A stretch of DNA of 64,000 nt from a virus (lineage: Duplodnaviria > Caudoviricetes), in IMG/VR virus record IMGVR_UViG_3300028586_000020, positions 1 to 64,000 of that record. One strand, written 5' to 3'. Below the pieces are notes generated by a model, which was given only the letters and a program-made list of their open reading frames with translations, was not told where the DNA came from and made no database searches. The position numbers and the translations under genes were made by a program. This document shows positions 1 to 64,000 of this stretch, in pieces (positions within the stretch are counted from its first letter, which is position 1; every line of letters starts with the position of its first letter).

Positions 1-153
1 TGCGCCATCGCTTTTGCACTCTTCGTGATCTTCATTGCAGGTGGAGTAACATTGGCCATTGTCAGCCATTCCTACAACGTTGAAGCGGGTGTGTTTAGTA
101 CCATTTTGCAAACCACCGCTGAAGTTCTCAAAATTCTCTTTACTACGAAGTAA
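1..153 (+). CDS. 3' end of a small membrane protein (partial)
   Basis: Frame 1 is open from base 1: CAIAFALFVIFIAGGVTLAIVSHS...KILFTTK, then TAA at 151-153; hydrophobic segment. Confidence 0.55.
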   Translation, partial: CAIAFALFVIFIAGGVTLAIVSHSYNVEAGVFSTILQTTAEVLKILFTTK

Positions 154-158
154 TCTCC

Positions 159-851
159 ATGCGCCGATTACGTTCTCATGCCTTTAGTGGCTCATTGTCG
201 ACAGAAGACGAAGATACCAGCGGTAAACTCTCCGCTGAGATCGAATACATGTTCTACGCCCGCGTAACATCCCCACAGGCGCTCTTAAACGCCATGTGCG
301 TAGAGATTCAAGAGCAGTGGGGGGTATGGCAGGATAAGACCGATAAAAACGCTGGTAGCGGCTCTAATCGCGTCCGCAAGGTGATTCGTAAACCCATCAT
401 CAACGGTCAGTTCGATAACATCAACACCACGACCCAAATCGTGCACACCATCAAACTCAAGCGTTCCGATGGATCGGCTTTAGAGGCTTCGGTCGAATCA
501 AGCGAAGGTGCTTTGACGGCGATGCGGGTCATGGCTGAATCGGGCATGATCAAACACCGTTACCGCTTCCCGGTTGAAGGCACGGAACTGGTGTGGGAAG
601 TGGACATGTTTGTCGAACCGGGTGAATCGATGTATTCGACCAAGTATATTGGTTGGGCGAAGATTGACTTGGAAGTACCGCAGAAAGACTTCCCTGTGCC
701 GACCTTGCCTGATGGTTTTGTCGATGGGTTCAATAGCAAGGCCCAGAACTTAACGCCTGAACAGCAACAGATCGTGGACCAGATGCAAAGCTTCCTTAGT
801 TTGCCCAATCCGTATGTACAGGAAATCTATCCTGACGTCTTACCAAAATAA
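159..851 (+). CDS. CYTH-like (triphosphate tunnel) domain protein
   Basis: IKHRYRF...WEVDMF segment and later IDLEVP resemble the CYTH K-R-Y...W-E-V-D pattern. Confidence 0.55.
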   Translation: MRRLRSHAFSGSLSTEDEDTSGKLSAEIEYMFYARVTSPQALLNAMCVEIQEQWGVWQDKTDKNAGSGSNRVRKVIRKPIINGQFDNINTTTQIVHTIKLKRSDGSALEASVESSEGALTAMRVMAESGMIKHRYRFPVEGTELVWEVDMFVEPGESMYSTKYIGWAKIDLEVPQKDFPVPTLPDGFVDGFNSKAQNLTPEQQQIVDQMQSFLSLPNPYVQEIYPDVLPK

Positions 852-852
852 G

Positions 853-891
853 TACTCCCCTCTCCTCCTTATCGGGGGAGAGGGAGGTATG
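853..891 (+). terminator. GC-rich hairpin followed by TATG
   Basis: ctcccctctcctcc...gggggagagggag, then gtatgttg and a T-rich tract directly after the stop. Confidence 0.65.
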
Positions 892-1185
892 TTGTTATTT
901 TTATTTCTTTACTGTAATTTTTAAATTGAGGTTACCCATGCTGTGCAAACTGACGTTTGCGGGTTCGACGAGGCGCTTCTTCTAGCGCTGCGTTGTGGGC
1001 ACTTCGAGAGGCCCACCCTACCCCTATGCCACCCCTGCTGGGTGCATGATGGATGACCTTGGATCTGATCTAGCTGTGGGGGACCGGGGGCGACCGAACG
1101 AGGCCGGCGAAGCCAAGGACGAGGCAGGGAGGAGTGAACAAAGTTACTTTTCCGTTTTTATCATCTACCAAGAAAAGAAACCACT

Positions 1186-1740
1186 ATGTCTGTATGCAAA
1201 AAGATCGACATGAGTACCAACACCCTGACAGGGGTGAACTGTAATGAAGTGTTGAAAGAGCTCATTGACAAAGGACACATCAACAAAAGAAAATTAGCCC
1301 ATCAGTTAAAAGAATACTACCGGCTGAGCTTCTCCGATGCGGAAGAACGTTACAGCAATGTCATGCGGGCGATCTTTGAAGAGAAGCTGTGCTATCCTCA
1401 GCTCAGGGACATTCTCCAAGTTATGGGCGGTGAAATAATCGTTGGTTTCAAGATACCTCAAGAACCAGTTCAACCAAAGAACCTGATTGTTGGAACGTAT
1501 CCAGCCATTTGGGACCAAACAATCAACGCTATCGATTTACCAGATAATACATTGCGTCTTTTACGTTCTGCCGGTATTCATTACATCGGTCAACTCTGTC
1601 GATGTGGGCGGGAAGTCCTCCTGGATCAAGTTCCGATTGGTCAGGATTCGAAAACATCGATCGACGATTTCATGAGCCGCCATGGTTTGCATTTTGGCAT
1701 GTCAAGGATTATTTGGATTCCTCCAACATCATCTACCTGA
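1186..1740 (+). CDS. Protein with a C-terminal RNA polymerase alpha-CTD-like domain
   Basis: WDQTINAIDLPDNTLRLLRSAGIHYIGQL...HGLHFGM...WIPP matches the alpha-CTD pattern (I..LdL..R..N.L....I.Y.GdL...GL.LGM....WPP). Confidence 0.7.
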   Translation: MSVCKKIDMSTNTLTGVNCNEVLKELIDKGHINKRKLAHQLKEYYRLSFSDAEERYSNVMRAIFEEKLCYPQLRDILQVMGGEIIVGFKIPQEPVQPKNLIVGTYPAIWDQTINAIDLPDNTLRLLRSAGIHYIGQLCRCGREVLLDQVPIGQDSKTSIDDFMSRHGLHFGMSRIIWIPPTSST

Positions 1741-1747
1741 ATTTTTA

Positions 1748-1783
1748 CCCATAGACCTGCGAAGGTCTATGGGCTTTATGCCG
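1748..1783 (+). terminator. Hairpin followed by TTATGCCG
   Basis: cccatagacc-tgcgaa-ggtctatggg, a perfect 10-bp stem. Confidence 0.65.
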
Positions 1784-1805
1784 TTTAAAAATGTGGAGCT
1801 AGAAA

Positions 1806-1825
1806 ATTTCAAGGCTATATCCTTA
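1806..1825 (+). promoter_or_regulatory. Candidate early-type phage promoter
   Basis: tttcaaggctatat; similar motifs at about 6331, 39321 and 61444, each upstream of a + strand gene. Confidence 0.4.
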
Positions 1826-1887
1826 GTGTGAATAAGAAACAGAAATGACTCTGTCTCTAACCCATCCAACCTTTTAAGGAGATTTAC

Positions 1888-2184
1888 ATGGCTTCATTTC
1901 ATCTCGCTCATCCATCCATCGCTCACAACATCGCTGTCACGGAAGACGCACGTGCCATTAAGGATGGCGGTGCGTGGTACGTTGACCCCGATGGCAGCGG
2001 CGGCGTCTTCAAGCTTGCCTATGGTTGCTTTCTGAGCGTAGAGCAGCTGAAGGCACTACAGGCGAAGTTCACTGTGGCTCCCGAAGAGTTTCGGCAGTCA
2101 CTAGCTACCGCGCTCGGTTGGGTAGAGTGGGCTAACCGCCCTATGCCGCCAGCGCAGCCGGTCGGTGAACCGTTTCCGTGGTAA
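1888..2184 (+). CDS. Hypothetical protein
   Basis: AAGGAG RBS upstream of ATG; 98 aa. Confidence 0.7.
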   Translation: MASFHLAHPSIAHNIAVTEDARAIKDGGAWYVDPDGSGGVFKLAYGCFLSVEQLKALQAKFTVAPEEFRQSLATALGWVEWANRPMPPAQPVGEPFPW

Positions 2185-2229
2185 GCGGGTTTATTGGCAA
2201 GGGTCTTGAATGGCCCTTATCAATACATC
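2183..2229 (+). repeat. Intergenic hairpin repeat, copy 1 (copy 2 at 4853-4898)
   Basis: aagcgggtttattggcaagggtcttgaatggcccttatcaatacatc is nearly identical to copy 2. Confidence 0.75.
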
Positions 2230-2256
2230 CATCTTAACTAACTTAAGGAGCAACAA

Positions 2257-2418
2257 ATGAACACGAACAAAGAACAAGCAGCAAAAGAAGCACCAGTCAT
2301 GACTTACAAACATGTCTGCGGATATTGCGGTTCCACCAACGCACCAATCTCGCAAGAAGAGATGTACGGTCCTGGCGTTGTCGGCTGGGACTGCTGCCCA
2401 GACTGCGGCGGCGTTTAA
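2257..2418 (+). CDS. 53-aa Zn-ribbon-like protein (not in the ORF track)
   Basis: AAGGAG RBS; MNTNKEQAAK...HVCGYCGS...WDCCPDCGGV with two CxxC pairs. Confidence 0.7.
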   Translation: MNTNKEQAAKEAPVMTYKHVCGYCGSTNAPISQEEMYGPGVVGWDCCPDCGGV

Positions 2419-2439
2419 TCATCAATAAAGGAGAAGACC

Positions 2440-2844
2440 ATGAACTGGTTTACAAGCCGTGTTGTTGAAAGTGCGTCGGTGCAAGAAAAGCAGAAACTGC
2501 TAGCCCAAGACGGGGGCTGTGAGCACGTGGAAACAGATGCTAGCCTAGGCTATATCGTTCACACTGAACGCGATAGCTTTGGGATTGTTGGGACCTGCTT
2601 GTTGTGTAAGGCTTGCAACGAGGCCGCCCAGGAAGAGGCAGACAACGAAGAGCACACTTGCGTCGATTGCAAACAATCGGTGAAACAGAAGGATGGCATC
2701 TTCTGGAAGTGGTACGACTTCTACGCAGCACAAGGCGACGAAGCCCTGTTTGTCTGCGATTGTTGCAGGACACAACCCGCCCACGTCAATCGGGTAAAAC
2801 GCGACGAACGCGAACGCCAAGAGGAATTTGGCGACGACGATTAA
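2440..2844 (+). CDS. Cys-rich putative Zn-binding protein
   Basis: AAGGAG RBS; CLLCKAC, CVDC and CDCC motifs. Confidence 0.7.
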   Translation: MNWFTSRVVESASVQEKQKLLAQDGGCEHVETDASLGYIVHTERDSFGIVGTCLLCKACNEAAQEEADNEEHTCVDCKQSVKQKDGIFWKWYDFYAAQGDEALFVCDCCRTQPAHVNRVKRDERERQEEFGDDD

Positions 2845-2927
2845 AGCCATCCTCTAACCTGTTCCTTTGTGGAGCAGGTTATGGGCTGTACTTTTACAGC
2901 GTCTATTTTAACTTAAGGAGATTTACC

Positions 2928-3578
2928 ATGAAACGTTTTACCCTCGCAATGCTGTTCATGCTGTCGCTGTTTGGTAACGCCAACGCTGCCATGGTCGGCA
3001 CCCCGATCGACGAAGGCACCACCACGTGCCTCCCGTTTGGCTGCGCCGCCGGCGACGGTCAGTATCAGCAGATCTACTTCGCCGAGTCGTTCAAGCGTGA
3101 CATGAACTTCATCGGCCTGGACCTGATGATCGCGCCGCACTCGATCGGCGCTGGCGAACACTGGCTGAGTGATGGCTTCTTCACCATCACGCTCTCGCTC
3201 TTTAGCCAAGACATGCTGCCGACTGTGGGCATGCTCGGTCACGCTGAGAAGACCGTGTTCAAAGGTTACCTGCCAGCCGCTCAGCGTGGCAATAGCTACC
3301 GCATCAACTTCGACAAGATGTTCTACAACAATTCGGCTGACATCAACAACTTGTTGCTGAACATCAGCTGGACGGGCGCTGCCGCCAGCGACGATCCGAT
3401 CCACTTCACCAAAGCGTCCGGCACCTGGAGCCAGATGATCAAAGATGGCAAAATCGTCGATGCTGAACAATACGGCCTCCTGACCCGTTTTGTCGAAGTG
3501 CCTGAACCAGCCTCCATCGCTCTGATGGGCCTGGGTGTCCTGGGTCTGGGCATCACCCGTCGTCGTCGCAGTAAGTAA
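2928..3578 (+). CDS. PEP-CTERM sorting-domain secreted protein
   Basis: RBS AAGGAG at about 2915; signal peptide MKRFTLAMLFMLSLFGNANA; C-terminal VPEPASIALMGLGVLGLGITRRRRSK (PEP motif, TM helix, basic tail). Confidence 0.9.
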   Translation: MKRFTLAMLFMLSLFGNANAAMVGTPIDEGTTTCLPFGCAAGDGQYQQIYFAESFKRDMNFIGLDLMIAPHSIGAGEHWLSDGFFTITLSLFSQDMLPTVGMLGHAEKTVFKGYLPAAQRGNSYRINFDKMFYNNSADINNLLLNISWTGAAASDDPIHFTKASGTWSQMIKDGKIVDAEQYGLLTRFVEVPEPASIALMGLGVLGLGITRRRRSK

Positions 3579-3591
3579 AGGGAACCAGGTC

Positions 3592-3921
3592 ATGAAAAAG
3601 ATCGTCGCTGTCATCTTTATCGTCCTCGCTAGCATCATCGCGAGTGGTCCTGCTTCGGCGGAATCGAATGTGGGTCAGTGCATGACCTACAAAGCGAAGA
3701 CCGCTAAAAACGGTCGCTTGATTCCACTTAAGCAAGTGGTGGTCAAAGCCCATCCGAACGATAAGGTTGGCAGCACGCCGCAGTTGCCCCTGGCCATGAA
3801 AGTGCTGAATGAAAAAGGCACCATGGTCCAGGTGGCTGACCCGGAAGATGACAGTGTCATCGGCTGGGTATCGATCAAGGATCTGGAGTACCAAGATTTG
3901 CGCAATTGCAACATGTGGTGA
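3592..3921 (+). CDS. Secreted small protein, possibly SH3-like
   Basis: Signal peptide MKKIVAVIFIVLASIIASGPASA; VQVADPEDDSVIGWVSIKDL resembles the end of a bacterial SH3 domain; two Cys. Confidence 0.65.
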   Translation: MKKIVAVIFIVLASIIASGPASAESNVGQCMTYKAKTAKNGRLIPLKQVVVKAHPNDKVGSTPQLPLAMKVLNEKGTMVQVADPEDDSVIGWVSIKDLEYQDLRNCNMW

Positions 3922-4010
3922 GCTACATCCATTAGCCAACTTTCTTCGGAAGGTAGGCTAATGGATGAGAATCTTCTCATCCTACAATTAACAACATAAG
4001 GAGTTTTATC

Positions 4011-4433
4011 ATGAATCAAGCACAACAAACCCGTCTGGCCCAATCCCTCAACAGCGTCGAAAAAGACGTGTCGGAAAAACGCGATTTCGATTCCATCTTG
4101 GCCGCCATTAAAGCTAACCACGGTAAGGTGATTGACGATCACCGGTTCCATTGCGGTAGCGGCGAAGAACGCATGCGTTCGGTGTACGCCATCGCCAAGT
4201 TTGGCGACAAGACGGTCTTCCTTTGCAGCCCAGAAGAAACGCCGTATTTCTGCCTGAACGGCATGTATGTCGATCCTGACGGCGTCGCCCATTTGTCCCA
4301 GTGGTCGGTCGGCGGTGTGATCGAGTTCGGTCGTCGTGGCACACTCGACACGGCCATCGCGAAGTACAACGATCCGGCTAGCTGGGTACCTGGTCACAGC
4401 TTCACCCCGATCACCGATGTGACGTACATCTAA
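4011..4433 (+). CDS. Hypothetical protein
   Basis: TAAGGAG RBS; 140 aa. Confidence 0.75.
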   Translation: MNQAQQTRLAQSLNSVEKDVSEKRDFDSILAAIKANHGKVIDDHRFHCGSGEERMRSVYAIAKFGDKTVFLCSPEETPYFCLNGMYVDPDGVAHLSQWSVGGVIEFGRRGTLDTAIAKYNDPASWVPGHSFTPITDVTYI

Positions 4434-4529
4434 TCGTTCTCTCCCACTCATCTGGCCTTATGGCTGGGTGAGTGGGTTGCACTTTGTATCGACCTGCTTT
4501 TCTTTTTGGTTTTTTCTAAGGAGTTTTCC

Positions 4530-4853
4530 ATGGACAAGATCGTTTTCCTAGTACTGTTGCTATTGGCAGGCGCAGTTCACGCTGGTCAACAGCAAGGTTT
4601 TAAACCCGCTTACCCAAAGTCGTACACACAGCGGGTGTACTATACAGTCTACGAAAGTGCAACGATGAACACCCAAGACTTGGGCACGTTAAGCGTTGTG
4701 TTTCGTGGTTGTAAGAAAGTTTCGGCGAGCGACTTTATCCGTCAAGAGAAGCTGGCCTACAATCGTAACATCGCTGGCGCGTTTTATTGCTTGCGTGGTC
4801 AGCACAATGGCGAGTATTATGTCATCGTGAAGAAGCTTAAAGAACCCGAATAA
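4530..4853 (+). CDS. Secreted hypothetical protein
   Basis: AAGGAG RBS before ATG 4530; signal peptide MDKIVFLVLLLLAGAVHA. Confidence 0.7.
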   Translation: MDKIVFLVLLLLAGAVHAGQQQGFKPAYPKSYTQRVYYTVYESATMNTQDLGTLSVVFRGCKKVSASDFIRQEKLAYNRNIAGAFYCLRGQHNGEYYVIVKKLKEPE

Positions 4854-4898
4854 AGCGGCTTTATCGGCAAGGGTCTTAAGGGCCCTTCTCGATGCATC
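4853..4898 (+). repeat. Intergenic hairpin repeat, copy 2
   Basis: aagcggctttatcggcaagggtcttaagggcccttctcgatgcatc. Confidence 0.75.
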
Positions 4899-4995
4899 TG
4901 CATCATGCTAGTGAGAAAAATTACTCGCTAGTTATATCTCGTGAGTATCAGTACTCACACTACAATCGTCTTTTACCCAAGAGAAAGGTAGTACC

Positions 4996-6246
4996 ATGAA
5001 ACATCAACAAGAAGCATTCACCCTCAATTCCAATTTCTCGAAACTGAAGGTGATCGGAGAAGCTGCCAGTGCCAACATTCACATGGACCTGGCCATCTTC
5101 GATTTGATGGAAGATGGAAATAAACGCACCATCAATGATATCGTCAGCATGCTGGCTGTCCTGGGTTATAACCGCGCCGACCTCAACCGTCGCGTGGTCG
5201 CCATGCTTTATAAGAAGGAAGTCTTCACGCAGTGCGGAAACGGTAACGGTCGGGCGCCTGAATACGTGATCAAGAAAACGGCCAAGCGTCCTATTGCTCG
5301 GACCAAGGAAACGCCGAAGATGAAAGAAAGCGAAATCCAGATTCGGAAGGCCGTCGACACGCCGTTCAAGCCAGAGCCGGCAGCAGTTATCGTCGAACCC
5401 ATCGCTCCTGCGCCAGTGGCAGAAGAACCGACGCCGGCAGTCGAAGCAGCCCCGTCGTACGTCGTCAGCCCGACCGACGCGGTGAAAGTGGCGATCTGGA
5501 AAACCATGTCGGACTTCCAGCCCTACACGTTGGCGGATCTGGCCACGCTGCTCGACCACATCACCGAGCGCAGCATCAAAGCAAATCTGGCGATGATGGT
5601 TGACGAGAACATGCTGACCCCTACCCGTCAACCTGCTAACAAGCCAGCTGTCTACCACCTAAATAAAGGTGTGCCGATGCCGACGGGTCTGCCGGATTAT
5701 AAGCCCCGTTTTGACATCCGTAAGAACGTTTCAGCGGACGCTGAAACGCCACCTGCTAAACAACCCGAGGAAAGTACCATGCAACTGACTACCCCACAGC
5801 AAGATGTATCGGTGACGCCAACGCCGGACTGGGAACAGAAGCTCGATAGCCTGACCGACCTGGGTAACGAAGCTATGGCTTCGGTGCGGGCACGGATGGC
5901 TGAAACCGCCCGTGAACAGTTCGGTGAACCACTGCAACAAGTCGAGACGAAGAAGGCCGATACGCCTGAAGGCTCGCATGTCAAGCCAGTGGAACCGGCA
6001 ACCACTCCATTGATCCAAGTGGGCGGCATCTTCATCAAAGGCCAACGTTTCAGTTTCAGGGATGCTTTGGTAATCCTAGATGAACTCGAAGGCGCCGGTT
6101 TTACGGAGGATGATGTCCATGGCGACCTCAACAACGGTAACCGTAAGTTCGTGCAACTCGAACTGAAAATCAAGATCGCTGGTATGGTCTTGTCGGTATC
6201 GGAAGCAAAAGACGTGGCGCTCCAACTCAAGAGCGATCTGAACTAA
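4996..6246 (+). CDS. Protein with two putative winged-helix domains and Pro/Ala/Glu-rich linkers
   Basis: AIFDLMEDGNKRTINDIVSML...EYVIK and AIWKTMSDFQPYTLADLATLL...VYHLNKGVPMP both fit a wHTH-like helical pattern ending in a beta wing. Confidence 0.6.
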   Translation: MKHQQEAFTLNSNFSKLKVIGEAASANIHMDLAIFDLMEDGNKRTINDIVSMLAVLGYNRADLNRRVVAMLYKKEVFTQCGNGNGRAPEYVIKKTAKRPIARTKETPKMKESEIQIRKAVDTPFKPEPAAVIVEPIAPAPVAEEPTPAVEAAPSYVVSPTDAVKVAIWKTMSDFQPYTLADLATLLDHITERSIKANLAMMVDENMLTPTRQPANKPAVYHLNKGVPMPTGLPDYKPRFDIRKNVSADAETPPAKQPEESTMQLTTPQQDVSVTPTPDWEQKLDSLTDLGNEAMASVRARMAETAREQFGEPLQQVETKKADTPEGSHVKPVEPATTPLIQVGGIFIKGQRFSFRDALVILDELEGAGFTEDDVHGDLNNGNRKFVQLELKIKIAGMVLSVSEAKDVALQLKSDLN

Positions 6247-6330
6247 TCATCTCGAACGCGGAGTCGCCTATGGGTGGCTCCGTCGTATGAGGGTTTATCT
6301 GAGAGACTGCGGTTTCTCAGATGTATCCTT

Positions 6331-6350
6331 TTTTAAACCTATATTACAAT
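6331..6350 (+). promoter_or_regulatory. phiKZ-type early promoter motif TATATTAC
   Basis: TATATTAC at 6340-6347 matches the reported phiKZ early consensus; followed by a GAGGAG RBS and ATG 6371. Confidence 0.55.
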
Positions 6351-6370
6351 TAACAACAGAGGAGTTTCTC

Positions 6371-6523
6371 ATGGACCGTATCAACGAATTTAATAACAGC
6401 GCCCTCGCCAAATCCATCGCTGGCGAACAACGTGACAAGAGTGATAGCAAGATCACCAGCATCGCTACCGGCGTTGTGATGCTGCTGTTGGTAGTGGCTT
6501 TCAAGTACGCAATCGGTAACTAA
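6371..6523 (+). CDS. 50-aa small membrane protein
   Basis: GAGGAG RBS; C-terminal hydrophobic IATGVVMLLLVVAFKYAI. Confidence 0.65.
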   Translation: MDRINEFNNSALAKSIAGEQRDKSDSKITSIATGVVMLLLVVAFKYAIGN

Positions 6524-6532
6524 ACGACATAC

Positions 6533-6572
6533 TTCGATAGAGCGAAAGCTCTATCGAGGGGTCTTTTTTATT
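6533..6572 (+). terminator. Rho-independent-type terminator
   Basis: ttcgatagagc-gaaa-gctctatcgag, then a T tract. Confidence 0.75.
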
Positions 6573-6602
6573 TTGTCTCTTTATAAAACGAAAGGAATTA
6601 AC

Positions 6603-7022
6603 ATGGCAACCAAAGCAGGTAAGGTCCAGCTCAAGGACATCAAGCGCGGCAAGACGTTTTACTACGTGCGCGTCGACTTCCCCATCATCTCCGCAGGCGT
6701 GGTAGGATTGGGTGAAGTGGAATCCGTGGTACGTCTACGCGTGACATCGCGACCATATCTGCGTCGTTTGTCCAACACGATGGCGTTCCAGTACATCAAT
6801 GACTCGAACGCGGGTGGCTACATCGATCTCGAACAGATGGAGCGCAACCATCGCCAAAATGAACTGACCGAAGAAGGACAGTATTTTGTCTTGCTGAAAA
6901 GCCGACAGGCCGCAGAACGCTTCATCAAGATGTTCGATGATCGTCCGCCTAGCAAAAAAGAAACGGTGCGTACGCTGTTGCGCGAAGCTAACCTGAACGC
7001 CAAGCAACGCGGTTTCTCCTAA
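6603..7022 (+). CDS. Hypothetical protein
   Basis: AAAGGA RBS before ATG 6603. Confidence 0.7.
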   Translation: MATKAGKVQLKDIKRGKTFYYVRVDFPIISAGVVGLGEVESVVRLRVTSRPYLRRLSNTMAFQYINDSNAGGYIDLEQMERNHRQNELTEEGQYFVLLKSRQAAERFIKMFDDRPPSKKETVRTLLREANLNAKQRGFS

Positions 7023-7043
7023 TAACAAGAAAGGATCTCCACC

Positions 7044-7466
7044 ATGAATCAAGGTTTTATCTTGGTCGATCGTCCGACCGCGCAAGTGTCGTTCAACTTT
7101 CGGCATTTGGACGAGCAGGAAGTGCATACCGTTATTCTTGCTCTGCGTCGTCAGTTTGTTGAGCTGTCGGCCGCCATCGAAAACCCGCAAGGCAAAGAGC
7201 TGAACAGTGCACAAAAGACGACGCTGATTCACCAGCGTCGTGATCTGCTTTCTCTGATGGAACAGTTCGATGGCGTGCAACCTGCGCTCACTCAACTGCT
7301 CGGCCAAAAGCGCCGCATCAGCGTGAATTCACGTCCTCTGCTCGACGCGCAGATCGAACGTGTATACACCGCGCTGGTCTGGTACCGCGACAACTGGGTG
7401 CTCGAACAAGATTCATTGCGTCAAATGGTCGTGAACGTGATCGGCTACCTCGAAGACACCCTTTAA
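7044..7466 (+). CDS. Hypothetical helical protein
   Basis: AAAGGA RBS; 140 aa. Confidence 0.7.
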   Translation: MNQGFILVDRPTAQVSFNFRHLDEQEVHTVILALRRQFVELSAAIENPQGKELNSAQKTTLIHQRRDLLSLMEQFDGVQPALTQLLGQKRRISVNSRPLLDAQIERVYTALVWYRDNWVLEQDSLRQMVVNVIGYLEDTL

Positions 7467-7479
7467 CCAAAAAACCACC

Positions 7480-8556
7480 ATGAAACCAAAAACCTTCCAA
7501 AGTATTTCCTCGGACAACAACCTGTTTGACTATGACCATCTCGTGCGTGTTATGGTTAAAGAAATGGGTATGACGTTCGAAGAGCACACCAACCGCATCA
7601 CGGCGCATCTGCGCAAAAAACACCCAGAAGCGCCCGAGTATTTGTTGTCGGCACTGATGGCGGCATTCATTACCGCAGAGATGACTCCTGGGCATTTCAT
7701 GGAAATGATGGATGCGCTTGGCTGCGCCGTGTCGATCACGATCACGCCGCCGATCCTGGCAGGTGACCGGCCGGAATCGAAGACGACATCGGCGGATACC
7801 GTGCCAAAGGTGTTCAGTTATCCAGCGCTCTGGGATGAATCGATTGATGTGCTCGATCTGCCACTGCGCGCTACCAACGTTTTACGACACCTCGGCGAGA
7901 TCGAATTCGTCGGTCAGCTGGTGCGCAAGAAGCCGGAAGATCTGATGAAAATCCGTTCGTTCGGTAACGTACTGTTGCAACACGTTCACACGGCGCTACG
8001 CGAACAAGGTTTAAAGTTTGCAACGGACACGACCGGCTGGATGTCGCCCGCAGCTCGCGCGGCTGTAGCCAAGTGGCAACACGAATCTATCGTTAAGTTC
8101 AATCTTGGCGGGGATATCATTGCTGTCTTGCGAAAGGAAGGGGTGGAATCGATCGGTCAGCTGCTGTGTTACTCGTGGCCGGATTTGGAAAAGCTGTCGC
8201 TCGACGGATCTCAAATCCACCAGATTAGCCAACTGCTTCAGCGCCATGACATGTTATTGGGTTTGCTCAAGTATGCACAGACACCCATCCTCGAATACAA
8301 AACCGAGTTCAAGACCTATCCACCGTCGTGGAACAAAACGGTGTATGAACTGGATTTGTCGGCACGGTGGCAAAATGTCCTGTGGGCAAACAACATCTAC
8401 TATCTCGGTCAACTAACCAAGCTTGAAGAGAAAGAAGTGATGTTGTGGCAAAACATGGGGAGTGTCGGTCTCTCCCGCCTGAAAGAAGCAATGAAGAAAC
8501 ACGGTCTCGTGTTTGGACAAGACACCGGCAACTGGCAAGTGCCGGCACCACGTTAA
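7480..8556 (+). CDS. Protein with three tandem RNAP alpha-CTD-like domains
   Basis: WDESIDVLDLPLRATNVLRHLGEIEFVGQLVRKKPEDLMKIRSFG; SIVKFNLGGDIIAVLRKEGVESIGQLL; WNKTVYELDLSARWQNVLWANNIYYLGQLTKLEEKEVMLWQNMG. Confidence 0.8.
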   Translation: MKPKTFQSISSDNNLFDYDHLVRVMVKEMGMTFEEHTNRITAHLRKKHPEAPEYLLSALMAAFITAEMTPGHFMEMMDALGCAVSITITPPILAGDRPESKTTSADTVPKVFSYPALWDESIDVLDLPLRATNVLRHLGEIEFVGQLVRKKPEDLMKIRSFGNVLLQHVHTALREQGLKFATDTTGWMSPAARAAVAKWQHESIVKFNLGGDIIAVLRKEGVESIGQLLCYSWPDLEKLSLDGSQIHQISQLLQRHDMLLGLLKYAQTPILEYKTEFKTYPPSWNKTVYELDLSARWQNVLWANNIYYLGQLTKLEEKEVMLWQNMGSVGLSRLKEAMKKHGLVFGQDTGNWQVPAPR

Positions 8557-8568
8557 AGGGAAAGTAAC

Positions 8569-9030
8569 ATGAACCAAAGCAAATCGAATGCGGATTTTCT
8601 GCTGTGTCAAGACCTGTACTGGGAAATCATGAATTCCCCGGTATCGAAAACATTGGAGCAGCAGGAATGCGCGCAAGCGTATTTCAGCAACCAAGATGTC
8701 GAGGGATTGGAAGCCATCAAGAAAGAACTGGGGATCTTCGCCGATCCCCAGCAAGATGATAGCTTTTCCAGCCAGTGCCTGCAATGCGATGGTGGCGGGT
8801 CACCACTCTGGACTGATAAAAAGCTCAAGCAAATGCGCGAGCGCTCGGACGCCTTCCAGGATTACACGGGACCTGATAATCCAGCAGGCCAACTTAAGCG
8901 CCGTTATCCTGCTACGGAACCGATAGACCATTCTTCTCTGTCTGACCTCGACGCTATGCATGATGCGCTGGACCAAGCCGAGGAAGAGCGTAAGAAAGGA
9001 AAAGGGATCGACAATGAAAAGTCGTCCTAA
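8569..9030 (+). CDS. Hypothetical acidic protein
   Basis: AAGGGA RBS; 153 aa. Confidence 0.65.
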   Translation: MNQSKSNADFLLCQDLYWEIMNSPVSKTLEQQECAQAYFSNQDVEGLEAIKKELGIFADPQQDDSFSSQCLQCDGGGSPLWTDKKLKQMRERSDAFQDYTGPDNPAGQLKRRYPATEPIDHSSLSDLDAMHDALDQAEEERKKGKGIDNEKSS

Positions 9031-9196
9031 GAAAGCGCCTACGAACTGGCGACTGATGTGGTACCAAGTCGTTGAAGGTGCTCGTCGTCTGAAGTGGCAT
9101 ACCGGCAGCCGTTACGAATGCGAGGTGTTGCAACGCGTTTGCATCGCTGCTGGTGAATGGCATCAACTTAATGAACCTGGTTCATTCGTAGAGTAA
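9014..9196 (+). CDS. Small hypothetical protein
   Basis: MKSRPKKAPTNW..., overlapping the end of the previous gene and followed by a hairpin at about 9202-9227. Confidence 0.5.
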   Translation: MKSRPKKAPTNWRLMWYQVVEGARRLKWHTGSRYECEVLQRVCIAAGEWHQLNEPGSFVE

Positions 9197-9261
9197 TCTC
9201 TTAACCACTGCGCAAGCGGTGGTTAGTGGATGGACTTCTTACAATTTAACAAGGAAAAACC

Positions 9262-9615
9262 ATGGAACAAAATACCGTTGACTTAACCTTCCACGAAACC
9301 GATAACGCTAACACTTGTTTGTGGAAAGCAATGTACGGCAAAAACTGGATGACCACCAAGGAAATCCTGAAGGCACTCGAAAATTGCCAGTACAAGCCGA
9401 ATACCATCAAAGTTAAATTGTCCAAAGCCATCCCTCACATGGTCGAGCGCAAGGGCGAACCGCACAGCATGAACCAACTCGGACACATCGGCTGTCTCTT
9501 CCGCTTGGTAAAGGACACCCCCATGCCTACCGGTTCGACCCGCACCACCGAGAAGCAGCGCGAAGTCAAACGTGAAACCTTCCAACGCTTCAATCCGTTC
9601 GGTATGCCGATTTAG
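9262..9615 (+). CDS. Winged-helix-like protein, paralog of the domains in 4996..6246
   Basis: LWKAM...WMTTKEILKAL...FRLVKDTPMPTG parallels IWKTM...YTLADLATLL...YHLNKGVPMPTG. Confidence 0.6.
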   Translation: MEQNTVDLTFHETDNANTCLWKAMYGKNWMTTKEILKALENCQYKPNTIKVKLSKAIPHMVERKGEPHSMNQLGHIGCLFRLVKDTPMPTGSTRTTEKQREVKRETFQRFNPFGMPI

Positions 9616-9630
9616 CAACAGAAAGGAATA

Positions 9631-10017
9631 GTGATGTCAAAATCGAATTATCATAGCGTTACCGGTTTCAAAGAAGCCAACCTCTTTTTTGATTTCCAAA
9701 AGGGTCGTTTGGTCATGACGGCTGAAGTAAGTAGCTGGCGCGAAAATACCGATCCGAAAAAAGGCGTGTACAGTTTTGTCAAGGCAGTTGTCAATCATAC
9801 GCTCGATGGCGATGCAGAAGGAATGAACGAGCAGTTTTTGAACATCAACTTTGACGTCAGTAAGATACTCACTGATGAACTTCAAAGTTGCAGTATGGGT
9901 GGCATTACAACGGGTAAGATTCGCATGAGTGCGGAATACAAGCCCAAGTTTACCAAGCTGTCGGAAGAGTTCAAGAAACTGGCGGCAACGCTCGACGCTA
10001 TTAAGTACGAGGAGTAA
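9631..10017 (+). CDS. Hypothetical protein
   Basis: AAAGGA RBS; 128 aa. Confidence 0.65.
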   Translation: MMSKSNYHSVTGFKEANLFFDFQKGRLVMTAEVSSWRENTDPKKGVYSFVKAVVNHTLDGDAEGMNEQFLNINFDVSKILTDELQSCSMGGITTGKIRMSAEYKPKFTKLSEEFKKLAATLDAIKYEE

Positions 10018-10031
10018 TTTCGTTTATTGAT

Positions 10032-10073
10032 GGCATAGCTCCCTCTACCCTTCGGGGTAGAGGGAGATCTATG
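10032..10073. terminator. Bidirectional hairpin flanked by CATA and TATG
   Basis: ggcatag-ctccctctaccc-ttcg-gggtagagggag-atctatg between convergent genes. Confidence 0.8.
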
Positions 10074-10078
10074 ATGCT

Positions 10079-10804
10079 TCATTTTTTTGTTTGTTCCGAG
10101 AGGATTTGGTCATTTGGCCAGATCTTGGTGAACTTGTATTGCCGGGCTTCGACGCGTCCCGGATACTTGGCGTTGATCATACAGAACGATTCGCCATAAC
10201 CTTCTGCTTTGACGTTTGATTGGGCGCATTGCTTTTCCATATGCCCGAACCATTCGCCAGGTTCACAGCCAGCAGCGGCACGACACATCCGGTAACGCTT
10301 GGTGACACTCCCGTAGCCACCGTTGTAACTTGCTCCGTTACAGGCTTTGATGTTGCGTTGCCCGTTCATAATCGAGGAACAGTTACGATCATTGACTTTC
10401 ATCTTCAAGACGACACCACGCAGCTGATATTGGGCGTTGTAGCAGTCTTTCCAACTCCAGTCGCGTAGTGAGGGACTTAACCGTTTGGTTTCTTCCAAGG
10501 CATCGAAACGCACATTGCCTTTGGCGTCGTACGCAATCGTGAATTGTCCTAACCCACAGCCGAGTTCACGGGAAGTCTTGAGCGTGGCTTTCAACTTCCA
10601 GTTTGCTTCTTGGTCTGGAATAGCAGCCAACCAAGGACGGTGCCGCAGTTCAGGCCAGTAGGTGGTGATCTCTTGGTCCAGAACTGGCAGCAGCGTGGCT
10701 GCGTCGCCCGGTAGTTTCTGCGCATGTGCCGGGCGACCAGTAAGCATTATGCCGACTATCATGCCCAGAATAAAAACGCAGCAACAATTCCAAAATTTAT
10801 TCAT
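10079..10804 (-). CDS. Lytic transglycosylase (SLT-like) endolysin with an N-terminal signal or SAR segment
   Basis: DQEANW (catalytic Glu), GLGQFT and SYNGGYG motifs; hydrophobic N-terminus from ATG 10804; many Cys. Confidence 0.8.
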   Translation of the reverse strand: MNKFWNCCCVFILGMIVGIMLTGRPAHAQKLPGDAATLLPVLDQEITTYWPELRHRPWLAAIPDQEANWKLKATLKTSRELGCGLGQFTIAYDAKGNVRFDALEETKRLSPSLRDWSWKDCYNAQYQLRGVVLKMKVNDRNCSSIMNGQRNIKACNGASYNGGYGSVTKRYRMCRAAAGCEPGEWFGHMEKQCAQSNVKAEGYGESFCMINAKYPGRVEARQYKFTKIWPNDQILSEQTKK

Positions 10805-10806
10805 CG

Positions 10807-11208
10807 TTATTGCGCCAGATAGAGCAGCACCGCGATACGGAAGCCCCACATGGCCGAATTGATGCCATGGAAGATCACGACTGCCGTTGGATTGGAGTAA
10901 GCGTTTTCCAGGACCTGCGAGATGGCCAGTTTGCTGTCGGTCAGCGCGGGCTGGGTCGCAAAGCGAATCCAGAACACACTCATCTCGATGAACGTCAGCT
11001 TGGCAGCAGCGAGCATCAGTGGAATGAATTCTGGGAAGCGACGCACCAAGGCGAAGCGATCACTGATGCCTTGGTCGATCATGAAGTCCACCAGAGCAAA
11101 GCCGAGGAAGGTCAGCATTGCCAAGCCCACACTGCGCGCAGCCATGCGTTGGAACAGCGCCCAGCTTTGTTGGGTGATACTCAGGATCTTGCTGTGAAAT
11201 TTAGACAT
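10807..11208 (-). CDS. Putative holin (multi-pass membrane protein)
   Basis: Several hydrophobic segments; 133 aa; directly upstream of the endolysin. Confidence 0.5.
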   Translation of the reverse strand: MSKFHSKILSITQQSWALFQRMAARSVGLAMLTFLGFALVDFMIDQGISDRFALVRRFPEFIPLMLAAAKLTFIEMSVFWIRFATQPALTDSKLAISQVLENAYSNPTAVVIFHGINSAMWGFRIAVLLYLAQ

Positions 11209-11413
11209 GTTTTGCTTTCTCTTTCTTGGTGGCGTATTGCGCTGGTGTTAACCAGCTGCCATCAGTTTGTTGATAAAAACCAACGTCGACTTCGTCGGGG
11301 ATTTCGACGTGTTCGTCCGCTTCCATTTGTCCAACTGTTTGTTCCAGAGTGCGACTAGCTGGCGGCTCGGTGACCGACACAACCACACCCTTGTACATCC
11401 GCCCGTAGCGCAT
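11201..11413 (-). CDS. Small hypothetical protein in the lysis cassette
   Basis: GAGAGG RBS; overlaps the start of the holin-like gene. Confidence 0.6.
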   Translation of the reverse strand: MRYGRMYKGVVVSVTEPPASRTLEQTVGQMEADEHVEIPDEVDVGFYQQTDGSWLTPAQYATKKEKAKHV

Positions 11414-11504
11414 GATGAGACCTCTCTTGAGTTTAAGTGGGATTGGAGAGAAACATCCTCCATAACAATGGTAAATGTTTCTCTCCAGACACTTAAGATC
11501 GCGA

Positions 11505-12566
11505 TTAGCCGAAGTTTGCCCCCGTCAGTTTACCATACCATTTTACGCCACCATCGTAGGTGGTAAATTCGTATTCGTTAATGGCGCTCGCTGCGGTGCT
11601 GCGGGTTGGTTCTGTTTTGTTGGGCCACACCACACTGGCAGGGAACAACAGTTTGCGTCCAGCGGTGGTGTCATTTTTAACTAGCATGCTGAACTTCATA
11701 CTGTCGGTACCGGCCAAGCCTGCGATTTTCAATACGTCGAGTTTGAGCGTGGTGTCGAGATTGAGTGTCACCACAAACCGATTCGATACGCTCAGGTCCA
11801 GGGTAGTCGTGGCAGCGACCACGGTGACGCTCCGGGTCTTTTCCCGCACATTCGCTTGATTGTAGACCCCCATTGTGCTAACTGGGCCGGTGATATCGCC
11901 CCCGGCTTTATTCATCGGTGTGTAATTCAACGCAGCGATGATAGAAGAGGCGCTATTACGCGACAAGCGCAGCAGGTCAATCGAGATCTGGATCTCGGTC
12001 AAGCGTGCTTTGAGGTAATCGTAGATGGCTTTTTGTCCACCTGCGCTACCGAGCTTGAGGGCATCAGTTACGCGGTCGAGCGCCGAGGTCAGGTATTCAA
12101 ACCCATACACATCACCCGCATCATGCAAGTGCGGCGCTGGTGCGAAGCTGTCAGGTTTACCGATGATGTTATCGAATTCGATAGGACGACCATCGATCCC
12201 GAGACGCTGCACCAACTGCACGATGGCATCGTACGAATAGCTGTATTCGCCACCCAGCATTTGGGCATCGAACAACACATTCGGACCGCAGGTCGCATCC
12301 GTGATGACCAGGATCTGGTGCACTTCACGACCGGTCTGTTCGGTTGGTAGGGTATAGAGCACGCTTGGGTAGTAATCGACACCCTTACGCAGTACCCGGT
12401 TCGTGGCAGCGTCACGCAGAGCAATCGAATCGGTAAAGAACGCACCGTAATGCGGTACACAGATGCGAATGTGGGCGTTACCCAATTCATGGGCTTCATC
12501 TTGAACACGGTTGCTCGCAGCAGCACCTGTCAAGTCAAGCGGATATTTTACTGGAACTAAAGACAT
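11505..12566 (-). CDS. phiKZ-type tail or baseplate fibre protein
   Basis: N-terminal YPLDLTGAAASNRVQDEAH...FDNIIGKPDSFAPAPHLH domain; C-terminal FPASVVWP...TYDGGVKWYG domain; paralog of 18348..19583. Confidence 0.7.
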   Translation of the reverse strand: MSLVPVKYPLDLTGAAASNRVQDEAHELGNAHIRICVPHYGAFFTDSIALRDAATNRVLRKGVDYYPSVLYTLPTEQTGREVHQILVITDATCGPNVLFDAQMLGGEYSYSYDAIVQLVQRLGIDGRPIEFDNIIGKPDSFAPAPHLHDAGDVYGFEYLTSALDRVTDALKLGSAGGQKAIYDYLKARLTEIQISIDLLRLSRNSASSIIAALNYTPMNKAGGDITGPVSTMGVYNQANVREKTRSVTVVAATTTLDLSVSNRFVVTLNLDTTLKLDVLKIAGLAGTDSMKFSMLVKNDTTAGRKLLFPASVVWPNKTEPTRSTAASAINEYEFTTYDGGVKWYGKLTGANFG

Positions 12567-12662
12567 CGTTGGTTCTCCAATACTGATAAAAAAATATTCA
12601 TCAGAAAATGACATAAAGACCAGGGCTGCAAGAGCCCCGGCCTTTATTGGATTGTATTTACC

Positions 12663-13145
12663 TTACTCGCCAGGCACTGGCGGGATAGTTGGCCATACGA
12701 TGTTGTACGGGTCAGGATTGATCACCGGCAGATCACGCAGGGCTTGGAGATACTCCAGCACAGGCATGATATCTTCCGATGGAATACGGCCCAACGCGAT
12801 CTCATCGTTGTAGCGCTCTACCCGCCAGCGCTGGTCCAGGATCAGGTTTTCACGCTCGTCTTTGAGCGAGGACCATTTGATTTCCCAGGCACCTTTTTTG
12901 AACGTGGCGATCACATCGGGTGCAACCCCTGCCGCCAGCGCATCGGCTTCGGTCAAGAAACCCAGGTGCAAGAAACGGGGATCGGATTCGCTTTCACGAA
13001 ACACTGGGTGCAGTTCTTTGAGCACCGAATAATCGATGTCCTTGAGACCGGTCATGCCATTGTACGCCTCTGGCACATCCCCGGCGTATTGGACCACCCG
13101 TGTCTGTTTGTTAACGAGAAACACGAGGTCTGTAACGCTACTCAT
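12663..13145 (-). CDS. Tail fibre assembly chaperone (Tfa-like)
   Basis: LKDERENLILDQRWRVER...YLQALRDLP...IVWPTIP, the typical Tfa C-terminus. Confidence 0.8.
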   Translation of the reverse strand: MSSVTDLVFLVNKQTRVVQYAGDVPEAYNGMTGLKDIDYSVLKELHPVFRESESDPRFLHLGFLTEADALAAGVAPDVIATFKKGAWEIKWSSLKDERENLILDQRWRVERYNDEIALGRIPSEDIMPVLEYLQALRDLPVINPDPYNIVWPTIPPVPGE

Positions 13146-13921
13146 TTTTGTACCTCACTGGTGTAGACTTTCTTGAAGTGGAACTTACGGCGGTAGTATC
13201 CCATCACCCGTGATGGGAAGCCGTTTTTGTGTTTGGTCTTTTCCCAGTGCGTGCCTTCGCCACACACGCCATGGTAACTAACACGCTTGAAAGGCAGGGC
13301 GTGCAGAATTGGCGTGCCAGCTTTGATGGTGAATTCACATGGGCGGATCACCGTAAAGATGAGGTTGACCGTGTGGAAGTCCTCGTAGTCAACCGTACCA
13401 GGGTAGATGAACAGTTTGTCCATCAGTTCAGGCGAATGCATCAGAGGCGGCAGCAGGTGTACCGAATGGCCGGGTTCTGCGATGACTGCGTACGGTAGCG
13501 AGACCTTGATGACCTTGAACTTCACCCCGTCGATTGGTGCAATGCCTTCGACGACTTCGGTGTCCATTTCCACCACGGCCAGCACTGGGTCTAACGTCTG
13601 CCCTAACGTAACGGCCACACCCACGCTATTGGCTTTGATGTGGATGTCGGTATGGGCGCGGATGATAAAGCCTTCTTGCATGTAATCGAACATGCCAGGG
13701 CATCGGGCAAACTTCACGGGCTTTTTGCGTTCTTTGGCCTTAAGGATCAAGGCATCGAACCAATGCGGCTTGATCTCTTTGGCAGTCAACACTGGGTTGA
13801 TGACGTGTGGGCCGCCATACGTGGCCTTGAACTTGATCACGGATTCCGTAAAGGCGCGACGCAGTAAACCATTCAGACCCATCAACCCCGCGATCAACAG
13901 ATCGATAAAGCGTGTGATCAT
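13142..13921 (-). CDS. DUF6065-like (dUTPase-like beta fold) protein
   Basis: RCPGMFDYMQEGFII...PGTVDYED...IKAGTPILHALPFKR. Confidence 0.55.
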   Translation of the reverse strand: MITRFIDLLIAGLMGLNGLLRRAFTESVIKFKATYGGPHVINPVLTAKEIKPHWFDALILKAKERKKPVKFARCPGMFDYMQEGFIIRAHTDIHIKANSVGVAVTLGQTLDPVLAVVEMDTEVVEGIAPIDGVKFKVIKVSLPYAVIAEPGHSVHLLPPLMHSPELMDKLFIYPGTVDYEDFHTVNLIFTVIRPCEFTIKAGTPILHALPFKRVSYHGVCGEGTHWEKTKHKNGFPSRVMGYYRRKFHFKKVYTSEVQK

Positions 13922-14721
13922 TTACGTCCCTCGCGCAGTTCGTGCGTGTAGTGGTGCGAACGCGAGTTTTGGGTCTTGGCGATTTGTTCCACGCGATAAC
14001 GTTCTGCGGCACTCATCACGCGCACTAGCATTTCCCGTGGTACGTCCGAGCGCTTAAACGGGATAGCCGTTACGAGGGGCGTTCCCGCTTCGACGGTGCC
14101 GTCGTAGTTCTTGGCAAACCAGAGGCCAGGGAAGTTCACTTGTTTCGGATACGTATCGGTATCGACCACTGCCGCCATACACTGGAAACGTTCTTCCTTG
14201 GTATGGTTCAGCGGGGGGACGAACAGAGTCGAGTAACCGGGACGCGTGCGAATCACCCACGGGTTGTGGAACTTGATGGCGGGCATCGGGTAAGTCGGGT
14301 AGTCTTGACCGAGCTGCTCATGGGAGTGGAACGAGCCGGCGTTAAACGTCGGACCCGAACGCACTTCCATTTGCTTGTTACCATCGGTGCGCACATGCAG
14401 GTCTGCTGCCAGAACCATGGTGTAACCGAGCCCCATGCCATCCAAGAGTGGCAGGCAATCTTTGGCAGTCATGGCAATTTCACCAAACTGATCGCGCGGA
14501 CTGCCCTTGGTACGTGGCAGTTTAGCAGGCACTTTCTTCCACCATTCTGCGATGTGCTTGAACGCAGGCACCGGTTCGAGCAACACATCCTTCCACTGCG
14601 GTTCACACATGAATTCGATGATCGGGATTAAAGCATCCAGATCTTCCTGGGTGGTCTCACGAACACCCAGGCGATCCATGCGATCTTTGGTCAATAAAGA
14701 TTTAACCAGACGATCGAGCAT
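13918..14721 (-). CDS. DUF6065-like protein, paralog of 13142..13921
   Basis: KDCLPLLDGMGLGY...NPWVIRTRPGYSTLFVPPLNH...AVVDTDTY...AGTPLVTAIPFKR. Confidence 0.55.
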   Translation of the reverse strand: MLDRLVKSLLTKDRMDRLGVRETTQEDLDALIPIIEFMCEPQWKDVLLEPVPAFKHIAEWWKKVPAKLPRTKGSPRDQFGEIAMTAKDCLPLLDGMGLGYTMVLAADLHVRTDGNKQMEVRSGPTFNAGSFHSHEQLGQDYPTYPMPAIKFHNPWVIRTRPGYSTLFVPPLNHTKEERFQCMAAVVDTDTYPKQVNFPGLWFAKNYDGTVEAGTPLVTAIPFKRSDVPREMLVRVMSAAERYRVEQIAKTQNSRSHHYTHELREGRK

Positions 14722-14738
14722 AATAAACTTCTCCTCGC

Positions 14739-15425
14739 TTAACGGATCTTAGGACCGAGGCCCCAGACGACGACCGTGGCACGGTTACCCGACGTGACCG
14801 GCAACACGCGGTGCGGTACGTGCGAATAAAAGAACACGACGGTGCCCGCTGGCGGACGCAGACGCAGTGGGGTATCGGGGTTGCCGCCGATGTTCAGTTC
14901 CAGTTCACCGCCCTCGTATTCATCTGGGCCGGTCAGGAACAGCACTGCCGAGAGCTTGCGCTGCTCGTTGTCTTCCTTGCCTTCATGCACATCGACGTGC
15001 CAATCGTAATGCTGGTTCAGACCGTACTTCGTGAACTGCATCGGGTAGAAGTGGTCCAGGTCCATTTGGAACTTGTCACGGTTCACCATGGCCATCGTAT
15101 CGGCCACACGACAGATCAGCCAACGACGCTCGTCGAGTGCTTGCAGGTTAGGATCATCATTGATCCATGCGACATCCGAATCACGCACTTCTTTGTTTTG
15201 CTGGTTATTACCAACCGAACCCGATTGGAACACCAGCATTTCGCCGAGTTCGATGATTTTCTTGCATTCATCGCGATCAGCGTTGTAAACGGCGGGCTCG
15301 CCTTCTTTCTCGACAGCCCAGCCGTTACCGAATGCGTTGAAGAGTTCACAGTGCGACACGTAGGGGAACACGCGCACTGGGATGCCGTAACGAGGTTGGT
15401 TCATGATGCTTTCCTTAGTGGACAA
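14739..15425 (-). CDS. 2OG-Fe(II) oxygenase, prolyl-4-hydroxylase/PKHD type
   Basis: YDWHVD (HxD), RKLSAVLFL, EYEGGEL, HRVLPVTSGNR (distal His and 2OG-binding Arg). Confidence 0.9.
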   Translation of the reverse strand: MSTKESIMNQPRYGIPVRVFPYVSHCELFNAFGNGWAVEKEGEPAVYNADRDECKKIIELGEMLVFQSGSVGNNQQNKEVRDSDVAWINDDPNLQALDERRWLICRVADTMAMVNRDKFQMDLDHFYPMQFTKYGLNQHYDWHVDVHEGKEDNEQRKLSAVLFLTGPDEYEGGELELNIGGNPDTPLRLRPPAGTVVFFYSHVPHRVLPVTSGNRATVVVWGLGPKIR

Positions 15426-15428
15426 TTA

Positions 15429-18332
15429 TTAGAATTGTTGCTTGACGATGACTTGAGCGCCCGGACCCACATTGACCGGGTATTTGCCATCTACGCTTGT
15501 TTCAAGGGTGGCCAAGGTATCTGCCACATAGTTCCCTGGCGCACCACCAGCAGCGCCTGGGAAGGTTACTCCCAAAGCAGCAAACGGTGAAGAAGGCCCG
15601 CCTGAGGTAGGTGGGTTATACGCAACTGTGCCTGGCACCGCAGGGTTATAATTGGCCGTGCCTGGTACAGTAGGATTGTACGAAGCATTGCCGGGTGTAT
15701 CAGGGTTGTAATTGGCTGTCCCTGGAACCGCTGGATTATAATTGGCTGTACCGGGAGCCGGTGGGTTGTAGTTGGCATTGCCAGGAATCGACGGATTATA
15801 CGTTGTCGGATTCACATAGCTCGGATTGGTGTACGCTGGATTGTACACGGCTGGGTTGGTCGAAGATGGATTCGTCGTTGGCGGGTTGCTGTATTCTGCT
15901 GCGTACGATCCTGGATTGGTGTTACCTGGTATCCAGGAAGGTGGATTCACATTGCCCGGTGTGAAGGTGCCTGGATTGGTGATGGTGGCCCCAGGGAATA
16001 CACAGAACATTGAATACTGCCAGCCCTGGTCATTGGTCAGCCATTCTGGATACGATCCTTCAGGACAGCTTAAGTCACCAGGGTGGCTACCATAAGGCGC
16101 AGAGATGTAGCCATCTGGACCTAATTGATAACGGTACCCTTCTTCATACGTCGTGTTGCCCGGTGTGAAGGTGCCGGGGTTGGTGGCGCCTGGTGCGTAA
16201 TTGCCTGGATTGCTATTACCCGGTGTGTACACCGCCGGCACATAGTTACCAGGCGTGGTATTGCCGGGCACCGTGTTACCAGGGATATACGAAGCAGGAA
16301 CAGGGTTGCCAGGCACATAGTTGCCTGGAATTGCCGTGCCGGGCGTACTCGGGTTGGTATTGGCATACGTTCCCGGTGTCGGTGGGTTGTACCCGGTAAG
16401 GTTTCCGCCGCTGTTGGGATTGTATCCTGCCACATTGCCTGGGGTGGCCGGATTGTACCCAATCAAATTTCCACCTGTTGGCGGATTATACCCTGCAATC
16501 TCCGCCGGTTTTGACGGGTTATACACAACATTTCCTGGCGATGGTAAATTATAATTTGCATTCCCAGGTATTACGGGATTGTAATTGGCATTACCGCCGG
16601 AAGGGCTATTGTAGACAGGTGTGCCTGGTACGATAGGGTTGTAGTTGGCATTTCCGCCTGTGGGCGGATTGTAGTTCGCGTTACCGGGCGTAGGTGGATT
16701 GTAATTCGCATTGCCCGGAATCGTCGGATTGTAATTCGCATTGCCACCTGTCGGTGGGTTATAGTTCACATTGCCCGGTGTGCTTGGGTTTTGCGAGAAG
16801 GTCGGTGGGTTGGTGTACGACGCGTTCGATGGCCCAGGGGTGTACACGTACGTATAGTTCACCTCGTAGTAGCTACCGCCCCGACCACCAAAGCGTGGTG
16901 GATCATACACGGTGTACGGCGCCAGTTCAGGATTACCTGGCACGCTCCAACCTTCATACGCCCAACCCTCTTCTTGCTCTTCATAGAGCGAATTGTTGCG
17001 ATAGAAGGAGTTGGCCCAACCTTCTTTGGTGCCAGGATTGGCATAACCTGCAACGAAGTTACCAGGATGGGTGACGACGTTCCCGCCTGTGGGCGGATTG
17101 GTATTGGCGTACGTGCCAGGGATAGTGGGGTTGTAGTTGGCTACATTCCCACCTGTAGGCGGATTGGTGCTGACGTAGTTCCCTGGCGTACTCGGGTTAT
17201 AGTTCGCCAACGTACCTGGTACCGGAGGATTGTAGTTCGCTACGTTCCCTGGAGTTGGCGCGTTGACAATTGGATTGCCTCCCGCAGAAGGGTTGTAACC
17301 CGACACAGTGCCCACCACTGGCGGATTGTAGTTTGCGTTACCCGGCACTACTGGGTTATAGTTCGCGTTGCCACCAGAAGGCGGATTATACGCGACAGTC
17401 CCTGGTGTGTACGACGGCGGATTGGTGTAGGCTGGTACTGCCGTTGGTGGGTTGGTGTACGTTGTGCCCGCAGTATACGTCGGTGGGTTGTAATACGCAG
17501 GCGAATAGTTGCCCGGATTCGCTCCGTTGTTACCTGGCGTGTACGTGCCTTGGTTGGTACCAGGGTTGCCGGGTGTGTACGTGCCCGGATTGGTATTGCC
17601 CGGTTGGAACGTCGTACATACCCGATGTGGCTTACCAGCGTCGTCGGTATCGTAACCGGCAAACGACCATCCCACCGGACAGGCTTGCATACCACCTGGT
17701 CCATACCCCGTGAAGATTTCTTGATAATCACCTGGATTGGTGTTACCTGGCGTATAGGTCGATGGGTTGGTATAAGGATTGCCGGGCGTGAACGTAGGTG
17801 GGTTGCTATACGGATTACCAGGCGTATAAGCCGCCGGCACCAGTGTGCCCGGAGCGTAGTAGTTCGGGTTGCTGCCGCTGTTACCCGGAATGTTGTAGGC
17901 TGGCGAATAGTTCCCTGGCGTGTACACCGGTGGATTGGTGTATTGGGCGCCTGGCACTACGGGATTGTAGTTTGCAACGTTGCCGCCACCGGGCGGGTTG
18001 TAGTTGGCGACCGTTCCAGGAACAGACGGATTGTAATTGGCATTACCGGGGATTGTCGGATTGTAATTCGCATTGCCCGGTACCACCGGGTTATACCCCA
18101 CGATGTTGCCAGGCGTGTTGGGATTGTAGCCCGAAATGGTGCCATTGTTGGAAGGATTGTACATGATGTTGCCGGGAACGGTGGAGTTCCCTGGCGAACC
18201 AGTACCGGAGACGAGCACGGACGATTTGCCGTATTCCAATGTGACTGTACCTGGCGCATTAAAAATGGAGGTACTTGGAACAATACGGGCATTCGTTCGT
18301 TCACGCCGAAGCTTTTGCGTTAAACGAGTCAT
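15429..18332 (-). CDS. Pro/Gly/Asn/Tyr-rich repeat fibre-like protein (967 aa)
   Basis: Dozens of NANYNPxxPG and TxTPGN units between short non-repeat N- and C-terminal segments. Confidence 0.85.
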   Translation of the reverse strand: MTRLTQKLRRERTNARIVPSTSIFNAPGTVTLEYGKSSVLVSGTGSPGNSTVPGNIMYNPSNNGTISGYNPNTPGNIVGYNPVVPGNANYNPTIPGNANYNPSVPGTVANYNPPGGGNVANYNPVVPGAQYTNPPVYTPGNYSPAYNIPGNSGSNPNYYAPGTLVPAAYTPGNPYSNPPTFTPGNPYTNPSTYTPGNTNPGDYQEIFTGYGPGGMQACPVGWSFAGYDTDDAGKPHRVCTTFQPGNTNPGTYTPGNPGTNQGTYTPGNNGANPGNYSPAYYNPPTYTAGTTYTNPPTAVPAYTNPPSYTPGTVAYNPPSGGNANYNPVVPGNANYNPPVVGTVSGYNPSAGGNPIVNAPTPGNVANYNPPVPGTLANYNPSTPGNYVSTNPPTGGNVANYNPTIPGTYANTNPPTGGNVVTHPGNFVAGYANPGTKEGWANSFYRNNSLYEEQEEGWAYEGWSVPGNPELAPYTVYDPPRFGGRGGSYYEVNYTYVYTPGPSNASYTNPPTFSQNPSTPGNVNYNPPTGGNANYNPTIPGNANYNPPTPGNANYNPPTGGNANYNPIVPGTPVYNSPSGGNANYNPVIPGNANYNLPSPGNVVYNPSKPAEIAGYNPPTGGNLIGYNPATPGNVAGYNPNSGGNLTGYNPPTPGTYANTNPSTPGTAIPGNYVPGNPVPASYIPGNTVPGNTTPGNYVPAVYTPGNSNPGNYAPGATNPGTFTPGNTTYEEGYRYQLGPDGYISAPYGSHPGDLSCPEGSYPEWLTNDQGWQYSMFCVFPGATITNPGTFTPGNVNPPSWIPGNTNPGSYAAEYSNPPTTNPSSTNPAVYNPAYTNPSYVNPTTYNPSIPGNANYNPPAPGTANYNPAVPGTANYNPDTPGNASYNPTVPGTANYNPAVPGTVAYNPPTSGGPSSPFAALGVTFPGAAGGAPGNYVADTLATLETSVDGKYPVNVGPGAQVIVKQQF

Positions 18333-18347
18333 TCTACCCTGCCTTCA

Positions 18348-19583
18348 TTAACGGGTGTTCTTGTTCGACAGCGAACCAGTCCAGGTTGCCATGTTGTCTT
18401 CCGACCAGAAGTACCAGACGTCTTTGGCGCCCGCTGCGGTGGTGCGCGCTGGTGTGACACCATCGACCCACTTGACATTGCTTGGCCAAGCAATAGCGAA
18501 AGCAGTCGGCACGTTGGCGTTGATGGTACTGACCGAGAACTCGACGACTTGACCTGCCATATCACCGACATTACGGATATCAAAGCCGATGGCGCCATTG
18601 GCACTGACGGTCACTTGGTAAGCGCCGGCTTGGCTAATATCGATGGCGATGGTGCCATTCATCGGGATCTTCACCAGATTTTGCGAACCCAGTCCAGTGA
18701 ACTTTGGACGATCCATATTGGCCTTTTGATTGACCACGGCGATCAATGCTTTGTGTAACGCTTGCAGTTTGCACAGCGCGCTTAACACGCTATCGGTTTC
18801 CGACAGGTTTTCTGGCTCGACTTCGGTGAGGCTGGTAAGTTTGGCAGCCAACGCACGCGATTCAGTGAAATACTTGTTGATCTCACCTTCTGGTACGTTG
18901 TCTGTGGTGCGGGTTAAGTTCAACAACGCTTGTTCGACGTAGAGCTCCATTTGCTCGACTGTCGGCACGCCCAGGTCAACAGCAGTGAGGTTGTGGGCAT
19001 TGCCTTGCTGGTTGATGTGCTGCGTCATTGCTGAGCTGGCTTGGGTCAGAATCGCATCGACCATGCGGTTAAGGGCAGCCAACACACTGCTCATGCCGAC
19101 CATGTCCTTCAGATTCCACTCATGGGGCACGGGTGGGAAGATGTCCGGGTAACCTGCCACTTGGTCCCAGCTGGTGGTACGGGGGTTGTAGACTTTGTCT
19201 GCCAGGATTTCTGCTGTCTTGTTGGCATCGACCGTCCACTCGCCACCGAGCGTTTGGTAAGGGTTAAAGATGACGGTACCACGCAGCTCATTGTTGAGCA
19301 TGGTGATCGAACCCTTCACCGGTTTTTGGCATGCCTTACTGGCGCCGATGAAATGGTGTGAGAAATAAAAATCTACTCCTTCCACGAGTGGGCGAATGTC
19401 CCCCTGCAACGACTTGAAGTTGAGCGTCATGCTTTCAGCAAAGAACGGCGTCGCTTTCGGAATCAGGAAAATGAAGTTCTCATCGCTCCCGCCGAGCAAA
19501 GGTTGCAGTTCGCCAACGACCCTGTTCGTCGCAGCTTGACCGGTAGGATCGAAAGGATATTGCGGGCTTGTGATAGTAGACAT
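18348..19583 (-). CDS. phiKZ-type tail or baseplate fibre protein
   Basis: YPFDPTGQAATNRVVGE...WDQVAGYPDIFPPVPHEW; C-terminal AWPSNVKW...SEDNMATWTG; paralog of 11505..12566. Confidence 0.7.
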   Translation of the reverse strand: MSTITSPQYPFDPTGQAATNRVVGELQPLLGGSDENFIFLIPKATPFFAESMTLNFKSLQGDIRPLVEGVDFYFSHHFIGASKACQKPVKGSITMLNNELRGTVIFNPYQTLGGEWTVDANKTAEILADKVYNPRTTSWDQVAGYPDIFPPVPHEWNLKDMVGMSSVLAALNRMVDAILTQASSAMTQHINQQGNAHNLTAVDLGVPTVEQMELYVEQALLNLTRTTDNVPEGEINKYFTESRALAAKLTSLTEVEPENLSETDSVLSALCKLQALHKALIAVVNQKANMDRPKFTGLGSQNLVKIPMNGTIAIDISQAGAYQVTVSANGAIGFDIRNVGDMAGQVVEFSVSTINANVPTAFAIAWPSNVKWVDGVTPARTTAAGAKDVWYFWSEDNMATWTGSLSNKNTR

Positions 19584-19693
19584 GAAAAGCACCTTTTTGA
19601 AGGTCGGAGAAATAATGCCGGGATAATGTTATGTTAGGTCCAAGCGACTATATTATCTCGGCGTTTCGCCTCTACAAGCAAAGGATTTTCCCC

Positions 19694-20944
19694 ATGTATA
19701 ACCTGGTTTCTGCCATTGTAAAGCCAGTTGACAGCGGTGGTCGGTGGCGTAGCATGGGCATTGAAAACGTCCCGCTGAACAACTTGTACAACGATTTTAA
19801 ACGCGTGATTGTCACGCTCTCCAGCCCGGTCTTAACTGCGCCGGTCAGTTTAGAGATGGAATTGCTGCGCGCTGAATTAGGCGGGCTGACCCAAACCTTT
19901 GGTCAATGGTTACAAGAAAACGGGAACGCAACGCTTCCCACATCCAATTCCCTGCCCACGATCAATACCCGTTACGCCCATTTCTCCGACGCCATTCGTT
20001 CAGGTTACAAGGCTACCCCTACCCACCCGACGATCTCGCCTTCGAGCCCGATTCCATTGTCGAGTAAGACCTACGCGATTCTCACCCGTCCTGAAGCAGA
20101 TTACGAATACATGTATCGTCGCACGCTCGTTAGCGTCAATGGCTTTTACCATCAAACCGATTACAGTGTCGAAGGTCTCTTTGTCACTGACGCCATGAAG
20201 ACGTGCTTGAAAGCGGGACGCAATGAAATCGGGTTGTTGTCGTTTGAAGCGCTGGGTACATTGCAGTTTTTGCAAATCAAAGACGACATGATTTACACCC
20301 ATCGTCCTCAGCAAAAGCTGCGTTATAATTGCTACGTGGATACCGGTGTCGATCTCTCGAACAAGACGGTGATGTTGGTGTTGGGTGGGTATTTACACAC
20401 GCTTGACAAGCGCACGTTCTACCGGATCAGCGCTACCGCCTTCGGGATCGACTTCGGCCAGATTCCTTTGGTGGACCGCTATTACGAATCCTACGACACC
20501 ATTGATTTGGAGGAATTGGGATTAGAGCGTTCGGACACCAACAGCAGCCAAGTCGGGATCAACAATCTCTTTAGCGACGAGGTATTGCGGCGTTATTTGC
20601 AGTTGTCGCAAAGTTTCTTTGTGGTGCTCGACAACCAAGAAATCTTCACCGACGTCGTTGAAGTCAAGCCATCGCCTTTCCCTGGCACCTACACGTCTAG
20701 CATCACGCCTGTCTATCCACTGATGGTGGGTCACGGTCGTCATGAAGTTTTCTGGCCACGTAAAGAGCATGACCGTTTCTCGGTCAACATCAATACGCAG
20801 GCTGCCTGGACAGCGCCTAAGAACTACGAGACCGTCCAGACCCGTAGCGAGAATTCGGTCAGCGATGCCAAGTTCGCTGCTTTGGGTTTCCGCAATTCGC
20901 AAGCCCACTTCCAACTCATCGGTACTGACATTTACGTTCCTTAA
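19694..20944 (+). CDS. Conserved phiKZ-like virion structural protein
   Basis: Long ORF; AAGGA RBS before ATG 19694; LVSVNGFYH and MLVLGGYLH motifs recalled from phiKZ-like structural proteins. Confidence 0.6.
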   Translation: MYNLVSAIVKPVDSGGRWRSMGIENVPLNNLYNDFKRVIVTLSSPVLTAPVSLEMELLRAELGGLTQTFGQWLQENGNATLPTSNSLPTINTRYAHFSDAIRSGYKATPTHPTISPSSPIPLSSKTYAILTRPEADYEYMYRRTLVSVNGFYHQTDYSVEGLFVTDAMKTCLKAGRNEIGLLSFEALGTLQFLQIKDDMIYTHRPQQKLRYNCYVDTGVDLSNKTVMLVLGGYLHTLDKRTFYRISATAFGIDFGQIPLVDRYYESYDTIDLEELGLERSDTNSSQVGINNLFSDEVLRRYLQLSQSFFVVLDNQEIFTDVVEVKPSPFPGTYTSSITPVYPLMVGHGRHEVFWPRKEHDRFSVNINTQAAWTAPKNYETVQTRSENSVSDAKFAALGFRNSQAHFQLIGTDIYVP

Positions 20945-20945
20945 A

Positions 20946-20988
20946 CGGCATAGCTCCCTCTACCCTACGGGGTAGAGGGAGGACTATG
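20946..20988. terminator. Bidirectional hairpin flanked by CATA and TATG
   Basis: cggcatag-ctccctctaccc-tacg-gggtagagggag-gactatg between convergent genes. Confidence 0.8.
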
Positions 20989-20994
20989 TTTGTG

Positions 20995-22041
20995 TTACAG
21001 ATCGATACAGATTTTGGGGAAAGTAAACGAGATAAACTTTTTGAGGGTATTCTCGATAAAGTCCATGATGGGTTTGAGTAATCCCAACGTCAGGTTGTGC
21101 ATGATGAGCTTGATCCCCATGGCGATATTCACGTCAGGGAAATTCATGTTCGGCACGAGTGGATCGGGGATAGCTGGTAGCGGTGGAAAACCAGGGAACG
21201 TGATAGATGCTAAGATGGCAGGCAAGTTAATCGATGGCAGTGTAGGCATACCAGGGATGGCTGGCAAAGAAGGCCAGTCGATGTTGGGCCACCCAGGAAA
21301 CTTCGGGATCTCCAAACTCAAGTTCGGTAATTGAATACCTGCAATCGCATTGCGCACCGCGTTTTTGACCATGTTTACCACTGAATCGAAACTCGGGAAA
21401 CTCGGCAGAGCAGGCATCGCTGCAATCTTTAACTTGTCCGTTACTTTCTTGATTAAGCCAATGACTGCGGTGGTCACGGTTTGCAAGTAGCCGCTCACCA
21501 ACGCCATCAAGGTGTGGGTAATTTCCAAGTCAGGAATTTTCAATGTTCCAAAGATGGGAATGGGGATAAACGGCAAATGCACTTTGTCAAGAATAGCTTG
21601 CTTAATGGCTGCCACCAACGCTTTGACATTCCCTGATACCAAGTCGACCAAATCGAAATTGGGTAGACCAGGTAACTTGGGTAAGAAACTGCCGATGTCC
21701 AATCCCAAGAATGAGAGCATGGGTTTGATCATGGCCATCAGCGTGGTTTGAAATTGAAACGATTGAAGCTGAATCGCGATCGTGACAAATTACAAATTCG
21801 GCATACGTAAACTACCGAGCAAAGGACTAGGCAATCCCAAGAGTGCCAAGGTAAAATCAGGTAACTTTGGGATAGCCGGTAAAGGTGGCCATTGAATATC
21901 GGGAATACCTGGAAACTTAGGTATTTCGAAATGGGGCAACTGAAAGTTCGGCAACGCCGGCGGGAAGGTCAGGAGCGGTCGAAACGCCGCCATGATGCCG
22001 TCAAAACTTGGAATGGGGGTGTCAACACAAATGTGTGGCAT
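20995..22041 (-). pseudogene. Pro/hydrophobic-rich protein split by a single in-frame TAA (21790-21792)
   Basis: ...LRMPNL*FVTIAIQLQSFQFQTTLMAMIKP... reads in frame across ORFs 21790..22041 and 20995..21738. Confidence 0.65.
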
Positions 22042-22054
22042 AACGCTACTCCTT

Positions 22055-22915
22055 TTACACGACAGTGGTATTGGGGCTAACCATCGTGGCTGCTGTATCG
22101 CCCTGGAACGTCACCGTACCACCTTTACCGTGCAATGCTTTGGAAGCGGTGGTGGTCACTGTCTCGGCTTTGGTGATTGAACTTTGCTGGACCATGTGCA
22201 CCATGTTCTTCGCTTTTACGGTGTAGGTTTCAGGCACCGTGATGGTTAAGTTCTTTTTGTTGATGTCGATCGATGTCCCATCGGGGTTTTGCATCGCCAT
22301 CTGCTTTTCTTTGAAGTCAATGATAAAAACATGGCCAGTGTCATCGCGGAATTGGAAATGTCCTTCTTTGGTGTTAAGTTGGATATCGACCGTGCAAAAT
22401 TCACCATTGGCTTTACTGGTATGGAAATTGACTTGCCCTTTGTGGGTCGACACTTCCATGTAGTAGTAGTTGTCACCGTTGACTTCAGCGCTCTCGTTTT
22501 GGGTGCCGCTCCAGGCATAGATCACCGTTTCGAGTTTGCGCAGTTTCAAGTCATCAAAGAGCCGCACCCAAAAGAAACGGTCTTCGTCAGAAAAGCGATA
22601 CAACATTACGATCGCGCCACGGCGCACATCAGGCGGGGTAAAGCGGTTGTCGCTCCCCAAGGGCAACCAGGTCGCCTCGACACTATTGGACGTGCCTGTC
22701 TTGATTTGGAACTCACCGCCTAACCGGTCTTGCGATTTGATGCTTTCGACAACGGTGCCTGACTTGATCTCGCCATCGAGCATTGGCAAATCTTCGATCG
22801 GGGTGACTTCCACGATGCGGCAAGGACCGCCGTCTTTCCCTTTGAGTTTCTTGTTTTCTGCCACCATGCCGAGGGAATAAGGCTTTAGTTCTGAAAACAT
22901 TTCCGGCATCAGCAT
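22055..22915 (-). CDS. Baseplate or spike-associated structural protein (phiKZ gp164-like)
   Basis: ATWLPLGSDNRFTPPDVRRGAIVMLYRF OB-fold-like motif followed by beta-strand repeats, as in gp5/VgrG-type spikes. Confidence 0.55.
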   Translation of the reverse strand: MLMPEMFSELKPYSLGMVAENKKLKGKDGGPCRIVEVTPIEDLPMLDGEIKSGTVVESIKSQDRLGGEFQIKTGTSNSVEATWLPLGSDNRFTPPDVRRGAIVMLYRFSDEDRFFWVRLFDDLKLRKLETVIYAWSGTQNESAEVNGDNYYYMEVSTHKGQVNFHTSKANGEFCTVDIQLNTKEGHFQFRDDTGHVFIIDFKEKQMAMQNPDGTSIDINKKNLTITVPETYTVKAKNMVHMVQQSSITKAETVTTTASKALHGKGGTVTFQGDTAATMVSPNTTVV

Positions 22916-22994
22916 GACTAGCTCCTGATCAGTAAAAATGAAAAATGATGGGGACTATCTATGTTCTGTAAGAGGCCCATAATAGAAAGCACCC

Positions 22995-25553
22995 ATGTAC
23001 CGAATTCTCTCTTTAACGCTAGAAGGTTGCCGGCGCTTGTTGGTTCCTGAGATCCGGAAAATCACCATCACTCCCCAGTCACCGATCCAACTGATCCTGG
23101 GCACCAACGGTTGCGGTAAGAGTTCGCTCATTGACTTACTCACCCCACTGCCGGCTGAAAAAGAATCCTTTGTCAAAGGAGGCAGCAAAACCATCCATAT
23201 CGAAAGCCACGGTCGTCACTATGTTTGCACGACCCGCGTTGAAAAGAGCGCTGAGCACAGTTTTGTAATGGAAGGTGAAGAACTCAATCCAGGCGGCACT
23301 GCCACCGTGCAGCTGGACTTGTGCAAGAAACACTTCAACGTTACCCTTGAATCTCACGAACTCATGAAGGGAAAGGTAAAGTTTACCGATCTCAAGCCTG
23401 CGGAGCGACGTGAGTGGATTATGTCGCTTTGTGAAGGCGACAATGAGTTTGCGTTAAACGCTTACGATAAAATCAGGCAGCACGCCAACTGGTTAACTGG
23501 CGCGCTGAAGATGAATCTCAAAAACCTCGGTAATGAAATTGCCAAGGTAATGTCAGAAGCTGAAGAAATCAAGTTAGAGCAAGAAGTCAACGCGCTGCGC
23601 TCAGAACTCCATATCTTGCAAGCTGAACGCATGCCGCTCGAACAGACGCCTAGTCAACACGCTAACGCGCGCGAACAAGCTCTGCGTACACTGCAAGAAG
23701 TATCGATGCGTTTGCTGCGTTTGAAAGTTGTCGCCCCTTACGAGTACGAATGCTGGTGGACGGATGTGGAACCAAACAAGCCACCACAACGTGCGCAGTT
23801 CCGTTCGCTCACAGAAGTGGATTACGAGATCGATCGTCTCAAGCACATCGTCACGAGTAAAGAGACGACACTGGTGAACGTTAACGAGCAATACACCAAG
23901 CTGCAACACCAGCACGATGTATTGATCAAAACTGGCGCAGAAGGCGTGCAAAGCATCGACCGTCAACTGCAAGCGCTGCGCATCGAACGCACGAGTAAAG
24001 TCAATCGTCTGCGGCTGGGTTTACATTTCAGTGACGCCAGGAACGCACACCAAGCATTGGCTGCCATCGACACAGCCTTGGTGGATGTATTACGTAATCT
24101 ACCAGAAAACAGTGACCGCCGGTATGGTCGTGCACAATACGAAACGTTGCAAAAAGAAATGGTAGTGGCAACGGAGCAGCTTAATTTGCAGGTTGAATTC
24201 CTGCACCGTCTGCGAGCGCAGAAAGACCACGCTGATTTGCATCGCGGTGAAAACAAGCATAGCTGTCCTTCGTGCCACCATAGCTGGGTCGTGGGTATTG
24301 ACGAGAAACAATACGCGTTGATTGTGGCAGGCATCAAAGATGCGGATGCGAAGCTGGTGGCAATGCGAGAAAAGCACGCGGAGTTGATGAAGACGTTGGA
24401 AACCATCGAAGCGTATTTTGTTCAGTACCGCGAAGTGATGGCTTACACGCGCAACATCGTGATCTTGCAACCGTTCTGGGATTACTTGTTGGATTCGAAG
24501 TTAATCTTGGAGTCACCCAACGAAGCGGTGAGCGCTGTACAACACCTGCAACGTGATTTGCTTGTCTCTATCGAAATCCAAGAAATCGAAGAAAAGCTAG
24601 AAGAACTGACGAAGCTGCGTGCGCAAGCAGAAGAAGTCGGCGACGCTAACTTAACGGAAGTGCGTGCGCAAATGGATGCGGTGGCAGATAAGCTCGGCAC
24701 ACTCACCGCAGAACTCACCCATGTGCAACGCGCCGTCTCAGAGTACAGTGACTACCGACGTCAACTCAATACGGGCCTTCAGTTGGGCGAAGAACTTCAC
24801 CGACAGTATAACCTGGCCGAGAAAGAGCAATACGGCTACGTCGAAGCGTTTCGTCGTGAAAGTATTCAACACTGCCTGCGGGAAGTGGAGAATGCCATGT
24901 CGCTCAAAGAAGAGTCGTTGCGGGCAGTAAAACGTCAGAAGGATCTGGTAACTGCGCTCAAGCAACAGATCGCGAAATTGGAAGTGCAAGAAGCTGCCGC
25001 AAAAGCGATGGTGAATACGTTGTCGCCTAAGAACGGGTTGATTGCCCAAGGACTGATGGGATTTGTGCGTGCCTTTGTGGGACAAATGAATACCTACATC
25101 AACCGTATCTGGCGTTATCCTCTGCAAATTATCCCTACTGGTTTTGATGTAGAGAACAATGAGCAGACGGTGGATTTGGATTACAAGTTCAAACTCATCG
25201 TGGAACGGGAAAACAACATCATCAAAGATGTATCGTTGGGTAGTGAAGGGATTCAAGAAGTGGTGAACTTGGCGTTTGAGAGGATTGCTGCTAAGTACCT
25301 CAATCTCGCTGACGTGCCGCGCTTCTTGGATGAACGTGGTAAAGCATTTGATGACGAACACCGCAATGCGTTTACCGAAGCGATCAAGTGGGACATGGAT
25401 AACACCAATTGCCCACAGCTTTTCATGATTAGCCACTATGCCGTAGGTCATTCTGCGTTTTCGAATGCCGAGGTGTGTGTTATCGATAACCGCAACGTGG
25501 TACTGGCATCCGACTTAACCTACAACAAGCACGTTAATATCGTGCATCTTTAA
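22995..25553 (+). CDS. sbcC: SbcC/Rad50-like SMC ATPase
   Basis: Walker A GTNGCGKSS, long coiled coil with a CPSC zinc hook, LGSEG signature, Walker B FLDE. Confidence 0.9.
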   Translation: MYRILSLTLEGCRRLLVPEIRKITITPQSPIQLILGTNGCGKSSLIDLLTPLPAEKESFVKGGSKTIHIESHGRHYVCTTRVEKSAEHSFVMEGEELNPGGTATVQLDLCKKHFNVTLESHELMKGKVKFTDLKPAERREWIMSLCEGDNEFALNAYDKIRQHANWLTGALKMNLKNLGNEIAKVMSEAEEIKLEQEVNALRSELHILQAERMPLEQTPSQHANAREQALRTLQEVSMRLLRLKVVAPYEYECWWTDVEPNKPPQRAQFRSLTEVDYEIDRLKHIVTSKETTLVNVNEQYTKLQHQHDVLIKTGAEGVQSIDRQLQALRIERTSKVNRLRLGLHFSDARNAHQALAAIDTALVDVLRNLPENSDRRYGRAQYETLQKEMVVATEQLNLQVEFLHRLRAQKDHADLHRGENKHSCPSCHHSWVVGIDEKQYALIVAGIKDADAKLVAMREKHAELMKTLETIEAYFVQYREVMAYTRNIVILQPFWDYLLDSKLILESPNEAVSAVQHLQRDLLVSIEIQEIEEKLEELTKLRAQAEEVGDANLTEVRAQMDAVADKLGTLTAELTHVQRAVSEYSDYRRQLNTGLQLGEELHRQYNLAEKEQYGYVEAFRRESIQHCLREVENAMSLKEESLRAVKRQKDLVTALKQQIAKLEVQEAAAKAMVNTLSPKNGLIAQGLMGFVRAFVGQMNTYINRIWRYPLQIIPTGFDVENNEQTVDLDYKFKLIVERENNIIKDVSLGSEGIQEVVNLAFERIAAKYLNLADVPRFLDERGKAFDDEHRNAFTEAIKWDMDNTNCPQLFMISHYAVGHSAFSNAEVCVIDNRNVVLASDLTYNKHVNIVHL

Positions 25554-25568
25554 TCAAAAGGAAAACGC

Positions 25569-25964
25569 ATGAGTGCATTCTCGCAAGAAGTCGAAGCCTT
25601 CAAAACCCATCCACTGGAATACGCGCGGTTGACGGGTCGCACGACCAATATGCTCAATGCTGCAAAAGCGGTCGCTGAAAGTGGGCGACCTGTCGTCGTT
25701 ATTTTCAAAGACATGCGCACGGTCGAATCTTGGCAACGTAAATTCGGCAGCATCAAAAACATGTCGCTGATTCCGATGAAGGTGAAAATGCCGGAACTGG
25801 ATTGGAATCAACTGAAAATCACCGAAGGTATCCATAAACACAGCCAGACCTTCATCGATCACGATGTGATCTATCTGTACCATAAAGACCTGTTCAAAGC
25901 GTATCACGCTTATGACCGTCCAATGGATCACTCGCCTTACACCACACCACAACAACCTGCGTAA
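25569..25964 (+). CDS. Hypothetical protein with a degenerate P-loop-like motif
   Basis: ARLTGRTT followed by VVVIF, and FIDHD. Confidence 0.65.
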   Translation: MSAFSQEVEAFKTHPLEYARLTGRTTNMLNAAKAVAESGRPVVVIFKDMRTVESWQRKFGSIKNMSLIPMKVKMPELDWNQLKITEGIHKHSQTFIDHDVIYLYHKDLFKAYHAYDRPMDHSPYTTPQQPA

Positions 25965-25973
25965 GGACTAAGC

Positions 25974-26015
25974 GCATACTCCCCCTACCCCGTAAAGGGT
26001 AGGGGGAGCTATGAC
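25974..26015. terminator. Bidirectional hairpin flanked by CATA and TATG
   Basis: gcata-ctccccctaccc-cgtaaa-gggtagggggag-ctatgac between convergent genes. Confidence 0.8.
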
Positions 26016-26016
26016 G

Positions 26017-27456
26017 TTACTTGAAATTACCTTGGGTTGCTTGCTCCAGATTCGATTCTTGACCGTAATCGATTACGGCGGAATTGATACGTTGCAGGGC
26101 GCGGAACAAATCATGGAACAGGGCGCGGTTACGTGCTTCTGCTGCCTGAATCGCATGGTTCAAATAATTCAGATACATACAGAACTCGTTGAGCTTTGGA
26201 TTGCCGGACGTGTTCTTGCCTTTCGTTTGCGCTAACAAATGATCCATGGCGCGTCGAATGTCATTCGATTGATTGACATGCTCTTGCATTGCACGCATCG
26301 TTCTGTCAGAGGTGGAAAAGTTCTCCATCCAATCTAAAATCGCATCCATGGCTGGCTTCACGTTGCCCTGACTAATCACAGGCACGGTCGCGTTCGGTGG
26401 GGTGGTCATATCCGACACCTTCACTTCAAACTTGATCCGACGCAGCGTTATGAGTTTCTGCTGTAAAGCGAAGACACTCTTAGGACCGCCTGCTTGCGGA
26501 TCGTAGCTGTATGCCTTGATGTGGAAATCGCCGATGAATTCTTCTTTCGGCCACGATTCTTGGATACCACCGCCAGCGTTAGGTGGAAAGCCCAGCTTAC
26601 GCAACACCTTGATCGAATTGTCGCAATAGTTGTCAACGAATTCGTCCAGAACCGTGGCTGCATTGTCTTGATTGAGCTTTTTGAGCATCTCCAAGATCAT
26701 ATCACCTGATTCCAAGAAAGAATCGGAAAGACTATTAAACATCGTCGAAGCGAAGTGGTGCAAACGCTTGACTTCAGCCGCCAGTTTATCCGCAGGCACT
26801 TTGCCGTTAGGCATGGAGATCAAAGCTAGGTCCAGGGTATGATGTTTAAACTTAAACGTACCGTCGGACTTAGGTTTCTCTACGTGGACTGGGGCCGCAA
26901 CCGGCTCAGGCGCTGCCGCGGTAGGCGCTATAATGGCTGCGGGTTCTGGCGTCGGTGCGGCTTTCGGAAGATGCTTAATCGATTCCTCGATTTTCTTCTC
27001 CCCCTCGATGACTTTCTTTGCCTTCACCACCATCGCTTGGTCTTTCATCTTGCTTTTGCCGAAGAAGTCTTTAATGCTTTGCCACATCTTCGTGAGGTAC
27101 GCTTTGATGGCTTCCCACATCTTGCTCAATTGCTCGATGACGGTATTGACAAATCCTTCTGTTGACACACCAGCCGTGATCGCGCTAGCGACCTGATCAG
27201 GATTGACATCGGTGCCAGCCGTTGCCATGTCGCCCAACGCATCGATCAGCTCACGCTCTACTTCGCCGACTTCTGGCACTTGCGCGATGACGCTTTGTAC
27301 GTCAGTGATGATTTCTTGGGTATCACCCACACGATCAAAATCCGCATCGAGTTCCACCAACGCATTGCTGGTCTGATTCTGGTCATCGGTCAGGATGGCT
27401 TCTTCCTCTACCGACAACGTCGGAATATGTACTACAGGTTTCAAATGACGTTGCAT
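26017..27456 (-). CDS. Internal head protein (phiKZ gp162/163-like family)
   Basis: Acidic propeptide ending GVSTE|GFV (S-x-E protease site), then IKAYLTKMWQSIKDFF helix. Confidence 0.6.
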   Translation of the reverse strand: MQRHLKPVVHIPTLSVEEEAILTDDQNQTSNALVELDADFDRVGDTQEIITDVQSVIAQVPEVGEVERELIDALGDMATAGTDVNPDQVASAITAGVSTEGFVNTVIEQLSKMWEAIKAYLTKMWQSIKDFFGKSKMKDQAMVVKAKKVIEGEKKIEESIKHLPKAAPTPEPAAIIAPTAAAPEPVAAPVHVEKPKSDGTFKFKHHTLDLALISMPNGKVPADKLAAEVKRLHHFASTMFNSLSDSFLESGDMILEMLKKLNQDNAATVLDEFVDNYCDNSIKVLRKLGFPPNAGGGIQESWPKEEFIGDFHIKAYSYDPQAGGPKSVFALQQKLITLRRIKFEVKVSDMTTPPNATVPVISQGNVKPAMDAILDWMENFSTSDRTMRAMQEHVNQSNDIRRAMDHLLAQTKGKNTSGNPKLNEFCMYLNYLNHAIQAAEARNRALFHDLFRALQRINSAVIDYGQESNLEQATQGNFK

Positions 27457-27462
27457 GATTGA

Positions 27463-28095
27463 TTAAGGGGTTGGAAGTTGATTGGCAAGTACAAAGGCTT
27501 CTAGATCACTGTACTTCATTTGGAGCGCATGCAAATCTTCAAGCGCTACTCGTAGTTTGGCACCATCGGTTACGATGTTTTCCATGACGGCACGCCGCGC
27601 CGCTTCGATGGCTGCCGAGTCTTCAATGGAGATGCTCGTCAAGCGAGAGGCGAGCATTGCCCGCACTTGCGGGGTTTGGATGCCCAGTAAGTCATGGGCC
27701 AACTCGCCCACTTTGGACATGAAATACGACAAACTCAAGTCTTGTGGTAACGCGCCGAGGTTTACCGTGACGAACATGGTGCCGTAAGGCACGCCTGTAG
27801 CCACAGGCAACGATTCCAGATAGCTGTTGGGAACTTGGACAGGTTCGCCATCCGAGGCGCGGAACGTGACGATACAGACCTTGTTTGCCAAATCTTCACG
27901 GTACTTCTCCAGCGGGATTTCAAACGGCTCGTAGTAGAGCGCGTAAGGATCTTGACCAGTGCCGGCCGTGGCTTCTAAGGTTTGTAAGCTAATGACTTCG
28001 TAGGGGACGTTTTCAGCACAAAGACCCGCGAACGGCTCTTTGAGCTTAATCACCCCCGACGAACCAATGCTGGGTTGAATGTAGAGGGTTGCCAT
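27463..28095 (-). CDS. Conserved phiKZ-like virion protein
   Basis: PSIGSSGVIKLKEPF...VPNSYLESLP...VNLGALP motif set; located in the structural operon. Confidence 0.6.
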   Translation of the reverse strand: MATLYIQPSIGSSGVIKLKEPFAGLCAENVPYEVISLQTLEATAGTGQDPYALYYEPFEIPLEKYREDLANKVCIVTFRASDGEPVQVPNSYLESLPVATGVPYGTMFVTVNLGALPQDLSLSYFMSKVGELAHDLLGIQTPQVRAMLASRLTSISIEDSAAIEAARRAVMENIVTDGAKLRVALEDLHALQMKYSDLEAFVLANQLPTP

Positions 28096-28098
28096 GAA

Positions 28099-29403
28099 TT
28101 AGCTCAGATTCTTTTTGGCCACAACCAAGTAGTTGACGTTCTTGTAACTGCGCGCCAGGTACAAGATCCCATCACGACGCACCTTCATCATATCCGTCGG
28201 GATGGTCGTGTATTCACTTGCCGATTCCGCCGCAAACAACATGCGTTCGATGATGAAGGCCCAGTCGAGCGTATCTTTACTCATGCGATTCGATTCCACA
28301 GCAGTCGTGGCGACCGCGATGTAATCCTTGAACATTTCGTTGAGCTTGTAGACACCGTTACGGTTATCTGGCGAACCAATGGCCAAAATGGCCACCGAAC
28401 GATACGGGTGCGTGAAGGTGACCAGGTTCGAATCAATATGAGCTTGCGGGTATTGCTGCGCAAATTGCTTCATCTTGGCCGCTGCGCTCGCATATTGGAC
28501 GAAAGGCGAATAGATCCCGGTGGCCAATTCGCGGTTGGGAATAGCGTATTGGTCTTCGAGGGGCAGTAAGATAAACTCGGTGCGCTTGAAGATGTCGGGG
28601 AAGATCTTGATCCAATCATCACGGGTGTGGGCGGTGTTGGCCAGGATATAACCCATCAAGGCATCTTTGATCGAATCGACGTTGTCGCCAGCAGGACCAT
28701 AGATCAACACGCTCCAGTCGGTTGGGATCAGGTGATTGGAGTTTAACGGATCGATGAAGTTGTAGGTATGGGTGCGGGTAATGGTATCGGGGTATTTGCT
28801 TTTGGCCAGTTGGATGCGGTCCATTGTTTCCGAACTCGTCAACGCTTTGACCAGCAGTTCGACTTCGCTACCGGGCTTGAAGAAATTGTCCAGCACAGTA
28901 AACGGCGGCACGACGTAGATTTCATACTCGTCGTATTGTTGCTGGAAGCTGTTGTCGATAAACCACACTTTGAGGAAGTTCTCTTTGTGGCCATTGTCGG
29001 TCAAGCATTTCCACGAGACCCATTCAGGCAACGTATACACGCCATCGGAAACCATGTTGCCGCATACGAAATCGCTGGCTTTGCCAACGAAATTGGTCAG
29101 CAGGTTTTCCAGCAGCACAGTCGGCGGGATGTCCAGTTGGCCGCCAAGAGTTTGATTGTAGACGAAGTTAGAAACTTCGAGCGTTTGTTCTGCAATCGTC
29201 GATGGTACGGGAATGGCGGTGTCGTCATCTTTCGAAATGAACGACATCAGTGTCAGGTTGGGCGCGGTAACTTTGTTACTGTAAATACCTTTCTCCCGCG
29301 AGAAGGTAGCGCCATAAGGGGACAGCTCACCCAGCTTGGCAACGACACCTGGCGTGTTGTTAGCGAAGGTGGTGTTAATGATAAAGCTCTTCAGTACGTA
29401 CAT
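28099..29403 (-). CDS. Conserved phiKZ-like virion structural protein
   Basis: ATG 29403 (MYVLKSF...); GELSPYGATFSRE and IFPDIFKRTEF motifs. Confidence 0.6.
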   Translation of the reverse strand: MYVLKSFIINTTFANNTPGVVAKLGELSPYGATFSREKGIYSNKVTAPNLTLMSFISKDDDTAIPVPSTIAEQTLEVSNFVYNQTLGGQLDIPPTVLLENLLTNFVGKASDFVCGNMVSDGVYTLPEWVSWKCLTDNGHKENFLKVWFIDNSFQQQYDEYEIYVVPPFTVLDNFFKPGSEVELLVKALTSSETMDRIQLAKSKYPDTITRTHTYNFIDPLNSNHLIPTDWSVLIYGPAGDNVDSIKDALMGYILANTAHTRDDWIKIFPDIFKRTEFILLPLEDQYAIPNRELATGIYSPFVQYASAAAKMKQFAQQYPQAHIDSNLVTFTHPYRSVAILAIGSPDNRNGVYKLNEMFKDYIAVATTAVESNRMSKDTLDWAFIIERMLFAAESASEYTTIPTDMMKVRRDGILYLARSYKNVNYLVVAKKNLS

Positions 29404-29499
29404 CGAATTCTCCTGCCGCGCTGGCTTGGGTGAAGAGATAAAAGGAGACCGCGTTACAATGGTCTTATGTCTATAAAATAACTTAAAAAGGAATGAAGG

Positions 29500-29949
29500 A
29501 TGTCTTTCTTTATGGTGGTATTTAAGGTCATTCCTTACATCGTGCCGTTTCTCAAAGAAATGATTATTGGCAAGAAGACGTGGCGCCAAGCATTTAAAGA
29601 GAATCGCGGGAAAACCATGTTGGGGTTTGTGTTGGTGATCTCGTTGGTGTTTAACGTGGTGTTAACTGCGAAGGTCGGTAATTTGGCCTTTAAGTATCTG
29701 CATCTTTCGCGTGCCAAAGAAGAATTGGAACAGCGGGTCAAAACGCAGACCAACAACACGGATCACATCGAAGGATCGACCCGTCACCCGATCGTCAACA
29801 ACACGGAAATTGCCGCAGAAGTGCAAAAGAAACCCAAACCGACGCTGGCGAAAGAAGGCGTTACCGTCAAGCCAGCCAAAGTGTTGGATGACGAAGTACG
29901 CGCTGACTTAGAACGCATGCGGCAACGTGAAGCGTCTTCAGAACGTTAA
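29500..29949 (+). CDS. Putative i-spanin (inner-membrane protein)
   Basis: TM segment MLGFVLVISLVFNVVL followed by a coiled coil. Confidence 0.45.
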   Translation: MSFFMVVFKVIPYIVPFLKEMIIGKKTWRQAFKENRGKTMLGFVLVISLVFNVVLTAKVGNLAFKYLHLSRAKEELEQRVKTQTNNTDHIEGSTRHPIVNNTEIAAEVQKKPKPTLAKEGVTVKPAKVLDDEVRADLERMRQREASSER

Positions 29950-29974
29950 TCTTTTTACTTAAGGAGAAGTGTCC

Positions 29975-30400
29975 ATGCAACGCAAAACACACATCGTGAT
30001 CGCCTCGATCATTTTCGTTTTGGGTGGTTGTGGTAGTTTCAATAACAGTTTCAATACTTACCCGCCGCCCATTCCCAAAGAAAGTCCCATGGAAATGAGT
30101 TCGGTGGTGATGGAGCCCGATGAAGACGTCACGGCGCCGGCGATCATCCCGATCAAGATCGCTCCTAAAGCGACAGAGAACGTTTCCAAGCCCTGTTCGG
30201 TTTCTCCGTATCCAACACCAGGTAAATTCCCTGAACTCCCCATCAAGGCTGCGCAAGGGGCTGAAGGGGACCCTTACGCTTTAGAACGTATCTGGCGCAA
30301 GCACGTCGATGAACTGCGCTCGTATATTAGCGAGCGACGACGGTTGCAGCGGGAAGCGCGTGAAACATTTACGGAAAAGTGCGAGACCGTGGGCAAATAG
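29975..30400 (+). CDS. Putative o-spanin (lipoprotein)
   Basis: Lipobox VLGG-C after a hydrophobic signal; Pro-rich; second Cys; follows the i-spanin-like gene. Confidence 0.5.
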   Translation: MQRKTHIVIASIIFVLGGCGSFNNSFNTYPPPIPKESPMEMSSVVMEPDEDVTAPAIIPIKIAPKATENVSKPCSVSPYPTPGKFPELPIKAAQGAEGDPYALERIWRKHVDELRSYISERRRLQREARETFTEKCETVGK

Positions 30401-30483
30401 GAAAAGATTGACAGAAGGGGATTTTTATCCCGGTATGTCATCCTTTAGACCAGCACGATCTCACAAACACTTTTCCTTAACGG

Positions 30484-32010
30484 ATGGATGTAATGTCAAA
30501 GAAAAAAGAAGTTATTGCCAAAGAACCTGGCATGAAAGGGGCAGTTCTATTCGCTGATGGTAGCGCGCGTCCCAATCCAGGTTTTGCAGGATGGGGTTTG
30601 CATGGCTATATTTACGAAGCTGTCGAACCAACCAAGGGCACGGGCAATCCCGACTACGTCCTGACCGAAAACGATTACCTCACCAAAACAGTGAAGGCAA
30701 CGGTGCCTGACGTCAAACTCGTTACCCCCCTCCATTACGTCGACGGTTACGGCGGCGTGCCGATGAGTCTGGCGGCCGATAGTCGTGGCACCAGTAATAA
30801 CCAAGGCGAACTGATGGGTGCGATTGAAGCGCTGAAGTTTGCCTTGGAACACGATTTACAAAAAGTACGGATTTGGACCGACAGCCAATACGTGGTGACC
30901 AACATCGGCAATGCGGCAAACTGGCAGCGTCAAGGCTGGCGCCTCTCTAGCGGTGAAGAAGCCAAGAACGTTCCGCTTTGGAAAGAGTTCTTGGCGTTCT
31001 ACGAATTGGTCAAAGCCAAGAACATGGACTTTGCCATTAGCTGGACCAGAGGACACGCGGGCAACTACGGCAATGAAATTGTCGACGGGTTGGCGTTTGT
31101 TGGAATGCGTCACGCGACCCATGGGATTTTCGAAAGCAAGGTCACGTTAAGTCCTCCGGACGGGTATTGGAAATACGAAGCGAACCGCCATCCGTTTATC
31201 GGCCATCGGCGCATGTATTACAACACCTTGATGGATGCGAATCTGCCTGGTGAATACTGTCTGGGCGAGCATGACAAGGACGACGACCTCGCCGGCAAAC
31301 GTCAAGCCAACGGCGCGTATGCGTATGTGCGTTTGGACCAACCTGAGAACGTGTTGGAGAAGGTGCGCCAACATAGCTGCAAACTCGCAGCTGGTCAAGA
31401 CACGGTGATGATTGCGCGGGTGGACTATATTTACCGCGCTGAAGTCCATGAATATCTGGACTCGTATGGCGACGTAGTAATGAACAATCCGCCCGATGCC
31501 AAATCCCGCCTCGACGCAGTCATTCGCAACAAGAAAGAACCAGTGACAACCGAACACTGGCCACCTTTGTTAATTGGTCGCGCCGTTCAGGAATTGATGC
31601 AACTCAAAGACATTCTGGACGACTATTTAAAGGATGAGCCGTCGATGGTTACGACGGACCTGACTCCTTTAATTTATGAGTCAATTGTGGAAACCAGTAA
31701 GAAAGGTGAAGAGAAACACTTTACCAAGCTGCGTCCTGAATTCATCGTTGGGACGTCAAAAATGGAAGCGAACGTAAATTACCGCCATCCAGACGGTACC
31801 GTTCGTCAGGTCAACATCAACCTCCTTTTGGGGCTGGATTTACTGGATCGCAATGCGTTACGCCGACTCGAAGATCTGGAACCGGAAGTTCGTCTAGTGA
31901 CCTGGCCGGAAGAGCCACAAGCCTTCCGATTTGCAACCATCATCAAAGTGAAGGGCGCAGTAGGGATCTGGGCGGGCACGTATAGTAACCACCGCTTAAT
32001 CCTCAACTAG
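30484..32010 (+). CDS. rnhA: Ribonuclease H (phiKZ gp155-like, long form)
   Basis: LFADGSARPNPG, NNQGELMG, IWTDSQYV and WTRGHAGNYGNEIVD RNase HI motifs. Confidence 0.92.
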   Translation: MDVMSKKKEVIAKEPGMKGAVLFADGSARPNPGFAGWGLHGYIYEAVEPTKGTGNPDYVLTENDYLTKTVKATVPDVKLVTPLHYVDGYGGVPMSLAADSRGTSNNQGELMGAIEALKFALEHDLQKVRIWTDSQYVVTNIGNAANWQRQGWRLSSGEEAKNVPLWKEFLAFYELVKAKNMDFAISWTRGHAGNYGNEIVDGLAFVGMRHATHGIFESKVTLSPPDGYWKYEANRHPFIGHRRMYYNTLMDANLPGEYCLGEHDKDDDLAGKRQANGAYAYVRLDQPENVLEKVRQHSCKLAAGQDTVMIARVDYIYRAEVHEYLDSYGDVVMNNPPDAKSRLDAVIRNKKEPVTTEHWPPLLIGRAVQELMQLKDILDDYLKDEPSMVTTDLTPLIYESIVETSKKGEEKHFTKLRPEFIVGTSKMEANVNYRHPDGTVRQVNINLLLGLDLLDRNALRRLEDLEPEVRLVTWPEEPQAFRFATIIKVKGAVGIWAGTYSNHRLILN

Positions 32011-32057
32011 AAGGAGCAAGCATCACCAAGACGGGATTGATCCCAAGGAGTCTAACC

Positions 32058-32459
32058 ATGCTCAGGCATTTTGTCAGCAAAGTTGTAAACGAACGGTTGC
32101 CGACCAAAACCAAGCGGCAATTCTTTTTGATGTCGTTTGCAGCACTGCTGATTGGCGCGACGACGTTTGACAAAGAGACTTTTAAGAAACTGAACCGGGT
32201 TTTGGTATTATCAGAATCCGGCGAATCAGCTTTGGCTGTTCCTTTGATCCTTTCGAAGGTGATCTGGAATGGCAAGACCTCGTACGAAGTCTGTCAAGAA
32301 GATGTCAAGGAAGGTACGTTCAGCGCCGCCCGCATCTCTTCGGTTGTCGCCAACATTTTGAACAGTATGCCCAAGTGTCTGCATTACGGCAACACAGAAG
32401 ACATCGAGAAAGATGTTGGTGTCATCTTGAAAGACCGCATCGAACTGTTAGGCGCCTAA
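32058..32459 (+). CDS. Hypothetical conserved phage protein
   Basis: AAGGAG RBS before ATG 32058. Confidence 0.6.
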   Translation: MLRHFVSKVVNERLPTKTKRQFFLMSFAALLIGATTFDKETFKKLNRVLVLSESGESALAVPLILSKVIWNGKTSYEVCQEDVKEGTFSAARISSVVANILNSMPKCLHYGNTEDIEKDVGVILKDRIELLGA

Positions 32460-32476
32460 TCTGCGCACCCCCGAAC

Positions 32477-32525
32477 GTCATAAGCCCACCTGCTCCCTAA
32501 TCGGAAGCAGGTGGGGACTTATGCC
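32477..32525. terminator. Bidirectional hairpin flanked by CATA and TATG
   Basis: gtcataag-cccacctgct...agcaggtggg-gacttatgcc between convergent genes. Confidence 0.75.
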
Positions 32526-32526
32526 T

Positions 32527-33411
32527 TTACTTGGCTTTGTCGTTCTCTTTCAGGATCGCGCTGACTTTGTTCATGGTGTCGCCGACGGCGGTATTGATCG
32601 TCATCGTACGGAAGTAGGTCGCAGCAAAGAATTCCAATTCAGCACCGGATTGGTAAGCACCCGCGGCGAGATTGTTGGTCACTTCAGGACCAGCGCCTTC
32701 GAACTCGTTGTTTTTGATCTGCTTGATGATCGTACCGAGTTGGGTGTTGCATTCTTCAGCTTTCTTGTGCAGCGCACTGCGATCGATCGTATTGACCAGG
32801 TGATCGATTTCGGTCAGGAGCTTGAATACTTCGGTCCAGTCGCCGTTACGGTCGACGACATCGCCGTACGTGCGCTCAGCGCGCGAGGAACCGGGTTTAA
32901 AGCACTTTGCAGCGCGTTTGTTCAGTTCGGTGCGGGTCTTCTCCATCTTCGCGTACAACGCGTCGTGGGGCATCGTGGTGACCTTCAGTTGGCGGTTGGT
33001 GATGATCTGCGCCAGGTACACCGAATACTCATTTAACGTTTTGAGGGTCGTGCTGTGGCAATGCAGGACCAGATCACGCACCACCATCAGGTACTCGATA
33101 TACGACGCTTCGAGACCTTCCGGAACATATGCCAGCAGTGGAGAAAGATTGAGGTAAACCCGCCCATCAATCGTGCGCAGGAATTCACGTTCGTTGCTTT
33201 TGAGCTGCACCGCCGGGTTGTCGGATTTGAAGAAACCAGCCACGGTGAAGTTGTTGATGTAATCTTGGAAGTTCTTCTGCAAACTTGGGATCAGGTTTTG
33301 CAGCGAGTTGACGATCCCCGACACCGAGAATGTTTCGTGGCTGATCATCCCACGCAGGTGCTCCATCTCTTGGAGCGGATCGAGGGTCAGAATGGGTTGA
33401 TTGATTTTCAT
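32527..33411 (-). CDS. Virion (head) structural protein, gp153-like
   Basis: ATG 33411; ISHE|TFS possible protease site; helical. Confidence 0.55.
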   Translation of the reverse strand: MKINQPILTLDPLQEMEHLRGMISHETFSVSGIVNSLQNLIPSLQKNFQDYINNFTVAGFFKSDNPAVQLKSNEREFLRTIDGRVYLNLSPLLAYVPEGLEASYIEYLMVVRDLVLHCHSTTLKTLNEYSVYLAQIITNRQLKVTTMPHDALYAKMEKTRTELNKRAAKCFKPGSSRAERTYGDVVDRNGDWTEVFKLLTEIDHLVNTIDRSALHKKAEECNTQLGTIIKQIKNNEFEGAGPEVTNNLAAGAYQSGAELEFFAATYFRTMTINTAVGDTMNKVSAILKENDKAK

Positions 33412-33573
33412 GGTCGTGATCTTTTCACAAAAAAGTTGGCAAACTAGCAGAATGGACCGAGACCGGAATTGTCGGCATCGGAATTGTACACATAAAATTA
33501 AAACCAGAGTCATCATTATCTGGCCAAGGACATTTCAGCGTCCCATCATTTCACAAGAAAACGGAGCATCTAC

Positions 33574-35148
33574 GTGAGCTTACTACCCGCTAACCTTCAA
33601 GCCGCTGCGTATATCAACCCTTCGATTCCCATCGGAGCGGGATTCGATATCCTGAACGGCACTTTGTACAGGGGGCTGCACCGTCAGTGGATTCTGTCGG
33701 GCGGTCTTTCCTACATCATGGGTATCGCTGCCAAAGGCAACGTCGGTAAATCGACACTGGCTGAATGGATGATTTACACCGCCATGGGGCGTGTGACGCC
33801 ATGGGATTTCGAAAAGCCCAGCGTCGGGATCTTCTACGATACCGAAATTAACAAGAACGAACCACGCATGACGGCGCTACAACTGGCCATCAAAGTGCTG
33901 TGCAACCGTGATCTGTTCTCGGCGGCGCGCTTTACGCTGACCAACAAAGTGCAATACAGCGGTAACAAGTTCTTTGACATGATCAAAGACTGGCTCGACG
34001 GCAAACGCAAAGACCGCAAGAACGCTTACGATACGCCGTTCGCTGACCGCGGCGGCAAGACGTTCTTCCGTAGTTTCGTACCAACGTTCACCGCCGTCGA
34101 CTCGTTGTCGGAATTCGATACCGACGATATCGACAAAGTACGGGACAAAACTGAACTCGGTACCGGCGACCAGAACATCCTAAACATGCGGGCTGGTCTG
34201 GTCAAAGCCAACTTCCTGACCGAACTGCCGCGCGTCACTATCCAAGCCAACAACTACACGGTGCTGGTGGCACAGATGGGCAAGAATATGGACGTGGGCG
34301 CATCGCCACATGCTCCGAAACCACAGCAATTGAAGAACCTGCCGTCGTCCGAAGCGATCAAGGGCGCCACGGCCAAATTCACTTACGCCACCCATGATTG
34401 CTGGTGGATCGAATCGTCTGCTGCGGAGTGGGACGATGAAATGAAACCCGAATACCCAATCGAACCGGGTATCGCGCGTATCAAAGATCCAGACCTGCAA
34501 AAGACCAAGCTCAAACAGCTGCGTTCCAAAGGCGGACCATCGGGCGTGTTCCATGAAATCCTGGTGTCGCAAGCCACGGGTATTCTGCCAGAGTTGACCG
34601 AATTCCACTACCTGCGTAACCGCAAGAGTTGGGGTATGGAAGTATCGGGCTCGGGCGGTGCCTTCAAAGCCCTGATGCTGTATCCAGATGTGAAAGTTAC
34701 CCGCAACACGGTCCGTATGACGATCGATAGCGATCCGCTGTTCTGCCGTGCTCTGAACTTCACGATGGAAATGAAGCAGATGGAAGAACATTGGCCATGG
34801 GTGGTCGACGAAGGTTGGTTTGTGGACCCGGACGAACTCTATCGTGGTTTGGTGGCGCGCGGCTACGACTGGAAGGTGCTGCTCAATACCCGCGGTTACT
34901 GGTGTCTCGGCGAAGGCCCATGTCCAGAACTGTCGACGATGGACCTGTGGCGCCTCTATCACGGCGCCTACCATCCTTACTGGTACGACAAGCTCGTCGG
35001 TAAGGAAGCTGCGGCCAAGGTCAACAAGGGCCCATACGAGGCCGTGTTGGCGAAGATGGAGTACGGTCCCCTCTGGAGCGATCTGCAAGAAGCCAAAGAT
35101 ATCTACGGCTTTGCCAAACCCCTGCCGCCTGAACTGAAAGCGGCATGA
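33574..35148 (+). CDS. uvsX: UvsX/RecA-like recombinase (phiKZ gp152-like)
   Basis: Walker A GIAAKGNVGKST, YDTE, AVDSLSEF Walker B region, VAQMG. Confidence 0.85.
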   Translation: MSLLPANLQAAAYINPSIPIGAGFDILNGTLYRGLHRQWILSGGLSYIMGIAAKGNVGKSTLAEWMIYTAMGRVTPWDFEKPSVGIFYDTEINKNEPRMTALQLAIKVLCNRDLFSAARFTLTNKVQYSGNKFFDMIKDWLDGKRKDRKNAYDTPFADRGGKTFFRSFVPTFTAVDSLSEFDTDDIDKVRDKTELGTGDQNILNMRAGLVKANFLTELPRVTIQANNYTVLVAQMGKNMDVGASPHAPKPQQLKNLPSSEAIKGATAKFTYATHDCWWIESSAAEWDDEMKPEYPIEPGIARIKDPDLQKTKLKQLRSKGGPSGVFHEILVSQATGILPELTEFHYLRNRKSWGMEVSGSGGAFKALMLYPDVKVTRNTVRMTIDSDPLFCRALNFTMEMKQMEEHWPWVVDEGWFVDPDELYRGLVARGYDWKVLLNTRGYWCLGEGPCPELSTMDLWRLYHGAYHPYWYDKLVGKEAAAKVNKGPYEAVLAKMEYGPLWSDLQEAKDIYGFAKPLPPELKAA

Positions 35149-35351
35149 GCGTTAAAGAAGTAGATGGCCTTCACCCTCACATTGTTGTGGTGGCGGTGAA
35201 GGCCGTGGTTGATCCGGTCAATGGTAAAAAGATAGAAGGTTATTCCTTTACCGTTTACGATATGCGTGTTCGTCCTGATTGGGTCGACCTGACTACTCGT
35301 CGTTATGTCCGTCAACTCGAACATTACCTCAAAACTGGAAGAATCGAATGA
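35145..35351 (+). CDS. Small hypothetical protein
   Basis: ATGA overlap with the uvsX stop. Confidence 0.65.
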   Translation: MSVKEVDGLHPHIVVVAVKAVVDPVNGKKIEGYSFTVYDMRVRPDWVDLTTRRYVRQLEHYLKTGRIE

Positions 35352-35402
35352 GTCCTGAAGACGAAATGCACCTGGACGACAATCCCACCAAATACAACTA
35401 AC

Positions 35403-35678
35403 ATGATCGAATACAGCCCAGAACTCAAAGCCGTATTAAGTACCGAGGTCCCGGAACCGATTCTGTTCCCGTTCGAGTCGTTGATTCGCCACAAGAAGAC
35501 AGGCGGGGTGTACGAGGTCAGGATCACTCCGGACGTCGGTCGCTTGGAAGCCACTAACACACCTGCTTACGCCTACCGTAGTTTGGACAGTGGACTCGTG
35601 TGGTTCCGTTCTCAAGAAGAAATCGAAGACGGTCGTTTCGAACTTACTCTCCGTCCAGTTACTGCGCTCGGACAATAA
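35403..35678 (+). CDS. DUF1653-like protein
   Basis: RHKKTGGVYEV...LEAT...YAY...WFRSQEEIEDGRF. Confidence 0.65.
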   Translation: MIEYSPELKAVLSTEVPEPILFPFESLIRHKKTGGVYEVRITPDVGRLEATNTPAYAYRSLDSGLVWFRSQEEIEDGRFELTLRPVTALGQ

Positions 35679-35738
35679 ACTTTCTCCTATTTCTTGTCAG
35701 AAATAGATTTCTTGTTGTTATTTTTTTGGTAATTAATT

Positions 35739-36224
35739 ATGTCGAATATGGATACTGTAGAAGAAGGAATGCCGTCGAACAATGACATCACCGACGTGGA
35801 GTTCCGCGAAGTTCCTACAGAACCGGTCGCGGAAGATCAACCGCTGTCGTTGGCGGAAACCATTACGATGATGATGGAAGAAGCAGGGGTTGTTGATCCG
35901 ATGTACTGGATGCGTGGTCTGAACCGCGAAGCATTGCTCTCGCCCGATCTGAACGTTCAGCGCTACCTCATCAATCGTCACTGGCGCGGTCTGTTAACCC
36001 AAGGCTTGACTGTCGATCAAATCAAGCAAACCATCAATGCGCGCGGTTGCCTGCAAGATGGTCGCTGGGAACTGACGGACTGGATCTCCCACTTCAAGAA
36101 AGATGTCCTTCCATGCGCGATCAAAATCGGGGTGCTGACCACCCATCCGAGCGAACCAGCTCCGGAAGAATCGACAAAGAGCGACTCAGCGAATTCCGAT
36201 ACCGCGTCGTCGTCTTCGGTTTAA
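35739..36224 (+). CDS. Hypothetical protein
   Basis: 161-aa ORF with acidic termini. Confidence 0.65.
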   Translation: MSNMDTVEEGMPSNNDITDVEFREVPTEPVAEDQPLSLAETITMMMEEAGVVDPMYWMRGLNREALLSPDLNVQRYLINRHWRGLLTQGLTVDQIKQTINARGCLQDGRWELTDWISHFKKDVLPCAIKIGVLTTHPSEPAPEESTKSDSANSDTASSSSV

Positions 36225-36667
36225 CCACCTTAACAGACAAAGCCCTGTTTCACCAATGCATGTTGAAGTTTCTGAAAGAGAGCCAACTCAATCGGATACA
36301 AGACAAGCCACACCTGGTCTTTCTGACAGGACGTGGTAAAGCAGGGGTTGATGCATTGTTGTATAACTGGGTTCAAGAACACGGTTACCATTGGGCAGAA
36401 TTCTATCCCAATTGGAACGACGTCGAAGTTGAAGGCGCCATCGTGAAGTACCGCGATGGCAAACCTTACAACTGTATCGCTGGGTTTTGGCGCGATGAAG
36501 AAATGGCAGAAGTGTGTACTCATGGAGTTACTTTCTATGACGGGGTGCAATCAAGCACCCGTGACATGATCGATCGTGTAACTGGGGGTGGTAATCCCTG
36601 CGCGATCTATCTTGTCACCGTAGACAAGGATGAGGACACACATGCCAAAGAACAGGCGCGCCGCTGA
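36047..36667 (+). CDS. SLOG family (YspA/DUF2493-like) protein; start uncertain
   Basis: YRVVVFG...GRGKAGVDAL...FYPNW...AGFWRDEEMAE...FYDG..SSTRDMI, the SLOG pattern. Confidence 0.7.
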   Translation: MPARWSLGTDGLDLPLQERCPSMRDQNRGADHPSERTSSGRIDKERLSEFRYRVVVFGLTTLTDKALFHQCMLKFLKESQLNRIQDKPHLVFLTGRGKAGVDALLYNWVQEHGYHWAEFYPNWNDVEVEGAIVKYRDGKPYNCIAGFWRDEEMAEVCTHGVTFYDGVQSSTRDMIDRVTGGGNPCAIYLVTVDKDEDTHAKEQARR

Positions 36668-37316
36668 GGCAGTAATCTTAAAACGCATCGAACAAATGAG
36701 TCCTGGCGGTCCCACGCCAGAGATCTATCGCAAGATGTTTGCGAAGATGGATGACGCCGCGTTCGATGCGTTCATGGCAACACTGAAACACCGTCAGGGA
36801 CGTTTGGCGATTATCGAGTCGAACATGTCTGCCACCAAGCTCACCATCGAAAATGCGTTAGCGGTGGCCAAAGACATGAACCACGATTTCTATCAACGCA
36901 TTTGGATCAATCCGAATGATGGTAAATCGCCAGCGTTCCTGACCAACAAAGCATACCTAGTGCTTGACTTGCCCTACCGCCGCCAAGCACAGCTGTTGGA
37001 AAAGAAAGCCCGTATTCCGAAACACAACCGCTCGGTCGATGAGTTAACAGGCCAAGCAGCTGGTGATTCGAAAGGCAGTAAACTGTCGTCCCCTGAAATC
37101 CAAGTGCTCGCTGCACTGGACTTACCGAACATGATTACGGAACAGATCAAGTTCCGTGGTGGTGACGTCAAAGGGTTTGATGCCATGAACAACATGATCG
37201 ACAAAACCGGGTCAGTGTCGATGGAAGCGATCAACCATTTGGCAGGTGGCGTGGAGTCCACGCGAACATTGTCGACGTATTTGACGGCAATGCACTTGTC
37301 GAATTCTTTGGTTTGA
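36630..37316 (+). CDS. Virion RNA polymerase beta subunit, C-terminal part (gp149-like)
   Basis: DELTGQAAGDSKGSKLSSPEIQVL...EQIKFRGGD corresponds to the RpoB C-terminal switch/clamp region. Confidence 0.85.
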   Translation: MRTHMPKNRRAAEAVILKRIEQMSPGGPTPEIYRKMFAKMDDAAFDAFMATLKHRQGRLAIIESNMSATKLTIENALAVAKDMNHDFYQRIWINPNDGKSPAFLTNKAYLVLDLPYRRQAQLLEKKARIPKHNRSVDELTGQAAGDSKGSKLSSPEIQVLAALDLPNMITEQIKFRGGDVKGFDAMNNMIDKTGSVSMEAINHLAGGVESTRTLSTYLTAMHLSNSLV

Positions 37317-37323
37317 CCTTTTT

Positions 37324-37899
37324 ATGTCGGAAGTTAAGAAATCAATAATGAATAACCCGATCAGTCCGGTTGACGGCAATGGATACGACCTGTCCAAAAT
37401 CCGTTCTTGCTTTGTCCAGTCCGTTTACCAAACGCTCAACAATTTGTCCCGTGCGGACAATATTGCGGTGCGCAGTCAACTGATTGCGATTATCGGCGAG
37501 GTCACTGTTCCATACATGTTTTCGCAAGACTTTATCGTGGACTTGCGGGACAGGGTCTTTAATGACGAAGTCTTCCGTGACTGGACGCTTAACACACGCT
37601 TTGTGTTCTTCATGAACTTGGCGTGTTTATACGGTCGTGAAATGGTCAGTTTCATTGTCGAGAACTTGGCCCGTAGCGCTTCGTTGGATTTGGGCGCGAA
37701 CGAGTTTCTCGACGCAGAAGAACAAGCTGCCGCTACAAACATCATCGAAGTGCCTGAACAGGTACAAGAAGAACTGCTGGTCTACCGTCCTGCAAAGACG
37801 CTGTTGGCTGGCAATACCTGGATGGTGGTCATCATGTTGGCAATAGCCTTCATGGACCTCGAACATGAAGTATTTAACATGTCATCCAATGAACAATAA
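37324..37899 (+). CDS. Hypothetical conserved protein
   Basis: 191-aa ORF in operon. Confidence 0.7.
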   Translation: MSEVKKSIMNNPISPVDGNGYDLSKIRSCFVQSVYQTLNNLSRADNIAVRSQLIAIIGEVTVPYMFSQDFIVDLRDRVFNDEVFRDWTLNTRFVFFMNLACLYGREMVSFIVENLARSASLDLGANEFLDAEEQAAATNIIEVPEQVQEELLVYRPAKTLLAGNTWMVVIMLAIAFMDLEHEVFNMSSNEQ

Positions 37900-37944
37900 A
37901 AAAGCAGTTCCCAAAAGACTAGAGACTGAAAGAAGACACGCGCC

Positions 37945-38688
37945 ATGAGTGCAGTGCCAACACCACCGCTGTCGAGCATTCTCATCTCTTTGGATGTGTT
38001 ACTCGACACGCGAGCTGGTACCTTAGCGAAAATGCTAGGCCCAGAGAAAGTAGTTGAAGTATTGAAAGGGAACTATCACAACCGCAAGGATGATAAATTC
38101 CCGATGGTTGACGTGGACGCCTATAACGCCATGTATGCACGTCGCGATGAAGAGACGCTTTCATTATCATACTTGACTAACGTCGAGGGATTTCTGCGTG
38201 AACTCGTTCATACGCTGATCAAGCAAGCACTTGTTAGGCCGTTCCATCAAGGTGTGCGTGTTGTTGTCAATACGTATCCGTACCAGTTGTCTGACGAAGT
38301 TACCCAGCAGATATTGGGAGCTGTAGTCGCTAAGTTACTAGCCGACATTGAGGTCGATTTACCTCTGCGAGTCGAAGCCGAACACTTACCCGATGAGATG
38401 CTCAATCCAGAGTACTGCAAGCAAACTTACGCAGCCATGCTGATGTATGATTACGAGTCCTGGTTATCGATGCACCAGCTCGCGCTTATCAAACGACCGA
38501 TGCCCGAGGTCACCCTTTTTGCGCCAGCGATCTTTTTTGCTCAGACGCCTACAGACGAAGAAATACAAGCCGCATTTACTGAATTCCAGATGCACCCATT
38601 TGAAGTCCTAAAAAAATCCGTACAAGGCGGTATTGATCTTCAACTCTTGCCCATTGAGCTATTTAGCATTGTTAAACCAGACAAATGA
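37945..38688 (+). CDS. Conserved phiKZ-like hypothetical protein
   Basis: ISLDVLLDTRAGT and YDYESWL motifs. Confidence 0.7.
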   Translation: MSAVPTPPLSSILISLDVLLDTRAGTLAKMLGPEKVVEVLKGNYHNRKDDKFPMVDVDAYNAMYARRDEETLSLSYLTNVEGFLRELVHTLIKQALVRPFHQGVRVVVNTYPYQLSDEVTQQILGAVVAKLLADIEVDLPLRVEAEHLPDEMLNPEYCKQTYAAMLMYDYESWLSMHQLALIKRPMPEVTLFAPAIFFAQTPTDEEIQAAFTEFQMHPFEVLKKSVQGGIDLQLLPIELFSIVKPDK

Positions 38689-38743
38689 CGACACACACCC
38701 CGCTACCCGCTCGCAAGAGCAGGTAGCGGAGTAGAGTAAGTAG

Positions 38744-39274
38744 TTACGGTTGCGCGTCCTTGGCGAAGCCGTCGTATGACAGATGTGTGGTGCCCATATC
38801 GGTTTCCCCTGGTACCAGATTCGGCGCACCGACATCGTCACCCAGGCTTGGGGGTTTGCGATTCGGGTCCATGTCTTGGGGATCGATCTGGAATGTTTTG
38901 GCACTGATCGCGCGCAGAATCGCTGCGCTGTCACGCTGGGACTCTTCCGCTGTTTTAGCCGACGCTTCTTCGATGCCGACCCGGCGCCGGTTGACCGTGG
39001 TCTTGTCCATGTCACTGGCCGCTTTCAACAGCGAGTTCACCAGTTCCGAATCCACACCTTGCTTTAATGCGTTGTTAATCACACGGATCGCGCCGACACG
39101 CAGTTTTTGCGTATAGGTGGCCACGCTATCCATGTCCAGCACATCGTCTGGTCCTTGGAGGTTATCTGCTGGTCCCTGCATCACGATAGGACCTTCCGTA
39201 ACGGCCGCAACCGCTTTGGTGACACCGGGGAATTCTTCCTCGACGCCATCATGTTCATCAGTATGTTCACCCAT
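38744..39274 (-). CDS. Hypothetical acidic protein
   Basis: GAGGA RBS; 176 aa. Confidence 0.65.
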   Translation of the reverse strand: MGEHTDEHDGVEEEFPGVTKAVAAVTEGPIVMQGPADNLQGPDDVLDMDSVATYTQKLRVGAIRVINNALKQGVDSELVNSLLKAASDMDKTTVNRRRVGIEEASAKTAEESQRDSAAILRAISAKTFQIDPQDMDPNRKPPSLGDDVGAPNLVPGETDMGTTHLSYDGFAKDAQP

Positions 39275-39318
39275 GGGAGTATCCTCGTTAAGTTCAAATA
39301 ATCAATTCTTCGCTAATA

Positions 39319-39345
39319 AATCTCAAACCTATATCATTAAAATGT
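39319..39345 (+). promoter_or_regulatory. Candidate phage promoter
   Basis: tctcaaacctatatcattaaaatg, the same family as 1806, 6331 and 61444. Confidence 0.4.
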
Positions 39346-39376
39346 AGTACCCATTCATTCTACAAGGAGGAAGTCA

Positions 39377-39904
39377 ATGTTAGAAAAGCTTTGGCAGGGT
39401 GTCAAGGCAATGCTGATGGGAACAACCACCCTAGAACCTACGGAAGAAGTGGATATGTCCACGCTTTCGATTCTGGAGCGTTGTGCATTGGTGTATGAGC
39501 AACTGGACACCAAGCCGTTCTTGTCTTACCGTCAAACCGATGGTAACGGCAAAGTCGTCTCGGTCGTGCACGAGAATATCGAAGTGTGTCTTGAAGACTT
39601 GAGTCACTATATCCAGCGTTTGGAGACGAGTAAGTTTGTTCCCCAAAGCCGAGACTTCGAACGCATCGTCAAACCCTTTAACCGCTTCTTCATCACCAAA
39701 GAAGGCTGTTACTTAGAATCGATCGGCATCACCATCAACGATCTGCGCACCGTCGTGCTGGACCTGTGCTCGGCTGTAAACAAAACCAAGGAGAGTGACT
39801 ACTACAGCTACAACCTGCGCATGCTCAACGCGCTTCTCTTTACTCTGTACGATTTGGGTTATCGGCTAACCGATATCGCCAACGAAATCAAACAGCGTTC
39901 TTAA
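39377..39904 (+). CDS. Hypothetical protein
   Basis: AAGGAGG RBS; 175 aa. Confidence 0.75.
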   Translation: MLEKLWQGVKAMLMGTTTLEPTEEVDMSTLSILERCALVYEQLDTKPFLSYRQTDGNGKVVSVVHENIEVCLEDLSHYIQRLETSKFVPQSRDFERIVKPFNRFFITKEGCYLESIGITINDLRTVVLDLCSAVNKTKESDYYSYNLRMLNALLFTLYDLGYRLTDIANEIKQRS

Positions 39905-39979
39905 TCCTTTTTATTCTATCTTTCTTTTATCTTTTTCTCTTGCAGCATTTCTTCGTTTTATTTCACTTGAGGTACGATT

Positions 39980-40525
39980 ATGGCTGAACGTAAACAGCGT
40001 CCCATCCAGCAAATCATGGACGACCCAAACAAAGGGGTCACCAAAACCTACGGATCGTGGGGTTTGTTGTCCAAGCTGTGGCGGATTATTTTGCGGGATA
40101 ACCACATGAATGGTTATCGTTTTAATGTGTTGATGGATCGCTTTTTGAAAGATCCGCGCAACAAACCCAAGAAAGACGCCAGCGGCGAACATTTCGATAA
40201 CCGCGGCAATCTGAACAAAGAGTTCTCGAATCCAACGATGAGCTGGAAAGTCTTTGTGAAGTGTTTGCATTTCATGGGCTTTTCTGAAGTACGTGTGACA
40301 GTCGAATGCCGTCATGAAGATGGTCACATCTCGACGCACCGCACCATGGTCAATCTGAAGGACAACCTTCTGTTGAACGATCCGCGCTTTGTGCCAGAAG
40401 AACTGGAAGAACAAGTCAGTGCGCGTGAGAACGATCCAGAAGCAGAAAACATGCCGGTGCCAGATGATCAAGAACCCATCATCTTCTTGGACCCCTATCC
40501 TGACGAAAACGATAAGGCTGCCTAA
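39980..40525 (+). CDS. Putative HTH-like DNA-binding protein
   Basis: NRGNLNKEFSNPTMSWKVFVKCLHFMGFSEVRVTV; acidic tail. Confidence 0.6.
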   Translation: MAERKQRPIQQIMDDPNKGVTKTYGSWGLLSKLWRIILRDNHMNGYRFNVLMDRFLKDPRNKPKKDASGEHFDNRGNLNKEFSNPTMSWKVFVKCLHFMGFSEVRVTVECRHEDGHISTHRTMVNLKDNLLLNDPRFVPEELEEQVSARENDPEAENMPVPDDQEPIIFLDPYPDENDKAA

Positions 40526-40528
40526 TTA

Positions 40529-41125
40529 ATGACTTGTCTCTCATTGGCTTCGATGATGAATAAACCATTTCTCGACAATCTGCCGGTGCCCGACCCGCGC
40601 TTAGATAGTCACGAACACATCAACGTACACTACAACGATGCTGTGACTGCGCTCGGGCGCCAACTCTCCACTTACTACGTGCAGGCTTTCAAACACCCTT
40701 ACTTTGGACCGTTTCGCTGTGTCGAGGGTTTTATGCGCTATGTGCGCACGGGCTGCCGCGATGACGCCTTTCGCGGTTTAACAGGCTCGCAAGCAAAGAG
40801 CTATTTCTATCAACAAATCAAAGCAAAGAAACTCATCACGTACGAGATTGAGGATGAAGAAAAGGTCTTGATGTTGGCCATGCATGCACGTTTGATCCAA
40901 CATCCTGTGACAGCAGAACTTTTCGTGAACTCCACCTTGCCGTTTGAGAACTACTTCCTCTGGGCTGAAGACAAGAAGGTGCCGCGTGAAGAACGCGTTC
41001 CTGCCCGCCCAGAAGAATCGGCTATGGTGATTCATTCCTTAACCACACTGCGCGAATACATGCAAGCAGGCGAGACGCCTGAACCGCTGAGTCGCGCAGC
41101 GTACGCCAAACTGCGTAAGACCTAA
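40529..41125 (+). CDS. NADAR-like (T4 gp30.3-like) protein
   Basis: LGRQLSTYYVQAFKHPYFGPFRCVEGFMRY resembles the NADAR LSNF..F......F.SVE.F pattern. Confidence 0.5.
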   Translation: MTCLSLASMMNKPFLDNLPVPDPRLDSHEHINVHYNDAVTALGRQLSTYYVQAFKHPYFGPFRCVEGFMRYVRTGCRDDAFRGLTGSQAKSYFYQQIKAKKLITYEIEDEEKVLMLAMHARLIQHPVTAELFVNSTLPFENYFLWAEDKKVPREERVPARPEESAMVIHSLTTLREYMQAGETPEPLSRAAYAKLRKT

Positions 41126-41139
41126 TTACCAGTTCGGCA

Positions 41140-41170
41140 GAGCACTCCTTCGGGGGTGCTCTTTTTTTTG
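41140..41170 (+). terminator. Rho-independent terminator
   Basis: agagcactcc-ttcg-ggggtgctct, then a T8 tract. Confidence 0.8.
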
Positions 41171-41184
41171 TTTAAAGGTACGCC

Positions 41185-42618
41185 ATGATTACCAATCGCG
41201 CTCTTGCTCGTACGACCTTTGCAGCACCGCCAGAGGAAGATCTGGCCGCACCAGACGTTTACGAGATCAAGACTGACGCCGTCATTAACAAACTACCCTT
41301 ACCCGTTCCTCTGTTAAGTGCAGAAAGCTTGACCAATGAATTCCGGGGCGGTAAATCCATGTTGGGGGATATCCCTGGTTTAGATGCCTTGAAGTTGACG
41401 GTATCAGGCGGCGCCGGTTCCCTCAAAGAGGCTGCTGGTAAGGCCACCGGCTTCTTAGATAGCGTCAAGCAAATTGGCTCGACCATGTCGAAAGCGGCGG
41501 GTGGTATCGCAGGCATCAAAGCCAGTGTCCAAGGTGTTAAAGCACTTGCCAACATGAGTGGTCCAGACTTAATGTCGCGCCTGGCCACGGGTAACTTAAA
41601 CGGCGTTCCAGGTTTACAGAACACCAACCTCGGCGCTTTGTCTTCGACACTTATCAGTAGTGTTGTACCCAAAGAAGTCAAGCAGCTGTTTAATACACCG
41701 ATCCCTGCGGTACTGGGTTCGTACAGCACAGTCGGTAATACCTTGACCCGGATTGCAGCGGGTAAAACGAATGACTCTTACCAGATGAGTTCGTTGATTA
41801 ACAACGTGATGGGCAATAACTCCGTCGGCATCATCGACAAAGACAGCACAGCGCGGTTAATCACGGGGCTGGCCATGGGCGGTGCCAGCAGTGGTGTGAA
41901 CAATGCGTTTAGCTCTTTGTTACCATTGGCAGGGGGCGACAAGCAGATCCAGATCTCGGCAGCCATGTCGGCGTTGACCTATAGCGCGACCTCGGGCAAC
42001 ATCCATTCCATGAAAGACGTGGTAAAGTCCGTGGGTGCCAACAACCTCACCGCACTTGCCACTTCGACGATTCGCAGCATCGCTAACGGTTACAATCCTA
42101 CCGCTGAGCGCGTGATCTCGAATATGGAACGGCGCTCTGATTTTAATGCGATGGCTAGTACGTTCACCGAACTCGATCAGCAATGGTTAACATCGTACCG
42201 CATGAAACTTGACGATCTGTCGCAATTACCGATGCCTGATTTTAAAGTCACGGATATTTCCCTGGTGCGTGAGGGTACCGACGACTTCAAGAAAACCATG
42301 GTGTTGGGCGCGATCGCATCCGATGATTCGGAATACAAGTACTTGGCGTCAGTTGCCATGTTCCCGCCGATGAGTCCTGAAGAAGAACTACGAAAGAACT
42401 TTCCTTTTACGTTGACCTCGATCAGTAGCAACACCTTAGCCAGCAACACGGTCGATACCACCAACACGGAAGAACATCGTCGTGCTCTGAAGAACGTAAC
42501 GATTGATGGCAAGTATGGTGATATTCGTGACGATGTGCAAATCGATGGCGTGTCGGCCAATAGCAGATCCGATACTGCCGTTGTCAACCTTAGTAGTTGG
42601 TTAGGCTTTGGCGGCTAA
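41185..42618 (+). CDS. Virion structural protein (Ala/Gly/Ser-rich)
   Basis: 477 aa; N-terminal TTFAAPPEEDLAAPDVY; convergent with the tail genes. Confidence 0.6.
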   Translation: MITNRALARTTFAAPPEEDLAAPDVYEIKTDAVINKLPLPVPLLSAESLTNEFRGGKSMLGDIPGLDALKLTVSGGAGSLKEAAGKATGFLDSVKQIGSTMSKAAGGIAGIKASVQGVKALANMSGPDLMSRLATGNLNGVPGLQNTNLGALSSTLISSVVPKEVKQLFNTPIPAVLGSYSTVGNTLTRIAAGKTNDSYQMSSLINNVMGNNSVGIIDKDSTARLITGLAMGGASSGVNNAFSSLLPLAGGDKQIQISAAMSALTYSATSGNIHSMKDVVKSVGANNLTALATSTIRSIANGYNPTAERVISNMERRSDFNAMASTFTELDQQWLTSYRMKLDDLSQLPMPDFKVTDISLVREGTDDFKKTMVLGAIASDDSEYKYLASVAMFPPMSPEEELRKNFPFTLTSISSNTLASNTVDTTNTEEHRRALKNVTIDGKYGDIRDDVQIDGVSANSRSDTAVVNLSSWLGFGG

Positions 42619-42661
42619 ACATAGCCTCCCTCTACCCTACGGGGTAGAGGGAGGTATGCCG
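42619..42661. terminator. Bidirectional hairpin flanked by CATA and TATG
   Basis: acatagc-ctccctctaccc-tacg-gggtagagggag-gtatgccg. Confidence 0.8.
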
Positions 42662-42675
42662 TCTTTTTTTTTTCG

Positions 42676-44661
42676 CTACTGTTTGTCAGTACCGCGATAG
42701 AACATCGACATCACCCGTGCTGGGAAGGTGTCGCCTAAGAAGCTGGCCATGTGCGCCGGGCTTTTCCAGGTTTCATACGCGGTCATGGTGCGGGTTATGT
42801 TCAACTTTAACTTACGCATACCGTAGATCTGGTCATTCAAGGCCATACCCGATAACACGGCCAGATAGTCCGAGAAATCGGTATCAGGAGTGAATGCTGC
42901 TCCCGTTAAGGTAGCCGCAGCCACTTGACCATTCTCACCTGCCAGTGCCGAACCCACCGCTTGCGCAATCCCTTGGCCGAAGCTAAAGTTTTCGCTAATG
43001 GGCATGTGGATGACTGAAGACATGTCGAGAATACTGAATGTTACGTCAACCCCCAAGGCTTTGCCGTCTTGACCGAAACCAACGTTACCCGTGCCCCGTG
43101 TAATGCTCACCGAGTCAATCATCCCCAAACGTGTCTGGCAGCGACCTTGGTCGTACAGTTCCACCAAGAACGGGCTGGTGTACGATTGTGGGCCGGTGTC
43201 TTTGGGGAGCACCCCTGCCAGAATCATCGCAAGCGGAATGTCGATGTTCAGGATTTGGGAAATGGGATTACCGTAAGGCGATACCAAATTGATGGTGTAG
43301 GTAGAGCGTCCTAGTGTTGCAGACGAACTTTGCCAGTATTTCGGAATATCCGTAAAAGCATTACCCGCCAATGTCGCCAAGCCAGACATCGACACCGAAT
43401 CCAAGACACCGCTACCGAACGACATCACCGCATCTTTGACTTCCCCTACCAACGATCCCAGCGGACCACCCACCAAATTACCTTGACCGAAGTCAAAGCG
43501 TTTGCTGCGCATATCGGCCGACATGCCGTTGACCCGAGACGAGAGATTCGATTCCCCGACCGAATTACTAAACGAGTCTTGAATGGGTCCAGTGGAGTTC
43601 ACCCGGAACGAAGCAAATGCTGCGCCGTCGTCGAGCTCCGCTTGACCGAAGTTAATTAAGGAATCGATAAAACCTTGAGGTTTGTCTGTACCTTGTTGGA
43701 AGGTGTCTTCGACCGCTTCGGTATTGCTACCGCTATCGGACCCTTCTGTCTTTGCGGGTGCCGCATCGAACCACGCTTTGAGATACTCAGGCAAACTCGG
43801 CTCTTTGCTGCCTGCAACGGGTAATGGCGTCGACATGATTTCACGGGTGATCTTTTGCAGGTCCGTGATACCAAGTTTCTCGGCCGCCTCTAGGCGCGCT
43901 TCAAGCATTTTCATGCGCTGACGTTCCAAGCGTTTGGCCCGGTTCACCAATGCATACACGTCAATACTACCTTTCGGTCCAAAAATGGTCGGCATGTATT
44001 TGTGCATGATCGGACCAGCAGCGGCGCCCGTGTAACCTTCTTCCAGTACTTCGCTTGCGTTGCCAAAGACACGCGGCACCACACCACGGTTGACCGCCAT
44101 GTGGTTGACCATGGTGGTAACAGCGTTCCAATACAGCGGCATGGCTGGCTTAGAATAGTAGAACTTGGTGTGTGGTACTTTATTTAAGAACTTAATGGCT
44201 GCGCCCAGGAAGTGCACCATTAGCAGTTTCCATGATGCTAACTGCACCACGAATCCGCCTACTTTTCCTAGCGCATAAAAGAACTGGTTACCCATGCGCC
44301 CTGTATTGGCAACTTGGGCTGCTGAGCTATTGTAAAAGCCCGTAAAGAAACGCGTTAGTGAATTGTGTTGCGCGATACCAAAGCGCAGGTGAATGATTTG
44401 CGCGTTGTCATCGAGGATTTCTTTGTAAGCCCGTCCTTTCCCGAGGCTACCCGTTAAAGCGCCCTTGATACGAATGTCGGCAAAGCGACACCGGGATGCC
44501 GGCGGGTTGACGCAAGTGCTACCACCTGGACGTGTATCGGTATAATCGATGACAGCGGACGTGTAGAAGCGCCGCTGAAAGTCTTGTGATTGGGGGTCAA
44601 GTTCGTCCTTCTTCACTAAGAAGGCACGACGCACCCATGAAGAGTCTGGTTTGACTGCCAT
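42676..44661 (-). CDS. Tail or baseplate structural protein (phiKZ gp182-like)
   Basis: Directly downstream of the gp181-like gene; SPYGNPISQILNIDIPL and LGMIDSVSITRG motifs. Confidence 0.7.
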   Translation of the reverse strand: MAVKPDSSWVRRAFLVKKDELDPQSQDFQRRFYTSAVIDYTDTRPGGSTCVNPPASRCRFADIRIKGALTGSLGKGRAYKEILDDNAQIIHLRFGIAQHNSLTRFFTGFYNSSAAQVANTGRMGNQFFYALGKVGGFVVQLASWKLLMVHFLGAAIKFLNKVPHTKFYYSKPAMPLYWNAVTTMVNHMAVNRGVVPRVFGNASEVLEEGYTGAAAGPIMHKYMPTIFGPKGSIDVYALVNRAKRLERQRMKMLEARLEAAEKLGITDLQKITREIMSTPLPVAGSKEPSLPEYLKAWFDAAPAKTEGSDSGSNTEAVEDTFQQGTDKPQGFIDSLINFGQAELDDGAAFASFRVNSTGPIQDSFSNSVGESNLSSRVNGMSADMRSKRFDFGQGNLVGGPLGSLVGEVKDAVMSFGSGVLDSVSMSGLATLAGNAFTDIPKYWQSSSATLGRSTYTINLVSPYGNPISQILNIDIPLAMILAGVLPKDTGPQSYTSPFLVELYDQGRCQTRLGMIDSVSITRGTGNVGFGQDGKALGVDVTFSILDMSSVIHMPISENFSFGQGIAQAVGSALAGENGQVAAATLTGAAFTPDTDFSDYLAVLSGMALNDQIYGMRKLKLNITRTMTAYETWKSPAHMASFLGDTFPARVMSMFYRGTDKQ

Positions 44662-44703
44662 GAAACATCCTTAAAAAAGAAGAGGGGGCCGAAGCCCCCT
44701 CGC

Positions 44704-47700
44704 TTAGCCGTACGGTCGCTGCGGACGCGCCACACTCACAGGCGCGCGAGGCAGTTCGCTATTACGGCGCTCTGCGGTTCTTGCGTCTTGCGAGGTTGGT
44801 GTCACGTTGGTGGGATCAGGTTGCATGCCTTTGACCAGCCCCGGCAACTTCACCAGATTGTCACGAATCTCTTTCAGGACCACAACTGACTCGCGGTGTA
44901 CTTTCAGCGAATCGGTCAAGATGGTATTCGTGCTTTCCATGTTCGCTGCCCGCGCATCGTTCTGCTGACGCGCGGTGCTCATCTGGTCTTGCGTTGACCG
45001 CGGCGGCATGAAGCCACCAGCCAACACACCAATCGGTACACCGTTGTTAGACGGAGCACTTGGCGTTGGTTGCGCCATCGGTGCAGCAGTAGGAGCCAAT
45101 TTAGTATCGGTCGGTTTCGGCGGCGTTAATCCAACTGGAGCAACGGGGGTTTTCTCCGCATTCGCATCCTTAGGTTCCGGCGCAGCCGCTTTACTACCTG
45201 GTGGTGTAGGGGTCGTTGGGGCTGATGGCGTCACCATGCTTTCGCCACCATCGTTAATCAACTTCCTTGCTTTACCTTGCAGACGACCGTTTAACAACTG
45301 GTACACCTGACCCACCGTTTGCGGCGTGCCATTCTTGGCGTAAAAGATGCTGCGGTTAACGGCTGCGGCATCGGGCATCACCTGCGCTGCAATGGCGTTT
45401 GGATCGGCTGTCAAGAACTTCCTGGCGCCACCTGGTCCCAAGAAGTGTGAGAAGTAAATATCGGTATCGGTGATAGGTCGACCGAGTCTTCCTTCTAAGG
45501 CGTTCACACTTTCTTTGAGATACTCCGCACCCATTAATGCATTGGCACGTGGATCAGTTGGTGGCGTACCTGGCGCAATACCGTATTTGGCGCCATGCTT
45601 TTTGAGCATGTAGTTCCAAGTATCTGTCACGAACTGGAACAAACCGGTAGCAGAACTGGTTTTGGCTTTAATGGTGTAATCAAAGCCTGACTCAATCGCC
45701 GCCATCGCCGCCATCAACTTGCCATCCACCCCCACCATCTGCGCTGCACCCAAAATGGTGTCTTTCAGGGCAGACCAGGATTTATTGCCTTTTGGCAGAG
45801 GGATAGAATTGATATCGCCACCCGTACCACGACCCGGATGAGTCATGGCGTTGCCGCCCGACATACTGCTTGGCACAGTCGCCCCGTAAGGATTGTTGCC
45901 CACTTGTGGTGTGGTTGGGGCGGTGGCAGGCGCACTCGACGACCCACCAAAGAAACTCTTGGTGCGGTCCCAGAAACTACTCAACCCACCCATGATGCCG
46001 CCAGGCTTTGCAGCTTGTCCTGGGTTTTCGGTATTCGCAGCACTCTTGCCTGCGGTAGGCTGGTTAGCGCCTTTGCCATTGGGTTCAACCAACACGGCTG
46101 TTTTGGACATGTCTTTCAAGCCTTGCATGTTACCGTCAGTCGAACGCACATCGCTGTTAAGCTCGTAGTCCGCCCACGGCGACACACTGACATTCCAAAC
46201 ACTACCACTCATGCTGCTGGTGGTATAGAGCGCGGTGGCCACGTCAACAGCCTGCGCCGCCTTCAGCGCAATCTTACCGTCTTCCGGTTTCTCTTTACCG
46301 GTCTGCGCTTTCATCAAGGTCGCGTAGTTCAAGAACACCGGCAAGAACCGTTGGTTGAACCAGCTGATCCAGTTAGCTGTCATGTTGTCGTTCGAGGAAT
46401 CAACCCCAAACGCTGGGCCGTTATCCAGCAAGACTTGCTCTACCGAACCAGACCAACTTGCCACATCCTTGTTATAGATCAGTTTGGGTGCCAAATACGT
46501 TTCCAGGGCTTTCAAGGCTTTCACCTTGTCCACTTCCATTTTGACCAGACCGTAGGTTTTCAGACGCACCACATCCACGCCATCTAACCGGTCCACACCC
46601 AAGCTGTTCAGAATGGTGGACGACCCTGCTGCCATGACTTGGGCGCCCTTGGCTGGCATGGCCGATGCTGGCGCAGTGGCTGCTGCCAGCGCTTTCGCGC
46701 TCACCGCCTTACCACCCGCAGTACCAGCGGGGGCTTTGTTGGCCCCGGAGACTGCCGCGCCTGCTGCTACCGCTCCCGCAGCCACCCCAGCGACTTTGGC
46801 TTTGTCGTCAGGTGCCTTCTTCTTCAGCTCCATGTCAGCGATCTGAATGATGGCTTTGACATCACCCCCACCACTTGGCAGTTTCTTCAAGTCTTTAAAT
46901 GGCGAAGTATCCACACTGTACGGTCCTTCTGGGAATCGTACCAAGTTCAAATACTTCAACGCAGTTGGCGCTTCGAGGTTATCGACATCACTTAACCATT
47001 TATCACCAGCAGTAGCTTTCAGTGCCGTGACGTGGGTCAAGAAGACAGGGCGGAAACGGGTGGCGAACCATTGAAGCCAGTTGTTCATGGCTTCCGCGTC
47101 TTTCTCTTCTACATCAAAATCTTTGAAGAGAGACGTTGGGTCGACCCGCTTCGGATCAAGCTTAGCCCCTTCTTTGCCGTAGATAATGGCGTCTTTGAGT
47201 TTGTCTTCCAGACCAAACACGGTGGCCAGATGGTCTTTGTCAGTTGGTGCAAAACCATACTGCACGTAACGCACCCGTGAGAGCAGACCGAGTGTCTTAC
47301 GGGTATAGAGACGGTACGCCCCATAAGCCAATGCGCCCACCACCAACGCTCCAATTACCACCGGCGAAGCCAGCACGCCAGCGACGGCAGTACCCGCAGC
47401 GAGCAACGCACCACCAACAGCAGTAGCGCCCGCAGCGATGGCACCACCTGCGCCTGCCAAAGCACCACTGCCAATACCCAAACCACCCATACTCAACGCC
47501 GCCGCGCCCAAGCGCAGTCCCCACTTACCTGCGGTTTTGGCAGCGCCCCAACCTTGCTTACCGAGGAACTTGGCTTTGCCTTTCCAACCTTGAGAGGTAG
47601 CCCAGCTACCGCCAGGTCGACGGGCTAAGCGACGCTTACGGCGCGCATCGCGGGACTTGTCCTTGTCCTTGTCCCCGCCTTCGACGTTGATGATGTTGCC

Positions 47701-50700
47701 ATCTTCATCGGTCTCTTCTTCTTTCCCACGCAGCTTGTTCCAGAGCGACATGGCGCCGCCTTTGAGACCCGAACCGACACCAGGTTTGTTTTGGGCAGCC
47801 GCTTTCTCCGCTTCTGCTTTCTGTTTCATCTGGTCTTCGTAACTGCCGTCACGGTCACCATCGCCGTCACTGTCGAGTGCGCCCAAGTTCTTACGCTTAG
47901 GTAGGCGCTCTTTGAGCAAGTCACGAATCTCTTTCAGATACGACGTTTGCTCTGTTTGAAGCGCAACTGCTTTCTTCGTGATTTCAGCTGACGGACCTTG
48001 TTTGAACGGATTCTTACCCCGCAAAATGTCAAGCGTTCCGCCACTCAAACCGATCGCAGCGTTCACCCCTTTCTTGCCGAGTTTCCACCCACCTTTGATC
48101 AAACCCACACCAGCGTCGTTGACCAGCTTACCGGCCTTCCACGCCAACTTCGCCACACGCTTCACGTTACCAAAAGCGAAGTTCCATAGTTTCGAGAAAC
48201 CAGTACGGATGGGTTTGTTGTTCTTGTCCACCAATCCCTTGCGCAGATCGTCGTGGGTCAGAACGGTTTCGTCACCTGACAACACTGGACCGTCAATTTG
48301 CGAAGGACGCTTGATGATGTTGCCAGTTACTGCGGAATGGTAACCACCAGCACGCATCACCCGCGCCGTCATGGCGGGACTATCGAGACGGTCTTTGATG
48401 AAGATGTCTTGGGCCATGTCGAGCAGACCCCACGCTTTCTTAGCCACCCAGAAGGCTGCTTTAAAGACGGGCGGAATACCAGCGGTCATCGTGCCAAAGA
48501 TCTTCTTACCGATCCCGTACGCGCCTTTGATACCAGCACCCAATGCTTTCAGACTCTTCTTAACGGGACCGACTTTCTGCCAAGCGTGTTCGATTTCATC
48601 CGCGCTTAACACAACGATCTCTTCACCGTTTTTGTCTTTGCGCATCACATCGCCAACGATGTCTTTCAAACGCCGAATTGGTTTCCCACTTTCTTTGTCA
48701 AAGTAGACATTGCCTTCTTGTAGCATGCGACCGAAAAGACGTGGCTTACGTTCGTTACCAACGTAGATATCGACAAAGCCACGGGCACGGCGGTATTGGG
48801 ACGATGCAGCAAAACCCAACCCATCACCCACCAGACCTGCGGTGCCTTTGATCGCACCCCAACCCAGTCGAGCAGAACCACCGACAAGACCATTGACCGC
48901 GCCAGCTGCCAAGCGCACCGACCCGGTAGCCAAACCAAAGCCGCCTTTGACAACATCAGTCAAACGCATGTTCAATTTTGACAAACCACGACGTGTAGCA
49001 CCACCCACCCGACGAAGAGAACCGCGCAGACGTCCTTCGGGCACACCACCCGTCGTGATGATACCATCTTCTAAACGATCATGGATCGCAGTTAAGATGT
49101 CTTTGATTTCTGCGAGGATACCTTTGTCACGCTCACCGTCACCCCGCCCTGCATTACGACGACGCATTTCTTCGGTCGCGTTTTGGATGTTGGCGTGAAG
49201 CGCGCCGCCAACGGTACGCACTTGGTTGCGCGCATCGCCGTAAGCTGCTCCGGCCCGATTACGCATGGCATCCATCCGGTTACGCATTTGTTCACGGAAC
49301 GCGTCACTGTGCAGATGGTCGTAAGCGCCGCTAGCACGGCTTTGCAGTTGCCCCCAGCGGTTACGCAGCATATCGCCCAGGTCACCCATGCTAGGACGAT
49401 TACCCCACAGCTCTCGGGCTTGTTGCCCGTAATCGCCCATCATCTCTTGCGCTTGGTCGATCTGTGGTTGATAACGTTGACGCAGGCGACCAGCTTGTAC
49501 AACAGCTTGACGTTGCAAACGTTTAGCCTGTCGCTGGGCTTGCTTACGGGCCTCGTCGAGTTGTGCTTGGTGTTGTCGACGCAAGCGTTCTGTAGCCACC
49601 AAGGTTTGCCGTTGTAGACGACGGGCGCCACGGGTGGATGCGCCAGCCACACTACCCGCACCACTGATCAAACGGTCCAACGTCGAAGGACCGCCCTGAC
49701 CGCCTGGCTGACCCATTTGCGCTTGCATGGCAATCAAGATATCTTTGATGTCCGACACCAACGGTTTAGTGTTTTGCAGTTCGATCAGTTCAATCAGCCG
49801 TTTAATTTCTTCTGCCACAGTCGAACCAGACGCAGTATCATTCGCCGCTGGCAACAGTGGAATTTGAACCGGTGGTAATTGCGCGCCGCCGCCGCCGAGA
49901 TGTCGTAAGCCACCCGCAGCGTAATTGCCTTTGGCGTTATATTGCGTACCGCCGAAGTAACGCTGTACCCGTTCCATGTCGATTTGACGCGAGCCTGGTT
50001 TTAAGAGGCCCATGTCTTCTAACATGTCACGTGGATACACGTCGAGCAGATCTTGGATTTCGTTTTGACGGGTAGCGGACGAACGTCCCATGTTGCGGAA
50101 CTTACCAGCAAAGTCGTTTTCCAGATTACCTTCGGCTGCCTTGTTCTTTTCTGCCAAGGCTTGGAAGAGTTTGGCAAACTTCTTCCCGTTCTTCGAACCG
50201 TTGAAGTTACCCTCATTGAGGTAATTGGAAATCTTCCCGGTCTGATAACCAACGCGCCCACCCATGTTGTCATTCATGAGTAACTGGGCCAACTCTTCCC
50301 GTTGTTTGGCGTTGAGCTTTTTACCGGTTGGATCGAGCATTTCCAACATCGTGTTCTTTTCCCGCGCTACACCGTCACGCGAGGTCTTATCGAACAAGCG
50401 TTCAAACACCGCTTTGCGCAGTGCCTTGGTTGAGGTGAACGAACCGCGGGTAAAGTCGTACTGCGTCAAGTCAATCGACGTATCACCCGTGCGGGTAATT
50501 TGCAGCTCTTGGTAAATGCGGGCCAAGTAGCCTGGAATGACTTCGACTAACGACTTGTGGGCTTGGTTACTGAACTGGGTCGGAGCGTAGAGGTCAGCAA
50601 TGCCTTTCTCTTTCACCGTGGTGTCCGTGGCGTTAGCACGGCGCACCGTACCTTTGAGCAGATCGGTCAAGGGGTTGCCAACGAAGCCGGCCGCTTTACT

Positions 50701-51993
50701 CAAGAAACTCTTTAACCCATCTGGCAAGCGGCTGTTGTCGAGCGCATCCCGGACCGAGTCTTCCACGTTCGTGTGACGGTTAGACCAATCGGTGGCGATC
50801 TGCGGCGCATTCTCACTGAAATGCTGAAGGCGGTTCCCAACCCGGCGCACCGTTTTACCGGCTTGACCATTGGAACCCATGAGCTTCTTGCCTACCTTCG
50901 AGCCTGCCAGACCACCTAACCACTGGGTTGTTTGCGAGCCGACGATATTACCTGCGGTACGGAACCGGTCCATCCCCATCTCTTCGGCCATCTGCGCCGA
51001 GTCAGCCGCCATCTCTAAACCACTGATCCCGTCACGCATGCCGCCAGCAAAAGTGCGTAAGCTTCCCATGGCTTGTTCACGGAATGCTTTGCCCAGATTT
51101 TGCATGAAGTTTGCGCGCTGGCCAAAGATGCCGTCTTGCAAGCCATTCATGACACGGTTACGCAACATGTCCTTGAACTTCTCGGACGTCGTCATCTTCA
51201 GCAAGTCGGGCAGGGAAGTATTACGCAAGATCCCGGCCATCATTTCGCTGGAGCGTACATTGTTGCGTTTGGTCTCGTTGAGTAAGTCGAGCGTAACGTA
51301 ATACTGGCGCGCTTGCAGTTCCAGAGATTTCTTATGGAAGCTGTATTCAATCCGGCGCTGGTAAGAAGCCATCGACACAACACTACGACGAATGCCATCT
51401 AACTGTGCCTGGCTGTCGTTGTGGCGGTTATTCGCTACCGTATCTCGAATTGCTTCACGAACATCATTCTTCGCTTCTTGACGGGCGTTATCTTGAGCGT
51501 TGTATTTGAACGTCTCCGTCATGAGGGCAGCAACAGCCATGTCTGTGGCATTGTTGGCACCAATGCCGAGTTCGGGTTTATCGCGGTACTTGTCTGCGAA
51601 ACCCTTCAGCACTTTCTCAGCCGACTTAGGCACATACTTGCTCGATGCCGGCATCATTTTGTCGATCATTCGACCGACATCTTTGAACAATGGCTTGGTT
51701 TCCTTCTGGCCTTCATTGTATAGCTCACGGACGGACGTCGCCCCTTGATCAGCCAGATCAACGATATTCCCGAAGCCGCGCGGTAGCGCTTTCTTGATGA
51801 ATTCACGGAAGAACGAAGGGCTTTTCAGCGTGTCCTTCGCGCCTTCCCATGCGCCTCCACCGATTCGTTCGATGGCTTCGCGCTTATTCTTGGGTGGCTT
51901 TGGCTCCAAACTGAATTCTTCGAAATCGTCGAATTCACTGCCAAAGTCATAATCGTCCAGATTAAGCTGTTTATTGCTTTCTGATTTCGCCAT
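44704..51993 (-). CDS. Tail-associated lytic transglycosylase / tape-measure-like protein (gp181-like), 2429 aa
   Basis: C-terminal SLT domain AAIESGF...SSATGLFQFVTDTW...YFSHFLGPGGA; long helical N-terminal region; hydrophobic Gly/Ala segment. Confidence 0.85.
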   Translation of the reverse strand: MAKSESNKQLNLDDYDFGSEFDDFEEFSLEPKPPKNKREAIERIGGGAWEGAKDTLKSPSFFREFIKKALPRGFGNIVDLADQGATSVRELYNEGQKETKPLFKDVGRMIDKMMPASSKYVPKSAEKVLKGFADKYRDKPELGIGANNATDMAVAALMTETFKYNAQDNARQEAKNDVREAIRDTVANNRHNDSQAQLDGIRRSVVSMASYQRRIEYSFHKKSLELQARQYYVTLDLLNETKRNNVRSSEMMAGILRNTSLPDLLKMTTSEKFKDMLRNRVMNGLQDGIFGQRANFMQNLGKAFREQAMGSLRTFAGGMRDGISGLEMAADSAQMAEEMGMDRFRTAGNIVGSQTTQWLGGLAGSKVGKKLMGSNGQAGKTVRRVGNRLQHFSENAPQIATDWSNRHTNVEDSVRDALDNSRLPDGLKSFLSKAAGFVGNPLTDLLKGTVRRANATDTTVKEKGIADLYAPTQFSNQAHKSLVEVIPGYLARIYQELQITRTGDTSIDLTQYDFTRGSFTSTKALRKAVFERLFDKTSRDGVAREKNTMLEMLDPTGKKLNAKQREELAQLLMNDNMGGRVGYQTGKISNYLNEGNFNGSKNGKKFAKLFQALAEKNKAAEGNLENDFAGKFRNMGRSSATRQNEIQDLLDVYPRDMLEDMGLLKPGSRQIDMERVQRYFGGTQYNAKGNYAAGGLRHLGGGGAQLPPVQIPLLPAANDTASGSTVAEEIKRLIELIELQNTKPLVSDIKDILIAMQAQMGQPGGQGGPSTLDRLISGAGSVAGASTRGARRLQRQTLVATERLRRQHQAQLDEARKQAQRQAKRLQRQAVVQAGRLRQRYQPQIDQAQEMMGDYGQQARELWGNRPSMGDLGDMLRNRWGQLQSRASGAYDHLHSDAFREQMRNRMDAMRNRAGAAYGDARNQVRTVGGALHANIQNATEEMRRRNAGRGDGERDKGILAEIKDILTAIHDRLEDGIITTGGVPEGRLRGSLRRVGGATRRGLSKLNMRLTDVVKGGFGLATGSVRLAAGAVNGLVGGSARLGWGAIKGTAGLVGDGLGFAASSQYRRARGFVDIYVGNERKPRLFGRMLQEGNVYFDKESGKPIRRLKDIVGDVMRKDKNGEEIVVLSADEIEHAWQKVGPVKKSLKALGAGIKGAYGIGKKIFGTMTAGIPPVFKAAFWVAKKAWGLLDMAQDIFIKDRLDSPAMTARVMRAGGYHSAVTGNIIKRPSQIDGPVLSGDETVLTHDDLRKGLVDKNNKPIRTGFSKLWNFAFGNVKRVAKLAWKAGKLVNDAGVGLIKGGWKLGKKGVNAAIGLSGGTLDILRGKNPFKQGPSAEITKKAVALQTEQTSYLKEIRDLLKERLPKRKNLGALDSDGDGDRDGSYEDQMKQKAEAEKAAAQNKPGVGSGLKGGAMSLWNKLRGKEEETDEDGNIINVEGGDKDKDKSRDARRKRRLARRPGGSWATSQGWKGKAKFLGKQGWGAAKTAGKWGLRLGAAALSMGGLGIGSGALAGAGGAIAAGATAVGGALLAAGTAVAGVLASPVVIGALVVGALAYGAYRLYTRKTLGLLSRVRYVQYGFAPTDKDHLATVFGLEDKLKDAIIYGKEGAKLDPKRVDPTSLFKDFDVEEKDAEAMNNWLQWFATRFRPVFLTHVTALKATAGDKWLSDVDNLEAPTALKYLNLVRFPEGPYSVDTSPFKDLKKLPSGGGDVKAIIQIADMELKKKAPDDKAKVAGVAAGAVAAGAAVSGANKAPAGTAGGKAVSAKALAAATAPASAMPAKGAQVMAAGSSTILNSLGVDRLDGVDVVRLKTYGLVKMEVDKVKALKALETYLAPKLIYNKDVASWSGSVEQVLLDNGPAFGVDSSNDNMTANWISWFNQRFLPVFLNYATLMKAQTGKEKPEDGKIALKAAQAVDVATALYTTSSMSGSVWNVSVSPWADYELNSDVRSTDGNMQGLKDMSKTAVLVEPNGKGANQPTAGKSAANTENPGQAAKPGGIMGGLSSFWDRTKSFFGGSSSAPATAPTTPQVGNNPYGATVPSSMSGGNAMTHPGRGTGGDINSIPLPKGNKSWSALKDTILGAAQMVGVDGKLMAAMAAIESGFDYTIKAKTSSATGLFQFVTDTWNYMLKKHGAKYGIAPGTPPTDPRANALMGAEYLKESVNALEGRLGRPITDTDIYFSHFLGPGGARKFLTADPNAIAAQVMPDAAAVNRSIFYAKNGTPQTVGQVYQLLNGRLQGKARKLINDGGESMVTPSAPTTPTPPGSKAAAPEPKDANAEKTPVAPVGLTPPKPTDTKLAPTAAPMAQPTPSAPSNNGVPIGVLAGGFMPPRSTQDQMSTARQQNDARAANMESTNTILTDSLKVHRESVVVLKEIRDNLVKLPGLVKGMQPDPTNVTPTSQDARTAERRNSELPRAPVSVARPQRPYG

Positions 51994-52067
51994 GACGTCT
52001 TACTCCTAATTAGTATACTCGCCTCTTACCTTGAGGCTTCATAGTTTTAGATCAACAAGGACCTAGC

Positions 52068-53687
52068 ATGCAACGTTCGATGCTGCCGTTTAATGTGTCG
52101 CTTTTGCACATGACTCCTGCGAAGTTGGCTGGTTTAGCGCCAATCACGTCGCTGTCGATGTATGAAGGCATTACCAACATCTTCCATCCAGAAGGATTAT
52201 TTTCGACCAAGATCTTCGGCCGTGTGGGTGATGATATCCGCGCCCGTCGTTATGCGTACATCGATATCAAAGTGTCGGTGTTCCATCCCGTCATCTACAG
52301 TACCCTGTTGTCGCTCAAGCGTCTTTATGGCGGCATCATGTCTGGTCAAGAGTATGCTGTCTGGAACCCCGAGAAGAAAGACTTCGATCGTTCCGATGTC
52401 ATGAATGGCGAGACCGGCTACCATTTCTTCATGACGTATTGGGACAAAATCGAATTCACCAAAACCAATAGCGACAAACGTGACATCGCGATCCAGCTCA
52501 TTGAAAAGTATAAGAAGGAAGCGACAACGACCAAGATCGTGGTGTTGCCTGCCGGTCTTCGCGACGTTGAGATTGGTGGTGACGGCCGTCCTCGCGAAGA
52601 TGAAATCAATCCGTTGTACCGTCAGTTGCTGGGCGTGGCCAACACCCTGTCAGATATTGCGATCCGCTCCACCCCGGAGTTGATCGATCGGGCCCGCTTT
52701 AAACTTCAAACTACTTTCGTCAATATTTACGAAATGTTTGAACGCCTGATCTACGGCAAGAACAAACTGATCCAAGGCAAGTGGGCTAGCCGCCGCATCA
52801 TGAACGGCACTGGTAACGTCATTACTGCGTTGCCAGTAGAAACGCCTTACTTGGGCGCCGAAGGGGCTGTAGGGTTTAATGATACTGCCATTGGTTTATT
52901 CCAACTAATCAAAGGCGTGTTGCCAATTGCGCTCTACAAACTCAAGCATGGTTGGTTGCGCCAGGTGTTTCCCGACTACAGTCTGCCAGCGATCTTGGTC
53001 AACAAGAAAACGCTCAAAGCTGAACCGGTAACATTAAAGACGGAATACTACGATCGTTTCCAAACCAACGAAGGCTTAGAGAAAGTCGTCAATGCTTTCC
53101 GAGAAGAGTCGATCCGTGATCAGCCCATGGAAATCGAAGGCTACTACGTTGGCTTGATTTACAAAGGACCGGACGACACGTTCAAGATCTTTAACGACAT
53201 TGACGAGTTGCCTCCCAACCGTAACCGCGCCGACGTTTATCCATTAACGTTTTGTGAACTGGTGTATTTATCAGGCTACCGCGTCTGGAATACCTATCCG
53301 GCCACTGTGACGCGTTACCCTGTTACGGGGGTGGGATCGATCTATCCGACGAATCTGTACGTGCGCACCACCACAGTAGCCGAGCGTCGTAAAGAACTCG
53401 GCCGTAACTGGGAACCACTTGACGACAGTTACACTGCCCTAGAATTTCCGATTCCTGGTCCGTACATGAAATCGATGTCGCCGCATCCGACTAAACTGGC
53501 CAAGCTTGACGCCGACTTCGATGGTGACATGATGAACTGTAACATCGTGTATTCAGAAGAAGCAATCGAAGAAGTGAAAAATTACTTCACGAAACGGCGC
53601 GCGTATGTCGGCACCAATGGCGAATTCATTTCTAGTACCGCAGTCCATACCGCCAATCTCGTCCTCCACAATCTCACAGGTGATTAA
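52068..53687 (+). CDS. Virion RNA polymerase beta-prime subunit, N-terminal part (gp180-like)
   Basis: Catalytic DADFDGD motif; GLFSTKIFG; VVLPAGLRD. Confidence 0.92.
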   Translation: MQRSMLPFNVSLLHMTPAKLAGLAPITSLSMYEGITNIFHPEGLFSTKIFGRVGDDIRARRYAYIDIKVSVFHPVIYSTLLSLKRLYGGIMSGQEYAVWNPEKKDFDRSDVMNGETGYHFFMTYWDKIEFTKTNSDKRDIAIQLIEKYKKEATTTKIVVLPAGLRDVEIGGDGRPREDEINPLYRQLLGVANTLSDIAIRSTPELIDRARFKLQTTFVNIYEMFERLIYGKNKLIQGKWASRRIMNGTGNVITALPVETPYLGAEGAVGFNDTAIGLFQLIKGVLPIALYKLKHGWLRQVFPDYSLPAILVNKKTLKAEPVTLKTEYYDRFQTNEGLEKVVNAFREESIRDQPMEIEGYYVGLIYKGPDDTFKIFNDIDELPPNRNRADVYPLTFCELVYLSGYRVWNTYPATVTRYPVTGVGSIYPTNLYVRTTTVAERRKELGRNWEPLDDSYTALEFPIPGPYMKSMSPHPTKLAKLDADFDGDMMNCNIVYSEEAIEEVKNYFTKRRAYVGTNGEFISSTAVHTANLVLHNLTGD

Positions 53688-53692
53688 GCTTT

Positions 53693-56600
53693 ATGCTGCT
53701 TGACTTTAATCTCTTTTATCGCAACTACGGCTTGCGGCGCGTCGAACAATTGATGGCGCCACGCTTTGGTCACTTGGAAAACTTCCAACTGCCCCGTCGT
53801 GCGATTTTCCATAGTGCGCACGGAAGCCCTAACCAGTATGGTCCGTCCGATAACGACGTGGCGCTGCAAGGATTTTCAGCTGCGATCATGAAAGACAACC
53901 GGGTCGTGCAGAAAGCGCAAGCGCGCAACATCTGGATGCACCACGTGTTAAAGCTCGCGCCGGGCTATCTGGGACAGCCACAAAACCAATCGACCCAGCC
54001 CGCAGCGTTGATTCGCCAATACCACCAACATTACCGTCGCTTCCGCAACTCGCAAGATGAGAAAGCGCTGGCCGATGTGAACAGTTTGATGGTGTACAAC
54101 TACAATGTCTTGCCGCACTTGCTGCGCTACCCGCGCGGTCAGTTCAATCAGTACCTGGAATGGTACAACATTGAGCGCACGATGTGGTCGGAAATTGCCC
54201 GGTTAGCCCAGATCAGTGACCGACCGCAATTCGTGTTGTGTCATGTGCCACAAGTATTGCCCCCGCGCTCGATCCTGCAACAATACGATACCATGGAGCC
54301 GAGCAAACCGCTCGCCCGTGTTACCAAAGTGTTCTATTCGAACGATCACTTGTTCTTAGGGGAAGTGTGGAAATGGTTTGGTGAAAACCGCCGTCAGTCG
54401 CTCATCGGGCTAGTGCCACGCAAATACCTGAACCGGGTTAACTTGGTGTTCTTGGAGTCGGGTCAGTGGACAACGGTGAACTTGGGGATGCTCGATTCGT
54501 GGCGTAAACCGCAGCCCGATGAAATGTTCCCCAACGAAGAAGTGCGTCCGAACTTGATTGCGCCTCTCACCTTCCAAAACCGCATTCTGCGTTTCTTCAT
54601 GTCAGTCACGCAGTTGCGTTCGGTCGCCCCTGCCGAAATAACCGACCTCAATACCCACCAGGTATTGGATGCCGACGACAAAGAAGAGTTAAAGAAAGAG
54701 TTGGCGACGATTACCAAAGTCGACAGTGGCCCGGCGGTGACGAACGCTACCACGGGCACCACCTCGATCGCCACGACCCAACTCAAAGCACAGCTCAATA
54801 GTCCTGCCGACGATAAACCGGACGATACCGCTGAGAGCGTCAAGGTCGATGCCAATCTCGACGCTTCGATCGATGCGGAATTGGCGGAGATGGAAAAGGC
54901 GCTAGCAACCCCCGAAGACGAGAGCGATGCAACAGCGCAAAACATTTTGGCCAAGCGCGAAGCTTGGATCACCACACCGCAAGCCGTGGACGCAGTCATT
55001 CCACCGCTCGAACGACCTTCGCACGAAGAAGCGCTGTTGCGTATTGCCAAGAACAACTTGGCCAGCGGTGCCATTACGGCTGCCCAGTATCGTAACTACG
55101 AACGCGTGGCCCATGCGTATAAGTCGATGAAGGCACCAGAAGGCAACATGTCGCTGGAGCAGTTCATCAACATCTCGCCTGAGTCGCTCTTGATCAGCGA
55201 ATCGAAAGCGATGCCCGACATCGAGACTGTGCCGGATAAATCGATGCTCAAGTCATCGCTGCTGGACTTCGATCAACGCTATACCAAAGAGATCATGCAG
55301 CGTGACGTGGCATCGATGGTGATGTGCTTTGCACAAGCTGGCTACGGCGTAACGGAATACGAGGTGGAGAAAGTAGACAGCCTGATGGGGGCGTACAACA
55401 TGTACACGGTGCGGGTTCTCCCAACCGACGGCGCAGCTTCCACGGTACGCTTTAAGTTGCCCATCATCGAGCCCGACGGCAGTTACATGGCCAATGGGGT
55501 GAAGTACACCATGCGTAAGCAGCGTGGTGATATCCCAATTCGTAAAACGGCGCCAGACACAGTCTCACTCACGAGCTACTACGGCAAAGCGTTTGTGCGG
55601 CGTAGTGAAAAGAAAGTCAACAACTACGCCATGTGGTTGACGAACAACCTGATGGCCAAGATGTTGGACGATGCCGACAACAGCATCACCAATGGTCACC
55701 CAGGCGACATGTCAGACAACACAGCCAAGGTGCCACGTCTGTATTCGATTATCGCATCGGCCTTCAACGGTTTCACGCTGACAACGAGTGCGCTTTCAGG
55801 ACCCATCGGCGCTACCGCTTTCCAAATGTCGTTTGACCATACCAAGCGTGAAGAATTGTTTGGTAAAGATGCCATGGCCAAATACGAGAAAGATGGCGCT
55901 ATTTTGGCCGGAGTCTCATCCACCAAGTCGCATTACTTCTTGATCGGTAAAGCAGGTCTCTGTACGTTAGTCGGTCCGACCTTAACGGGCGAAGACCAAG
56001 TTACGGAAATGGCGTTTGAACAGATCGTGGGGTTGGACCGGATGAAAGCGCCGGTCGACATTGCCGTCATGAAAGTGTCGGGCAGTGCCATTCCGCTGGG
56101 TGTGATCTTGGCGTATGAAATGGGCCTTGATCCAATGCTCGCATTACTGAAGTCAAAGATTCGCCGTGTCCCTGCGGGAACGCGGATGAATTTGGGACTC
56201 AATGAAGAAGCGGTGATCTTCAACGATGAAGCAGTGATCTTTGATAAGAACGATCGTTTGACGGGTTTGTTCTTGGGGGGTTTTAACGAGTACCACCGTC
56301 ACATCCGTCGCTACAACGTGCACCTGTTCAATAGCAAAGAAGTCTACCTGAACGTGCTCGAAGCCGACGGCTTGGGCGTACGCTATATCCGCGAGATGAA
56401 CTTGTTTTACCAAATGTTCATTGACCCGATTACACGTGACATCTTGACCGAGATGAAAATGCCAACGGACATGCGGGCGCTGCTCGTGGTCGCTGGCACG
56501 ATGCTCATGACAGATGACCACCCGGATGAACTGGACGGCGCATTCATGCGCTTGAAAGGGTATGAACGGATGGCCGGTGCCGTGTACTCGGAGATGGTCA

Positions 56601-58126
56601 AATCAATCCGTCAGCACAATAGCAGCGCAGGCAAATCGCGTTCGGCGTTGAACATGGACCCGTTCGCTGTCTTCACCGCCATCCAGACCGACCCATCGAA
56701 AGCGCTCGTTAACGAAATCAATCCGATCCAAAACCTGAAGGAACAGGAAGCTGTCACGTACAACGGCACCGGCGGTCGTAATAGCCGGACGATGACGAAG
56801 AAGACCCGTACGTACCACAAGAACGACATGGGCCTTATTTCGAGCGATACAGTCGATAGCTCGGATGTCGCGATCAACACTTCGACGTCGGCTGACCCAC
56901 AGTTCACCTCACTGCGTGGACTAACGCGTCGTTACGATGATAGCATGGGTCGTACGGCTCTGTTGTCGACAGCGGTGTTGTTAGCGCCTGGCACCAGTAG
57001 CGATGACATGAAGCGCGCTAACTTTATCGGTATTCAGCACTCCCACAGCGTAGCGTGTGCCGGCTATCATCAAATGCCCGTAAGAACCGGTTACGAGCAA
57101 GTTGTAGCGCAGCGTACTGGTGACATGTTTGCCGCTGCCGCTACTCAAGATGGTAAAGTCATTTCGGTCGCACCAACCGGTGTGATTGTGCAGTATGCCG
57201 ATGGCACCAAACAAGGCTATGAAGTCGGCCGCCGTTTTGGTAACGCAGCAGGTCTGGTGATTCCGCATGAAATCCGTGCGAACGTCAAGTTGGGAGACGA
57301 GTTCAAGAAGGGACACATTCTGATCTACAACACAGGCTTCTTCGAGCCTGATATGCTCAATCCGAACAATGTGGTATGGAAGGCAGGGTTGTTGGTAAAG
57401 ACCGTGCTCATGGAAGTTCCAGAAACCTTGGAAGACTCTTCTGCCATCTCTGCGCGGATCACCGACCGCTTGACAACGAAAGTTGCTAAGCCGGTAGAAG
57501 TGGTCGTGACGTTCGACCAAGCCATCTCAAAACTGGTCAAAGAAGGGCAAGCCGTTTCGAGCGAAGATATTTTATGCATAATCGAGGACGCTGTCACCAG
57601 TCAGGCTAACCTGTTTGATGAGAATTCGCTCAACACCCTGAAGCTGCTGAGTAACTATGCTCCGCAAGCCAAAGTCAAAGGGATCGTTGAACGTATCGAA
57701 GTGTACTACCACGGTGAGAAGGAAGACATGAGCGATTCGCTGCGTGCGATTGCAAATGCTGCCGACAAAACTTTGGCAGAACGTTTCAAGTCAACAGGAC
57801 GCAAAGTCTTGACCGGTAGTGTCGATGAGGCATTCCGCGTAGGGGGCGAACCCTTGCAATTCGAGCATCTCTGTATTCGCTTTTACATCACCTCCGAAGT
57901 GGAAATGGGTGAAGGCGATAAAGGCGTATTTGCCAATCAAATGAAAACCGTTGTTGGTAAGAAAATGGTTAGCGAATACAAAACAGAGAAAGGGGAAACC
58001 ATCGATGCGGTATTCGGTGCGCAAAGTATCGATAACCGGATTGTGCTTTCGCCGTACATCATCGGTATGTACAACGTTCTCTTAGACCTGGCAGGCCAAG
58101 AAGCGGTCGCAGCATACGAGTCTTAA
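53693..58126 (+). CDS. Virion RNA polymerase beta subunit (gp178-like)
   Basis: RKQRGD, TYNGTGGR, DDMKRANF, LEDSSAIS and GDKGVFANQMKT RpoB-like motifs. Confidence 0.92.
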   Translation: MLLDFNLFYRNYGLRRVEQLMAPRFGHLENFQLPRRAIFHSAHGSPNQYGPSDNDVALQGFSAAIMKDNRVVQKAQARNIWMHHVLKLAPGYLGQPQNQSTQPAALIRQYHQHYRRFRNSQDEKALADVNSLMVYNYNVLPHLLRYPRGQFNQYLEWYNIERTMWSEIARLAQISDRPQFVLCHVPQVLPPRSILQQYDTMEPSKPLARVTKVFYSNDHLFLGEVWKWFGENRRQSLIGLVPRKYLNRVNLVFLESGQWTTVNLGMLDSWRKPQPDEMFPNEEVRPNLIAPLTFQNRILRFFMSVTQLRSVAPAEITDLNTHQVLDADDKEELKKELATITKVDSGPAVTNATTGTTSIATTQLKAQLNSPADDKPDDTAESVKVDANLDASIDAELAEMEKALATPEDESDATAQNILAKREAWITTPQAVDAVIPPLERPSHEEALLRIAKNNLASGAITAAQYRNYERVAHAYKSMKAPEGNMSLEQFINISPESLLISESKAMPDIETVPDKSMLKSSLLDFDQRYTKEIMQRDVASMVMCFAQAGYGVTEYEVEKVDSLMGAYNMYTVRVLPTDGAASTVRFKLPIIEPDGSYMANGVKYTMRKQRGDIPIRKTAPDTVSLTSYYGKAFVRRSEKKVNNYAMWLTNNLMAKMLDDADNSITNGHPGDMSDNTAKVPRLYSIIASAFNGFTLTTSALSGPIGATAFQMSFDHTKREELFGKDAMAKYEKDGAILAGVSSTKSHYFLIGKAGLCTLVGPTLTGEDQVTEMAFEQIVGLDRMKAPVDIAVMKVSGSAIPLGVILAYEMGLDPMLALLKSKIRRVPAGTRMNLGLNEEAVIFNDEAVIFDKNDRLTGLFLGGFNEYHRHIRRYNVHLFNSKEVYLNVLEADGLGVRYIREMNLFYQMFIDPITRDILTEMKMPTDMRALLVVAGTMLMTDDHPDELDGAFMRLKGYERMAGAVYSEMVKSIRQHNSSAGKSRSALNMDPFAVFTAIQTDPSKALVNEINPIQNLKEQEAVTYNGTGGRNSRTMTKKTRTYHKNDMGLISSDTVDSSDVAINTSTSADPQFTSLRGLTRRYDDSMGRTALLSTAVLLAPGTSSDDMKRANFIGIQHSHSVACAGYHQMPVRTGYEQVVAQRTGDMFAAAATQDGKVISVAPTGVIVQYADGTKQGYEVGRRFGNAAGLVIPHEIRANVKLGDEFKKGHILIYNTGFFEPDMLNPNNVVWKAGLLVKTVLMEVPETLEDSSAISARITDRLTTKVAKPVEVVVTFDQAISKLVKEGQAVSSEDILCIIEDAVTSQANLFDENSLNTLKLLSNYAPQAKVKGIVERIEVYYHGEKEDMSDSLRAIANAADKTLAERFKSTGRKVLTGSVDEAFRVGGEPLQFEHLCIRFYITSEVEMGEGDKGVFANQMKTVVGKKMVSEYKTEKGETIDAVFGAQSIDNRIVLSPYIIGMYNVLLDLAGQEAVAAYES

Positions 58127-58131
58127 ATCCA

Positions 58132-58172
58132 CAGGGCGGCTAACGCCGTCCTGTGTTTCCGTCTTCTTTTTT
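58132..58172 (+). terminator. Hairpin terminator
   Basis: cacagggcggc-taac-gccgtcctgtg, then a T-rich tract. Confidence 0.7.
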
Positions 58173-58189
58173 AGTAACCAAAGGAAATC

Positions 58190-58387
58190 ATGAAAAACCT
58201 CTCATCGTTGCAAACCGTGGTAACGCTCGCCAATGCGGCTGAGCTTACCGCAGGCATTGCAAAAGAAGTGCTCGGCAACGACGTCGCCGATTCGATCGAA
58301 GGCAGTGAACTGACCTCCGACGTCGTACGCGATATCGCCCTGGCCCAAATCCAGACAAACCTGTCCACCCACAACGGGAGCGTTTAA
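58190..58387 (+). CDS. Small hypothetical protein
   Basis: AAAGGA RBS; stop overlaps the next ATG. Confidence 0.7.
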   Translation: MKNLSSLQTVVTLANAAELTAGIAKEVLGNDVADSIEGSELTSDVVRDIALAQIQTNLSTHNGSV

Positions 58388-59815
58388 ATGCTCAGCACCA
58401 GCGCGATCTACAAAGCCATTGCCTTGGCTGACCAATTCGATGCTCGCAACATCATCCTAAAACCCCTGGGCGGTTCGCCCCTGCACCACGTCATCGAAGC
58501 ATGCTCGATCAAGCCGGAGATGGCTTCGAAGAACGAAGGCGGTACCGTCGACATCGACTTCTTCCGTATCGACCAAGCGGCTAATGCCAAAGAAGGCGTG
58601 TTCGATCGTTCGCGTCACGATTACGCCATGGCTGACTTCGTGAACCTGGGCGCCGAGACGGTGCGTCGTCAACTGAACGTGGCCCGTAACCTGGTTGCCC
58701 CGCGCGTGCGTAGCCTGCTCGAACTGACCACCATGCGTCTGGCCAATGCTCCGGTGTCGGATCTGTCGAAACTGCGCATCAGCGAAGAAGAAGACTGCCC
58801 AGCCATTTACGGTCCGAACCTGCGCAAACTCGTCGACCAGTACGCCAATTACCACAACGCCGAACCAGCGCTGTCGATCACCGGTTCCGAACTCGGCACG
58901 GCCGACATCCTGAAATACCTGGAAACGGGCATCTCGTCGATCGATGAAGATCTGATCCCATGGGCCGCGTCCCAACCAGAATCGGTCCTGCAAGATGCAT
59001 ACCGCAGCTTCTTCACTATCCTGAATGGGCGCGATGGTCGTGGCTACTACGGCCGCATCAACAAGTCGGTCGTGAAGATGGTGCTGGTGTATTGCATCGC
59101 CCGTCACCTGCTGGAAAACGACATCGTCCTCGACGGCGTGACCCAGGGCCTGAAAGAATACCGCGCCGCCCTGACTGCCATCATGGCCCAAAGCGCCCAC
59201 CTCTTGACCATCGAGATGGAAAAGAATGATTCGGCAATCCAAAACGGCAGCTTGGTGCGTTCGATCACGGGCACCGAAATCCGTGTCTTCCCGCCAGTCT
59301 ACCGCGAATGGCTGAAGAACGGCGGCAACACGGACGTGCTGTATGGCATGGCCAATTCGGGCGAACCCAAGTTCACCGTCGATGCCATCAGCGAAAACGC
59401 CGACAAGTACATGAAGTCGTGGAACAACTACGCTTCGCTTGTCACCGCGCGTGACAGTCTCTCGCGGATGAACTTCCTGCGCGAGCAACTGATCCTGTCC
59501 TACGAAAGCATCATCGCTGCGCCGAACGAAGAGGGCGTCATGCCTGACCCGATCGCCGTGCAAAACGAAATGAACGACTTCCGCGCTGTGCTGCGCACGA
59601 TGTCGTCGATCGATGCCGAAGACCTGGAACTGATGTGCCTGAAGCTGGTCTGCCGTGCATCCTTCGCTGAAACCCCAGCGGAGATGATCCTGACCAAGAT
59701 GGACGAAGAAACCAAGAAGAACCCGAAACTGTCGCCGCGTGAAGCTGGTGCGCTGGCAGTGATCTGGTACGTAGCAGCCTGGGTGTCGTCGCTCATCGAG
59801 CTCGACAACGCTTAA
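58388..59815 (+). CDS. Conserved phiKZ-like protein (position of gp177)
   Basis: 475 aa; synteny between the vRNAP beta gene and the head protease. Confidence 0.65.
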   Translation: MLSTSAIYKAIALADQFDARNIILKPLGGSPLHHVIEACSIKPEMASKNEGGTVDIDFFRIDQAANAKEGVFDRSRHDYAMADFVNLGAETVRRQLNVARNLVAPRVRSLLELTTMRLANAPVSDLSKLRISEEEDCPAIYGPNLRKLVDQYANYHNAEPALSITGSELGTADILKYLETGISSIDEDLIPWAASQPESVLQDAYRSFFTILNGRDGRGYYGRINKSVVKMVLVYCIARHLLENDIVLDGVTQGLKEYRAALTAIMAQSAHLLTIEMEKNDSAIQNGSLVRSITGTEIRVFPPVYREWLKNGGNTDVLYGMANSGEPKFTVDAISENADKYMKSWNNYASLVTARDSLSRMNFLREQLILSYESIIAAPNEEGVMPDPIAVQNEMNDFRAVLRTMSSIDAEDLELMCLKLVCRASFAETPAEMILTKMDEETKKNPKLSPREAGALAVIWYVAAWVSSLIELDNA

Positions 59816-59828
59816 ACGGTCAATCAAC

Positions 59829-60542
59829 GTGGATTATAGTAAACTGATCCATGATGGCGAAAAGGCCAAGTCCGTTCTTGTTGAAATCGGTGATAAGTTG
59901 GTAACGAAGAAAAGTGTGAAAATCGTTATCCCTGCCCGGTTTGCAGAACGAGGCTTGGCCTATGTGGGCATCGACACGAGTATTGTTGGCATCTTCGCGA
60001 TTATCGTGGAAGACCAGTATTACGGTGTCTCGCTCGCCAACGCCATGATGCGTATTACCCCAAGCTCCACCACCAAAGTCACTTACGACGATGATGAGTA
60101 TTACGAGTTCACGTTTGACGCCGGAGCGACGGTTGTGCCATCGCTCCAACTGGTGAAGATCGACACACTCGTGTACCAAATCTACGATGAGATCATTTCC
60201 AAAGGCCGCGTGCCTTGGTACTTGTCGTACGAACTAATGGGTATGCTCTTCGATACCGCCAAAGAACACGCTGGCGCCAACATCGGGCAGCAACAAGAAG
60301 TGACTGAACTCATGGTCTCTTTGATTGCGCGCGATGCAGAAGACCGTACCAAGTATTATCGTCAAGTGATCGGTGAAGATCCCAAAAAGAAACTCGCCTT
60401 TATCCCGCTCCGGAGTGTGGCCTATGCTGCAACCAACACCCTCAACAAACTCGCTGGCAGTTATGCGAAAGATGGTTTGGTTTCTGCGCTGGTCATGCCG
60501 ACTGAACGGGTGGAGCGCCTTGAAGATTTACTGAGAAGGTGA
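59829..60542 (+). CDS. Conserved phiKZ-like protein (position of gp176)
   Basis: 237 aa; GRVPWYLSY motif; synteny. Confidence 0.65.
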   Translation: MDYSKLIHDGEKAKSVLVEIGDKLVTKKSVKIVIPARFAERGLAYVGIDTSIVGIFAIIVEDQYYGVSLANAMMRITPSSTTKVTYDDDEYYEFTFDAGATVVPSLQLVKIDTLVYQIYDEIISKGRVPWYLSYELMGMLFDTAKEHAGANIGQQQEVTELMVSLIARDAEDRTKYYRQVIGEDPKKKLAFIPLRSVAYAATNTLNKLAGSYAKDGLVSALVMPTERVERLEDLLRR

Positions 60543-60585
60543 TAAATTTATCCCTAATTACGAAAAGCGAGAGTGATAAATAACC

Positions 60586-61386
60586 ATGTTTGGAAATCCT
60601 AACTCCGTAATTTTCGCCTGTACCTCACTTACTGGCGTTAACAAAGTTGGCACCTTAAAGAAGACGCCAGAAGGCTACTACCCGATGGTGGTGGGTGCGC
60701 TGAACGTCTTTAACTCCGGTGGTCAATTCTATCCCATCAATAACGAAGTGCGCGCGCTGTTCGAAGAATCGAGTTCGTTCATGCGTCGCGTGCAGCGTGG
60801 CGCGTTGCGGGGCGAGATGGGTCACCCCAAACCCCCACCGCGCAGTCTCAATCAGCAAGAACAGCGTCTGCTTGACCAAGAGTTCGTACGACGCAATCTG
60901 TCGATCTACGAAGAGCGGGTGTGTTGTCACCACATGAAAATTTGGCTGGACTTCGATTCTGTCAAAGACAAAGAGGGCAAACCTGTCATCTCAATCATGT
61001 CGCTCGTCAAGCCCAGTGGTGAACTTGGCCATGTGCTGGAAAAGCAACTGGAAAATCCTTACGAAAACGTGTGCTTCTCGATCCGTTCGTTTACCGACAA
61101 CCGCACCCGTTTCGGTGTGGAAGAACGTACCCTGAAAGAAATCGTCACGTTTGATAACGTCAACGAACCCGGTATCGCAACTGCGGAACGTTGGACCTCG
61201 CCTTCGCTGGAAAGCGGATTTGAAATGGAAATGAGTCGTGGTCTGCTCGACAGCGCAATCATGATGAACCGCCCAGCTGGTATTTCGGCTGAGTCGATTA
61301 TCGTTTCCCCAGCAGCATTGTACAATGCGCTGAACTGGTCACTCCCGAACGAAAAAGCGCAGCGGCGCCCTTCGCAAGGTTGGTAA
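60586..61386 (+). CDS. Prohead (head maturation) protease, gp175-like
   Basis: GALRGEMGHP, FSIRSFT and VTFDNVNEPGI motifs; C-terminal SLE and SAE self-cleavage-type sites. Confidence 0.88.
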   Translation: MFGNPNSVIFACTSLTGVNKVGTLKKTPEGYYPMVVGALNVFNSGGQFYPINNEVRALFEESSSFMRRVQRGALRGEMGHPKPPPRSLNQQEQRLLDQEFVRRNLSIYEERVCCHHMKIWLDFDSVKDKEGKPVISIMSLVKPSGELGHVLEKQLENPYENVCFSIRSFTDNRTRFGVEERTLKEIVTFDNVNEPGIATAERWTSPSLESGFEMEMSRGLLDSAIMMNRPAGISAESIIVSPAALYNALNWSLPNEKAQRRPSQGW

Positions 61387-61392
61387 ACCTAC

Positions 61393-61428
61393 TACCCCTC
61401 ATCCTGCGGGATGGGGGGTCTTATGCCG
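61393..61428 (+). terminator. Hairpin followed by TTATGCCG
   Basis: cccctcatcc-tgc-gggatgggggg-tcttatgccg. Confidence 0.6.
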
Positions 61429-61567
61429 TATGGTACTAAATAGTTTTGACACTATATCACTATTTTGAATTGCAATAGTAGTTGTCATTATGCAAAAAAG
61501 CAATACAGAAATATCGGTCATCCACCTGCTATAGAGCAGATCCACCATTCAAAGTAGAGGAATCAAA

Positions 61568-62155
61568 TTGGGTACTCCCGTCAATCCCCTGTGGGATAAA
61601 GTTCTGGTTGTGTTCAAAGGCCATGAGCACAAGCTGTCCAATGTGCTCGCCAAAGCCACACCTGGTACGGTCGAAATGGAACTCGACAAAATCGATCTGG
61701 ACGCAACGACTGCTGAAGTACGTTACGACGACGCTGTCGAATGTGAAGACATTGGCCGTGGCATGCCAATCTTCTACAAACACGAAGGCAAGTTTATCGT
61801 GTTCACTGGCCGGCAAACCGTGGAAACGGTGAAGACCCACGCCAAACCAAAACCTGACGGCAAACCCATTACCGTTACCGGCCGGCTGTTGTCGTCAGTG
61901 GCACTCAAGTCGATTCGCATTGTGAAAGACGTGCCTGTCGAACCAACGCCTGCCGCTGCACCGTTTAACCCGCCGCGCTTTACTGGTAGCATCAACCCAC
62001 GCCCTACCGAGCGCCGCGTGCCTTACCAAGACCGTCCTCGCCCGACGAGTTCGAGCATGTATCCCCCGCAGTCCAGTTCGTCGCGTTACGATTCACCCTA
62101 TCCTGGTCAAACTGCCCGTACGCCCTACGGTAAGTCGACCAAAAAACCGCAGTAA
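61568..62155 (+). CDS. Hypothetical protein with a disordered Pro/Ser/Arg-rich tail; start uncertain
   Basis: GAGGA RBS before TTG 61568. Confidence 0.6.
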   Translation: MGTPVNPLWDKVLVVFKGHEHKLSNVLAKATPGTVEMELDKIDLDATTAEVRYDDAVECEDIGRGMPIFYKHEGKFIVFTGRQTVETVKTHAKPKPDGKPITVTGRLLSSVALKSIRIVKDVPVEPTPAAAPFNPPRFTGSINPRPTERRVPYQDRPRPTSSSMYPPQSSSSRYDSPYPGQTARTPYGKSTKKPQ

Positions 62156-62174
62156 TCTTTGTAGTACCGTTTAT

Positions 62175-62310
62175 GCTAGAGGTGGCCGAGTGGCTGAAGG
62201 CAGGTCCGCTGAACCGAGAAAGATGAAAATCCTATCGGAGGTAGATACCTGGAAGGGTGAGTTAATCTCACCGGAGTAAGGCATGGGTTCGAATCCCATC
62301 CTCTAGCGCC
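62175..62310 (+). tRNA. Atypical tRNA-like RNA (Ser/Leu-like D-arm) with a 65-nt insert in place of the anticodon loop; isotype cannot be assigned
   Basis: Acceptor (G)CTAGAGG/CCTCTAG(C); D-arm GCC-GAGTGGCTGAA-GGC; T-arm ATGGG-TTCGAAT-CCCAT. Confidence 0.75.
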
Positions 62311-62352
62311 TTGTTTTAACCCGTAGTACATACCACCAAAAAGGAAACCAGT

Positions 62353-62862
62353 ATGAGTACCGATAAAGCCGACATCAAGCTGAACCCAGCCGTCGAAGAA
62401 ATGTCCAGCAAGATCCGCGAAGCCATCAGCGTCACGATCACCGGTAAAGGCGGCGACGTCGCTAACGCCGAGAACATCTACGAAAGCCTGCTGCCTGCTG
62501 ACATCCCTGCCGACCTGGTCAAGCGCATCAATACCCACAACGAAATGTTCATGGCTGCCGCCGTCGACGCCGTCGGCGATACCTCGCGCGACTCCGCTTC
62601 CCAGAACGCCGACCTGACCGTCGTCAACGCCAGCTTCAACATGACCGGCCGCAACAAGTTCGATGTCCAATGGGACCGCGAAGTCGAACGCAACGCCGGC
62701 ATCGCCGAAAAGGGCAAAGTCGCACCGAAGAAAACCGTCTACGGCGCCATGTCGGCCAAGCTGACCGTGGCAGGCACCGATAGCGGCACCGGCGAAATGA
62801 ACAAGGTCATGCGTCGCCAGAAACAAGCCGCCCACGACCTGTTCTCGACCGCCACCGCCTAA
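62353..62862 (+). CDS. Hypothetical conserved protein, probably highly expressed
   Basis: AAGGA RBS; strongly C-ending codons. Confidence 0.75.
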   Translation: MSTDKADIKLNPAVEEMSSKIREAISVTITGKGGDVANAENIYESLLPADIPADLVKRINTHNEMFMAAAVDAVGDTSRDSASQNADLTVVNASFNMTGRNKFDVQWDREVERNAGIAEKGKVAPKKTVYGAMSAKLTVAGTDSGTGEMNKVMRRQKQAAHDLFSTATA

Positions 62863-62939
62863 GCATCGCCGGCCTGGGCCACACGGCAAGCATGAAAGCT
62901 CACCAGGCACACCCATGCAAGCCCAACGGCTAAGCCAAA

Positions 62940-63300
62940 AAATCTGGCGTACTCCGCAGCGTCTACCAAACGGTACGGAGTACGCTAGTAAAAGGAACTA
63001 GGGTCATCCTTGTCTTGTATTACATACATCGATGTACCAGGCACACAGACAGAGTATTGCCTGGTACAGAAGGTGTCACTGTAAGACGAAGTTCTCTTTA
63101 AGAGAACATTCCCTCATCTCTTTCGAAACATACCTCTTAGCCTGACGGGGCAAACACATGGGGCGCATTGGTCCTCATCGAAAGAGATGTAAGTAGTCCA
63201 TGTCCGCTACCGTAAGGGAAGTTGGCAAACAACAGACATGGTTGTGACCAGGCTCTCGCTCCTTCGGGAGCGAGAGCCTGAGTTATGATGTCTCTTTTTT
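62940..63300. ncRNA. Candidate structured ncRNA or leader region
   Basis: At least six long stems within an ORF-free gap of about 600 nt. Confidence 0.4.
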
Positions 63301-63305
63301 TTTTC
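63249..63305 (+). terminator. Perfect 14-bp hairpin with downstream T tract
   Basis: caggctctcgctcc-ttcg-ggagcgagagcctg. Confidence 0.75.
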
Positions 63306-63409
63306 ATTTTTAAACACAGCCTCTGTGAGGCGTTTATTTCCTATGGACACAAGAATCTACTCAGCCACAGAAACAAACGCTCCTAGGGGCCTTATAGACC
63401 GTTTTGACA

Positions 63410-63457
63410 GCATACTACCCATCCATCCCCGCTGTGGAGATGGATGGGAGTATGACG
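63410..63457. terminator. Hairpin flanked by CATA and TATG
   Basis: gcatac-tacccatccatc...gatggatgggag-tatgac at the end of the tail tube gene. Confidence 0.7.
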
Positions 63458-63461
63458 TTGT

Positions 63462-63998
63462 TTAGACGTTGATTTGACGATTGGCGATGCTTTGCACGCT
63501 GGCATCGAAACCGACACCACCAGCTGCGCGTACATCTGCGCTGATCTGGTTGATCATGGCCTGTTTCATCATCGGGTTAGCACCGACGTAGTTGACCGTG
63601 TTCAGGATCTGCTGCGCGAACGCGTCGACACCGGGGCCGACTTGGTGCAGGGCGGTGAACGACAGATCGAGCTGGACCGTTTGCATGTCCTGGGTCTTGT
63701 CTGCCGAACCGACGATGTCGCCCGTGCCTTCTGGGAACATGTTGAAGCAGAGCCAGGATTGCTGGACTTTGCGACCGAATGCATCCGGCTCGATGTAGAG
63801 CACGGTCATCGTGGTTTGGTCGGCGAGCAGATCAGGCGCTTGGCCGCTGTTGTAGGCCGCTTGAAACGCTGGCAGGGTGGTCACCATAGGGAACTTGGTG
63901 TCCGGGTCCATGCCCGCATACAGCATCCAGGTTTCGATCAGGCGTTGGATCGGGCGACCGAAGCGTTCGATGTACGAGTGCTTCGGCTGCGATTCAGC
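63462..63998 (-). CDS. Tail tube protein (phiKZ gp30-like), 3' part; continues beyond the window
   Basis: Frame open to the window edge: ERFGRPIQRLIETWMLYAGMDPDTK...EPD...WLCFNMFP...FTAL. Confidence 0.8.
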   Translation of the reverse strand, partial: AESQPKHSYIERFGRPIQRLIETWMLYAGMDPDTKFPMVTTLPAFQAAYNSGQAPDLLADQTTMTVLYIEPDAFGRKVQQSWLCFNMFPEGTGDIVGSADKTQDMQTVQLDLSFTALHQVGPGVDAFAQQILNTVNYVGANPMMKQAMINQISADVRAAGGVGFDASVQSIANRQINV

Positions 63999-64000
63999 GC

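Follow-up and report, generated by a model that had tools for sequence, protein, structure and literature searches.

Protein sorting by PEP-CTERM signals and exosortases is widespread in bacteria of soil, sludge and freshwater, and little is understood of its biochemistry or of what its substrates do. In the EpsH/XrtA-type systems of exopolysaccharide-producing Gram-negative bacteria the substrates combine a signal peptide with a PEP motif, a hydrophobic helix and a cluster of arginines. It has been established for PEP-CTERM systems that such proteins are exported by Sec, anchored by their tail, cut by an exosortase at the PEP motif and then delivered outwards (PMC9850573; PMC12188702; bioRxiv 10.1101/2023.06.07.544157). 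One of them, PepA of Zoogloea resiniphila and Aquincola tertiaricarbonis, is a small secreted betaproteobacterial protein which has been tied to cell aggregation (PMC9850573). The protein described in this work likewise appears to be a small secreted PEP-CTERM protein, but the domains of the two are unrelated at the sequence level.

Phages are known to carry morons which encode proteins of the host envelope, such as lom and bor of lambda and the exclusion lipoproteins Llp and Cor. These genes belong to temperate or T5-like phages and their products follow lipoprotein or beta-barrel pathways. A protein with a PEP-CTERM domain, HOG10, has been described in the IME1 elements of Dehalococcoides (bioRxiv 10.64898/2026.09.15.751708). 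In a survey of hot-spring viruses, proteins of the TIGR03118 family were among the cellular genes that these viruses have acquired. In the literature that we searched, no publication describes a PEP-CTERM gene in a tailed phage, which agrees with the preliminary description of the present locus, whose author did not know of such a gene characterised in a lytic phage.

In this work we have examined a gene in a 64,000-nucleotide stretch of viral DNA (the window), which is part of an IMG/VR virus record of 79,148 bp with an estimated completeness of about 29%; the source metagenomes are reportedly from leaf litter. The gene product shows the same signal peptide, PEP motif, helix and arginine cluster as the bacterial substrates, but the gene is carried by a jumbo phage of lytic type without an exosortase, and the enzyme would be that of the host. 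Like lom, bor, Llp and Cor, the gene is accessory cargo which probably relies on host export machinery and is patchily distributed among relatives; unlike them, it is found on a phiKZ-like jumbo phage and bears an exosortase tag. With IME1 it shares the situation of a mobile virus-like element encoding a PEP-CTERM domain protein, whereas IME1 is integrative, is a putative filamentous or budding virus and has a host in another phylum, and HOG10 has no shown relation to the family of the window protein.

The gene product and its sorting signal

Read directly from the sequence, the N-terminus of the 216-aa product, MKRFTLAMLFMLSLFGNANA followed by AMVG, has a basic n-region, a hydrophobic core and an A-x-A cleavage site, that is, the Sec signal peptide which a PEP-CTERM substrate should carry in addition to its tail (Table 1). 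Homologues align with the protein from Met1 and keep the signal peptide, and an uncharged run of at least nine residues occurs inside the first 35 residues in 73 of 79 family members. The opposite end, VPEPASIALMGLGVLGLGITRRRRSK before the stop codon, places the three parts of the sorting signal (PEP motif, hydrophobic helix and basic cluster) at the extreme C-terminus, the arrangement by which PEP-CTERM proteins are recognised. Both models of this signal score above their curated cut-offs, PF07589 with 29.5 bits (cut-off 20.7) and TIGR02595 with 26.9 (cut-off 16). The preliminary description, which had claimed a signal peptide and a PEP-CTERM tail and had proposed these two HMMs as a check, is thereby borne out, and the tail is exactly as it was quoted there. 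Since there are hundreds of full-length homologues, and since conservation within the clade of the window protein is higher in the tail than in the domain, a chance origin of the tail pattern is excluded. Judged by its sequence, the product can be classed as a bona fide PEP-CTERM protein.

Table 1. Coordinates of the PEP-CTERM gene, its parts and its surroundings in the window
Feature	Positions	Strand	Basis or remark
Variable cargo slot, four genes between conserved phage genes	2440-4450	+	tblastn, PHROG
Slot gene phrog_8344, immediately upstream of the PEP-CTERM gene	2440-2844	+	PHROG match
Hairpin 1, 11-bp stem	2855-2881	+	in the 83-nt gap upstream of the PEP-CTERM gene
Hairpin 2, 6-bp stem, then T-rich run	2885-2900	+	consensus scan: terminator-like site
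Ribosome-binding site AAGGAG	2915-2920	+	7 nt 5' of the ATG, read from sequence
PEP-CTERM gene	2928-3578	+	ORF: ATG at 2928, stop at 3576-3578, 216 codons, 216 aa
Sec-type signal peptide, residues 1-20, predicted cut after ANA	2928-2987 (mature part from 2988)	+	sequence and model helix 5-14
Beta-sandwich domain, residues 21-190	2988-3497	+	AlphaFold, domain-only HMM
PEP-CTERM sorting signal, whole	3498-3575	+	PF07589, TIGR02595, model helix 196-215
VPEP motif, residues 191-194	3498-3509	+	sequence
Hydrophobic helix ASIALMGLGVLGLGIT, residues 195-210	3510-3557	+	sequence
Basic cluster RRRRSK, residues 211-216	3558-3575, then stop	+	sequence
Gene of the 109-aa protein, own signal peptide, N-terminus MKKIVAVIFIVLASIIASGPASA	3592-3921	+	ORF, 13 nt after the PEP-CTERM stop
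Slot gene, last of four	4011-4433	+	

Family and fold of the domain

No Pfam or NCBIfam model covers the beta-sandwich domain. An exhaustive protein search gave 291 clusters at E <= 1e-3, mostly proteins of about 220 aa which match over nearly their full length with 25-39% identity. An HMM restricted to the domain columns (residues 21-188, without the tail) matches 146 of the 160 proteins collected and also 85 ORFs in named bacterial genomes; the homology covers the full length of the domain independently of the tail, and the window protein aligns end to end. It is a member of an unnamed PEP-CTERM family of about 220 aa marked by the motifs C-x-P-F-G-C and YQQxY. The named members of this family come from Acidobacteriota, Alpha-, Beta- and Gammaproteobacteria, Gemmatimonadota, Planctomycetota and Nostocaceae. 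PF07589 is carried by 74 of the 79 aligned members, and an exosortase is encoded in five of the six bacterial genomes holding a family member. The bacterial proteins have the succession C-x-P-F-G-C ... YQQVY ... GTYTISLSTTS ... YDPxxGNLLLDV, and their length and pair of cysteines are common to the window protein; in contrast to them, the window protein and six homologues form a clade of their own with altered motifs (FTITLSLFS, NNLL).

The best-scoring NCBIfam model was that of the floc protein PepA (NF033554), but with 44.1 bits against a cut-off of 80. When the family was compared with eight PepA proteins by profile-profile alignment (hhalign), only the 34-column tail was aligned. The partial NCBIfam match is therefore due to the tail only, and the window protein is not a PepA. 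The exhaustive search also listed longer proteins: P0069 (523 aa) has the family domain at residues 311-521 after an N-terminal extension, and in very long proteins (P0010, 2500 aa) as many as 10 stretches resemble the tail. Such proteins could be fusions or artefacts of assembly.

An AlphaFold model of the 216-aa protein, built on 79 homologues, has a mean pLDDT of 91, mostly above 90 in the domain, and consists of a helix (residues 5-14), a beta-sandwich (21-190) and a second helix (196-215). The domain contains the motifs C-x-P-F-G-C, YQQxY, FTITLS and NLL. Cys34 and Cys39 co-vary in the family, both being present in 66 of the 79 proteins, neither in 12 and one only in 1; a disulfide between them in the beta-sandwich is probable, and the co-varying pair fits such a bond in an exported, extracytoplasmic protein. 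Fold searches describe the sandwich as a jelly-roll of the carbohydrate-binding, lectin or PHR type. The matches have Z values of 7-10, a range in which only a shared common fold can be claimed, and comprise phage baseplate and tail-tip domains (the top ones, with Z 10.0 and 8.9), PHR domains and carbohydrate-binding or lectin-like modules. In BFVD the model matched fibre proteins, and Foldseek against the PDB gave a single weak match, a PHR domain. No match to the protein was obtained in a sequence search against solved structures, and the ESM Atlas yielded only sub-threshold leads. Taken as a guide, the fold matches suggest that the beta-sandwich may bind glycans.

Genomic setting

In the window the RNA polymerase beta subunits are split (phrog_2986, phrog_3148); a tail-fibre/transglycosylase protein of 2429 aa, a nuclease resembling SbcC and a recombinase resembling UvsX are also encoded. 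Split RNA polymerase subunits, together with a nuclease, recombinase and fibre of this kind, are hallmarks of phiKZ-like jumbo phages. With the RNA polymerase subunit we found seven related IMG/VR records, two of them with terminal repeats (271,026 and 272,470 bp). Among cultured phages, Burkholderia phage FLC9 is closest (54% identity), followed by Ralstonia phages RP31 and RP12 (48%). We read the contig as a fragment of a phiKZ-like jumbo phage of about 272 kb, which is presumably lytic. The flanks of the PEP-CTERM gene are collinear with relatives which have terminal repeats and its codon usage is phage-like, so the view taken in the preliminary description that the gene is phage-borne stands.

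Three genomes (G001, G002 and G003, two of them complete) have an RNA polymerase 82-88% identical to that of the window. The PEP-CTERM gene is absent from all three, in searches that recovered the window's own copy. When their syntenic regions were searched by tblastn, the genes at 159, 2257, 4527, 4996, 6287 and 6603 were conserved and collinear, and the four slot genes found no match. Presence in some and absence from other close relatives at a variable slot is what characterises morons and accessory cargo, and in this respect the PEP-CTERM gene is accessory cargo. It is dispensable, because three close relatives do without it. The slot lies between a small Cys-rich gene (2257-2418) and a conserved secreted protein, and each related jumbo phage (L100, L101, L102) has an entirely different set of small genes there; it is a hotspot of cargo exchange near one genome end.

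The PEP-CTERM gene has a GC3 of 0.759, the highest among the 54 genes of the window (window mean 0.60); only the tail tube gene (PF23806) and a second gene reach a similar value. In codon usage it correlates more closely with the tail-tube class (r = 0.91) than with the core enzymes (0.76). Because of this GC3 and the closeness to the tail-tube class, the gene does not look freshly foreign. The codon pattern hints at high expression, or else the high GC3 could come from a GC-richer donor. The class with GC3 of about 0.75 consists of the tail tube gene, a 475-aa phrog_3841 protein and the PEP-CTERM gene, with members at 58388-59815 (+) and 63462-63998 (-); the phrog_3841 protein may be another abundant protein.

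Upstream of the gene, the region 2842-2935 folds with -28.1 kcal/mol (z = -3.57), and none of 200 shuffled sequences was as stable. The two hairpins in it found no match in Rfam and probably terminate or stabilise the upstream transcript. A scan for sigma-70 promoters is uninformative here, since the phage has its own polymerases. No terminator was found between the PEP-CTERM gene and the next gene, and the two are probably co-transcribed. The 109-aa product of this second gene has no Pfam and no PHROG match. Its only homologues are proteins of 113 aa with 34-36% identity, one of them on a 5.2-Mb NCBI contig; among 401 sampled Burkholderiales genomes, 3 contain relatives of this homologue. The 109-aa protein may be a second envelope protein of host origin in this transcription unit. 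A third small secreted protein, with a signal peptide and the motif AY-x-RNIAGAFYC, is encoded at 4527-4853 (+); unlike the PEP-CTERM gene, it is kept in all three syntenic relatives, with 40-56% identity. Farther on, ARAGORN called a tRNA-Ser(cga) at 6788-6866 (-), inside an ORF (6573-7022) which is conserved in the relatives; the call is probably a false positive.

Copies in related phages and the host

A maximum-likelihood tree calculated from 100 family members groups the window protein with six metagenomic proteins (P0002, P0003, P0006-P0009; SH-aLRT 97) and separates this clade from the remaining 93, which are mostly proteins of named bacterial genomes. The clade branches outside every sampled bacterial group. 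Only two of 401 sampled Burkholderiales genomes hold a full-length member of the family. Within the clade the mean pairwise identity is 63% in the tail and 37% in the domain, and the VPEP motif is invariant in all seven members, whose domains have diverged to 28-73% identity. This better preservation of the tail, together with the invariant VPEP, speaks for selection acting on the sorting signal.

Are the other members of the clade also carried by phages? P0003, which is 52% identical to the window protein, occurs on 4 contigs, the longest of 271,466 bp, and P0157 and P0008, both 34% identical, occur on 2 and 1 contigs, the longest of 273,341 bp. JGI contigs of 189,638 and 272,297 bp encode P0155 and P0008, respectively. 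RNA polymerase proteins 88% and 87% identical to that of the window are found on 4 contigs (longest 271,466 bp) and on 3 contigs (longest 273,341 bp), respectively; P0003 and P0008/P0157 are linked to phage genomes through these matching contig counts and longest-contig sizes alone. As a control, the window protein and its own polymerase both show a longest contig of 100,668 bp in the same independent protein collection. Because the homologues and the polymerases of the group agree in this way, we estimate that the gene is present in at least three genomes of this phage group. The identity of the homologues (34-52%) is far below that of the polymerases (87-88%), and the neighbouring genes at 4527 and 4996 are also only 34-56% identical between relatives; the strong divergence is typical of this region of the genome. 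Our scans of IMG/VR, in which near relatives may have been withheld, found no further copies of the window protein or of close homologues, and neither the protein nor its tail found a match among GenBank phages. A metagenome scan keyed on the tail motif gave 80 loci, all of them tail-only matches and none with the family domain.

The preliminary description had reported no exosortase in the window, and this extends to the whole 79-kb record and to five related phage records (two of them complete), in all of which a search with PF09721 found none. Any processing must therefore be carried out by an enzyme of the host. A Burkholderiales-type host is plausible in view of the nearest cultured phages, and the earlier guess of a betaproteobacterial host, which fits FLC9, RP12 and RP31, can be kept at this strength. 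An exosortase is encoded in 85 of 201 sampled Burkholderiales genomes (a tally that includes the unpublished genome G036), and its presence in the host of this phage is likewise plausible. Lacking a sorting enzyme of its own, the phage probably relies on the exosortase of the host to place the protein in the envelope of the infected cell.

Proposed role and alternative readings

The reading which we favour, with moderate confidence, is that an accessory, moron-like gene of a phiKZ-like phage encodes an envelope-targeted protein which depends on host machinery, and that the resulting change of the cell surface would benefit the phage. The protein would be synthesised during infection and leave the cytoplasm by the Sec route; after removal of the signal peptide, the beta-sandwich would fold in the periplasm and form the Cys34-Cys39 disulfide, and the C-terminal helix would hold the protein in the inner membrane. 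By analogy with bacterial substrates, the host exosortase would then recognise VPEP, cut off the anchor and pass the lectin-like domain to the outer envelope or the exopolysaccharide layer. The delivered domain would most likely bind a surface glycan, if its modelled fold is a guide. The outward face of the infected cell would thereby be changed, and one may speculate, in line with the preliminary description, that this masks receptors, excludes other phages, remodels flocs or alters the cohesion between cells and matrix. We infer the export, the anchoring, the exosortase cut and the delivery from the described systems; the glycan binding and a role in exclusion, receptor masking or aggregation are speculative.

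Could the tail simply be a C-terminal membrane anchor? In that case the protein would remain anchored in the inner membrane, its beta-sandwich would lie in the periplasm, no exosortase would cut it, and it could block the DNA entry of other phages or meet the cell wall or the lysis machinery. This is the main rival, and we consider it unlikely but deserving of serious attention, as the signal peptide, the C-terminal helix and the basic cluster make up a complete type I topology by themselves, the phage encodes no exosortase and a host enzyme is only plausible. A plain anchor, however, needs no motif such as VPEP, which has stayed invariant in a clade with strongly diverged domains, and the bacterial family is tied both to PEP-CTERM tails and to genomes bearing an exosortase. 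That the product is instead a component of the virion or of lysis, such as a unimolecular spanin or a module of the tail tip, seems to us very improbable. The baseplate and tail-tip domains among the best fold matches and the fibre proteins in BFVD would agree with it, and a u-spanin shares an N-terminal signal and a C-terminal membrane helix with the window protein. But besides this helix a u-spanin needs an N-terminal lipoprotein signal with its lipobox Cys, and no such Cys follows the signal peptide in the window protein or in any of the seven clade members. Moreover, a protein exported by Sec would be unavailable for virion assembly in the cytoplasm, and the gene is missing from complete relatives, lies outside the block of structural genes and has no PHROG family.

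It may also be asked whether the gene is of any use to the phage. It could be a passenger acquired from a host and heading for loss, as its absence from the three related genomes and the varying content of the slot would allow; we regard this as quite improbable. The frame is intact and preceded by a good ribosome-binding site, the codon usage matches the tail-tube class of the phage, the protein stands in a clade of its own, of which diverged copies occur in two or more other genomes of the phage group, and its sorting tail is conserved; the intact frame, codon usage, clade and conserved tail point to long retention under selection. Finally, there is the chimeric host contig which the preliminary description had named as a possible refutation, or, more broadly, host DNA on a mis-binned contig or a prophage flank. 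In its favour stand the bacterial nature of the rest of the family and the incompleteness of the record, yet we give this explanation hardly any weight and reject it: phage genes lie directly on both sides of the PEP-CTERM gene on the same strand, the flanks are collinear with complete, terminally redundant jumbo-phage genomes, there is no composition break around the gene and its codon usage is phage-like. The coincidence of the window protein and the phage RNA polymerase in their longest contig, in an independent collection, also speaks against it.

PEP-CTERM tails on other viral contigs

The favoured reading, that the phage has its protein sorted by the host, raises the question of whether other phages do the same. 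A scan of phage databases for PEP-CTERM had been proposed before, and we scanned IMG/VR with the DNA pattern V-P-E-P-x-[S/T-like]-h-x-L-h-G-L-G. This pattern is narrow, and it gave 69 further matches in 68 stretches of DNA (67 contigs; L202-L269), where we estimate that 1-2 would be expected by chance; the case in the window is thus not unique. All 69 lie 22-33 codons before a stop codon and are followed by a basic cluster. Fifty-nine of them are on ORFs of at least 120 aa (median 223 aa), and 43 have a start resembling a signal peptide. Without the tail, these 59 group into 24 clusters, of which the largest have 21 and 10 members; none of the 69 belongs to the domain family of the window protein. 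In each of ten sampled loci the largest neighbouring ORF matched a phage family, such as DNA polymerase, RecT, exonuclease, primase-helicase, methyltransferase or tail fibre.

Phage-encoded substrates of the exosortase type therefore seem to be a wider phenomenon, broad in uncultured phages and absent from the literature that we searched. Tentatively, and with more doubt than conviction, we propose that it is common for tailed phages, nucleus-forming lytic jumbo phages among them, to encode rapidly evolving exosortase substrates of their own and to exploit the PEP-CTERM sorting of their hosts for redecorating the surface or slime layer of the infected cell. If true, this would constitute an as yet undescribed class of phage-host interaction, which might serve superinfection exclusion, receptor masking or the control of aggregation. 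The window gene would be one member of the class, its clade having its only traced copies on phage DNA, beside at least 68 more IMG/VR contigs with similarly tagged genes in at least 24 unrelated protein clusters. Such substrates would show that viruses exploit the PEP-CTERM pathway, and they would offer small, self-contained and naturally diversified probes of it. The genes could also serve as a marker of host range, since the host should encode a matching exosortase, and they suggest a route by which the biofilm, floc or surface properties of infected cells could be altered. Two PEP-CTERM genes each are present on one of the IMG/VR contigs (L228/L230) and at one locus (L232).

What the first reader, a model, noticed from the sequence alone, without database searches (positions are those of the whole stretch)
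7480..8556. Triple alpha-CTD protein in a phage whose own RNA polymerases lack alpha subunits
Seen: three alpha-CTD-like units, two introduced by YP..W[DN].[ST][IV]..LDL and ending in GL.F...W. Known: host alpha-CTD binds UP elements, activators such as CRP, and NusA; phiKZ-type RNAPs have only beta/beta-prime-like subunits. Inference: a multivalent decoy that titrates host activators or NusA, occludes UP elements (rRNA promoters), or supplies alpha-CTD function to the phage RNAP.
Basis: partly seen in the sequence, partly recalled or inferred. Interest (0 to 1): 0.72.

Follow-up and report, generated by a model that had tools for sequence, protein, structure and literature searches.

The report
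Jumbo-phage protein with three alpha-CTDs
An uncultured phiKZ-like giant phage from leaf litter, whose own RNA polymerases have no alpha subunit, encodes a probably dimeric protein carrying three copies (two intact, one degenerate) of the DNA-gripping tail domain of the bacterial RNA polymerase alpha subunit; it most likely binds AT-rich DNA to interfere with or steer transcription, but no protein of this kind has been tested.

Summary
ORF 7480-8556 (+) encodes a 358-aa protein that matches Pfam RNA_pol_A_CTD at 84.9 bits (cut-off 23.8) in three stretches. Unit 3 of the AlphaFold2 model superposes on E. coli alpha-CTD (Z 13.9, rmsd 0.9-1.6 A).

- **Units:** units 1 and 3 keep the equivalents of R265, N268 and G296. 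Unit 2 has lost them.
- **N-terminal domain:** the 92-residue N-domain has no sequence family and looks only weakly XRE/HipB-like. It passes a homodimer prediction (0.53 against a best control of 0.00).
- **Family:** it is small and found only in metagenomes. Syntenic orthologues in related jumbo phages carry one, two or three units. A 184-aa paralogue lies at 1186-1740.
- **Conservation:** first units keep the R265 equivalent in 19 of 21 proteins, later units in 2 of 15. The activator-contact (287) surface is not kept.
- **Distribution:** five cultured relatives lack the domain, so the gene is accessory.

My best reading is a free, multivalent alpha-CTD array that binds DNA, rather than a protein decoy.

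This scan has already reported alpha-CTD fusions in other nucleus-forming jumbo phages, on other DNA (for example e1-5409608), so the theme recurs. New here are the three-unit form, the varying unit number and the predicted dimerising domain. None of the proposed functions has been tested.

The parts
7480..8556 (+). CDS of the 358-aa triple alpha-CTD protein (P0001), stop codon included
   Evidence: Open frame. Pfam PF03118 at 84.9 bits in 3 stretches. Homologues share the same N-terminus. Identical contigs from RNA libraries cover 8360-8575 and 8481-8687.
7480..7755 (+). N-terminal family-specific domain (residues 1-92): conserved F.SISSDNNLFD motif, four helices, then a beta-like segment CAVSITITPP (82-91). 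Predicted to homodimerise; weakly XRE/HipB-like.
   Evidence: AF2 models. No Pfam or PDB sequence match. Fold hits to HipB/XRE only at Foldseek E about 0.7 and VIA Z of 5 or less. ESM Atlas structural rows are HTH_3 clusters at TM 0.5-0.63. Homodimer prediction 0.53 against best control 0.00, with antiparallel pairing of 82-91.
7756..7812 (+). Linker 1 (residues 93-111), predicted disordered
   Evidence: pLDDT below 50 at 97-104 and 106-111.
7813..8052 (+). alpha-CTD unit 1 (residues 112-191). It keeps R130 (= R265), N133 (= N268) and G162 (= G296). K298 and S299 are replaced by V and L.
   Evidence: Best Pfam stretch 119-174. PDB alpha-CTD hits at 119-183. Site table.
8053..8277 (+). alpha-CTD-derived unit 2 (residues 192-266), degenerate: D, A and D at the positions of R265, N268 and G296
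   Evidence: BLASTP to the paralogue's unit, E = 8e-4. Seed HMM E = 0.0016. pLDDT 90-96 with the same helix pattern. No significant PDB match when searched alone. Groups with the second units of P0002, P0005, P0010 and P0027.
8278..8316 (+). Linker 2 (residues 267-279), predicted disordered
   Evidence: pLDDT below 50 at 267-278.
8317..8553 (+). alpha-CTD unit 3 (residues 280-358). It keeps R296 (= R265), N299 (= N268), N325 (= N294) and G327 (= G296). It is the unit closest to RpoA and a first-unit type.
   Evidence: PDB phmmer 3e-8. VIA Z 13.9, rmsd 1.6 A over 81 residues against E. coli alpha 247-329. 61% identical to unit 1 of the orthologue P0002.
1186..1740 (+). Paralogue (184 aa, P0151): N-domain plus one alpha-CTD unit, with N and R at the positions of R265 and N268
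   Evidence: Pfam PF03118 at 16 bits, below threshold. BLASTP to P0001 units at 5e-12 and 3e-11. Family profile A1 at 157 bits. Site table.
6573..7022 (+). Context: first gene of the apparent operon, a PF23772 'Phage g100-like' protein (probable start 6603). It is conserved upstream of the alpha-CTD gene in relatives.
   Evidence: Pfam 27.5 bits against a cut-off of 27. 50-68% identical proteins lie upstream of the family gene in L004, L010, L019 and L009.
7044..7466 (+). Context: 140-aa gene of unknown function, 13 nt upstream of the alpha-CTD gene
   Evidence: ORF list. No family match. A weak homologue sits directly upstream of P0008 in L009.
8569..9030 (+). Context: 153-aa gene of unknown function, 12 nt downstream
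   Evidence: ORF list. RNA-library contigs run from the end of the alpha-CTD gene into it, at 8481-8687 and 8360-8575.
6532..6559 (+). Context: terminator-like hairpin and T-run ahead of the operon, followed by the AT-rich stretch TTTATAAAAC
   Evidence: Terminator scan. Sequence. A similar arrangement lies upstream of the syntenic genes in L004.

Best explanation
P0001 is a fast-evolving accessory protein of an uncultured phiKZ-type jumbo phage. I suspect it is an early gene, but that is not shown.

Architecture. A small helical N-terminal domain is predicted to pair two chains through an antiparallel beta-strand, in the manner of HipB. Flexible linkers tether it to three modules copied from the C-terminal domain of the bacterial RNA polymerase alpha subunit. 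Units 1 and 3 keep the arginine that alpha-CTD inserts into the minor groove of AT-rich UP-element DNA, together with N268 and the hairpin glycine. Unit 2 has lost these residues and probably serves as a spacer or protein-contact module.

Proposed mechanism. The dimer displays four DNA-competent alpha-CTDs that are attached to no polymerase. In layout it resembles the alpha dimer without the surface that docks onto RNAP. It binds AT-rich DNA with high avidity. The most likely consequence is competition with the host RNA polymerase's own alpha-CTDs for UP-type promoter DNA, which would damp strong host promoters.

What is shown and what is inferred. Shown: the domain identity, the fold, and which residues are kept. 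Predicted: the dimer. Inferred: DNA binding, its AT preference, and the effect on host transcription.

Odds. About 0.55 that it binds DNA through units 1 and 3. About 0.3 that the target is host promoter DNA.
For: - Domain and fold: Pfam 84.9 bits in 3 stretches; Z 13.9 against E. coli alpha-CTD.
- Residues in this protein: units 1 and 3 keep the equivalents of R265, N268 and G296.
- Residues across the family: in 21 proteins the first unit keeps R265 in 19, N268 in 15 and G296 in 20. Later units keep R265 in only 2 of 15, one of which is unit 3 of this protein.
- Surfaces alpha-CTD uses for protein partners are not kept. The 287 determinant is variable, and position 261 is acidic in only 9 of 21 first units.
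- Identity to E. coli alpha-CTD is only 21-33%.
- The same alpha-CTD module, with R and N kept, is fused to unrelated N-domains and to helicases, and forms arrays of up to 11 units elsewhere. That is how a generic DNA-binding module behaves.
- Homodimer of the N-domain: score 0.53, best of 3 controls 0.00. That mark was reached by 20 of 30 proteins solved as pairs and 1 of 23 solved as single chains. The runs agree in at least 89% of contacts and the partner's pLDDT is at least 81. The interface is strand 82-91 pairing antiparallel with itself. The pass may reflect likeness to solved HipB-type dimers.
- Linkers are modelled as disordered, like the alpha linker (established knowledge).
- Accessory and fast-evolving: absent from 5 cultured relatives. 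It is 47% identical to its closest orthologue, while neighbouring genes are 68% and 82% identical in the same pair of phages.
- Unit number is 1, 2 or 3 at the same locus.
- Contigs from leaf-litter RNA libraries of two studies, identical to the window, cover the 3' end of the gene.
Against: - No binding of any kind has been measured.
- K298 and S299, which are part of the E. coli DNA-contact set, are not kept in units 1 and 3.
- Net charge of the units is about neutral, which does not discriminate because E. coli alpha-CTD is also acidic.
- R265 could be conserved for a reason other than DNA contact.
- The host is unknown, so mimicry of its alpha-CTD cannot be judged directly.
- phiKZ-type phages do not need host RNAP, so the benefit of blocking host promoters is assumed, not shown.
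- In a nucleus-forming phage the cell compartment in which the protein acts is unknown.
- Early expression is not shown. Only one phiKZ-type TATATTAC motif lies nearby, two genes upstream, and one match is what chance gives.
- RNA-library contigs can derive from contaminating DNA.
Confidence: 0.5

Rival explanations
1. Phage-side factor. The protein binds phage DNA, for example AT-rich tracts next to phage promoters, inside the replication compartment. There it either helps the alpha-less phage RNA polymerase find or hold promoters, or it organises the phage genome. The N-domain's invariant SSDNN motif would contact a phage protein.
For: The DNA-contact residues are kept, as in the best explanation. 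Jumbo-phage RNAPs lack alpha and no initiation-factor homologues are recognised in these genomes (PMC7598289). The N-terminal motif S10 S11 D12 N14 F16 D17 is invariant in ten family members, which suggests a conserved partner or interface. The gene is kept at a fixed position next to a conserved g100-like gene. Known early promoters of phiKZ-like phages carry AT-rich upstream tracts (Table 2 of PMC7058600).
Against: Five cultured relatives with the same polymerase genes lack any PF03118 gene, so the polymerases do not need it. Unit number and sequence change quickly, which is unusual for a core transcription factor. No contact with an RNAP subunit was tested.
Confidence: 0.2
2. Protein decoy. 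The free alpha-CTD units soak up host proteins that normally dock on alpha-CTD, such as class I activators, NusA or sigma region 4. This would uncouple host RNAP from its regulators.
For: The fold is genuine alpha-CTD. The protein is multivalent, and more so if it dimerises. Unit 3 keeps acidic residues at the positions of D259 and E261. Fast evolution fits a host-interaction protein.
Against: The 287 determinant is not kept in any unit, and R317 is replaced by D in 13 of 21 first units. Identity to E. coli alpha-CTD is 21-33%. That is lower than the identity I expect between alpha-CTDs of distant bacteria (my own knowledge, not measured here). Selection in the family falls on the DNA-contact arginine rather than on partner surfaces. 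The host and its alpha-CTD are unknown, so this is not excluded.
Confidence: 0.12
3. DNA-anchored adaptor. The alpha-CTD units only tether the protein to DNA. The active part is the N-domain, or the degenerate unit 2, which brings or blocks another factor there.
For: The same alpha-CTD module is joined to several unrelated N-terminal domains in proteins of similar size, and to a helicase. The N-domain has an invariant polar motif. Degenerate second units form their own conserved group.
Against: The N-domain is small, has no catalytic signature and no family match. Its conserved N-terminal residues lie partly in the predicted dimer interface, which may by itself explain their conservation.
Confidence: 0.1

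Closest known systems
C-terminal domain of the bacterial RNA polymerase alpha subunit (RpoA residues about 249-329; Pfam PF03118; PDB 1lb2, 3n4m, 3k4g, 9zum)
   Same: Same fold (Z 13.9, rmsd 0.9-1.6 A). Same two helix-hairpin-helix layout. The R265, N268 and G296 equivalents are kept in units 1 and 3. The units are tethered by a flexible linker to a dimerising domain, as in the alpha dimer.
   Different: It is not joined to the alpha N-terminal domain and so is not part of any polymerase. It has three units in one chain. K298 and S299 and the 287 activator surface are not kept. Unit 2 lacks all DNA-contact residues. It is encoded by a phage whose RNAPs have no alpha.
HipB and other XRE/Cro-C1-type helical domains (e.g. 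PDB 8ezt, 4yg1, 2o38; Pfam HTH_3)
   Same: The N-domain has four helices followed by a short strand. The predicted dimer pairs that strand antiparallel between chains, as I recall for HipB dimers (from memory). XRE/HipB entries dominate the weak structural matches from three searches.
   Different: There is no sequence match to HTH_3. Z is 5 or less and TM 0.5-0.63. Helix lengths and the hydrophobic third helix do not look like a working helix-turn-helix. Membership is not established.
alpha-CTD fusion proteins of other nucleus-forming jumbo phages reported earlier in this scan (e1-5409608, e1-5376002, e1-5364563 and others)
   Same: Same theme: phiKZ-like phage, alpha-less RNAPs, a genuine alpha-CTD joined to an orphan domain, fast-evolving, read as DNA-binding, untested.
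   Different: No sequence look-alike of P0001 or P0002 is indexed in the scan, so those are other families or distant members. Here there are three units, the unit number varies at one locus, and the N-domain has a predicted dimer interface.
Phage tactics that act on host alpha-CTD: T4 Alt/ModA ADP-ribosylation of R265, and phiKMV Rac-triggered alpha cleavage (PMC7552054; PMC7824862)
   Same: The supposed outcome is the same: host promoters that depend on alpha-CTD are weakened.
   Different: Those are enzymes that modify or remove the host's own alpha-CTD. This protein would compete with it as a non-enzymatic copy.
Tandem alpha-CTD arrays and alpha-CTD fusions in metagenomic proteins (P0004 with 11 units, P0013 with 6 units on a 1.87-Mb contig, P0029 helicase fusion)
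   Same: Repeated PF03118 units in one chain, used as modules.
   Different: Those have no shared N-domain. Some are cellular rather than viral. All are uncharacterised, so they give no function.

Membership tests
RNA polymerase alpha C-terminal domain (Pfam PF03118) | Sequence match to the family model above the curated cut-off | tested here: met
   84.9 bits against 23.8, E = 3.2e-24, three stretches. Six-frame search of the contig gives 41.3 and 36.4 bits for units 1 and 3.
RNA polymerase alpha C-terminal domain (Pfam PF03118) | Compact helical fold with two helix-hairpin-helix motifs that superposes on solved alpha-CTDs | tested here: met
   Unit 3: Z 13.9, rmsd 1.6 A over 81 residues against 8y5l_A1; rmsd 0.9 A over 74 residues against 3n4m_B. 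Units 1 and 2 were not reported separately. They show the same helix pattern at pLDDT above 90.
RNA polymerase alpha C-terminal domain (Pfam PF03118) | DNA-contact set (265 determinant: R265, N268, N294, G296, K298, S299, E302) | tested here: inconclusive
   Unit 1 reads R, N, S, G, V, L, H. Unit 3 reads R, N, N, G, V, G, R. Unit 2 reads D, A, S, D, S, Q, Q. The minor-groove arginine and hairpin glycine are kept in two units, the lysine and serine in none.
RNA polymerase alpha C-terminal domain (Pfam PF03118) | Activator and sigma contact surfaces (287 and 261 determinants) | tested here: not met
   Positions 285-288 and 317 differ in all units. R317 is D in units 1 and 3. Position 261 is D in units 1 and 3. 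Because the host is unknown, this was measured against E. coli only.
Bacterial RNA polymerase alpha subunit (RpoA) | N-terminal dimerisation and assembly domain (PF01000 / PF01193) that docks beta and beta' | tested here: not met
   Neither family matches in the 79-kb contig or in the complete 271-kb relative G001. The controls ring in 14 of 14 genomes. The N-domain of P0001 has no Pfam match. It is therefore not an alpha subunit, only a carrier of its C-terminal domain.
XRE / HipB-type helix-turn-helix domain | Sequence or fold match to HTH_3-type domains | tested here: inconclusive
   No Pfam or PDB sequence match. Foldseek best hit is HipB at E = 0.67. VIA Z is 4-5, with many XRE/HipB rows but below the noise guide. 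ESM Atlas structural rows are HTH_3 clusters at TM 0.5-0.63.
XRE / HipB-type helix-turn-helix domain | Homodimer through an intermolecular strand pair | tested here: inconclusive
   Prediction only: 0.53 against a best control of 0.00; the mark was reached by 20 of 30 solved pairs and 1 of 23 single chains; 82-91 pairs with 82-91. No measurement exists.
phiKZ-type jumbo phage with multisubunit RNAPs | Split beta/beta' RNAP genes and core virion genes shared with phiKZ-like phages | tested here: met
   phrog_2986, phrog_3148 and phrog_3233, all labelled RNA polymerase beta subunit. The 539-aa subunit is 54% identical to Burkholderia phage FLC9 and 42% to a phiKZ-like Pseudomonas phage. A core 660-aa protein is shared with 302 jumbo-phage records. 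A nuclear-shell gene was not looked for.

The most novel reading that the evidence does not exclude
The protein is a phage-made mimic of the alpha dimer: two chains joined at the N-domain display free alpha-CTDs that outcompete the host polymerase's own alpha-CTDs on UP elements. That would be a non-enzymatic, dominant-negative way to shut off rRNA-type and activator-dependent host promoters, by a phage that does not need the host polymerase. Alternatively, it lends UP-type DNA recognition to the alpha-less phage polymerase.
Probability: 0.25. Interest if true: 0.8.

Novelty: new variant of a known kind. Interest (0 to 1): 0.5.

Why it matters
A 2020 review states that jumbo-phage RNA polymerases lack alpha and that these genomes encode no recognisable homologue of known initiation factors (PMC7598289). 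Here a clade of such phages carries a clear copy of the promoter-DNA-reading module of alpha, detached from any polymerase, multiplied within one chain and probably dimeric.

If it binds UP-type DNA, it would be a simple new route to host-transcription shut-off, or a first accessory DNA-recognition factor for these polymerases. It would also be a compact natural reagent for probing alpha-CTD-dependent promoters.

The family gives a ready natural series of one, two and three units for testing how avidity scales. Against this, the theme has now turned up repeatedly in this scan, the domain is textbook, and everything beyond domain identity is inference.

Tried and rejected
- **No annotated relatives.** PHROGs gave no family for P0001 or for its operon neighbours. 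The word-indexed search of 5.8 billion proteins found only the query at similar length, and only 7 proteins with the N-domain profile among longer ones.
- **Cultured phages.** tblastn of P0001, P0009 and P0023 against 50,697 phage records found no family member. The hits were bacterial rpoA in mislabelled records, short fragments, and an alpha-CTD-like 'DNA binding protein' in Microbacterium phages. megablast found nothing.
- **Viral contigs.** The pattern scan with P0001 found nothing. Alignment A1 was too diverse to scan with. A3 gave two loci.
- **Records not held.** Whole-record search of the JGI/ENA contigs behind L004, L005, L008 and L010 was not possible.
- **N-domain.** There was no Pfam or PDB sequence match, and the structural matches are too weak to name a fold.
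- **Early-gene status.** One exact phiKZ-type TATATTAC lies at 6340, two genes upstream, but one match is what chance gives. The 5'-UTR-like motif AATYAACAAC is common in L004 but not enriched in the window. Sigma-70-type promoter hits were below expectation. I therefore do not claim early timing.
- **RNA libraries.** No contig covered 7471-8271 or 10141-12000. I draw nothing from these gaps.
- **Charge.** Net charge of the units does not separate DNA binding from decoy.
- **Literature.** Searches for phage alpha-CTD proteins, PF03118 with phage, and 'alpha-CTD-like' found nothing relevant. The jumbo-phage comparative survey PMC7824862 does not mention such a domain.
- **Not attempted.** No complex with DNA, host proteins or phage RNAP subunits was predicted, because the single job went to the homodimer.
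Full report
**What is there.** The window is the first 64 kb of a 79-kb IMG/VR contig that CheckV rates 29% complete. It comes from leaf-litter metagenomes.

It belongs to a phiKZ-type jumbo phage:
- It carries split multisubunit RNA polymerase genes at 36630-37316, 52068-53687 and 53693-58126 (phrog_3233, phrog_2986, phrog_3148).
- It carries a 2,429-aa tail-fibre/transglycosylase gene and other core virion genes.
- Its nearest cultured relatives are Burkholderia phage FLC9 (54% identity in an RNAP subunit) and Ralstonia phages RP12/RP31 (48%). More distant matches reach phiKZ-like Pseudomonas phages.

ORF 7480-8556 (+) encodes 358 residues. It is the third gene of a tight plus-strand group: 6573-7022, 7044-7466, 7480-8556 and 8569-9030, with gaps of 21, 13 and 12 nt. 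The group follows a terminator-like hairpin at 6532-6559.

**Check of the observation.**
- Pfam RNA_pol_A_CTD matches at E = 3.2e-24, 84.9 bits against a cut-off of 23.8, in three stretches.
- phmmer against PDB sequences finds RpoA alpha-CTDs at residues 119-183 and 282-353.
- An AlphaFold2 model built on a 21-sequence family alignment has mean pLDDT 86. It shows an N-domain (helices at 18-28, 33-47, 53-65, 70-79), three repeats of one helix pattern, and two low-confidence linkers at 97-111 and 267-278.
- Foldseek aligns a unit to E. coli alpha-CTD at rmsd 0.9-1.0 A with TM 0.93-0.95 normalised to the target.
- VIA-align puts residues 278-358 on E. coli alpha 247-329 at Z 13.9.

The three units are therefore real, but they are not equal. 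I aligned them to E. coli RpoA taken from MG1655:

| E. coli position | Unit 1 | Unit 3 | Unit 2 |
|---|---|---|---|
| R265 | R130 | R296 | D |
| N268 | N133 | N299 | A |
| N294 | S | N325 | S |
| G296 | G162 | G327 | D |

K298 and S299 are replaced in all three units. Unit 2 alone has no significant PDB sequence match. It is recognisable only inside the family and by its modelled helices.

**The rest of the protein.** Residues 1-92 match no Pfam family and no PDB sequence. A separate model has pLDDT 86.
- Foldseek's best rows are HipB and XRE regulators, at E about 0.7.
- An exhaustive VIA search gives Z of 5 or less. About half of the top rows are XRE/HipB/Cro-type domains, but this is below the level where a helical match means much.
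- The ESM Atlas structural search independently lists HTH_3 clusters at TM 0.5-0.63.

I read this as a possibly XRE-derived helical domain, not as an established member. Its third helix is hydrophobic and the helix lengths do not fit a working helix-turn-helix; that is my inference from the sequence.

A homodimer prediction of this domain passed:
- The score was 0.53 and the best of three controls 0.00.
- The mark was reached by 20 of 30 proteins solved as pairs and by 1 of 23 solved as single chains.
- The runs agree in at least 89% of contacts, and the partner's pLDDT is at least 81.
- The tightest contacts are residues 82-91 (CAVSITITPP) paired antiparallel with themselves, plus residues 1-9.
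- Since HipB-type dimers are solved, the pass may reflect that likeness. It is a prediction, not a measurement.

**The family.** An exhaustive HMMER search of 1.84 billion representatives gave 687 hits at E of 0.001 or better. About twenty share the N-domain, either as the F.SISSDNNLFD ... MDALGC type or as a second GSFS.LF type. These carry one unit (176-191 aa), two units (235-282 aa) or three units (343 and 358 aa). All are from metagenomes, and the only source name is an automatic 'RNA polymerase alpha subunit'.

The genes sit at the same place in related jumbo-phage contigs, after a roughly 430-aa gene and a g100-like gene and before the minus-strand lysis and fibre block:

| Locus | Contig | Units |
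|---|---|---|
| L010 | 184 kb | 1 |
| L019 | 271 kb, complete, terminal repeats | 1 |
| L004 | 190 kb | 2 |
| L008 | 52 kb | 3 |
| this window | 79 kb | 3 |

L009, which carries the second N-domain type, shows the same neighbours. The window also holds a one-unit paralogue at 1186-1740 whose R265 and N268 positions read N and R.

A tree of units and their pairwise identities suggest shuffling. Branch supports were not examined.
- Unit 3 of P0001 is 61% identical to unit 1 of the orthologue P0002.
- Unit 2 groups with the degenerate second units of P0002, P0005, P0010 and P0027.
- Unit 1 is nearest to first units of the second N-domain type.

**What selection keeps.** Over 21 first units, the R265 equivalent is arginine in 19, N268 is asparagine in 15, and G296 is glycine in 20. 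Over 15 later units, arginine is kept in 2. K298 and S299 are not kept. The 287 determinant is variable, and R317 is aspartate in 13 of 21. Position 261 is acidic in 9 of 21. Identity of the three units of P0001 to E. coli alpha-CTD is 21-30%, and up to 33% for the other family units measured.

The protein diverges faster than its neighbours. It is 47% identical to P0002, while the g100-like protein is 68% and the 230-aa upstream protein 82% identical between the same two phages.

Five cultured relatives (FLC9, RP12, SURPRISE13, LucasX and the phiKZ-like SL2) have no PF03118 match in six frames.

No alpha N-terminal domain (PF01000, PF01193) is found in this contig or in the complete relative, while the controls ring in 14 of 14 genomes. 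This agrees with the published statement that jumbo-phage RNAPs lack alpha (PMC7598289).

**How it most likely works.** The layout is a dimerising domain, a flexible linker and then alpha-CTD. That is the layout of the alpha dimer, minus the surface that docks on beta and beta'.

The one feature under clear constraint is the arginine that alpha-CTD puts into the minor groove of AT-rich UP DNA (established knowledge of the 265 determinant), along with the hairpin glycine. The surfaces alpha-CTD uses for activators are not kept.

The same module, with R and N kept, is joined elsewhere to unrelated N-domains, to a helicase, and into arrays of up to eleven units. One six-unit array lies on a 1.87-Mb contig. 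That is how a generic DNA-binding module is used.

I therefore favour a free, multivalent DNA binder with four competent units per dimer. The plausible effects are competition with host alpha-CTDs at UP-type promoters, or a role on phage DNA. The accessory distribution argues against a general need of the phage polymerase for it. A protein decoy is not excluded, because the host is unknown.

**Expression.** Contigs from four leaf-litter metatranscriptome libraries, identical to the window, lie within 5015-9974. Two of them, from different studies, cover 8360-8575 and 8481-8687, which is the end of the gene and the start of the next one. This is compatible with transcription, but such libraries can contain DNA.

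A phiKZ-type early-promoter core, TATATTAC (consensus as listed in Table 2 of PMC7058600), lies at 6340-6347 behind a terminator, two genes upstream. One match is what chance gives. Timing is therefore open.

**Relation to earlier work.** I found no paper on phage-encoded alpha-CTD proteins. This scan has already reported several alpha-CTD fusions in other nucleus-forming jumbo phages, including a two-unit, probably dimeric one (e1-5409608). No sequence look-alike of P0001 or P0002 is indexed there. A note on this genome flagged the paralogue (e1-5940156), and I confirmed its altered R..N.

**Verdict.**
- It is a new variant of a known kind.
- Interest is moderate. The design is neat and easy to test, but it recurs in this scan and is functionally unproven.

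Noticed in passing
window 2928-3578 (+): A phage gene whose product ends in a PEP-CTERM motif (Pfam PF07589, 28.7 bits against a cut-off of 20.7). A PEP-CTERM gene lies at the matching place in the related contigs L004 and L005. This hints at a host with an exosortase.
   Followed up: partly
window 6573-7022 (+); L004 9159-9602; L010 9562-9981; L019 5562-5981; L009 373-819: A PF23772 'Phage g100-like' protein (27.5 bits, just above its cut-off of 27) is conserved at 50-68% identity one or two genes upstream of the alpha-CTD family gene in every related contig examined. It could be a functional partner.
   Followed up: partly
L004, upstream of genes at 3656, 3854, 5009, 6759, 8218, 9159, 10001 and 12391; window 3986-3995 and 6348-6357: A conserved leader, TAATAAT(T/C)AACAACA, lies 10-15 nt ahead of the ribosome-binding site of many small plus-strand genes in the related phage L004, including its alpha-CTD orthologue. 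Only two exact copies occur in the window. It may be a phage promoter or 5'-UTR element.
   Followed up: partly
window 6296-6347 (+): A terminator-like hairpin and T-run are followed directly by AAACCTATATTAC. This matches the published early-promoter consensus of phiKZ (TATATTAC) and resembles that of phage EL, ahead of a small membrane-protein gene starting at 6372.
   Followed up: partly
proteins P0030, P0043, P0057, P0072, P0089, P0118, P0127: This is a second, unrelated N-terminal domain (motifs AEQY..., YQF.DGS..WY, LQLRG.YNG) joined to one alpha-CTD with the same YP.IWD lead-in and with the R265/N268 equivalents mostly kept (R265 in all). It points to a pool of alpha-CTD fusions sharing one module. 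Their genomic contexts were not examined.
   Followed up: no
proteins P0004, P0013, P0019, P0029, P0034: Uncharacterised metagenomic proteins carry 5 to 11 tandem PF03118 units. One (P0013, six units) lies on a 1.87-Mb contig and so is probably cellular. P0029 joins three units to a ResIII/Helicase_C helicase.
   Followed up: partly
phage records MW291018.1 15086-15316, PP978800.1 and ON081328.1: Microbacterium phages Atraxi, TrippleS and Morrill have an annotated 'DNA binding protein' (gp24/25) that matches the alpha-CTD part of family member P0009 (tblastn 1e-4).
   Followed up: no
window 8053-8277 (unit 2) and the second units of P0002, P0005, P0010 and P0027: The degenerate second units replace the N-x-G hairpin by motifs such as LTP, MTP or SLD, yet they form their own conserved group across several phages. 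They are kept for some purpose other than alpha-CTD-type DNA contact.
   Followed up: partly
window 6166: One RNA-library contig (run X4, depth 2) lacks one base at 6166, inside the 416-aa gene 4996-6246. This may be an assembly error or a strain variant.
   Followed up: no

Follow-up and report, generated by a model that had tools for sequence, protein, structure and literature searches.

A tRNA-shaped and most likely non-decoding RNA gene between structural genes of a phiKZ-like jumbo phage

Between two of its structural genes, a giant soil phage has an RNA gene that is predicted to fold into the body of a class II tRNA with a closed rod in place of the anticodon loop. In the reading that we consider probable, its product is a selectively maintained, non-decoding RNA that is excised by RNase P and RNase Z and acts as a tRNA mimic. 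The gene (hereafter the element) lies in a stretch of 64,000 nucleotides, the window, which is the opening 64 kb of an IMG/VR virus record that is 79 kb long and has an estimated completeness of about 29%. Going by a Peptidase_S80 prohead protease encoded at 60586–61386 (Pfam, E = 3e-71) and by relatives that are phages of ~270 kb with phiKZ-type structural genes, the window appears to be a fragment of the genome of a phiKZ-like jumbo phage; leaf litter and soil are the sources of the sequencing runs in which this phage occurs. The element occupies 62175–62310 of the plus strand, the strand of all its parts described below, with G-1 at 62175, C1 at 62176 and the discriminator C73 at 62307, followed by GCC. 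Two co-oriented genes, 197 nt apart, flank it, and it is not part of a tRNA cluster. The upstream ORF (61568–62155, plus strand, 195 aa) ends 20 nt before the element and the downstream ORF (62353–62862, plus strand, 169 aa) starts 45 nt after it. Neither falls into a Pfam family; both neighbours are structural genes. We compared the locus with records G000–G004, two of which are complete genomes, and with loci L041–L046 and L048, among which L043 represents a sister phage.

Results

The Rfam tRNA model (RF00005) matched 62176–62307 with 36.4 bits against a gathering score of 29, and with E = 5.5e-4 over the whole 64-kb window. The likeness of the element to a tRNA therefore exceeds chance. 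Within the alignment, about 75 nt stand where the 17-nt anticodon arm of the model belongs. The acceptor stem pairs CTAGAGG (62176–62182) with CCTCTAG, whose strand together with the discriminator C73 spans 62300–62307 (paired part 62300–62306). As the initial annotation had noted, no CCA is encoded, the stem being followed by C-GCC-T. The D arm (62185–62201) is of the bacterial tRNA-Ser type, with a 3-bp stem GCC/GGC and an 11-nt loop, GAGTGGCTGAA, which holds A14, G15 and G18–G19. The T arm (62283–62299) reads ATGGG, loop TTCGAAT, CCCAT. All the nucleotides of tertiary contacts are intact, namely U8, A14, G15, G18–G19, C48, T54-T55-C56, A58 and G53–C61. The tRNA finders proposed in the initial annotation as a check gave a divided answer, in that the Rfam tRNA model recognizes the element whereas ARAGORN in its default mode does not call it as a tRNA. 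An Rfam scan of the element up to E = 10 returned only tRNA and two chance-level hits, with no other family and no ribozyme. Folding z-scores, at −2.3 for the window and −0.5 for L043, do not stand out.

Two homologs were identified. The first, at L043 1321–1455, occupies the syntenic site upstream of the 169-aa ORF in the lineage L043/L044 and scores 36.1 bits against the Rfam tRNA model. The second, G004:17717–17831, lies inside the tRNA cluster of a relative. A covariance model of the element, R1, run over the G000–G004 records gave the window's own copy only, and the G004 homolog surfaced on a direct search of the tRNA cluster. No other copies of the insert were found in G000–G004, BLAST of 62100–62400 against GenBank phages gave no match, a scan of viral contigs with the conserved variable-arm sequence gave none either, and a metagenome scan with the downstream protein returned only G001 again.

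The covariation check that the initial annotation had recommended bears out a tRNA body: the two homologs are diverged, and compensatory changes preserve pairing in the acceptor and T stems and in the helix at the anticodon position. All seven acceptor pairs are retained in L043, where pair 2–71 has changed from U-A to C-G, a compensatory change, and pair 7–66 from G-C to G-U. T-stem pair 49–65 has gone from A-U to G-C, a double compensatory change, and the D arms of window and L043 differ by a single C-to-T substitution in the loop. The substitutions in the tRNA core against L043 are compensatory or in loops. The extension of the acceptor stem to 8 bp that had been suggested holds in the window itself, where G62175 can pair with C62307, and fails in L043, which has A opposite C; in the G004 homolog, position −1 is C and cannot pair with C73.

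What occupies the place of the anticodon arm was initially described as a domain of three hairpins (62214–38, 62239–50 and 62256–72) closed by pairing of GGTCC (62203–07) with GGAGT (62273–77). Every one of these pairings is present, as are those of the acceptor, D and T arms, and the closing helix contains one G-G mismatch. The homologs and RNAalifold nevertheless favour another arrangement, a class II fold in which the arm at the anticodon position is elongated and the variable arm is long, and which RNAalifold predicts unguided. The predicted elongated arm (62204–62246) consists of a 7-bp helix, P2 (62204–10 with 62240–46), and a distal rod, and has no anticodon. P2 would enclose GAA and then the distal helices, which pair CCGA with TCGG (62214–17 with 62235–38) and GAT with ATC (62222–24 with 62229–31) beneath a GAAA cap (62225–28). 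The variable arm of 34 nt (62248–62281), drawn from folding energies and RNAalifold, would begin with a base helix of CCTGG (62248–52) with GT (62276–77) and AGG (62279–81), continue through an AAG/GGA internal loop and end in the tip hairpin GGTGAG-TTAAT-CTCACC (62256–72), the third hairpin of the earlier description. One nucleotide is left unpaired on each side of this arm (A62247, and C62282, which is position 48), as in class II tRNAs, and the C at position 48 stands opposite G15. Because of these two features and of the D arm with its 3-bp stem and 11-nt loop, the body is best modelled as class II and Ser-type.

Over window and L043 together, 97.2% of cells are paired in the class II fold and 94.5% in the three-hairpin fold, in which the CCGA/UCGG helix breaks in L043. 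The folding energies tie in the window, at −39.5 kcal/mol for either fold, whereas in L043 the class II fold, there the minimum-energy fold, has −44.8 kcal/mol against −34.5 kcal/mol for the three-hairpin fold. The AGGT-AGAT-ACCT hairpin (62239–50) competes with the better-conserved long-range helix P2, in whose 5′ strand all three substitutions found in L043 make for better pairing with the unchanged GGTAGAT. P2 of the G004 homolog reads AUCGAUC/GAUAGAU, with U-A at the sixth pair where the window has C-G and with a 3′ strand GAUAGAU against GGUAGAU in the window. There three more pairs follow P2 directly, giving a hairpin of 10 bp capped by a GUGG tetraloop; the D arm is that of the window, and the long variable arm again contains AAGGGUGA. 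Our best model is consequently a class II, Ser-type tRNA body in which the anticodon loop is replaced by a closed rod, a model built on covariation that is thin for P2 and the variable arm (three homologs) and set beside a three-hairpin fold that is equally stable in the window itself.

Conservation is uneven along the element. The distal rod differs in all three homologs and has been rebuilt between window and L043, and the interior enclosed by P2 differs in length (window, 29 nt; L043, 33 nt; G004 homolog, 10 nt). L043 matches the window without a difference over 23 nt (62239–62261) and in both stem strands of the variable-arm hairpin, whose loop alone has changed. Between window and L043 the element is 84% identical, the downstream ORF 77% and the upstream ORF 60%. 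From this pattern of substitution, selective maintenance of the element is the most likely interpretation.

The distribution of the element among relatives is patchy. It is absent from the syntenic site in G001–G004, L041/L042, L045, L046 and L048, and the relatives that lack it have a spacer of 45–77 nt there. G001 is without it although its flanks are 96–97% identical to those of L043. Relatives of the window phage thus have either no element at all or the same expanded form, rather than the normal tRNA that, in the initial annotation, would have pointed to a decaying pseudogene. From the alignments, the element seems to come and go as a small cassette between near-identical phages, and its gain or loss looks recent, because the flanks of L043 are so similar to those of the element-less G001.

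The cassette is bordered by two short motifs, GTAGTAC and TTTTACC, both of which recur upstream of genes and tRNAs of the clade. GTAGTAC stands at 62161–62167 on the plus strand, 8 nt upstream of the element, and again at 62323–62329 before the next gene; element-less relatives have a single copy at the site. In the window it occurs six times against 2.7 expected, including just upstream of the start codons near 4996 and 39394 and some 30 nt ahead of the one at 62353, and it is also found upstream of a tRNA in G003. GTAGTAC, a candidate promoter motif, and TTTTACC may be promoter elements; GTAGTAC could also possibly be a recombination site for the cassette. We considered a target-site duplication as the origin of the GTAGTAC repeats and set it aside, a recurring regulatory motif being more likely.

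Of what makes up a decoding tRNA, the element has the 7-bp acceptor stem, the D arm, the T arm with its T-psi-C loop and the elbow nucleotides. It has no 5-bp stem with a 7-nt loop that carries U33, an anticodon and purine 37; 29–33 nt inside a 7-bp helix are found there instead. Both candidate U33 positions have become C in L043, where CUGAA is CCGAA and the loop UUAAU is CUAGU, and no contiguous excision restores a canonical loop (U33 and purine 37) in both window and L043. Most likely, then, the element does not decode. The initial annotation had proposed a tRNA mimic rather than a decoding tRNA, and the comparison agrees, with no U33 kept between window and L043 and only a GUGG tetraloop in the G004 homolog.

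Several decoding candidates were examined and rejected. With introns allowed, ARAGORN called a tRNA-Gln(ctg) whose intron has 38 nt and whose anticodon stem is weak, a call that is not conserved in L043. The catalytic core P3–P9 of a group I intron needs at least about 200 nt. The insert measures 29–65 nt, depending on the fold, and matches no Rfam intron or ribozyme at E up to 10, so a tRNA with a group I intron was discarded, as the initial annotation had already argued from size. A suppressor tRNA might be read from the hairpin loop, which offers UUA in the window and CUA in L043; that loop has 5 nt and lacks the U33 geometry, and the candidate target, a gene at 20995–22041 on the minus strand with one in-frame TAA, is without a homolog in G001–G004 for comparison. 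The splicing genes EndA, RtcB and Rnl2 are absent from G000–G004 (five records, two of them complete genomes), a search that covers phage genes.

Parts of the locus were found in 20 leaf-litter metatranscriptome runs. One RNA contig (X4 record 2) covers 62071–62669 and reaches both flanking ORFs; another (X7 record 9) covers 62157–62525 and is joined to the downstream ORF only. The element is unspliced in both. Lack of transcription had been named in the initial annotation as an outcome that would speak against a functional RNA, and the element does occur in these RNA-library contigs, which have a depth of about 5–6, may contain DNA carry-over and cannot show RNA ends. Runs X5 and X6 have no contig over the element and are uninformative either way. 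No spliced RNA contig was seen in the four metatranscriptome runs examined, and the only joint in RNA contigs belongs to a foreign ordinary tRNA-Ser, with 37 unrelated letters between its sides.

Model R1 also picks up other expanded tRNA-like genes: a family of ~160 nt downstream of the 169-aa ORF in L041 and L046, and one of 145–156 nt in G001, G003 and G004 whose D arm is Leu-type and whose anticodon stem has 10 bp. Eight expanded tRNA-like genes of the clade were examined; every one has C73 as its discriminator and lacks an encoded CCA, and G-1 is found in six, the others being L043 (A) and G004:17717–17831 (C). Most ordinary tRNAs of the clade have A73 or G73 and an encoded CCA; its genuine tRNA-His has G-1:C73 and no encoded CCA. 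The shared C73/no-CCA end may block charging by SerRS or LeuRS, may allow charging by HisRS or may only shape processing.

Discussion

The favoured interpretation, that of an excised tRNA mimic, would work as follows. The element would be transcribed together with the neighbouring late structural genes. Host RNase P would cut at its 5′ end and RNase Z after C73, the latter cut being possible because no CCA is encoded, and the two cuts would at the same time divide the polycistronic mRNA. CCA would then be added, and an RNA of ~132 nt would persist as a stable tRNA look-alike. These excision and CCA steps are modelled on the handling of bacterial tRNA precursors that lack an encoded CCA. The RNA would act through proteins that read the tRNA body and the variable arm rather than the anticodon, with the strictly conserved variable arm as the likely contact surface. 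As for its role, we would suggest that it mimics a tRNA towards, or acts as a decoy for, some host factor that binds tRNAs, for example a defence nuclease directed at tRNAs or a tRNA enzyme; a decoy had also been offered in the initial annotation. The patchy presence among close relatives shows that the element is dispensable, and it also fits a neutral or selfish passenger.

Excision could also be the whole purpose of the element. It would then be a cis-acting processing handle, whose tRNA shape recruits RNase P and RNase Z so that their cuts separate the cistrons and set the ends and stabilities of the mRNAs, while the released RNA has no job; we regard this as a possible but lesser explanation. 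CCA blocks cleavage by RNase Z, and the lack of an encoded CCA makes the element a substrate of the RNase Z type. Its place in the 197-nt gap between co-oriented genes, outside any tRNA cluster and contiguous with both in an RNA contig, would be explained equally well by a role in cis, and t-elements that work in this way are documented (PMC1920247). RNase P and RNase Z, however, need the acceptor and T arms only, whereas the D arm, the elbow, the 7-bp helix and the variable arm with its 23 identical nucleotides have been kept as well; the G004 homolog lies inside a tRNA cluster with no mRNA to punctuate, and in most relatives a spacer of 45–77 nt suffices. Nor does the element look much like a decaying or neutral relic, a former tRNA-Ser gene disrupted by insertions and now functionless, which we consider improbable. 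Such a relic would be patchy and dispensable, as the element is (a phage 96–97% identical to L043 does without it), its distal rod could change freely, as it does, and its folding energy would not be exceptional. A relic is not expected to restrict substitutions in its tRNA core to loops and compensated pairs, to leave all tertiary-contact nucleotides intact or to surpass the flanking coding sequence in conservation, a block of 23 identical nt included; moreover, the unusual design recurs in the G004 paralog.

The two remaining alternatives would make the RNA something other than a tRNA mimic, and both fare worse. If a small intron at the anticodon loop were removed, the gene could yield a decoding class II tRNA, and three observations lend this some colour: the intron-allowing ARAGORN call of tRNA-Gln(ctg) with 38 nt, the presence in relatives' clusters of class I tRNAs with conserved 55–70-nt inserts between intact anticodon-stem strands, and reports of phage tRNA introns whose mechanism is not known (PMC6784885). 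The candidate U33s mutate, though, and one of the changes improves helix pairing instead; the G004 homolog offers its tetraloop and nothing else to serve as an anticodon loop; the insert is far below group I size and resembles no ribozyme family at the E limit used; EndA, RtcB and Rnl2 genes were not found in the clade records G000–G004; and the sole joint in RNA contigs is that of the foreign tRNA-Ser. An intron-containing tRNA gene is thus very improbable. A tmRNA-like molecule with a tag frame in the insert, an option raised in the initial annotation, or a selenocysteine- or allo-tRNA-like molecule with an 8-bp acceptor stem is scarcely credible. The hallmarks of tmRNA are the G3-U70 alanine identity pair and a conserved tag reading frame, and tRNA-Sec and allo-tRNAs have 13 stacked base pairs of acceptor and T stem (8/5, 9/4, 8/4 or 9/3), a 6-bp D stem and a UCA or other anticodon. 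In the window, G62175–C62307 does give an 8-bp acceptor stem on a 5-bp T stem, and an 18-codon frame runs inside the insert from ATG at 62223 to TAA at 62279. Against this, the eighth pair is lost in both homologs (A opposite C in L043; an unpairable C at −1 beside C73 in the G004 homolog), the frame in L043 has no ATG and contains an in-frame TAG, pair 3–70 is A-U and not G-U, the D stem has 3 bp and not 6, there is no UCA anticodon, and neither ARAGORN in tmRNA mode nor the Rfam tmRNA and tRNA-Sec models found anything. The tmRNA option is accordingly dropped. A Y-RNA-like molecule, likewise suggested in the initial annotation, gains no support from Rfam. In YrlA and other bacterial Y RNAs the two ends of the RNA form the Ro-binding helix, a tRNA-like module lies at the far end and a Ro (Rsr) gene is nearby. 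The topology of the element differs, its two ends forming an acceptor stem, and the Rfam scan matched no Y-RNA family.

Our preferred tRNA mimic could belong to something wider. One would then be dealing with a dedicated class of phage RNAs that are cassette-borne and have anticodon-less Ser- or Leu-type bodies, always C73, usually G-1 and never CCA; the acceptor end would set charging, by blocking SerRS and LeuRS or by diversion to HisRS, and the variable arm would neutralize a host tRNA-directed defence factor. We put this forward as speculation that is, on balance, doubtful.

Among described RNAs, the closest relatives in kind are rnaC of phage T4 and RNA1 and RNA2 of phage T5, the likeness being one of kind and not of family. 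T4 rnaC (species 1 RNA) has 139 nt, T5 RNA1 144 nt and T5 RNA2 125 nt, and their GenBank annotations give the function as unknown. Like the element, they are phage-encoded and combine a tRNA-type T arm with an acceptor-like stem and no anticodon arm. With T5 RNA1 it has in common a D arm of class II (there of Leu type), the T arm and a large insert, and the annotation of T5 RNA2 reads the same; T4 rnaC has CCGGG-UUCGAAU-CCCGG next to an 8-bp terminal stem. In a search for sequence homology to these stable RNAs, R1 gave 19.8 bits on rnaC, essentially for the T arm, and no match to T5 RNA1 or RNA2. The T4 and T5 RNAs lie inside the tRNA clusters of T-even phages and T5, whereas the element lies between structural genes of a phiKZ-like jumbo phage; unlike those RNAs, it retains a whole D arm of Ser type, has a 7-bp helix where the anticodon arm belongs and a variable arm of 34 nt, and ends in C73.

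Measured against class II tRNA-Ser (RF00005), the element has the same acceptor, D and T arms and elbow nucleotides, a D arm (GCC-GAGUGGCUGAA-GGC) of tRNA-Ser type and a long variable arm with one unpaired nucleotide on each side. It differs in lacking a 7-nt anticodon loop, in a variable arm about twice the normal length and at the acceptor end, which has C1-G72, C73 and no CCA; tRNA-Ser has G73, accompanied in the normal tRNA-Ser of the clade by an encoded CCA. A structured insert in place of the anticodon loop is also the principle of the engineered tRNA scaffold for recombinant RNA, which confers stability and correct processing. The element, by contrast, is natural, and among its additional parts conservation is highest in the variable arm rather than in the insert at the anticodon position. 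The mascRNA at the 3′ end of MALAT1 is a tRNA-like processing signal. Plant mitochondrial t-elements (PMC1920247) and mascRNA resemble the element in being tRNA-shaped, non-decoding modules within longer transcripts, at which cleavage by RNase P and RNase Z would be expected; they are usually pared down to the parts that these two enzymes require, whereas the element keeps a full tRNA core and conserved extra arms.

For about fifty years T4 and T5 have been known to encode tRNA-like stable RNAs to which no function has been assigned. To these the element adds a defined and conserved architecture, with a full class II tRNA core, a predicted closed rod and an invariant variable arm, and the clade adds an acceptor-end signature (C73, no CCA) shared by the expanded tRNA-like genes of one group of jumbo phages of the nucleus-forming type. 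Phages with flanks 96–97% identical, one with the cassette and one without it, offer a natural comparison, and the question of what anticodon-less tRNA mimics do for a phage becomes experimentally approachable.

Our literature search found no description of such an RNA in phiKZ-like or other jumbo phages. The 'enigmatic' tRNA introns of Lak megaphages (PMC6784885) are like the element in lying in genes of large phages, in placing tens of structured nucleotides in the anticodon region and in being missed by bacterial tRNA finders. In the Lak phages, however, the anticodon and tRNA type can be assigned once the insert is removed (PMC6784885), whereas no excision restores a conserved loop in the element. 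Standard tRNA finders miss or mislabel genes of this kind. Outside phages, rare loci in bacterial MAGs contain Ser-type tRNA bodies with 26–27 nt in the anticodon loop.

Expanded tRNA-like genes in related phages

Two further families of expanded tRNA-like genes were found in relatives of the window's phage. The second family, about 160 nt long (extracted loci L041 2544-2705 and L046 2321-2488), sits 3′ of the homologous 169-aa ORF in relatives that do not carry the window's element, and combines a Ser-type D loop and the acceptor stem GAAGAGU/ACUCUUC with a conserved internal helix that shows compensatory changes. The tRNA clusters of phage records G001, G003 and G004 hold the third family, whose members are 145-156 nt long (L018 1774-1928, minus strand; L026 1812-1956; G003:162274-162429). 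Their D arm is Leu-type, their variable region spans ∼75 nt, and a 9-10-nt loop is closed by a 10-bp anticodon stem in which compensatory changes occur. Members of both families have G-1 immediately before the acceptor stem and end in C73 with CCA not encoded, as in the window's element.

The tRNA clusters also contain class I tRNA genes bearing inserts, one at L026 1501-1620 (G001:190957-191076) and one at L024 1888-2025 (G003:162827-162964), both with A73 and an encoded CCA. Here a conserved insert of 55-70 nt lies between intact anticodon-stem strands; it includes one hairpin with a compensatory change (CCGGC/GCCGG to CCAGC/GCTGG) and retains a GCC-GAAA-GGC hairpin. The inserts are candidate small introns, or else the genes are candidates for another kind of anticodon-less RNA.

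tRNA-like genes outside the phage clade

Ser-type tRNA bodies were found, rarely, on bacterial MAG contigs (L058 6227-6314 and L064 2160-2250, both minus strand), with G73 and 26-27 nt where the 7-nt anticodon loop belongs; in L064 a 7-bp stem closes this insert. A further locus, L056, resembles a Ser-type body in which a variable arm of 45 nt accompanies a CCA (Trp) anticodon. Other viral contigs from IMG/VR (L029/L031/L033/L035, L030, L032 and L028) carry tRNA-like genes that join a Ser-type D arm to a long structured middle, including, in L030, a 51-nt insert containing a hairpin with a CUGAAAA loop. None of these middles is related in sequence to that of the window's element.

Possible abundant RNA downstream of the element and other features of the window

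In leaf-litter metatranscriptome run X4, contig depth rises at window position 62671 from ∼6 to 288, the feature covering 62671-62800 and extending towards 63304. The jump points to an abundant RNA whose start lies within the 3′ end of ORF 62353-62862 and which continues into the non-coding stretch 62863-63304; this stretch is densely paired and ends at a strong terminator near 63250-63300.

The ARAGORN call of a tRNA-Ser(cga) at 6788-6866 (minus strand) is probably a false positive, having no Rfam support and resembling coding DNA. A 348-codon frame at 20995-22041 (minus strand), broken by one in-frame TAA, has no homolog in G001-G004. The motif GTAGTAC, a candidate promoter motif for the phage RNA polymerase, occurs at 4988, 39344, 62161 and 62323 and in the G003 tRNA cluster; it lies repeatedly close 5′ of start codons and 5′ of one tRNA in that cluster, often with TTTTACC nearby.
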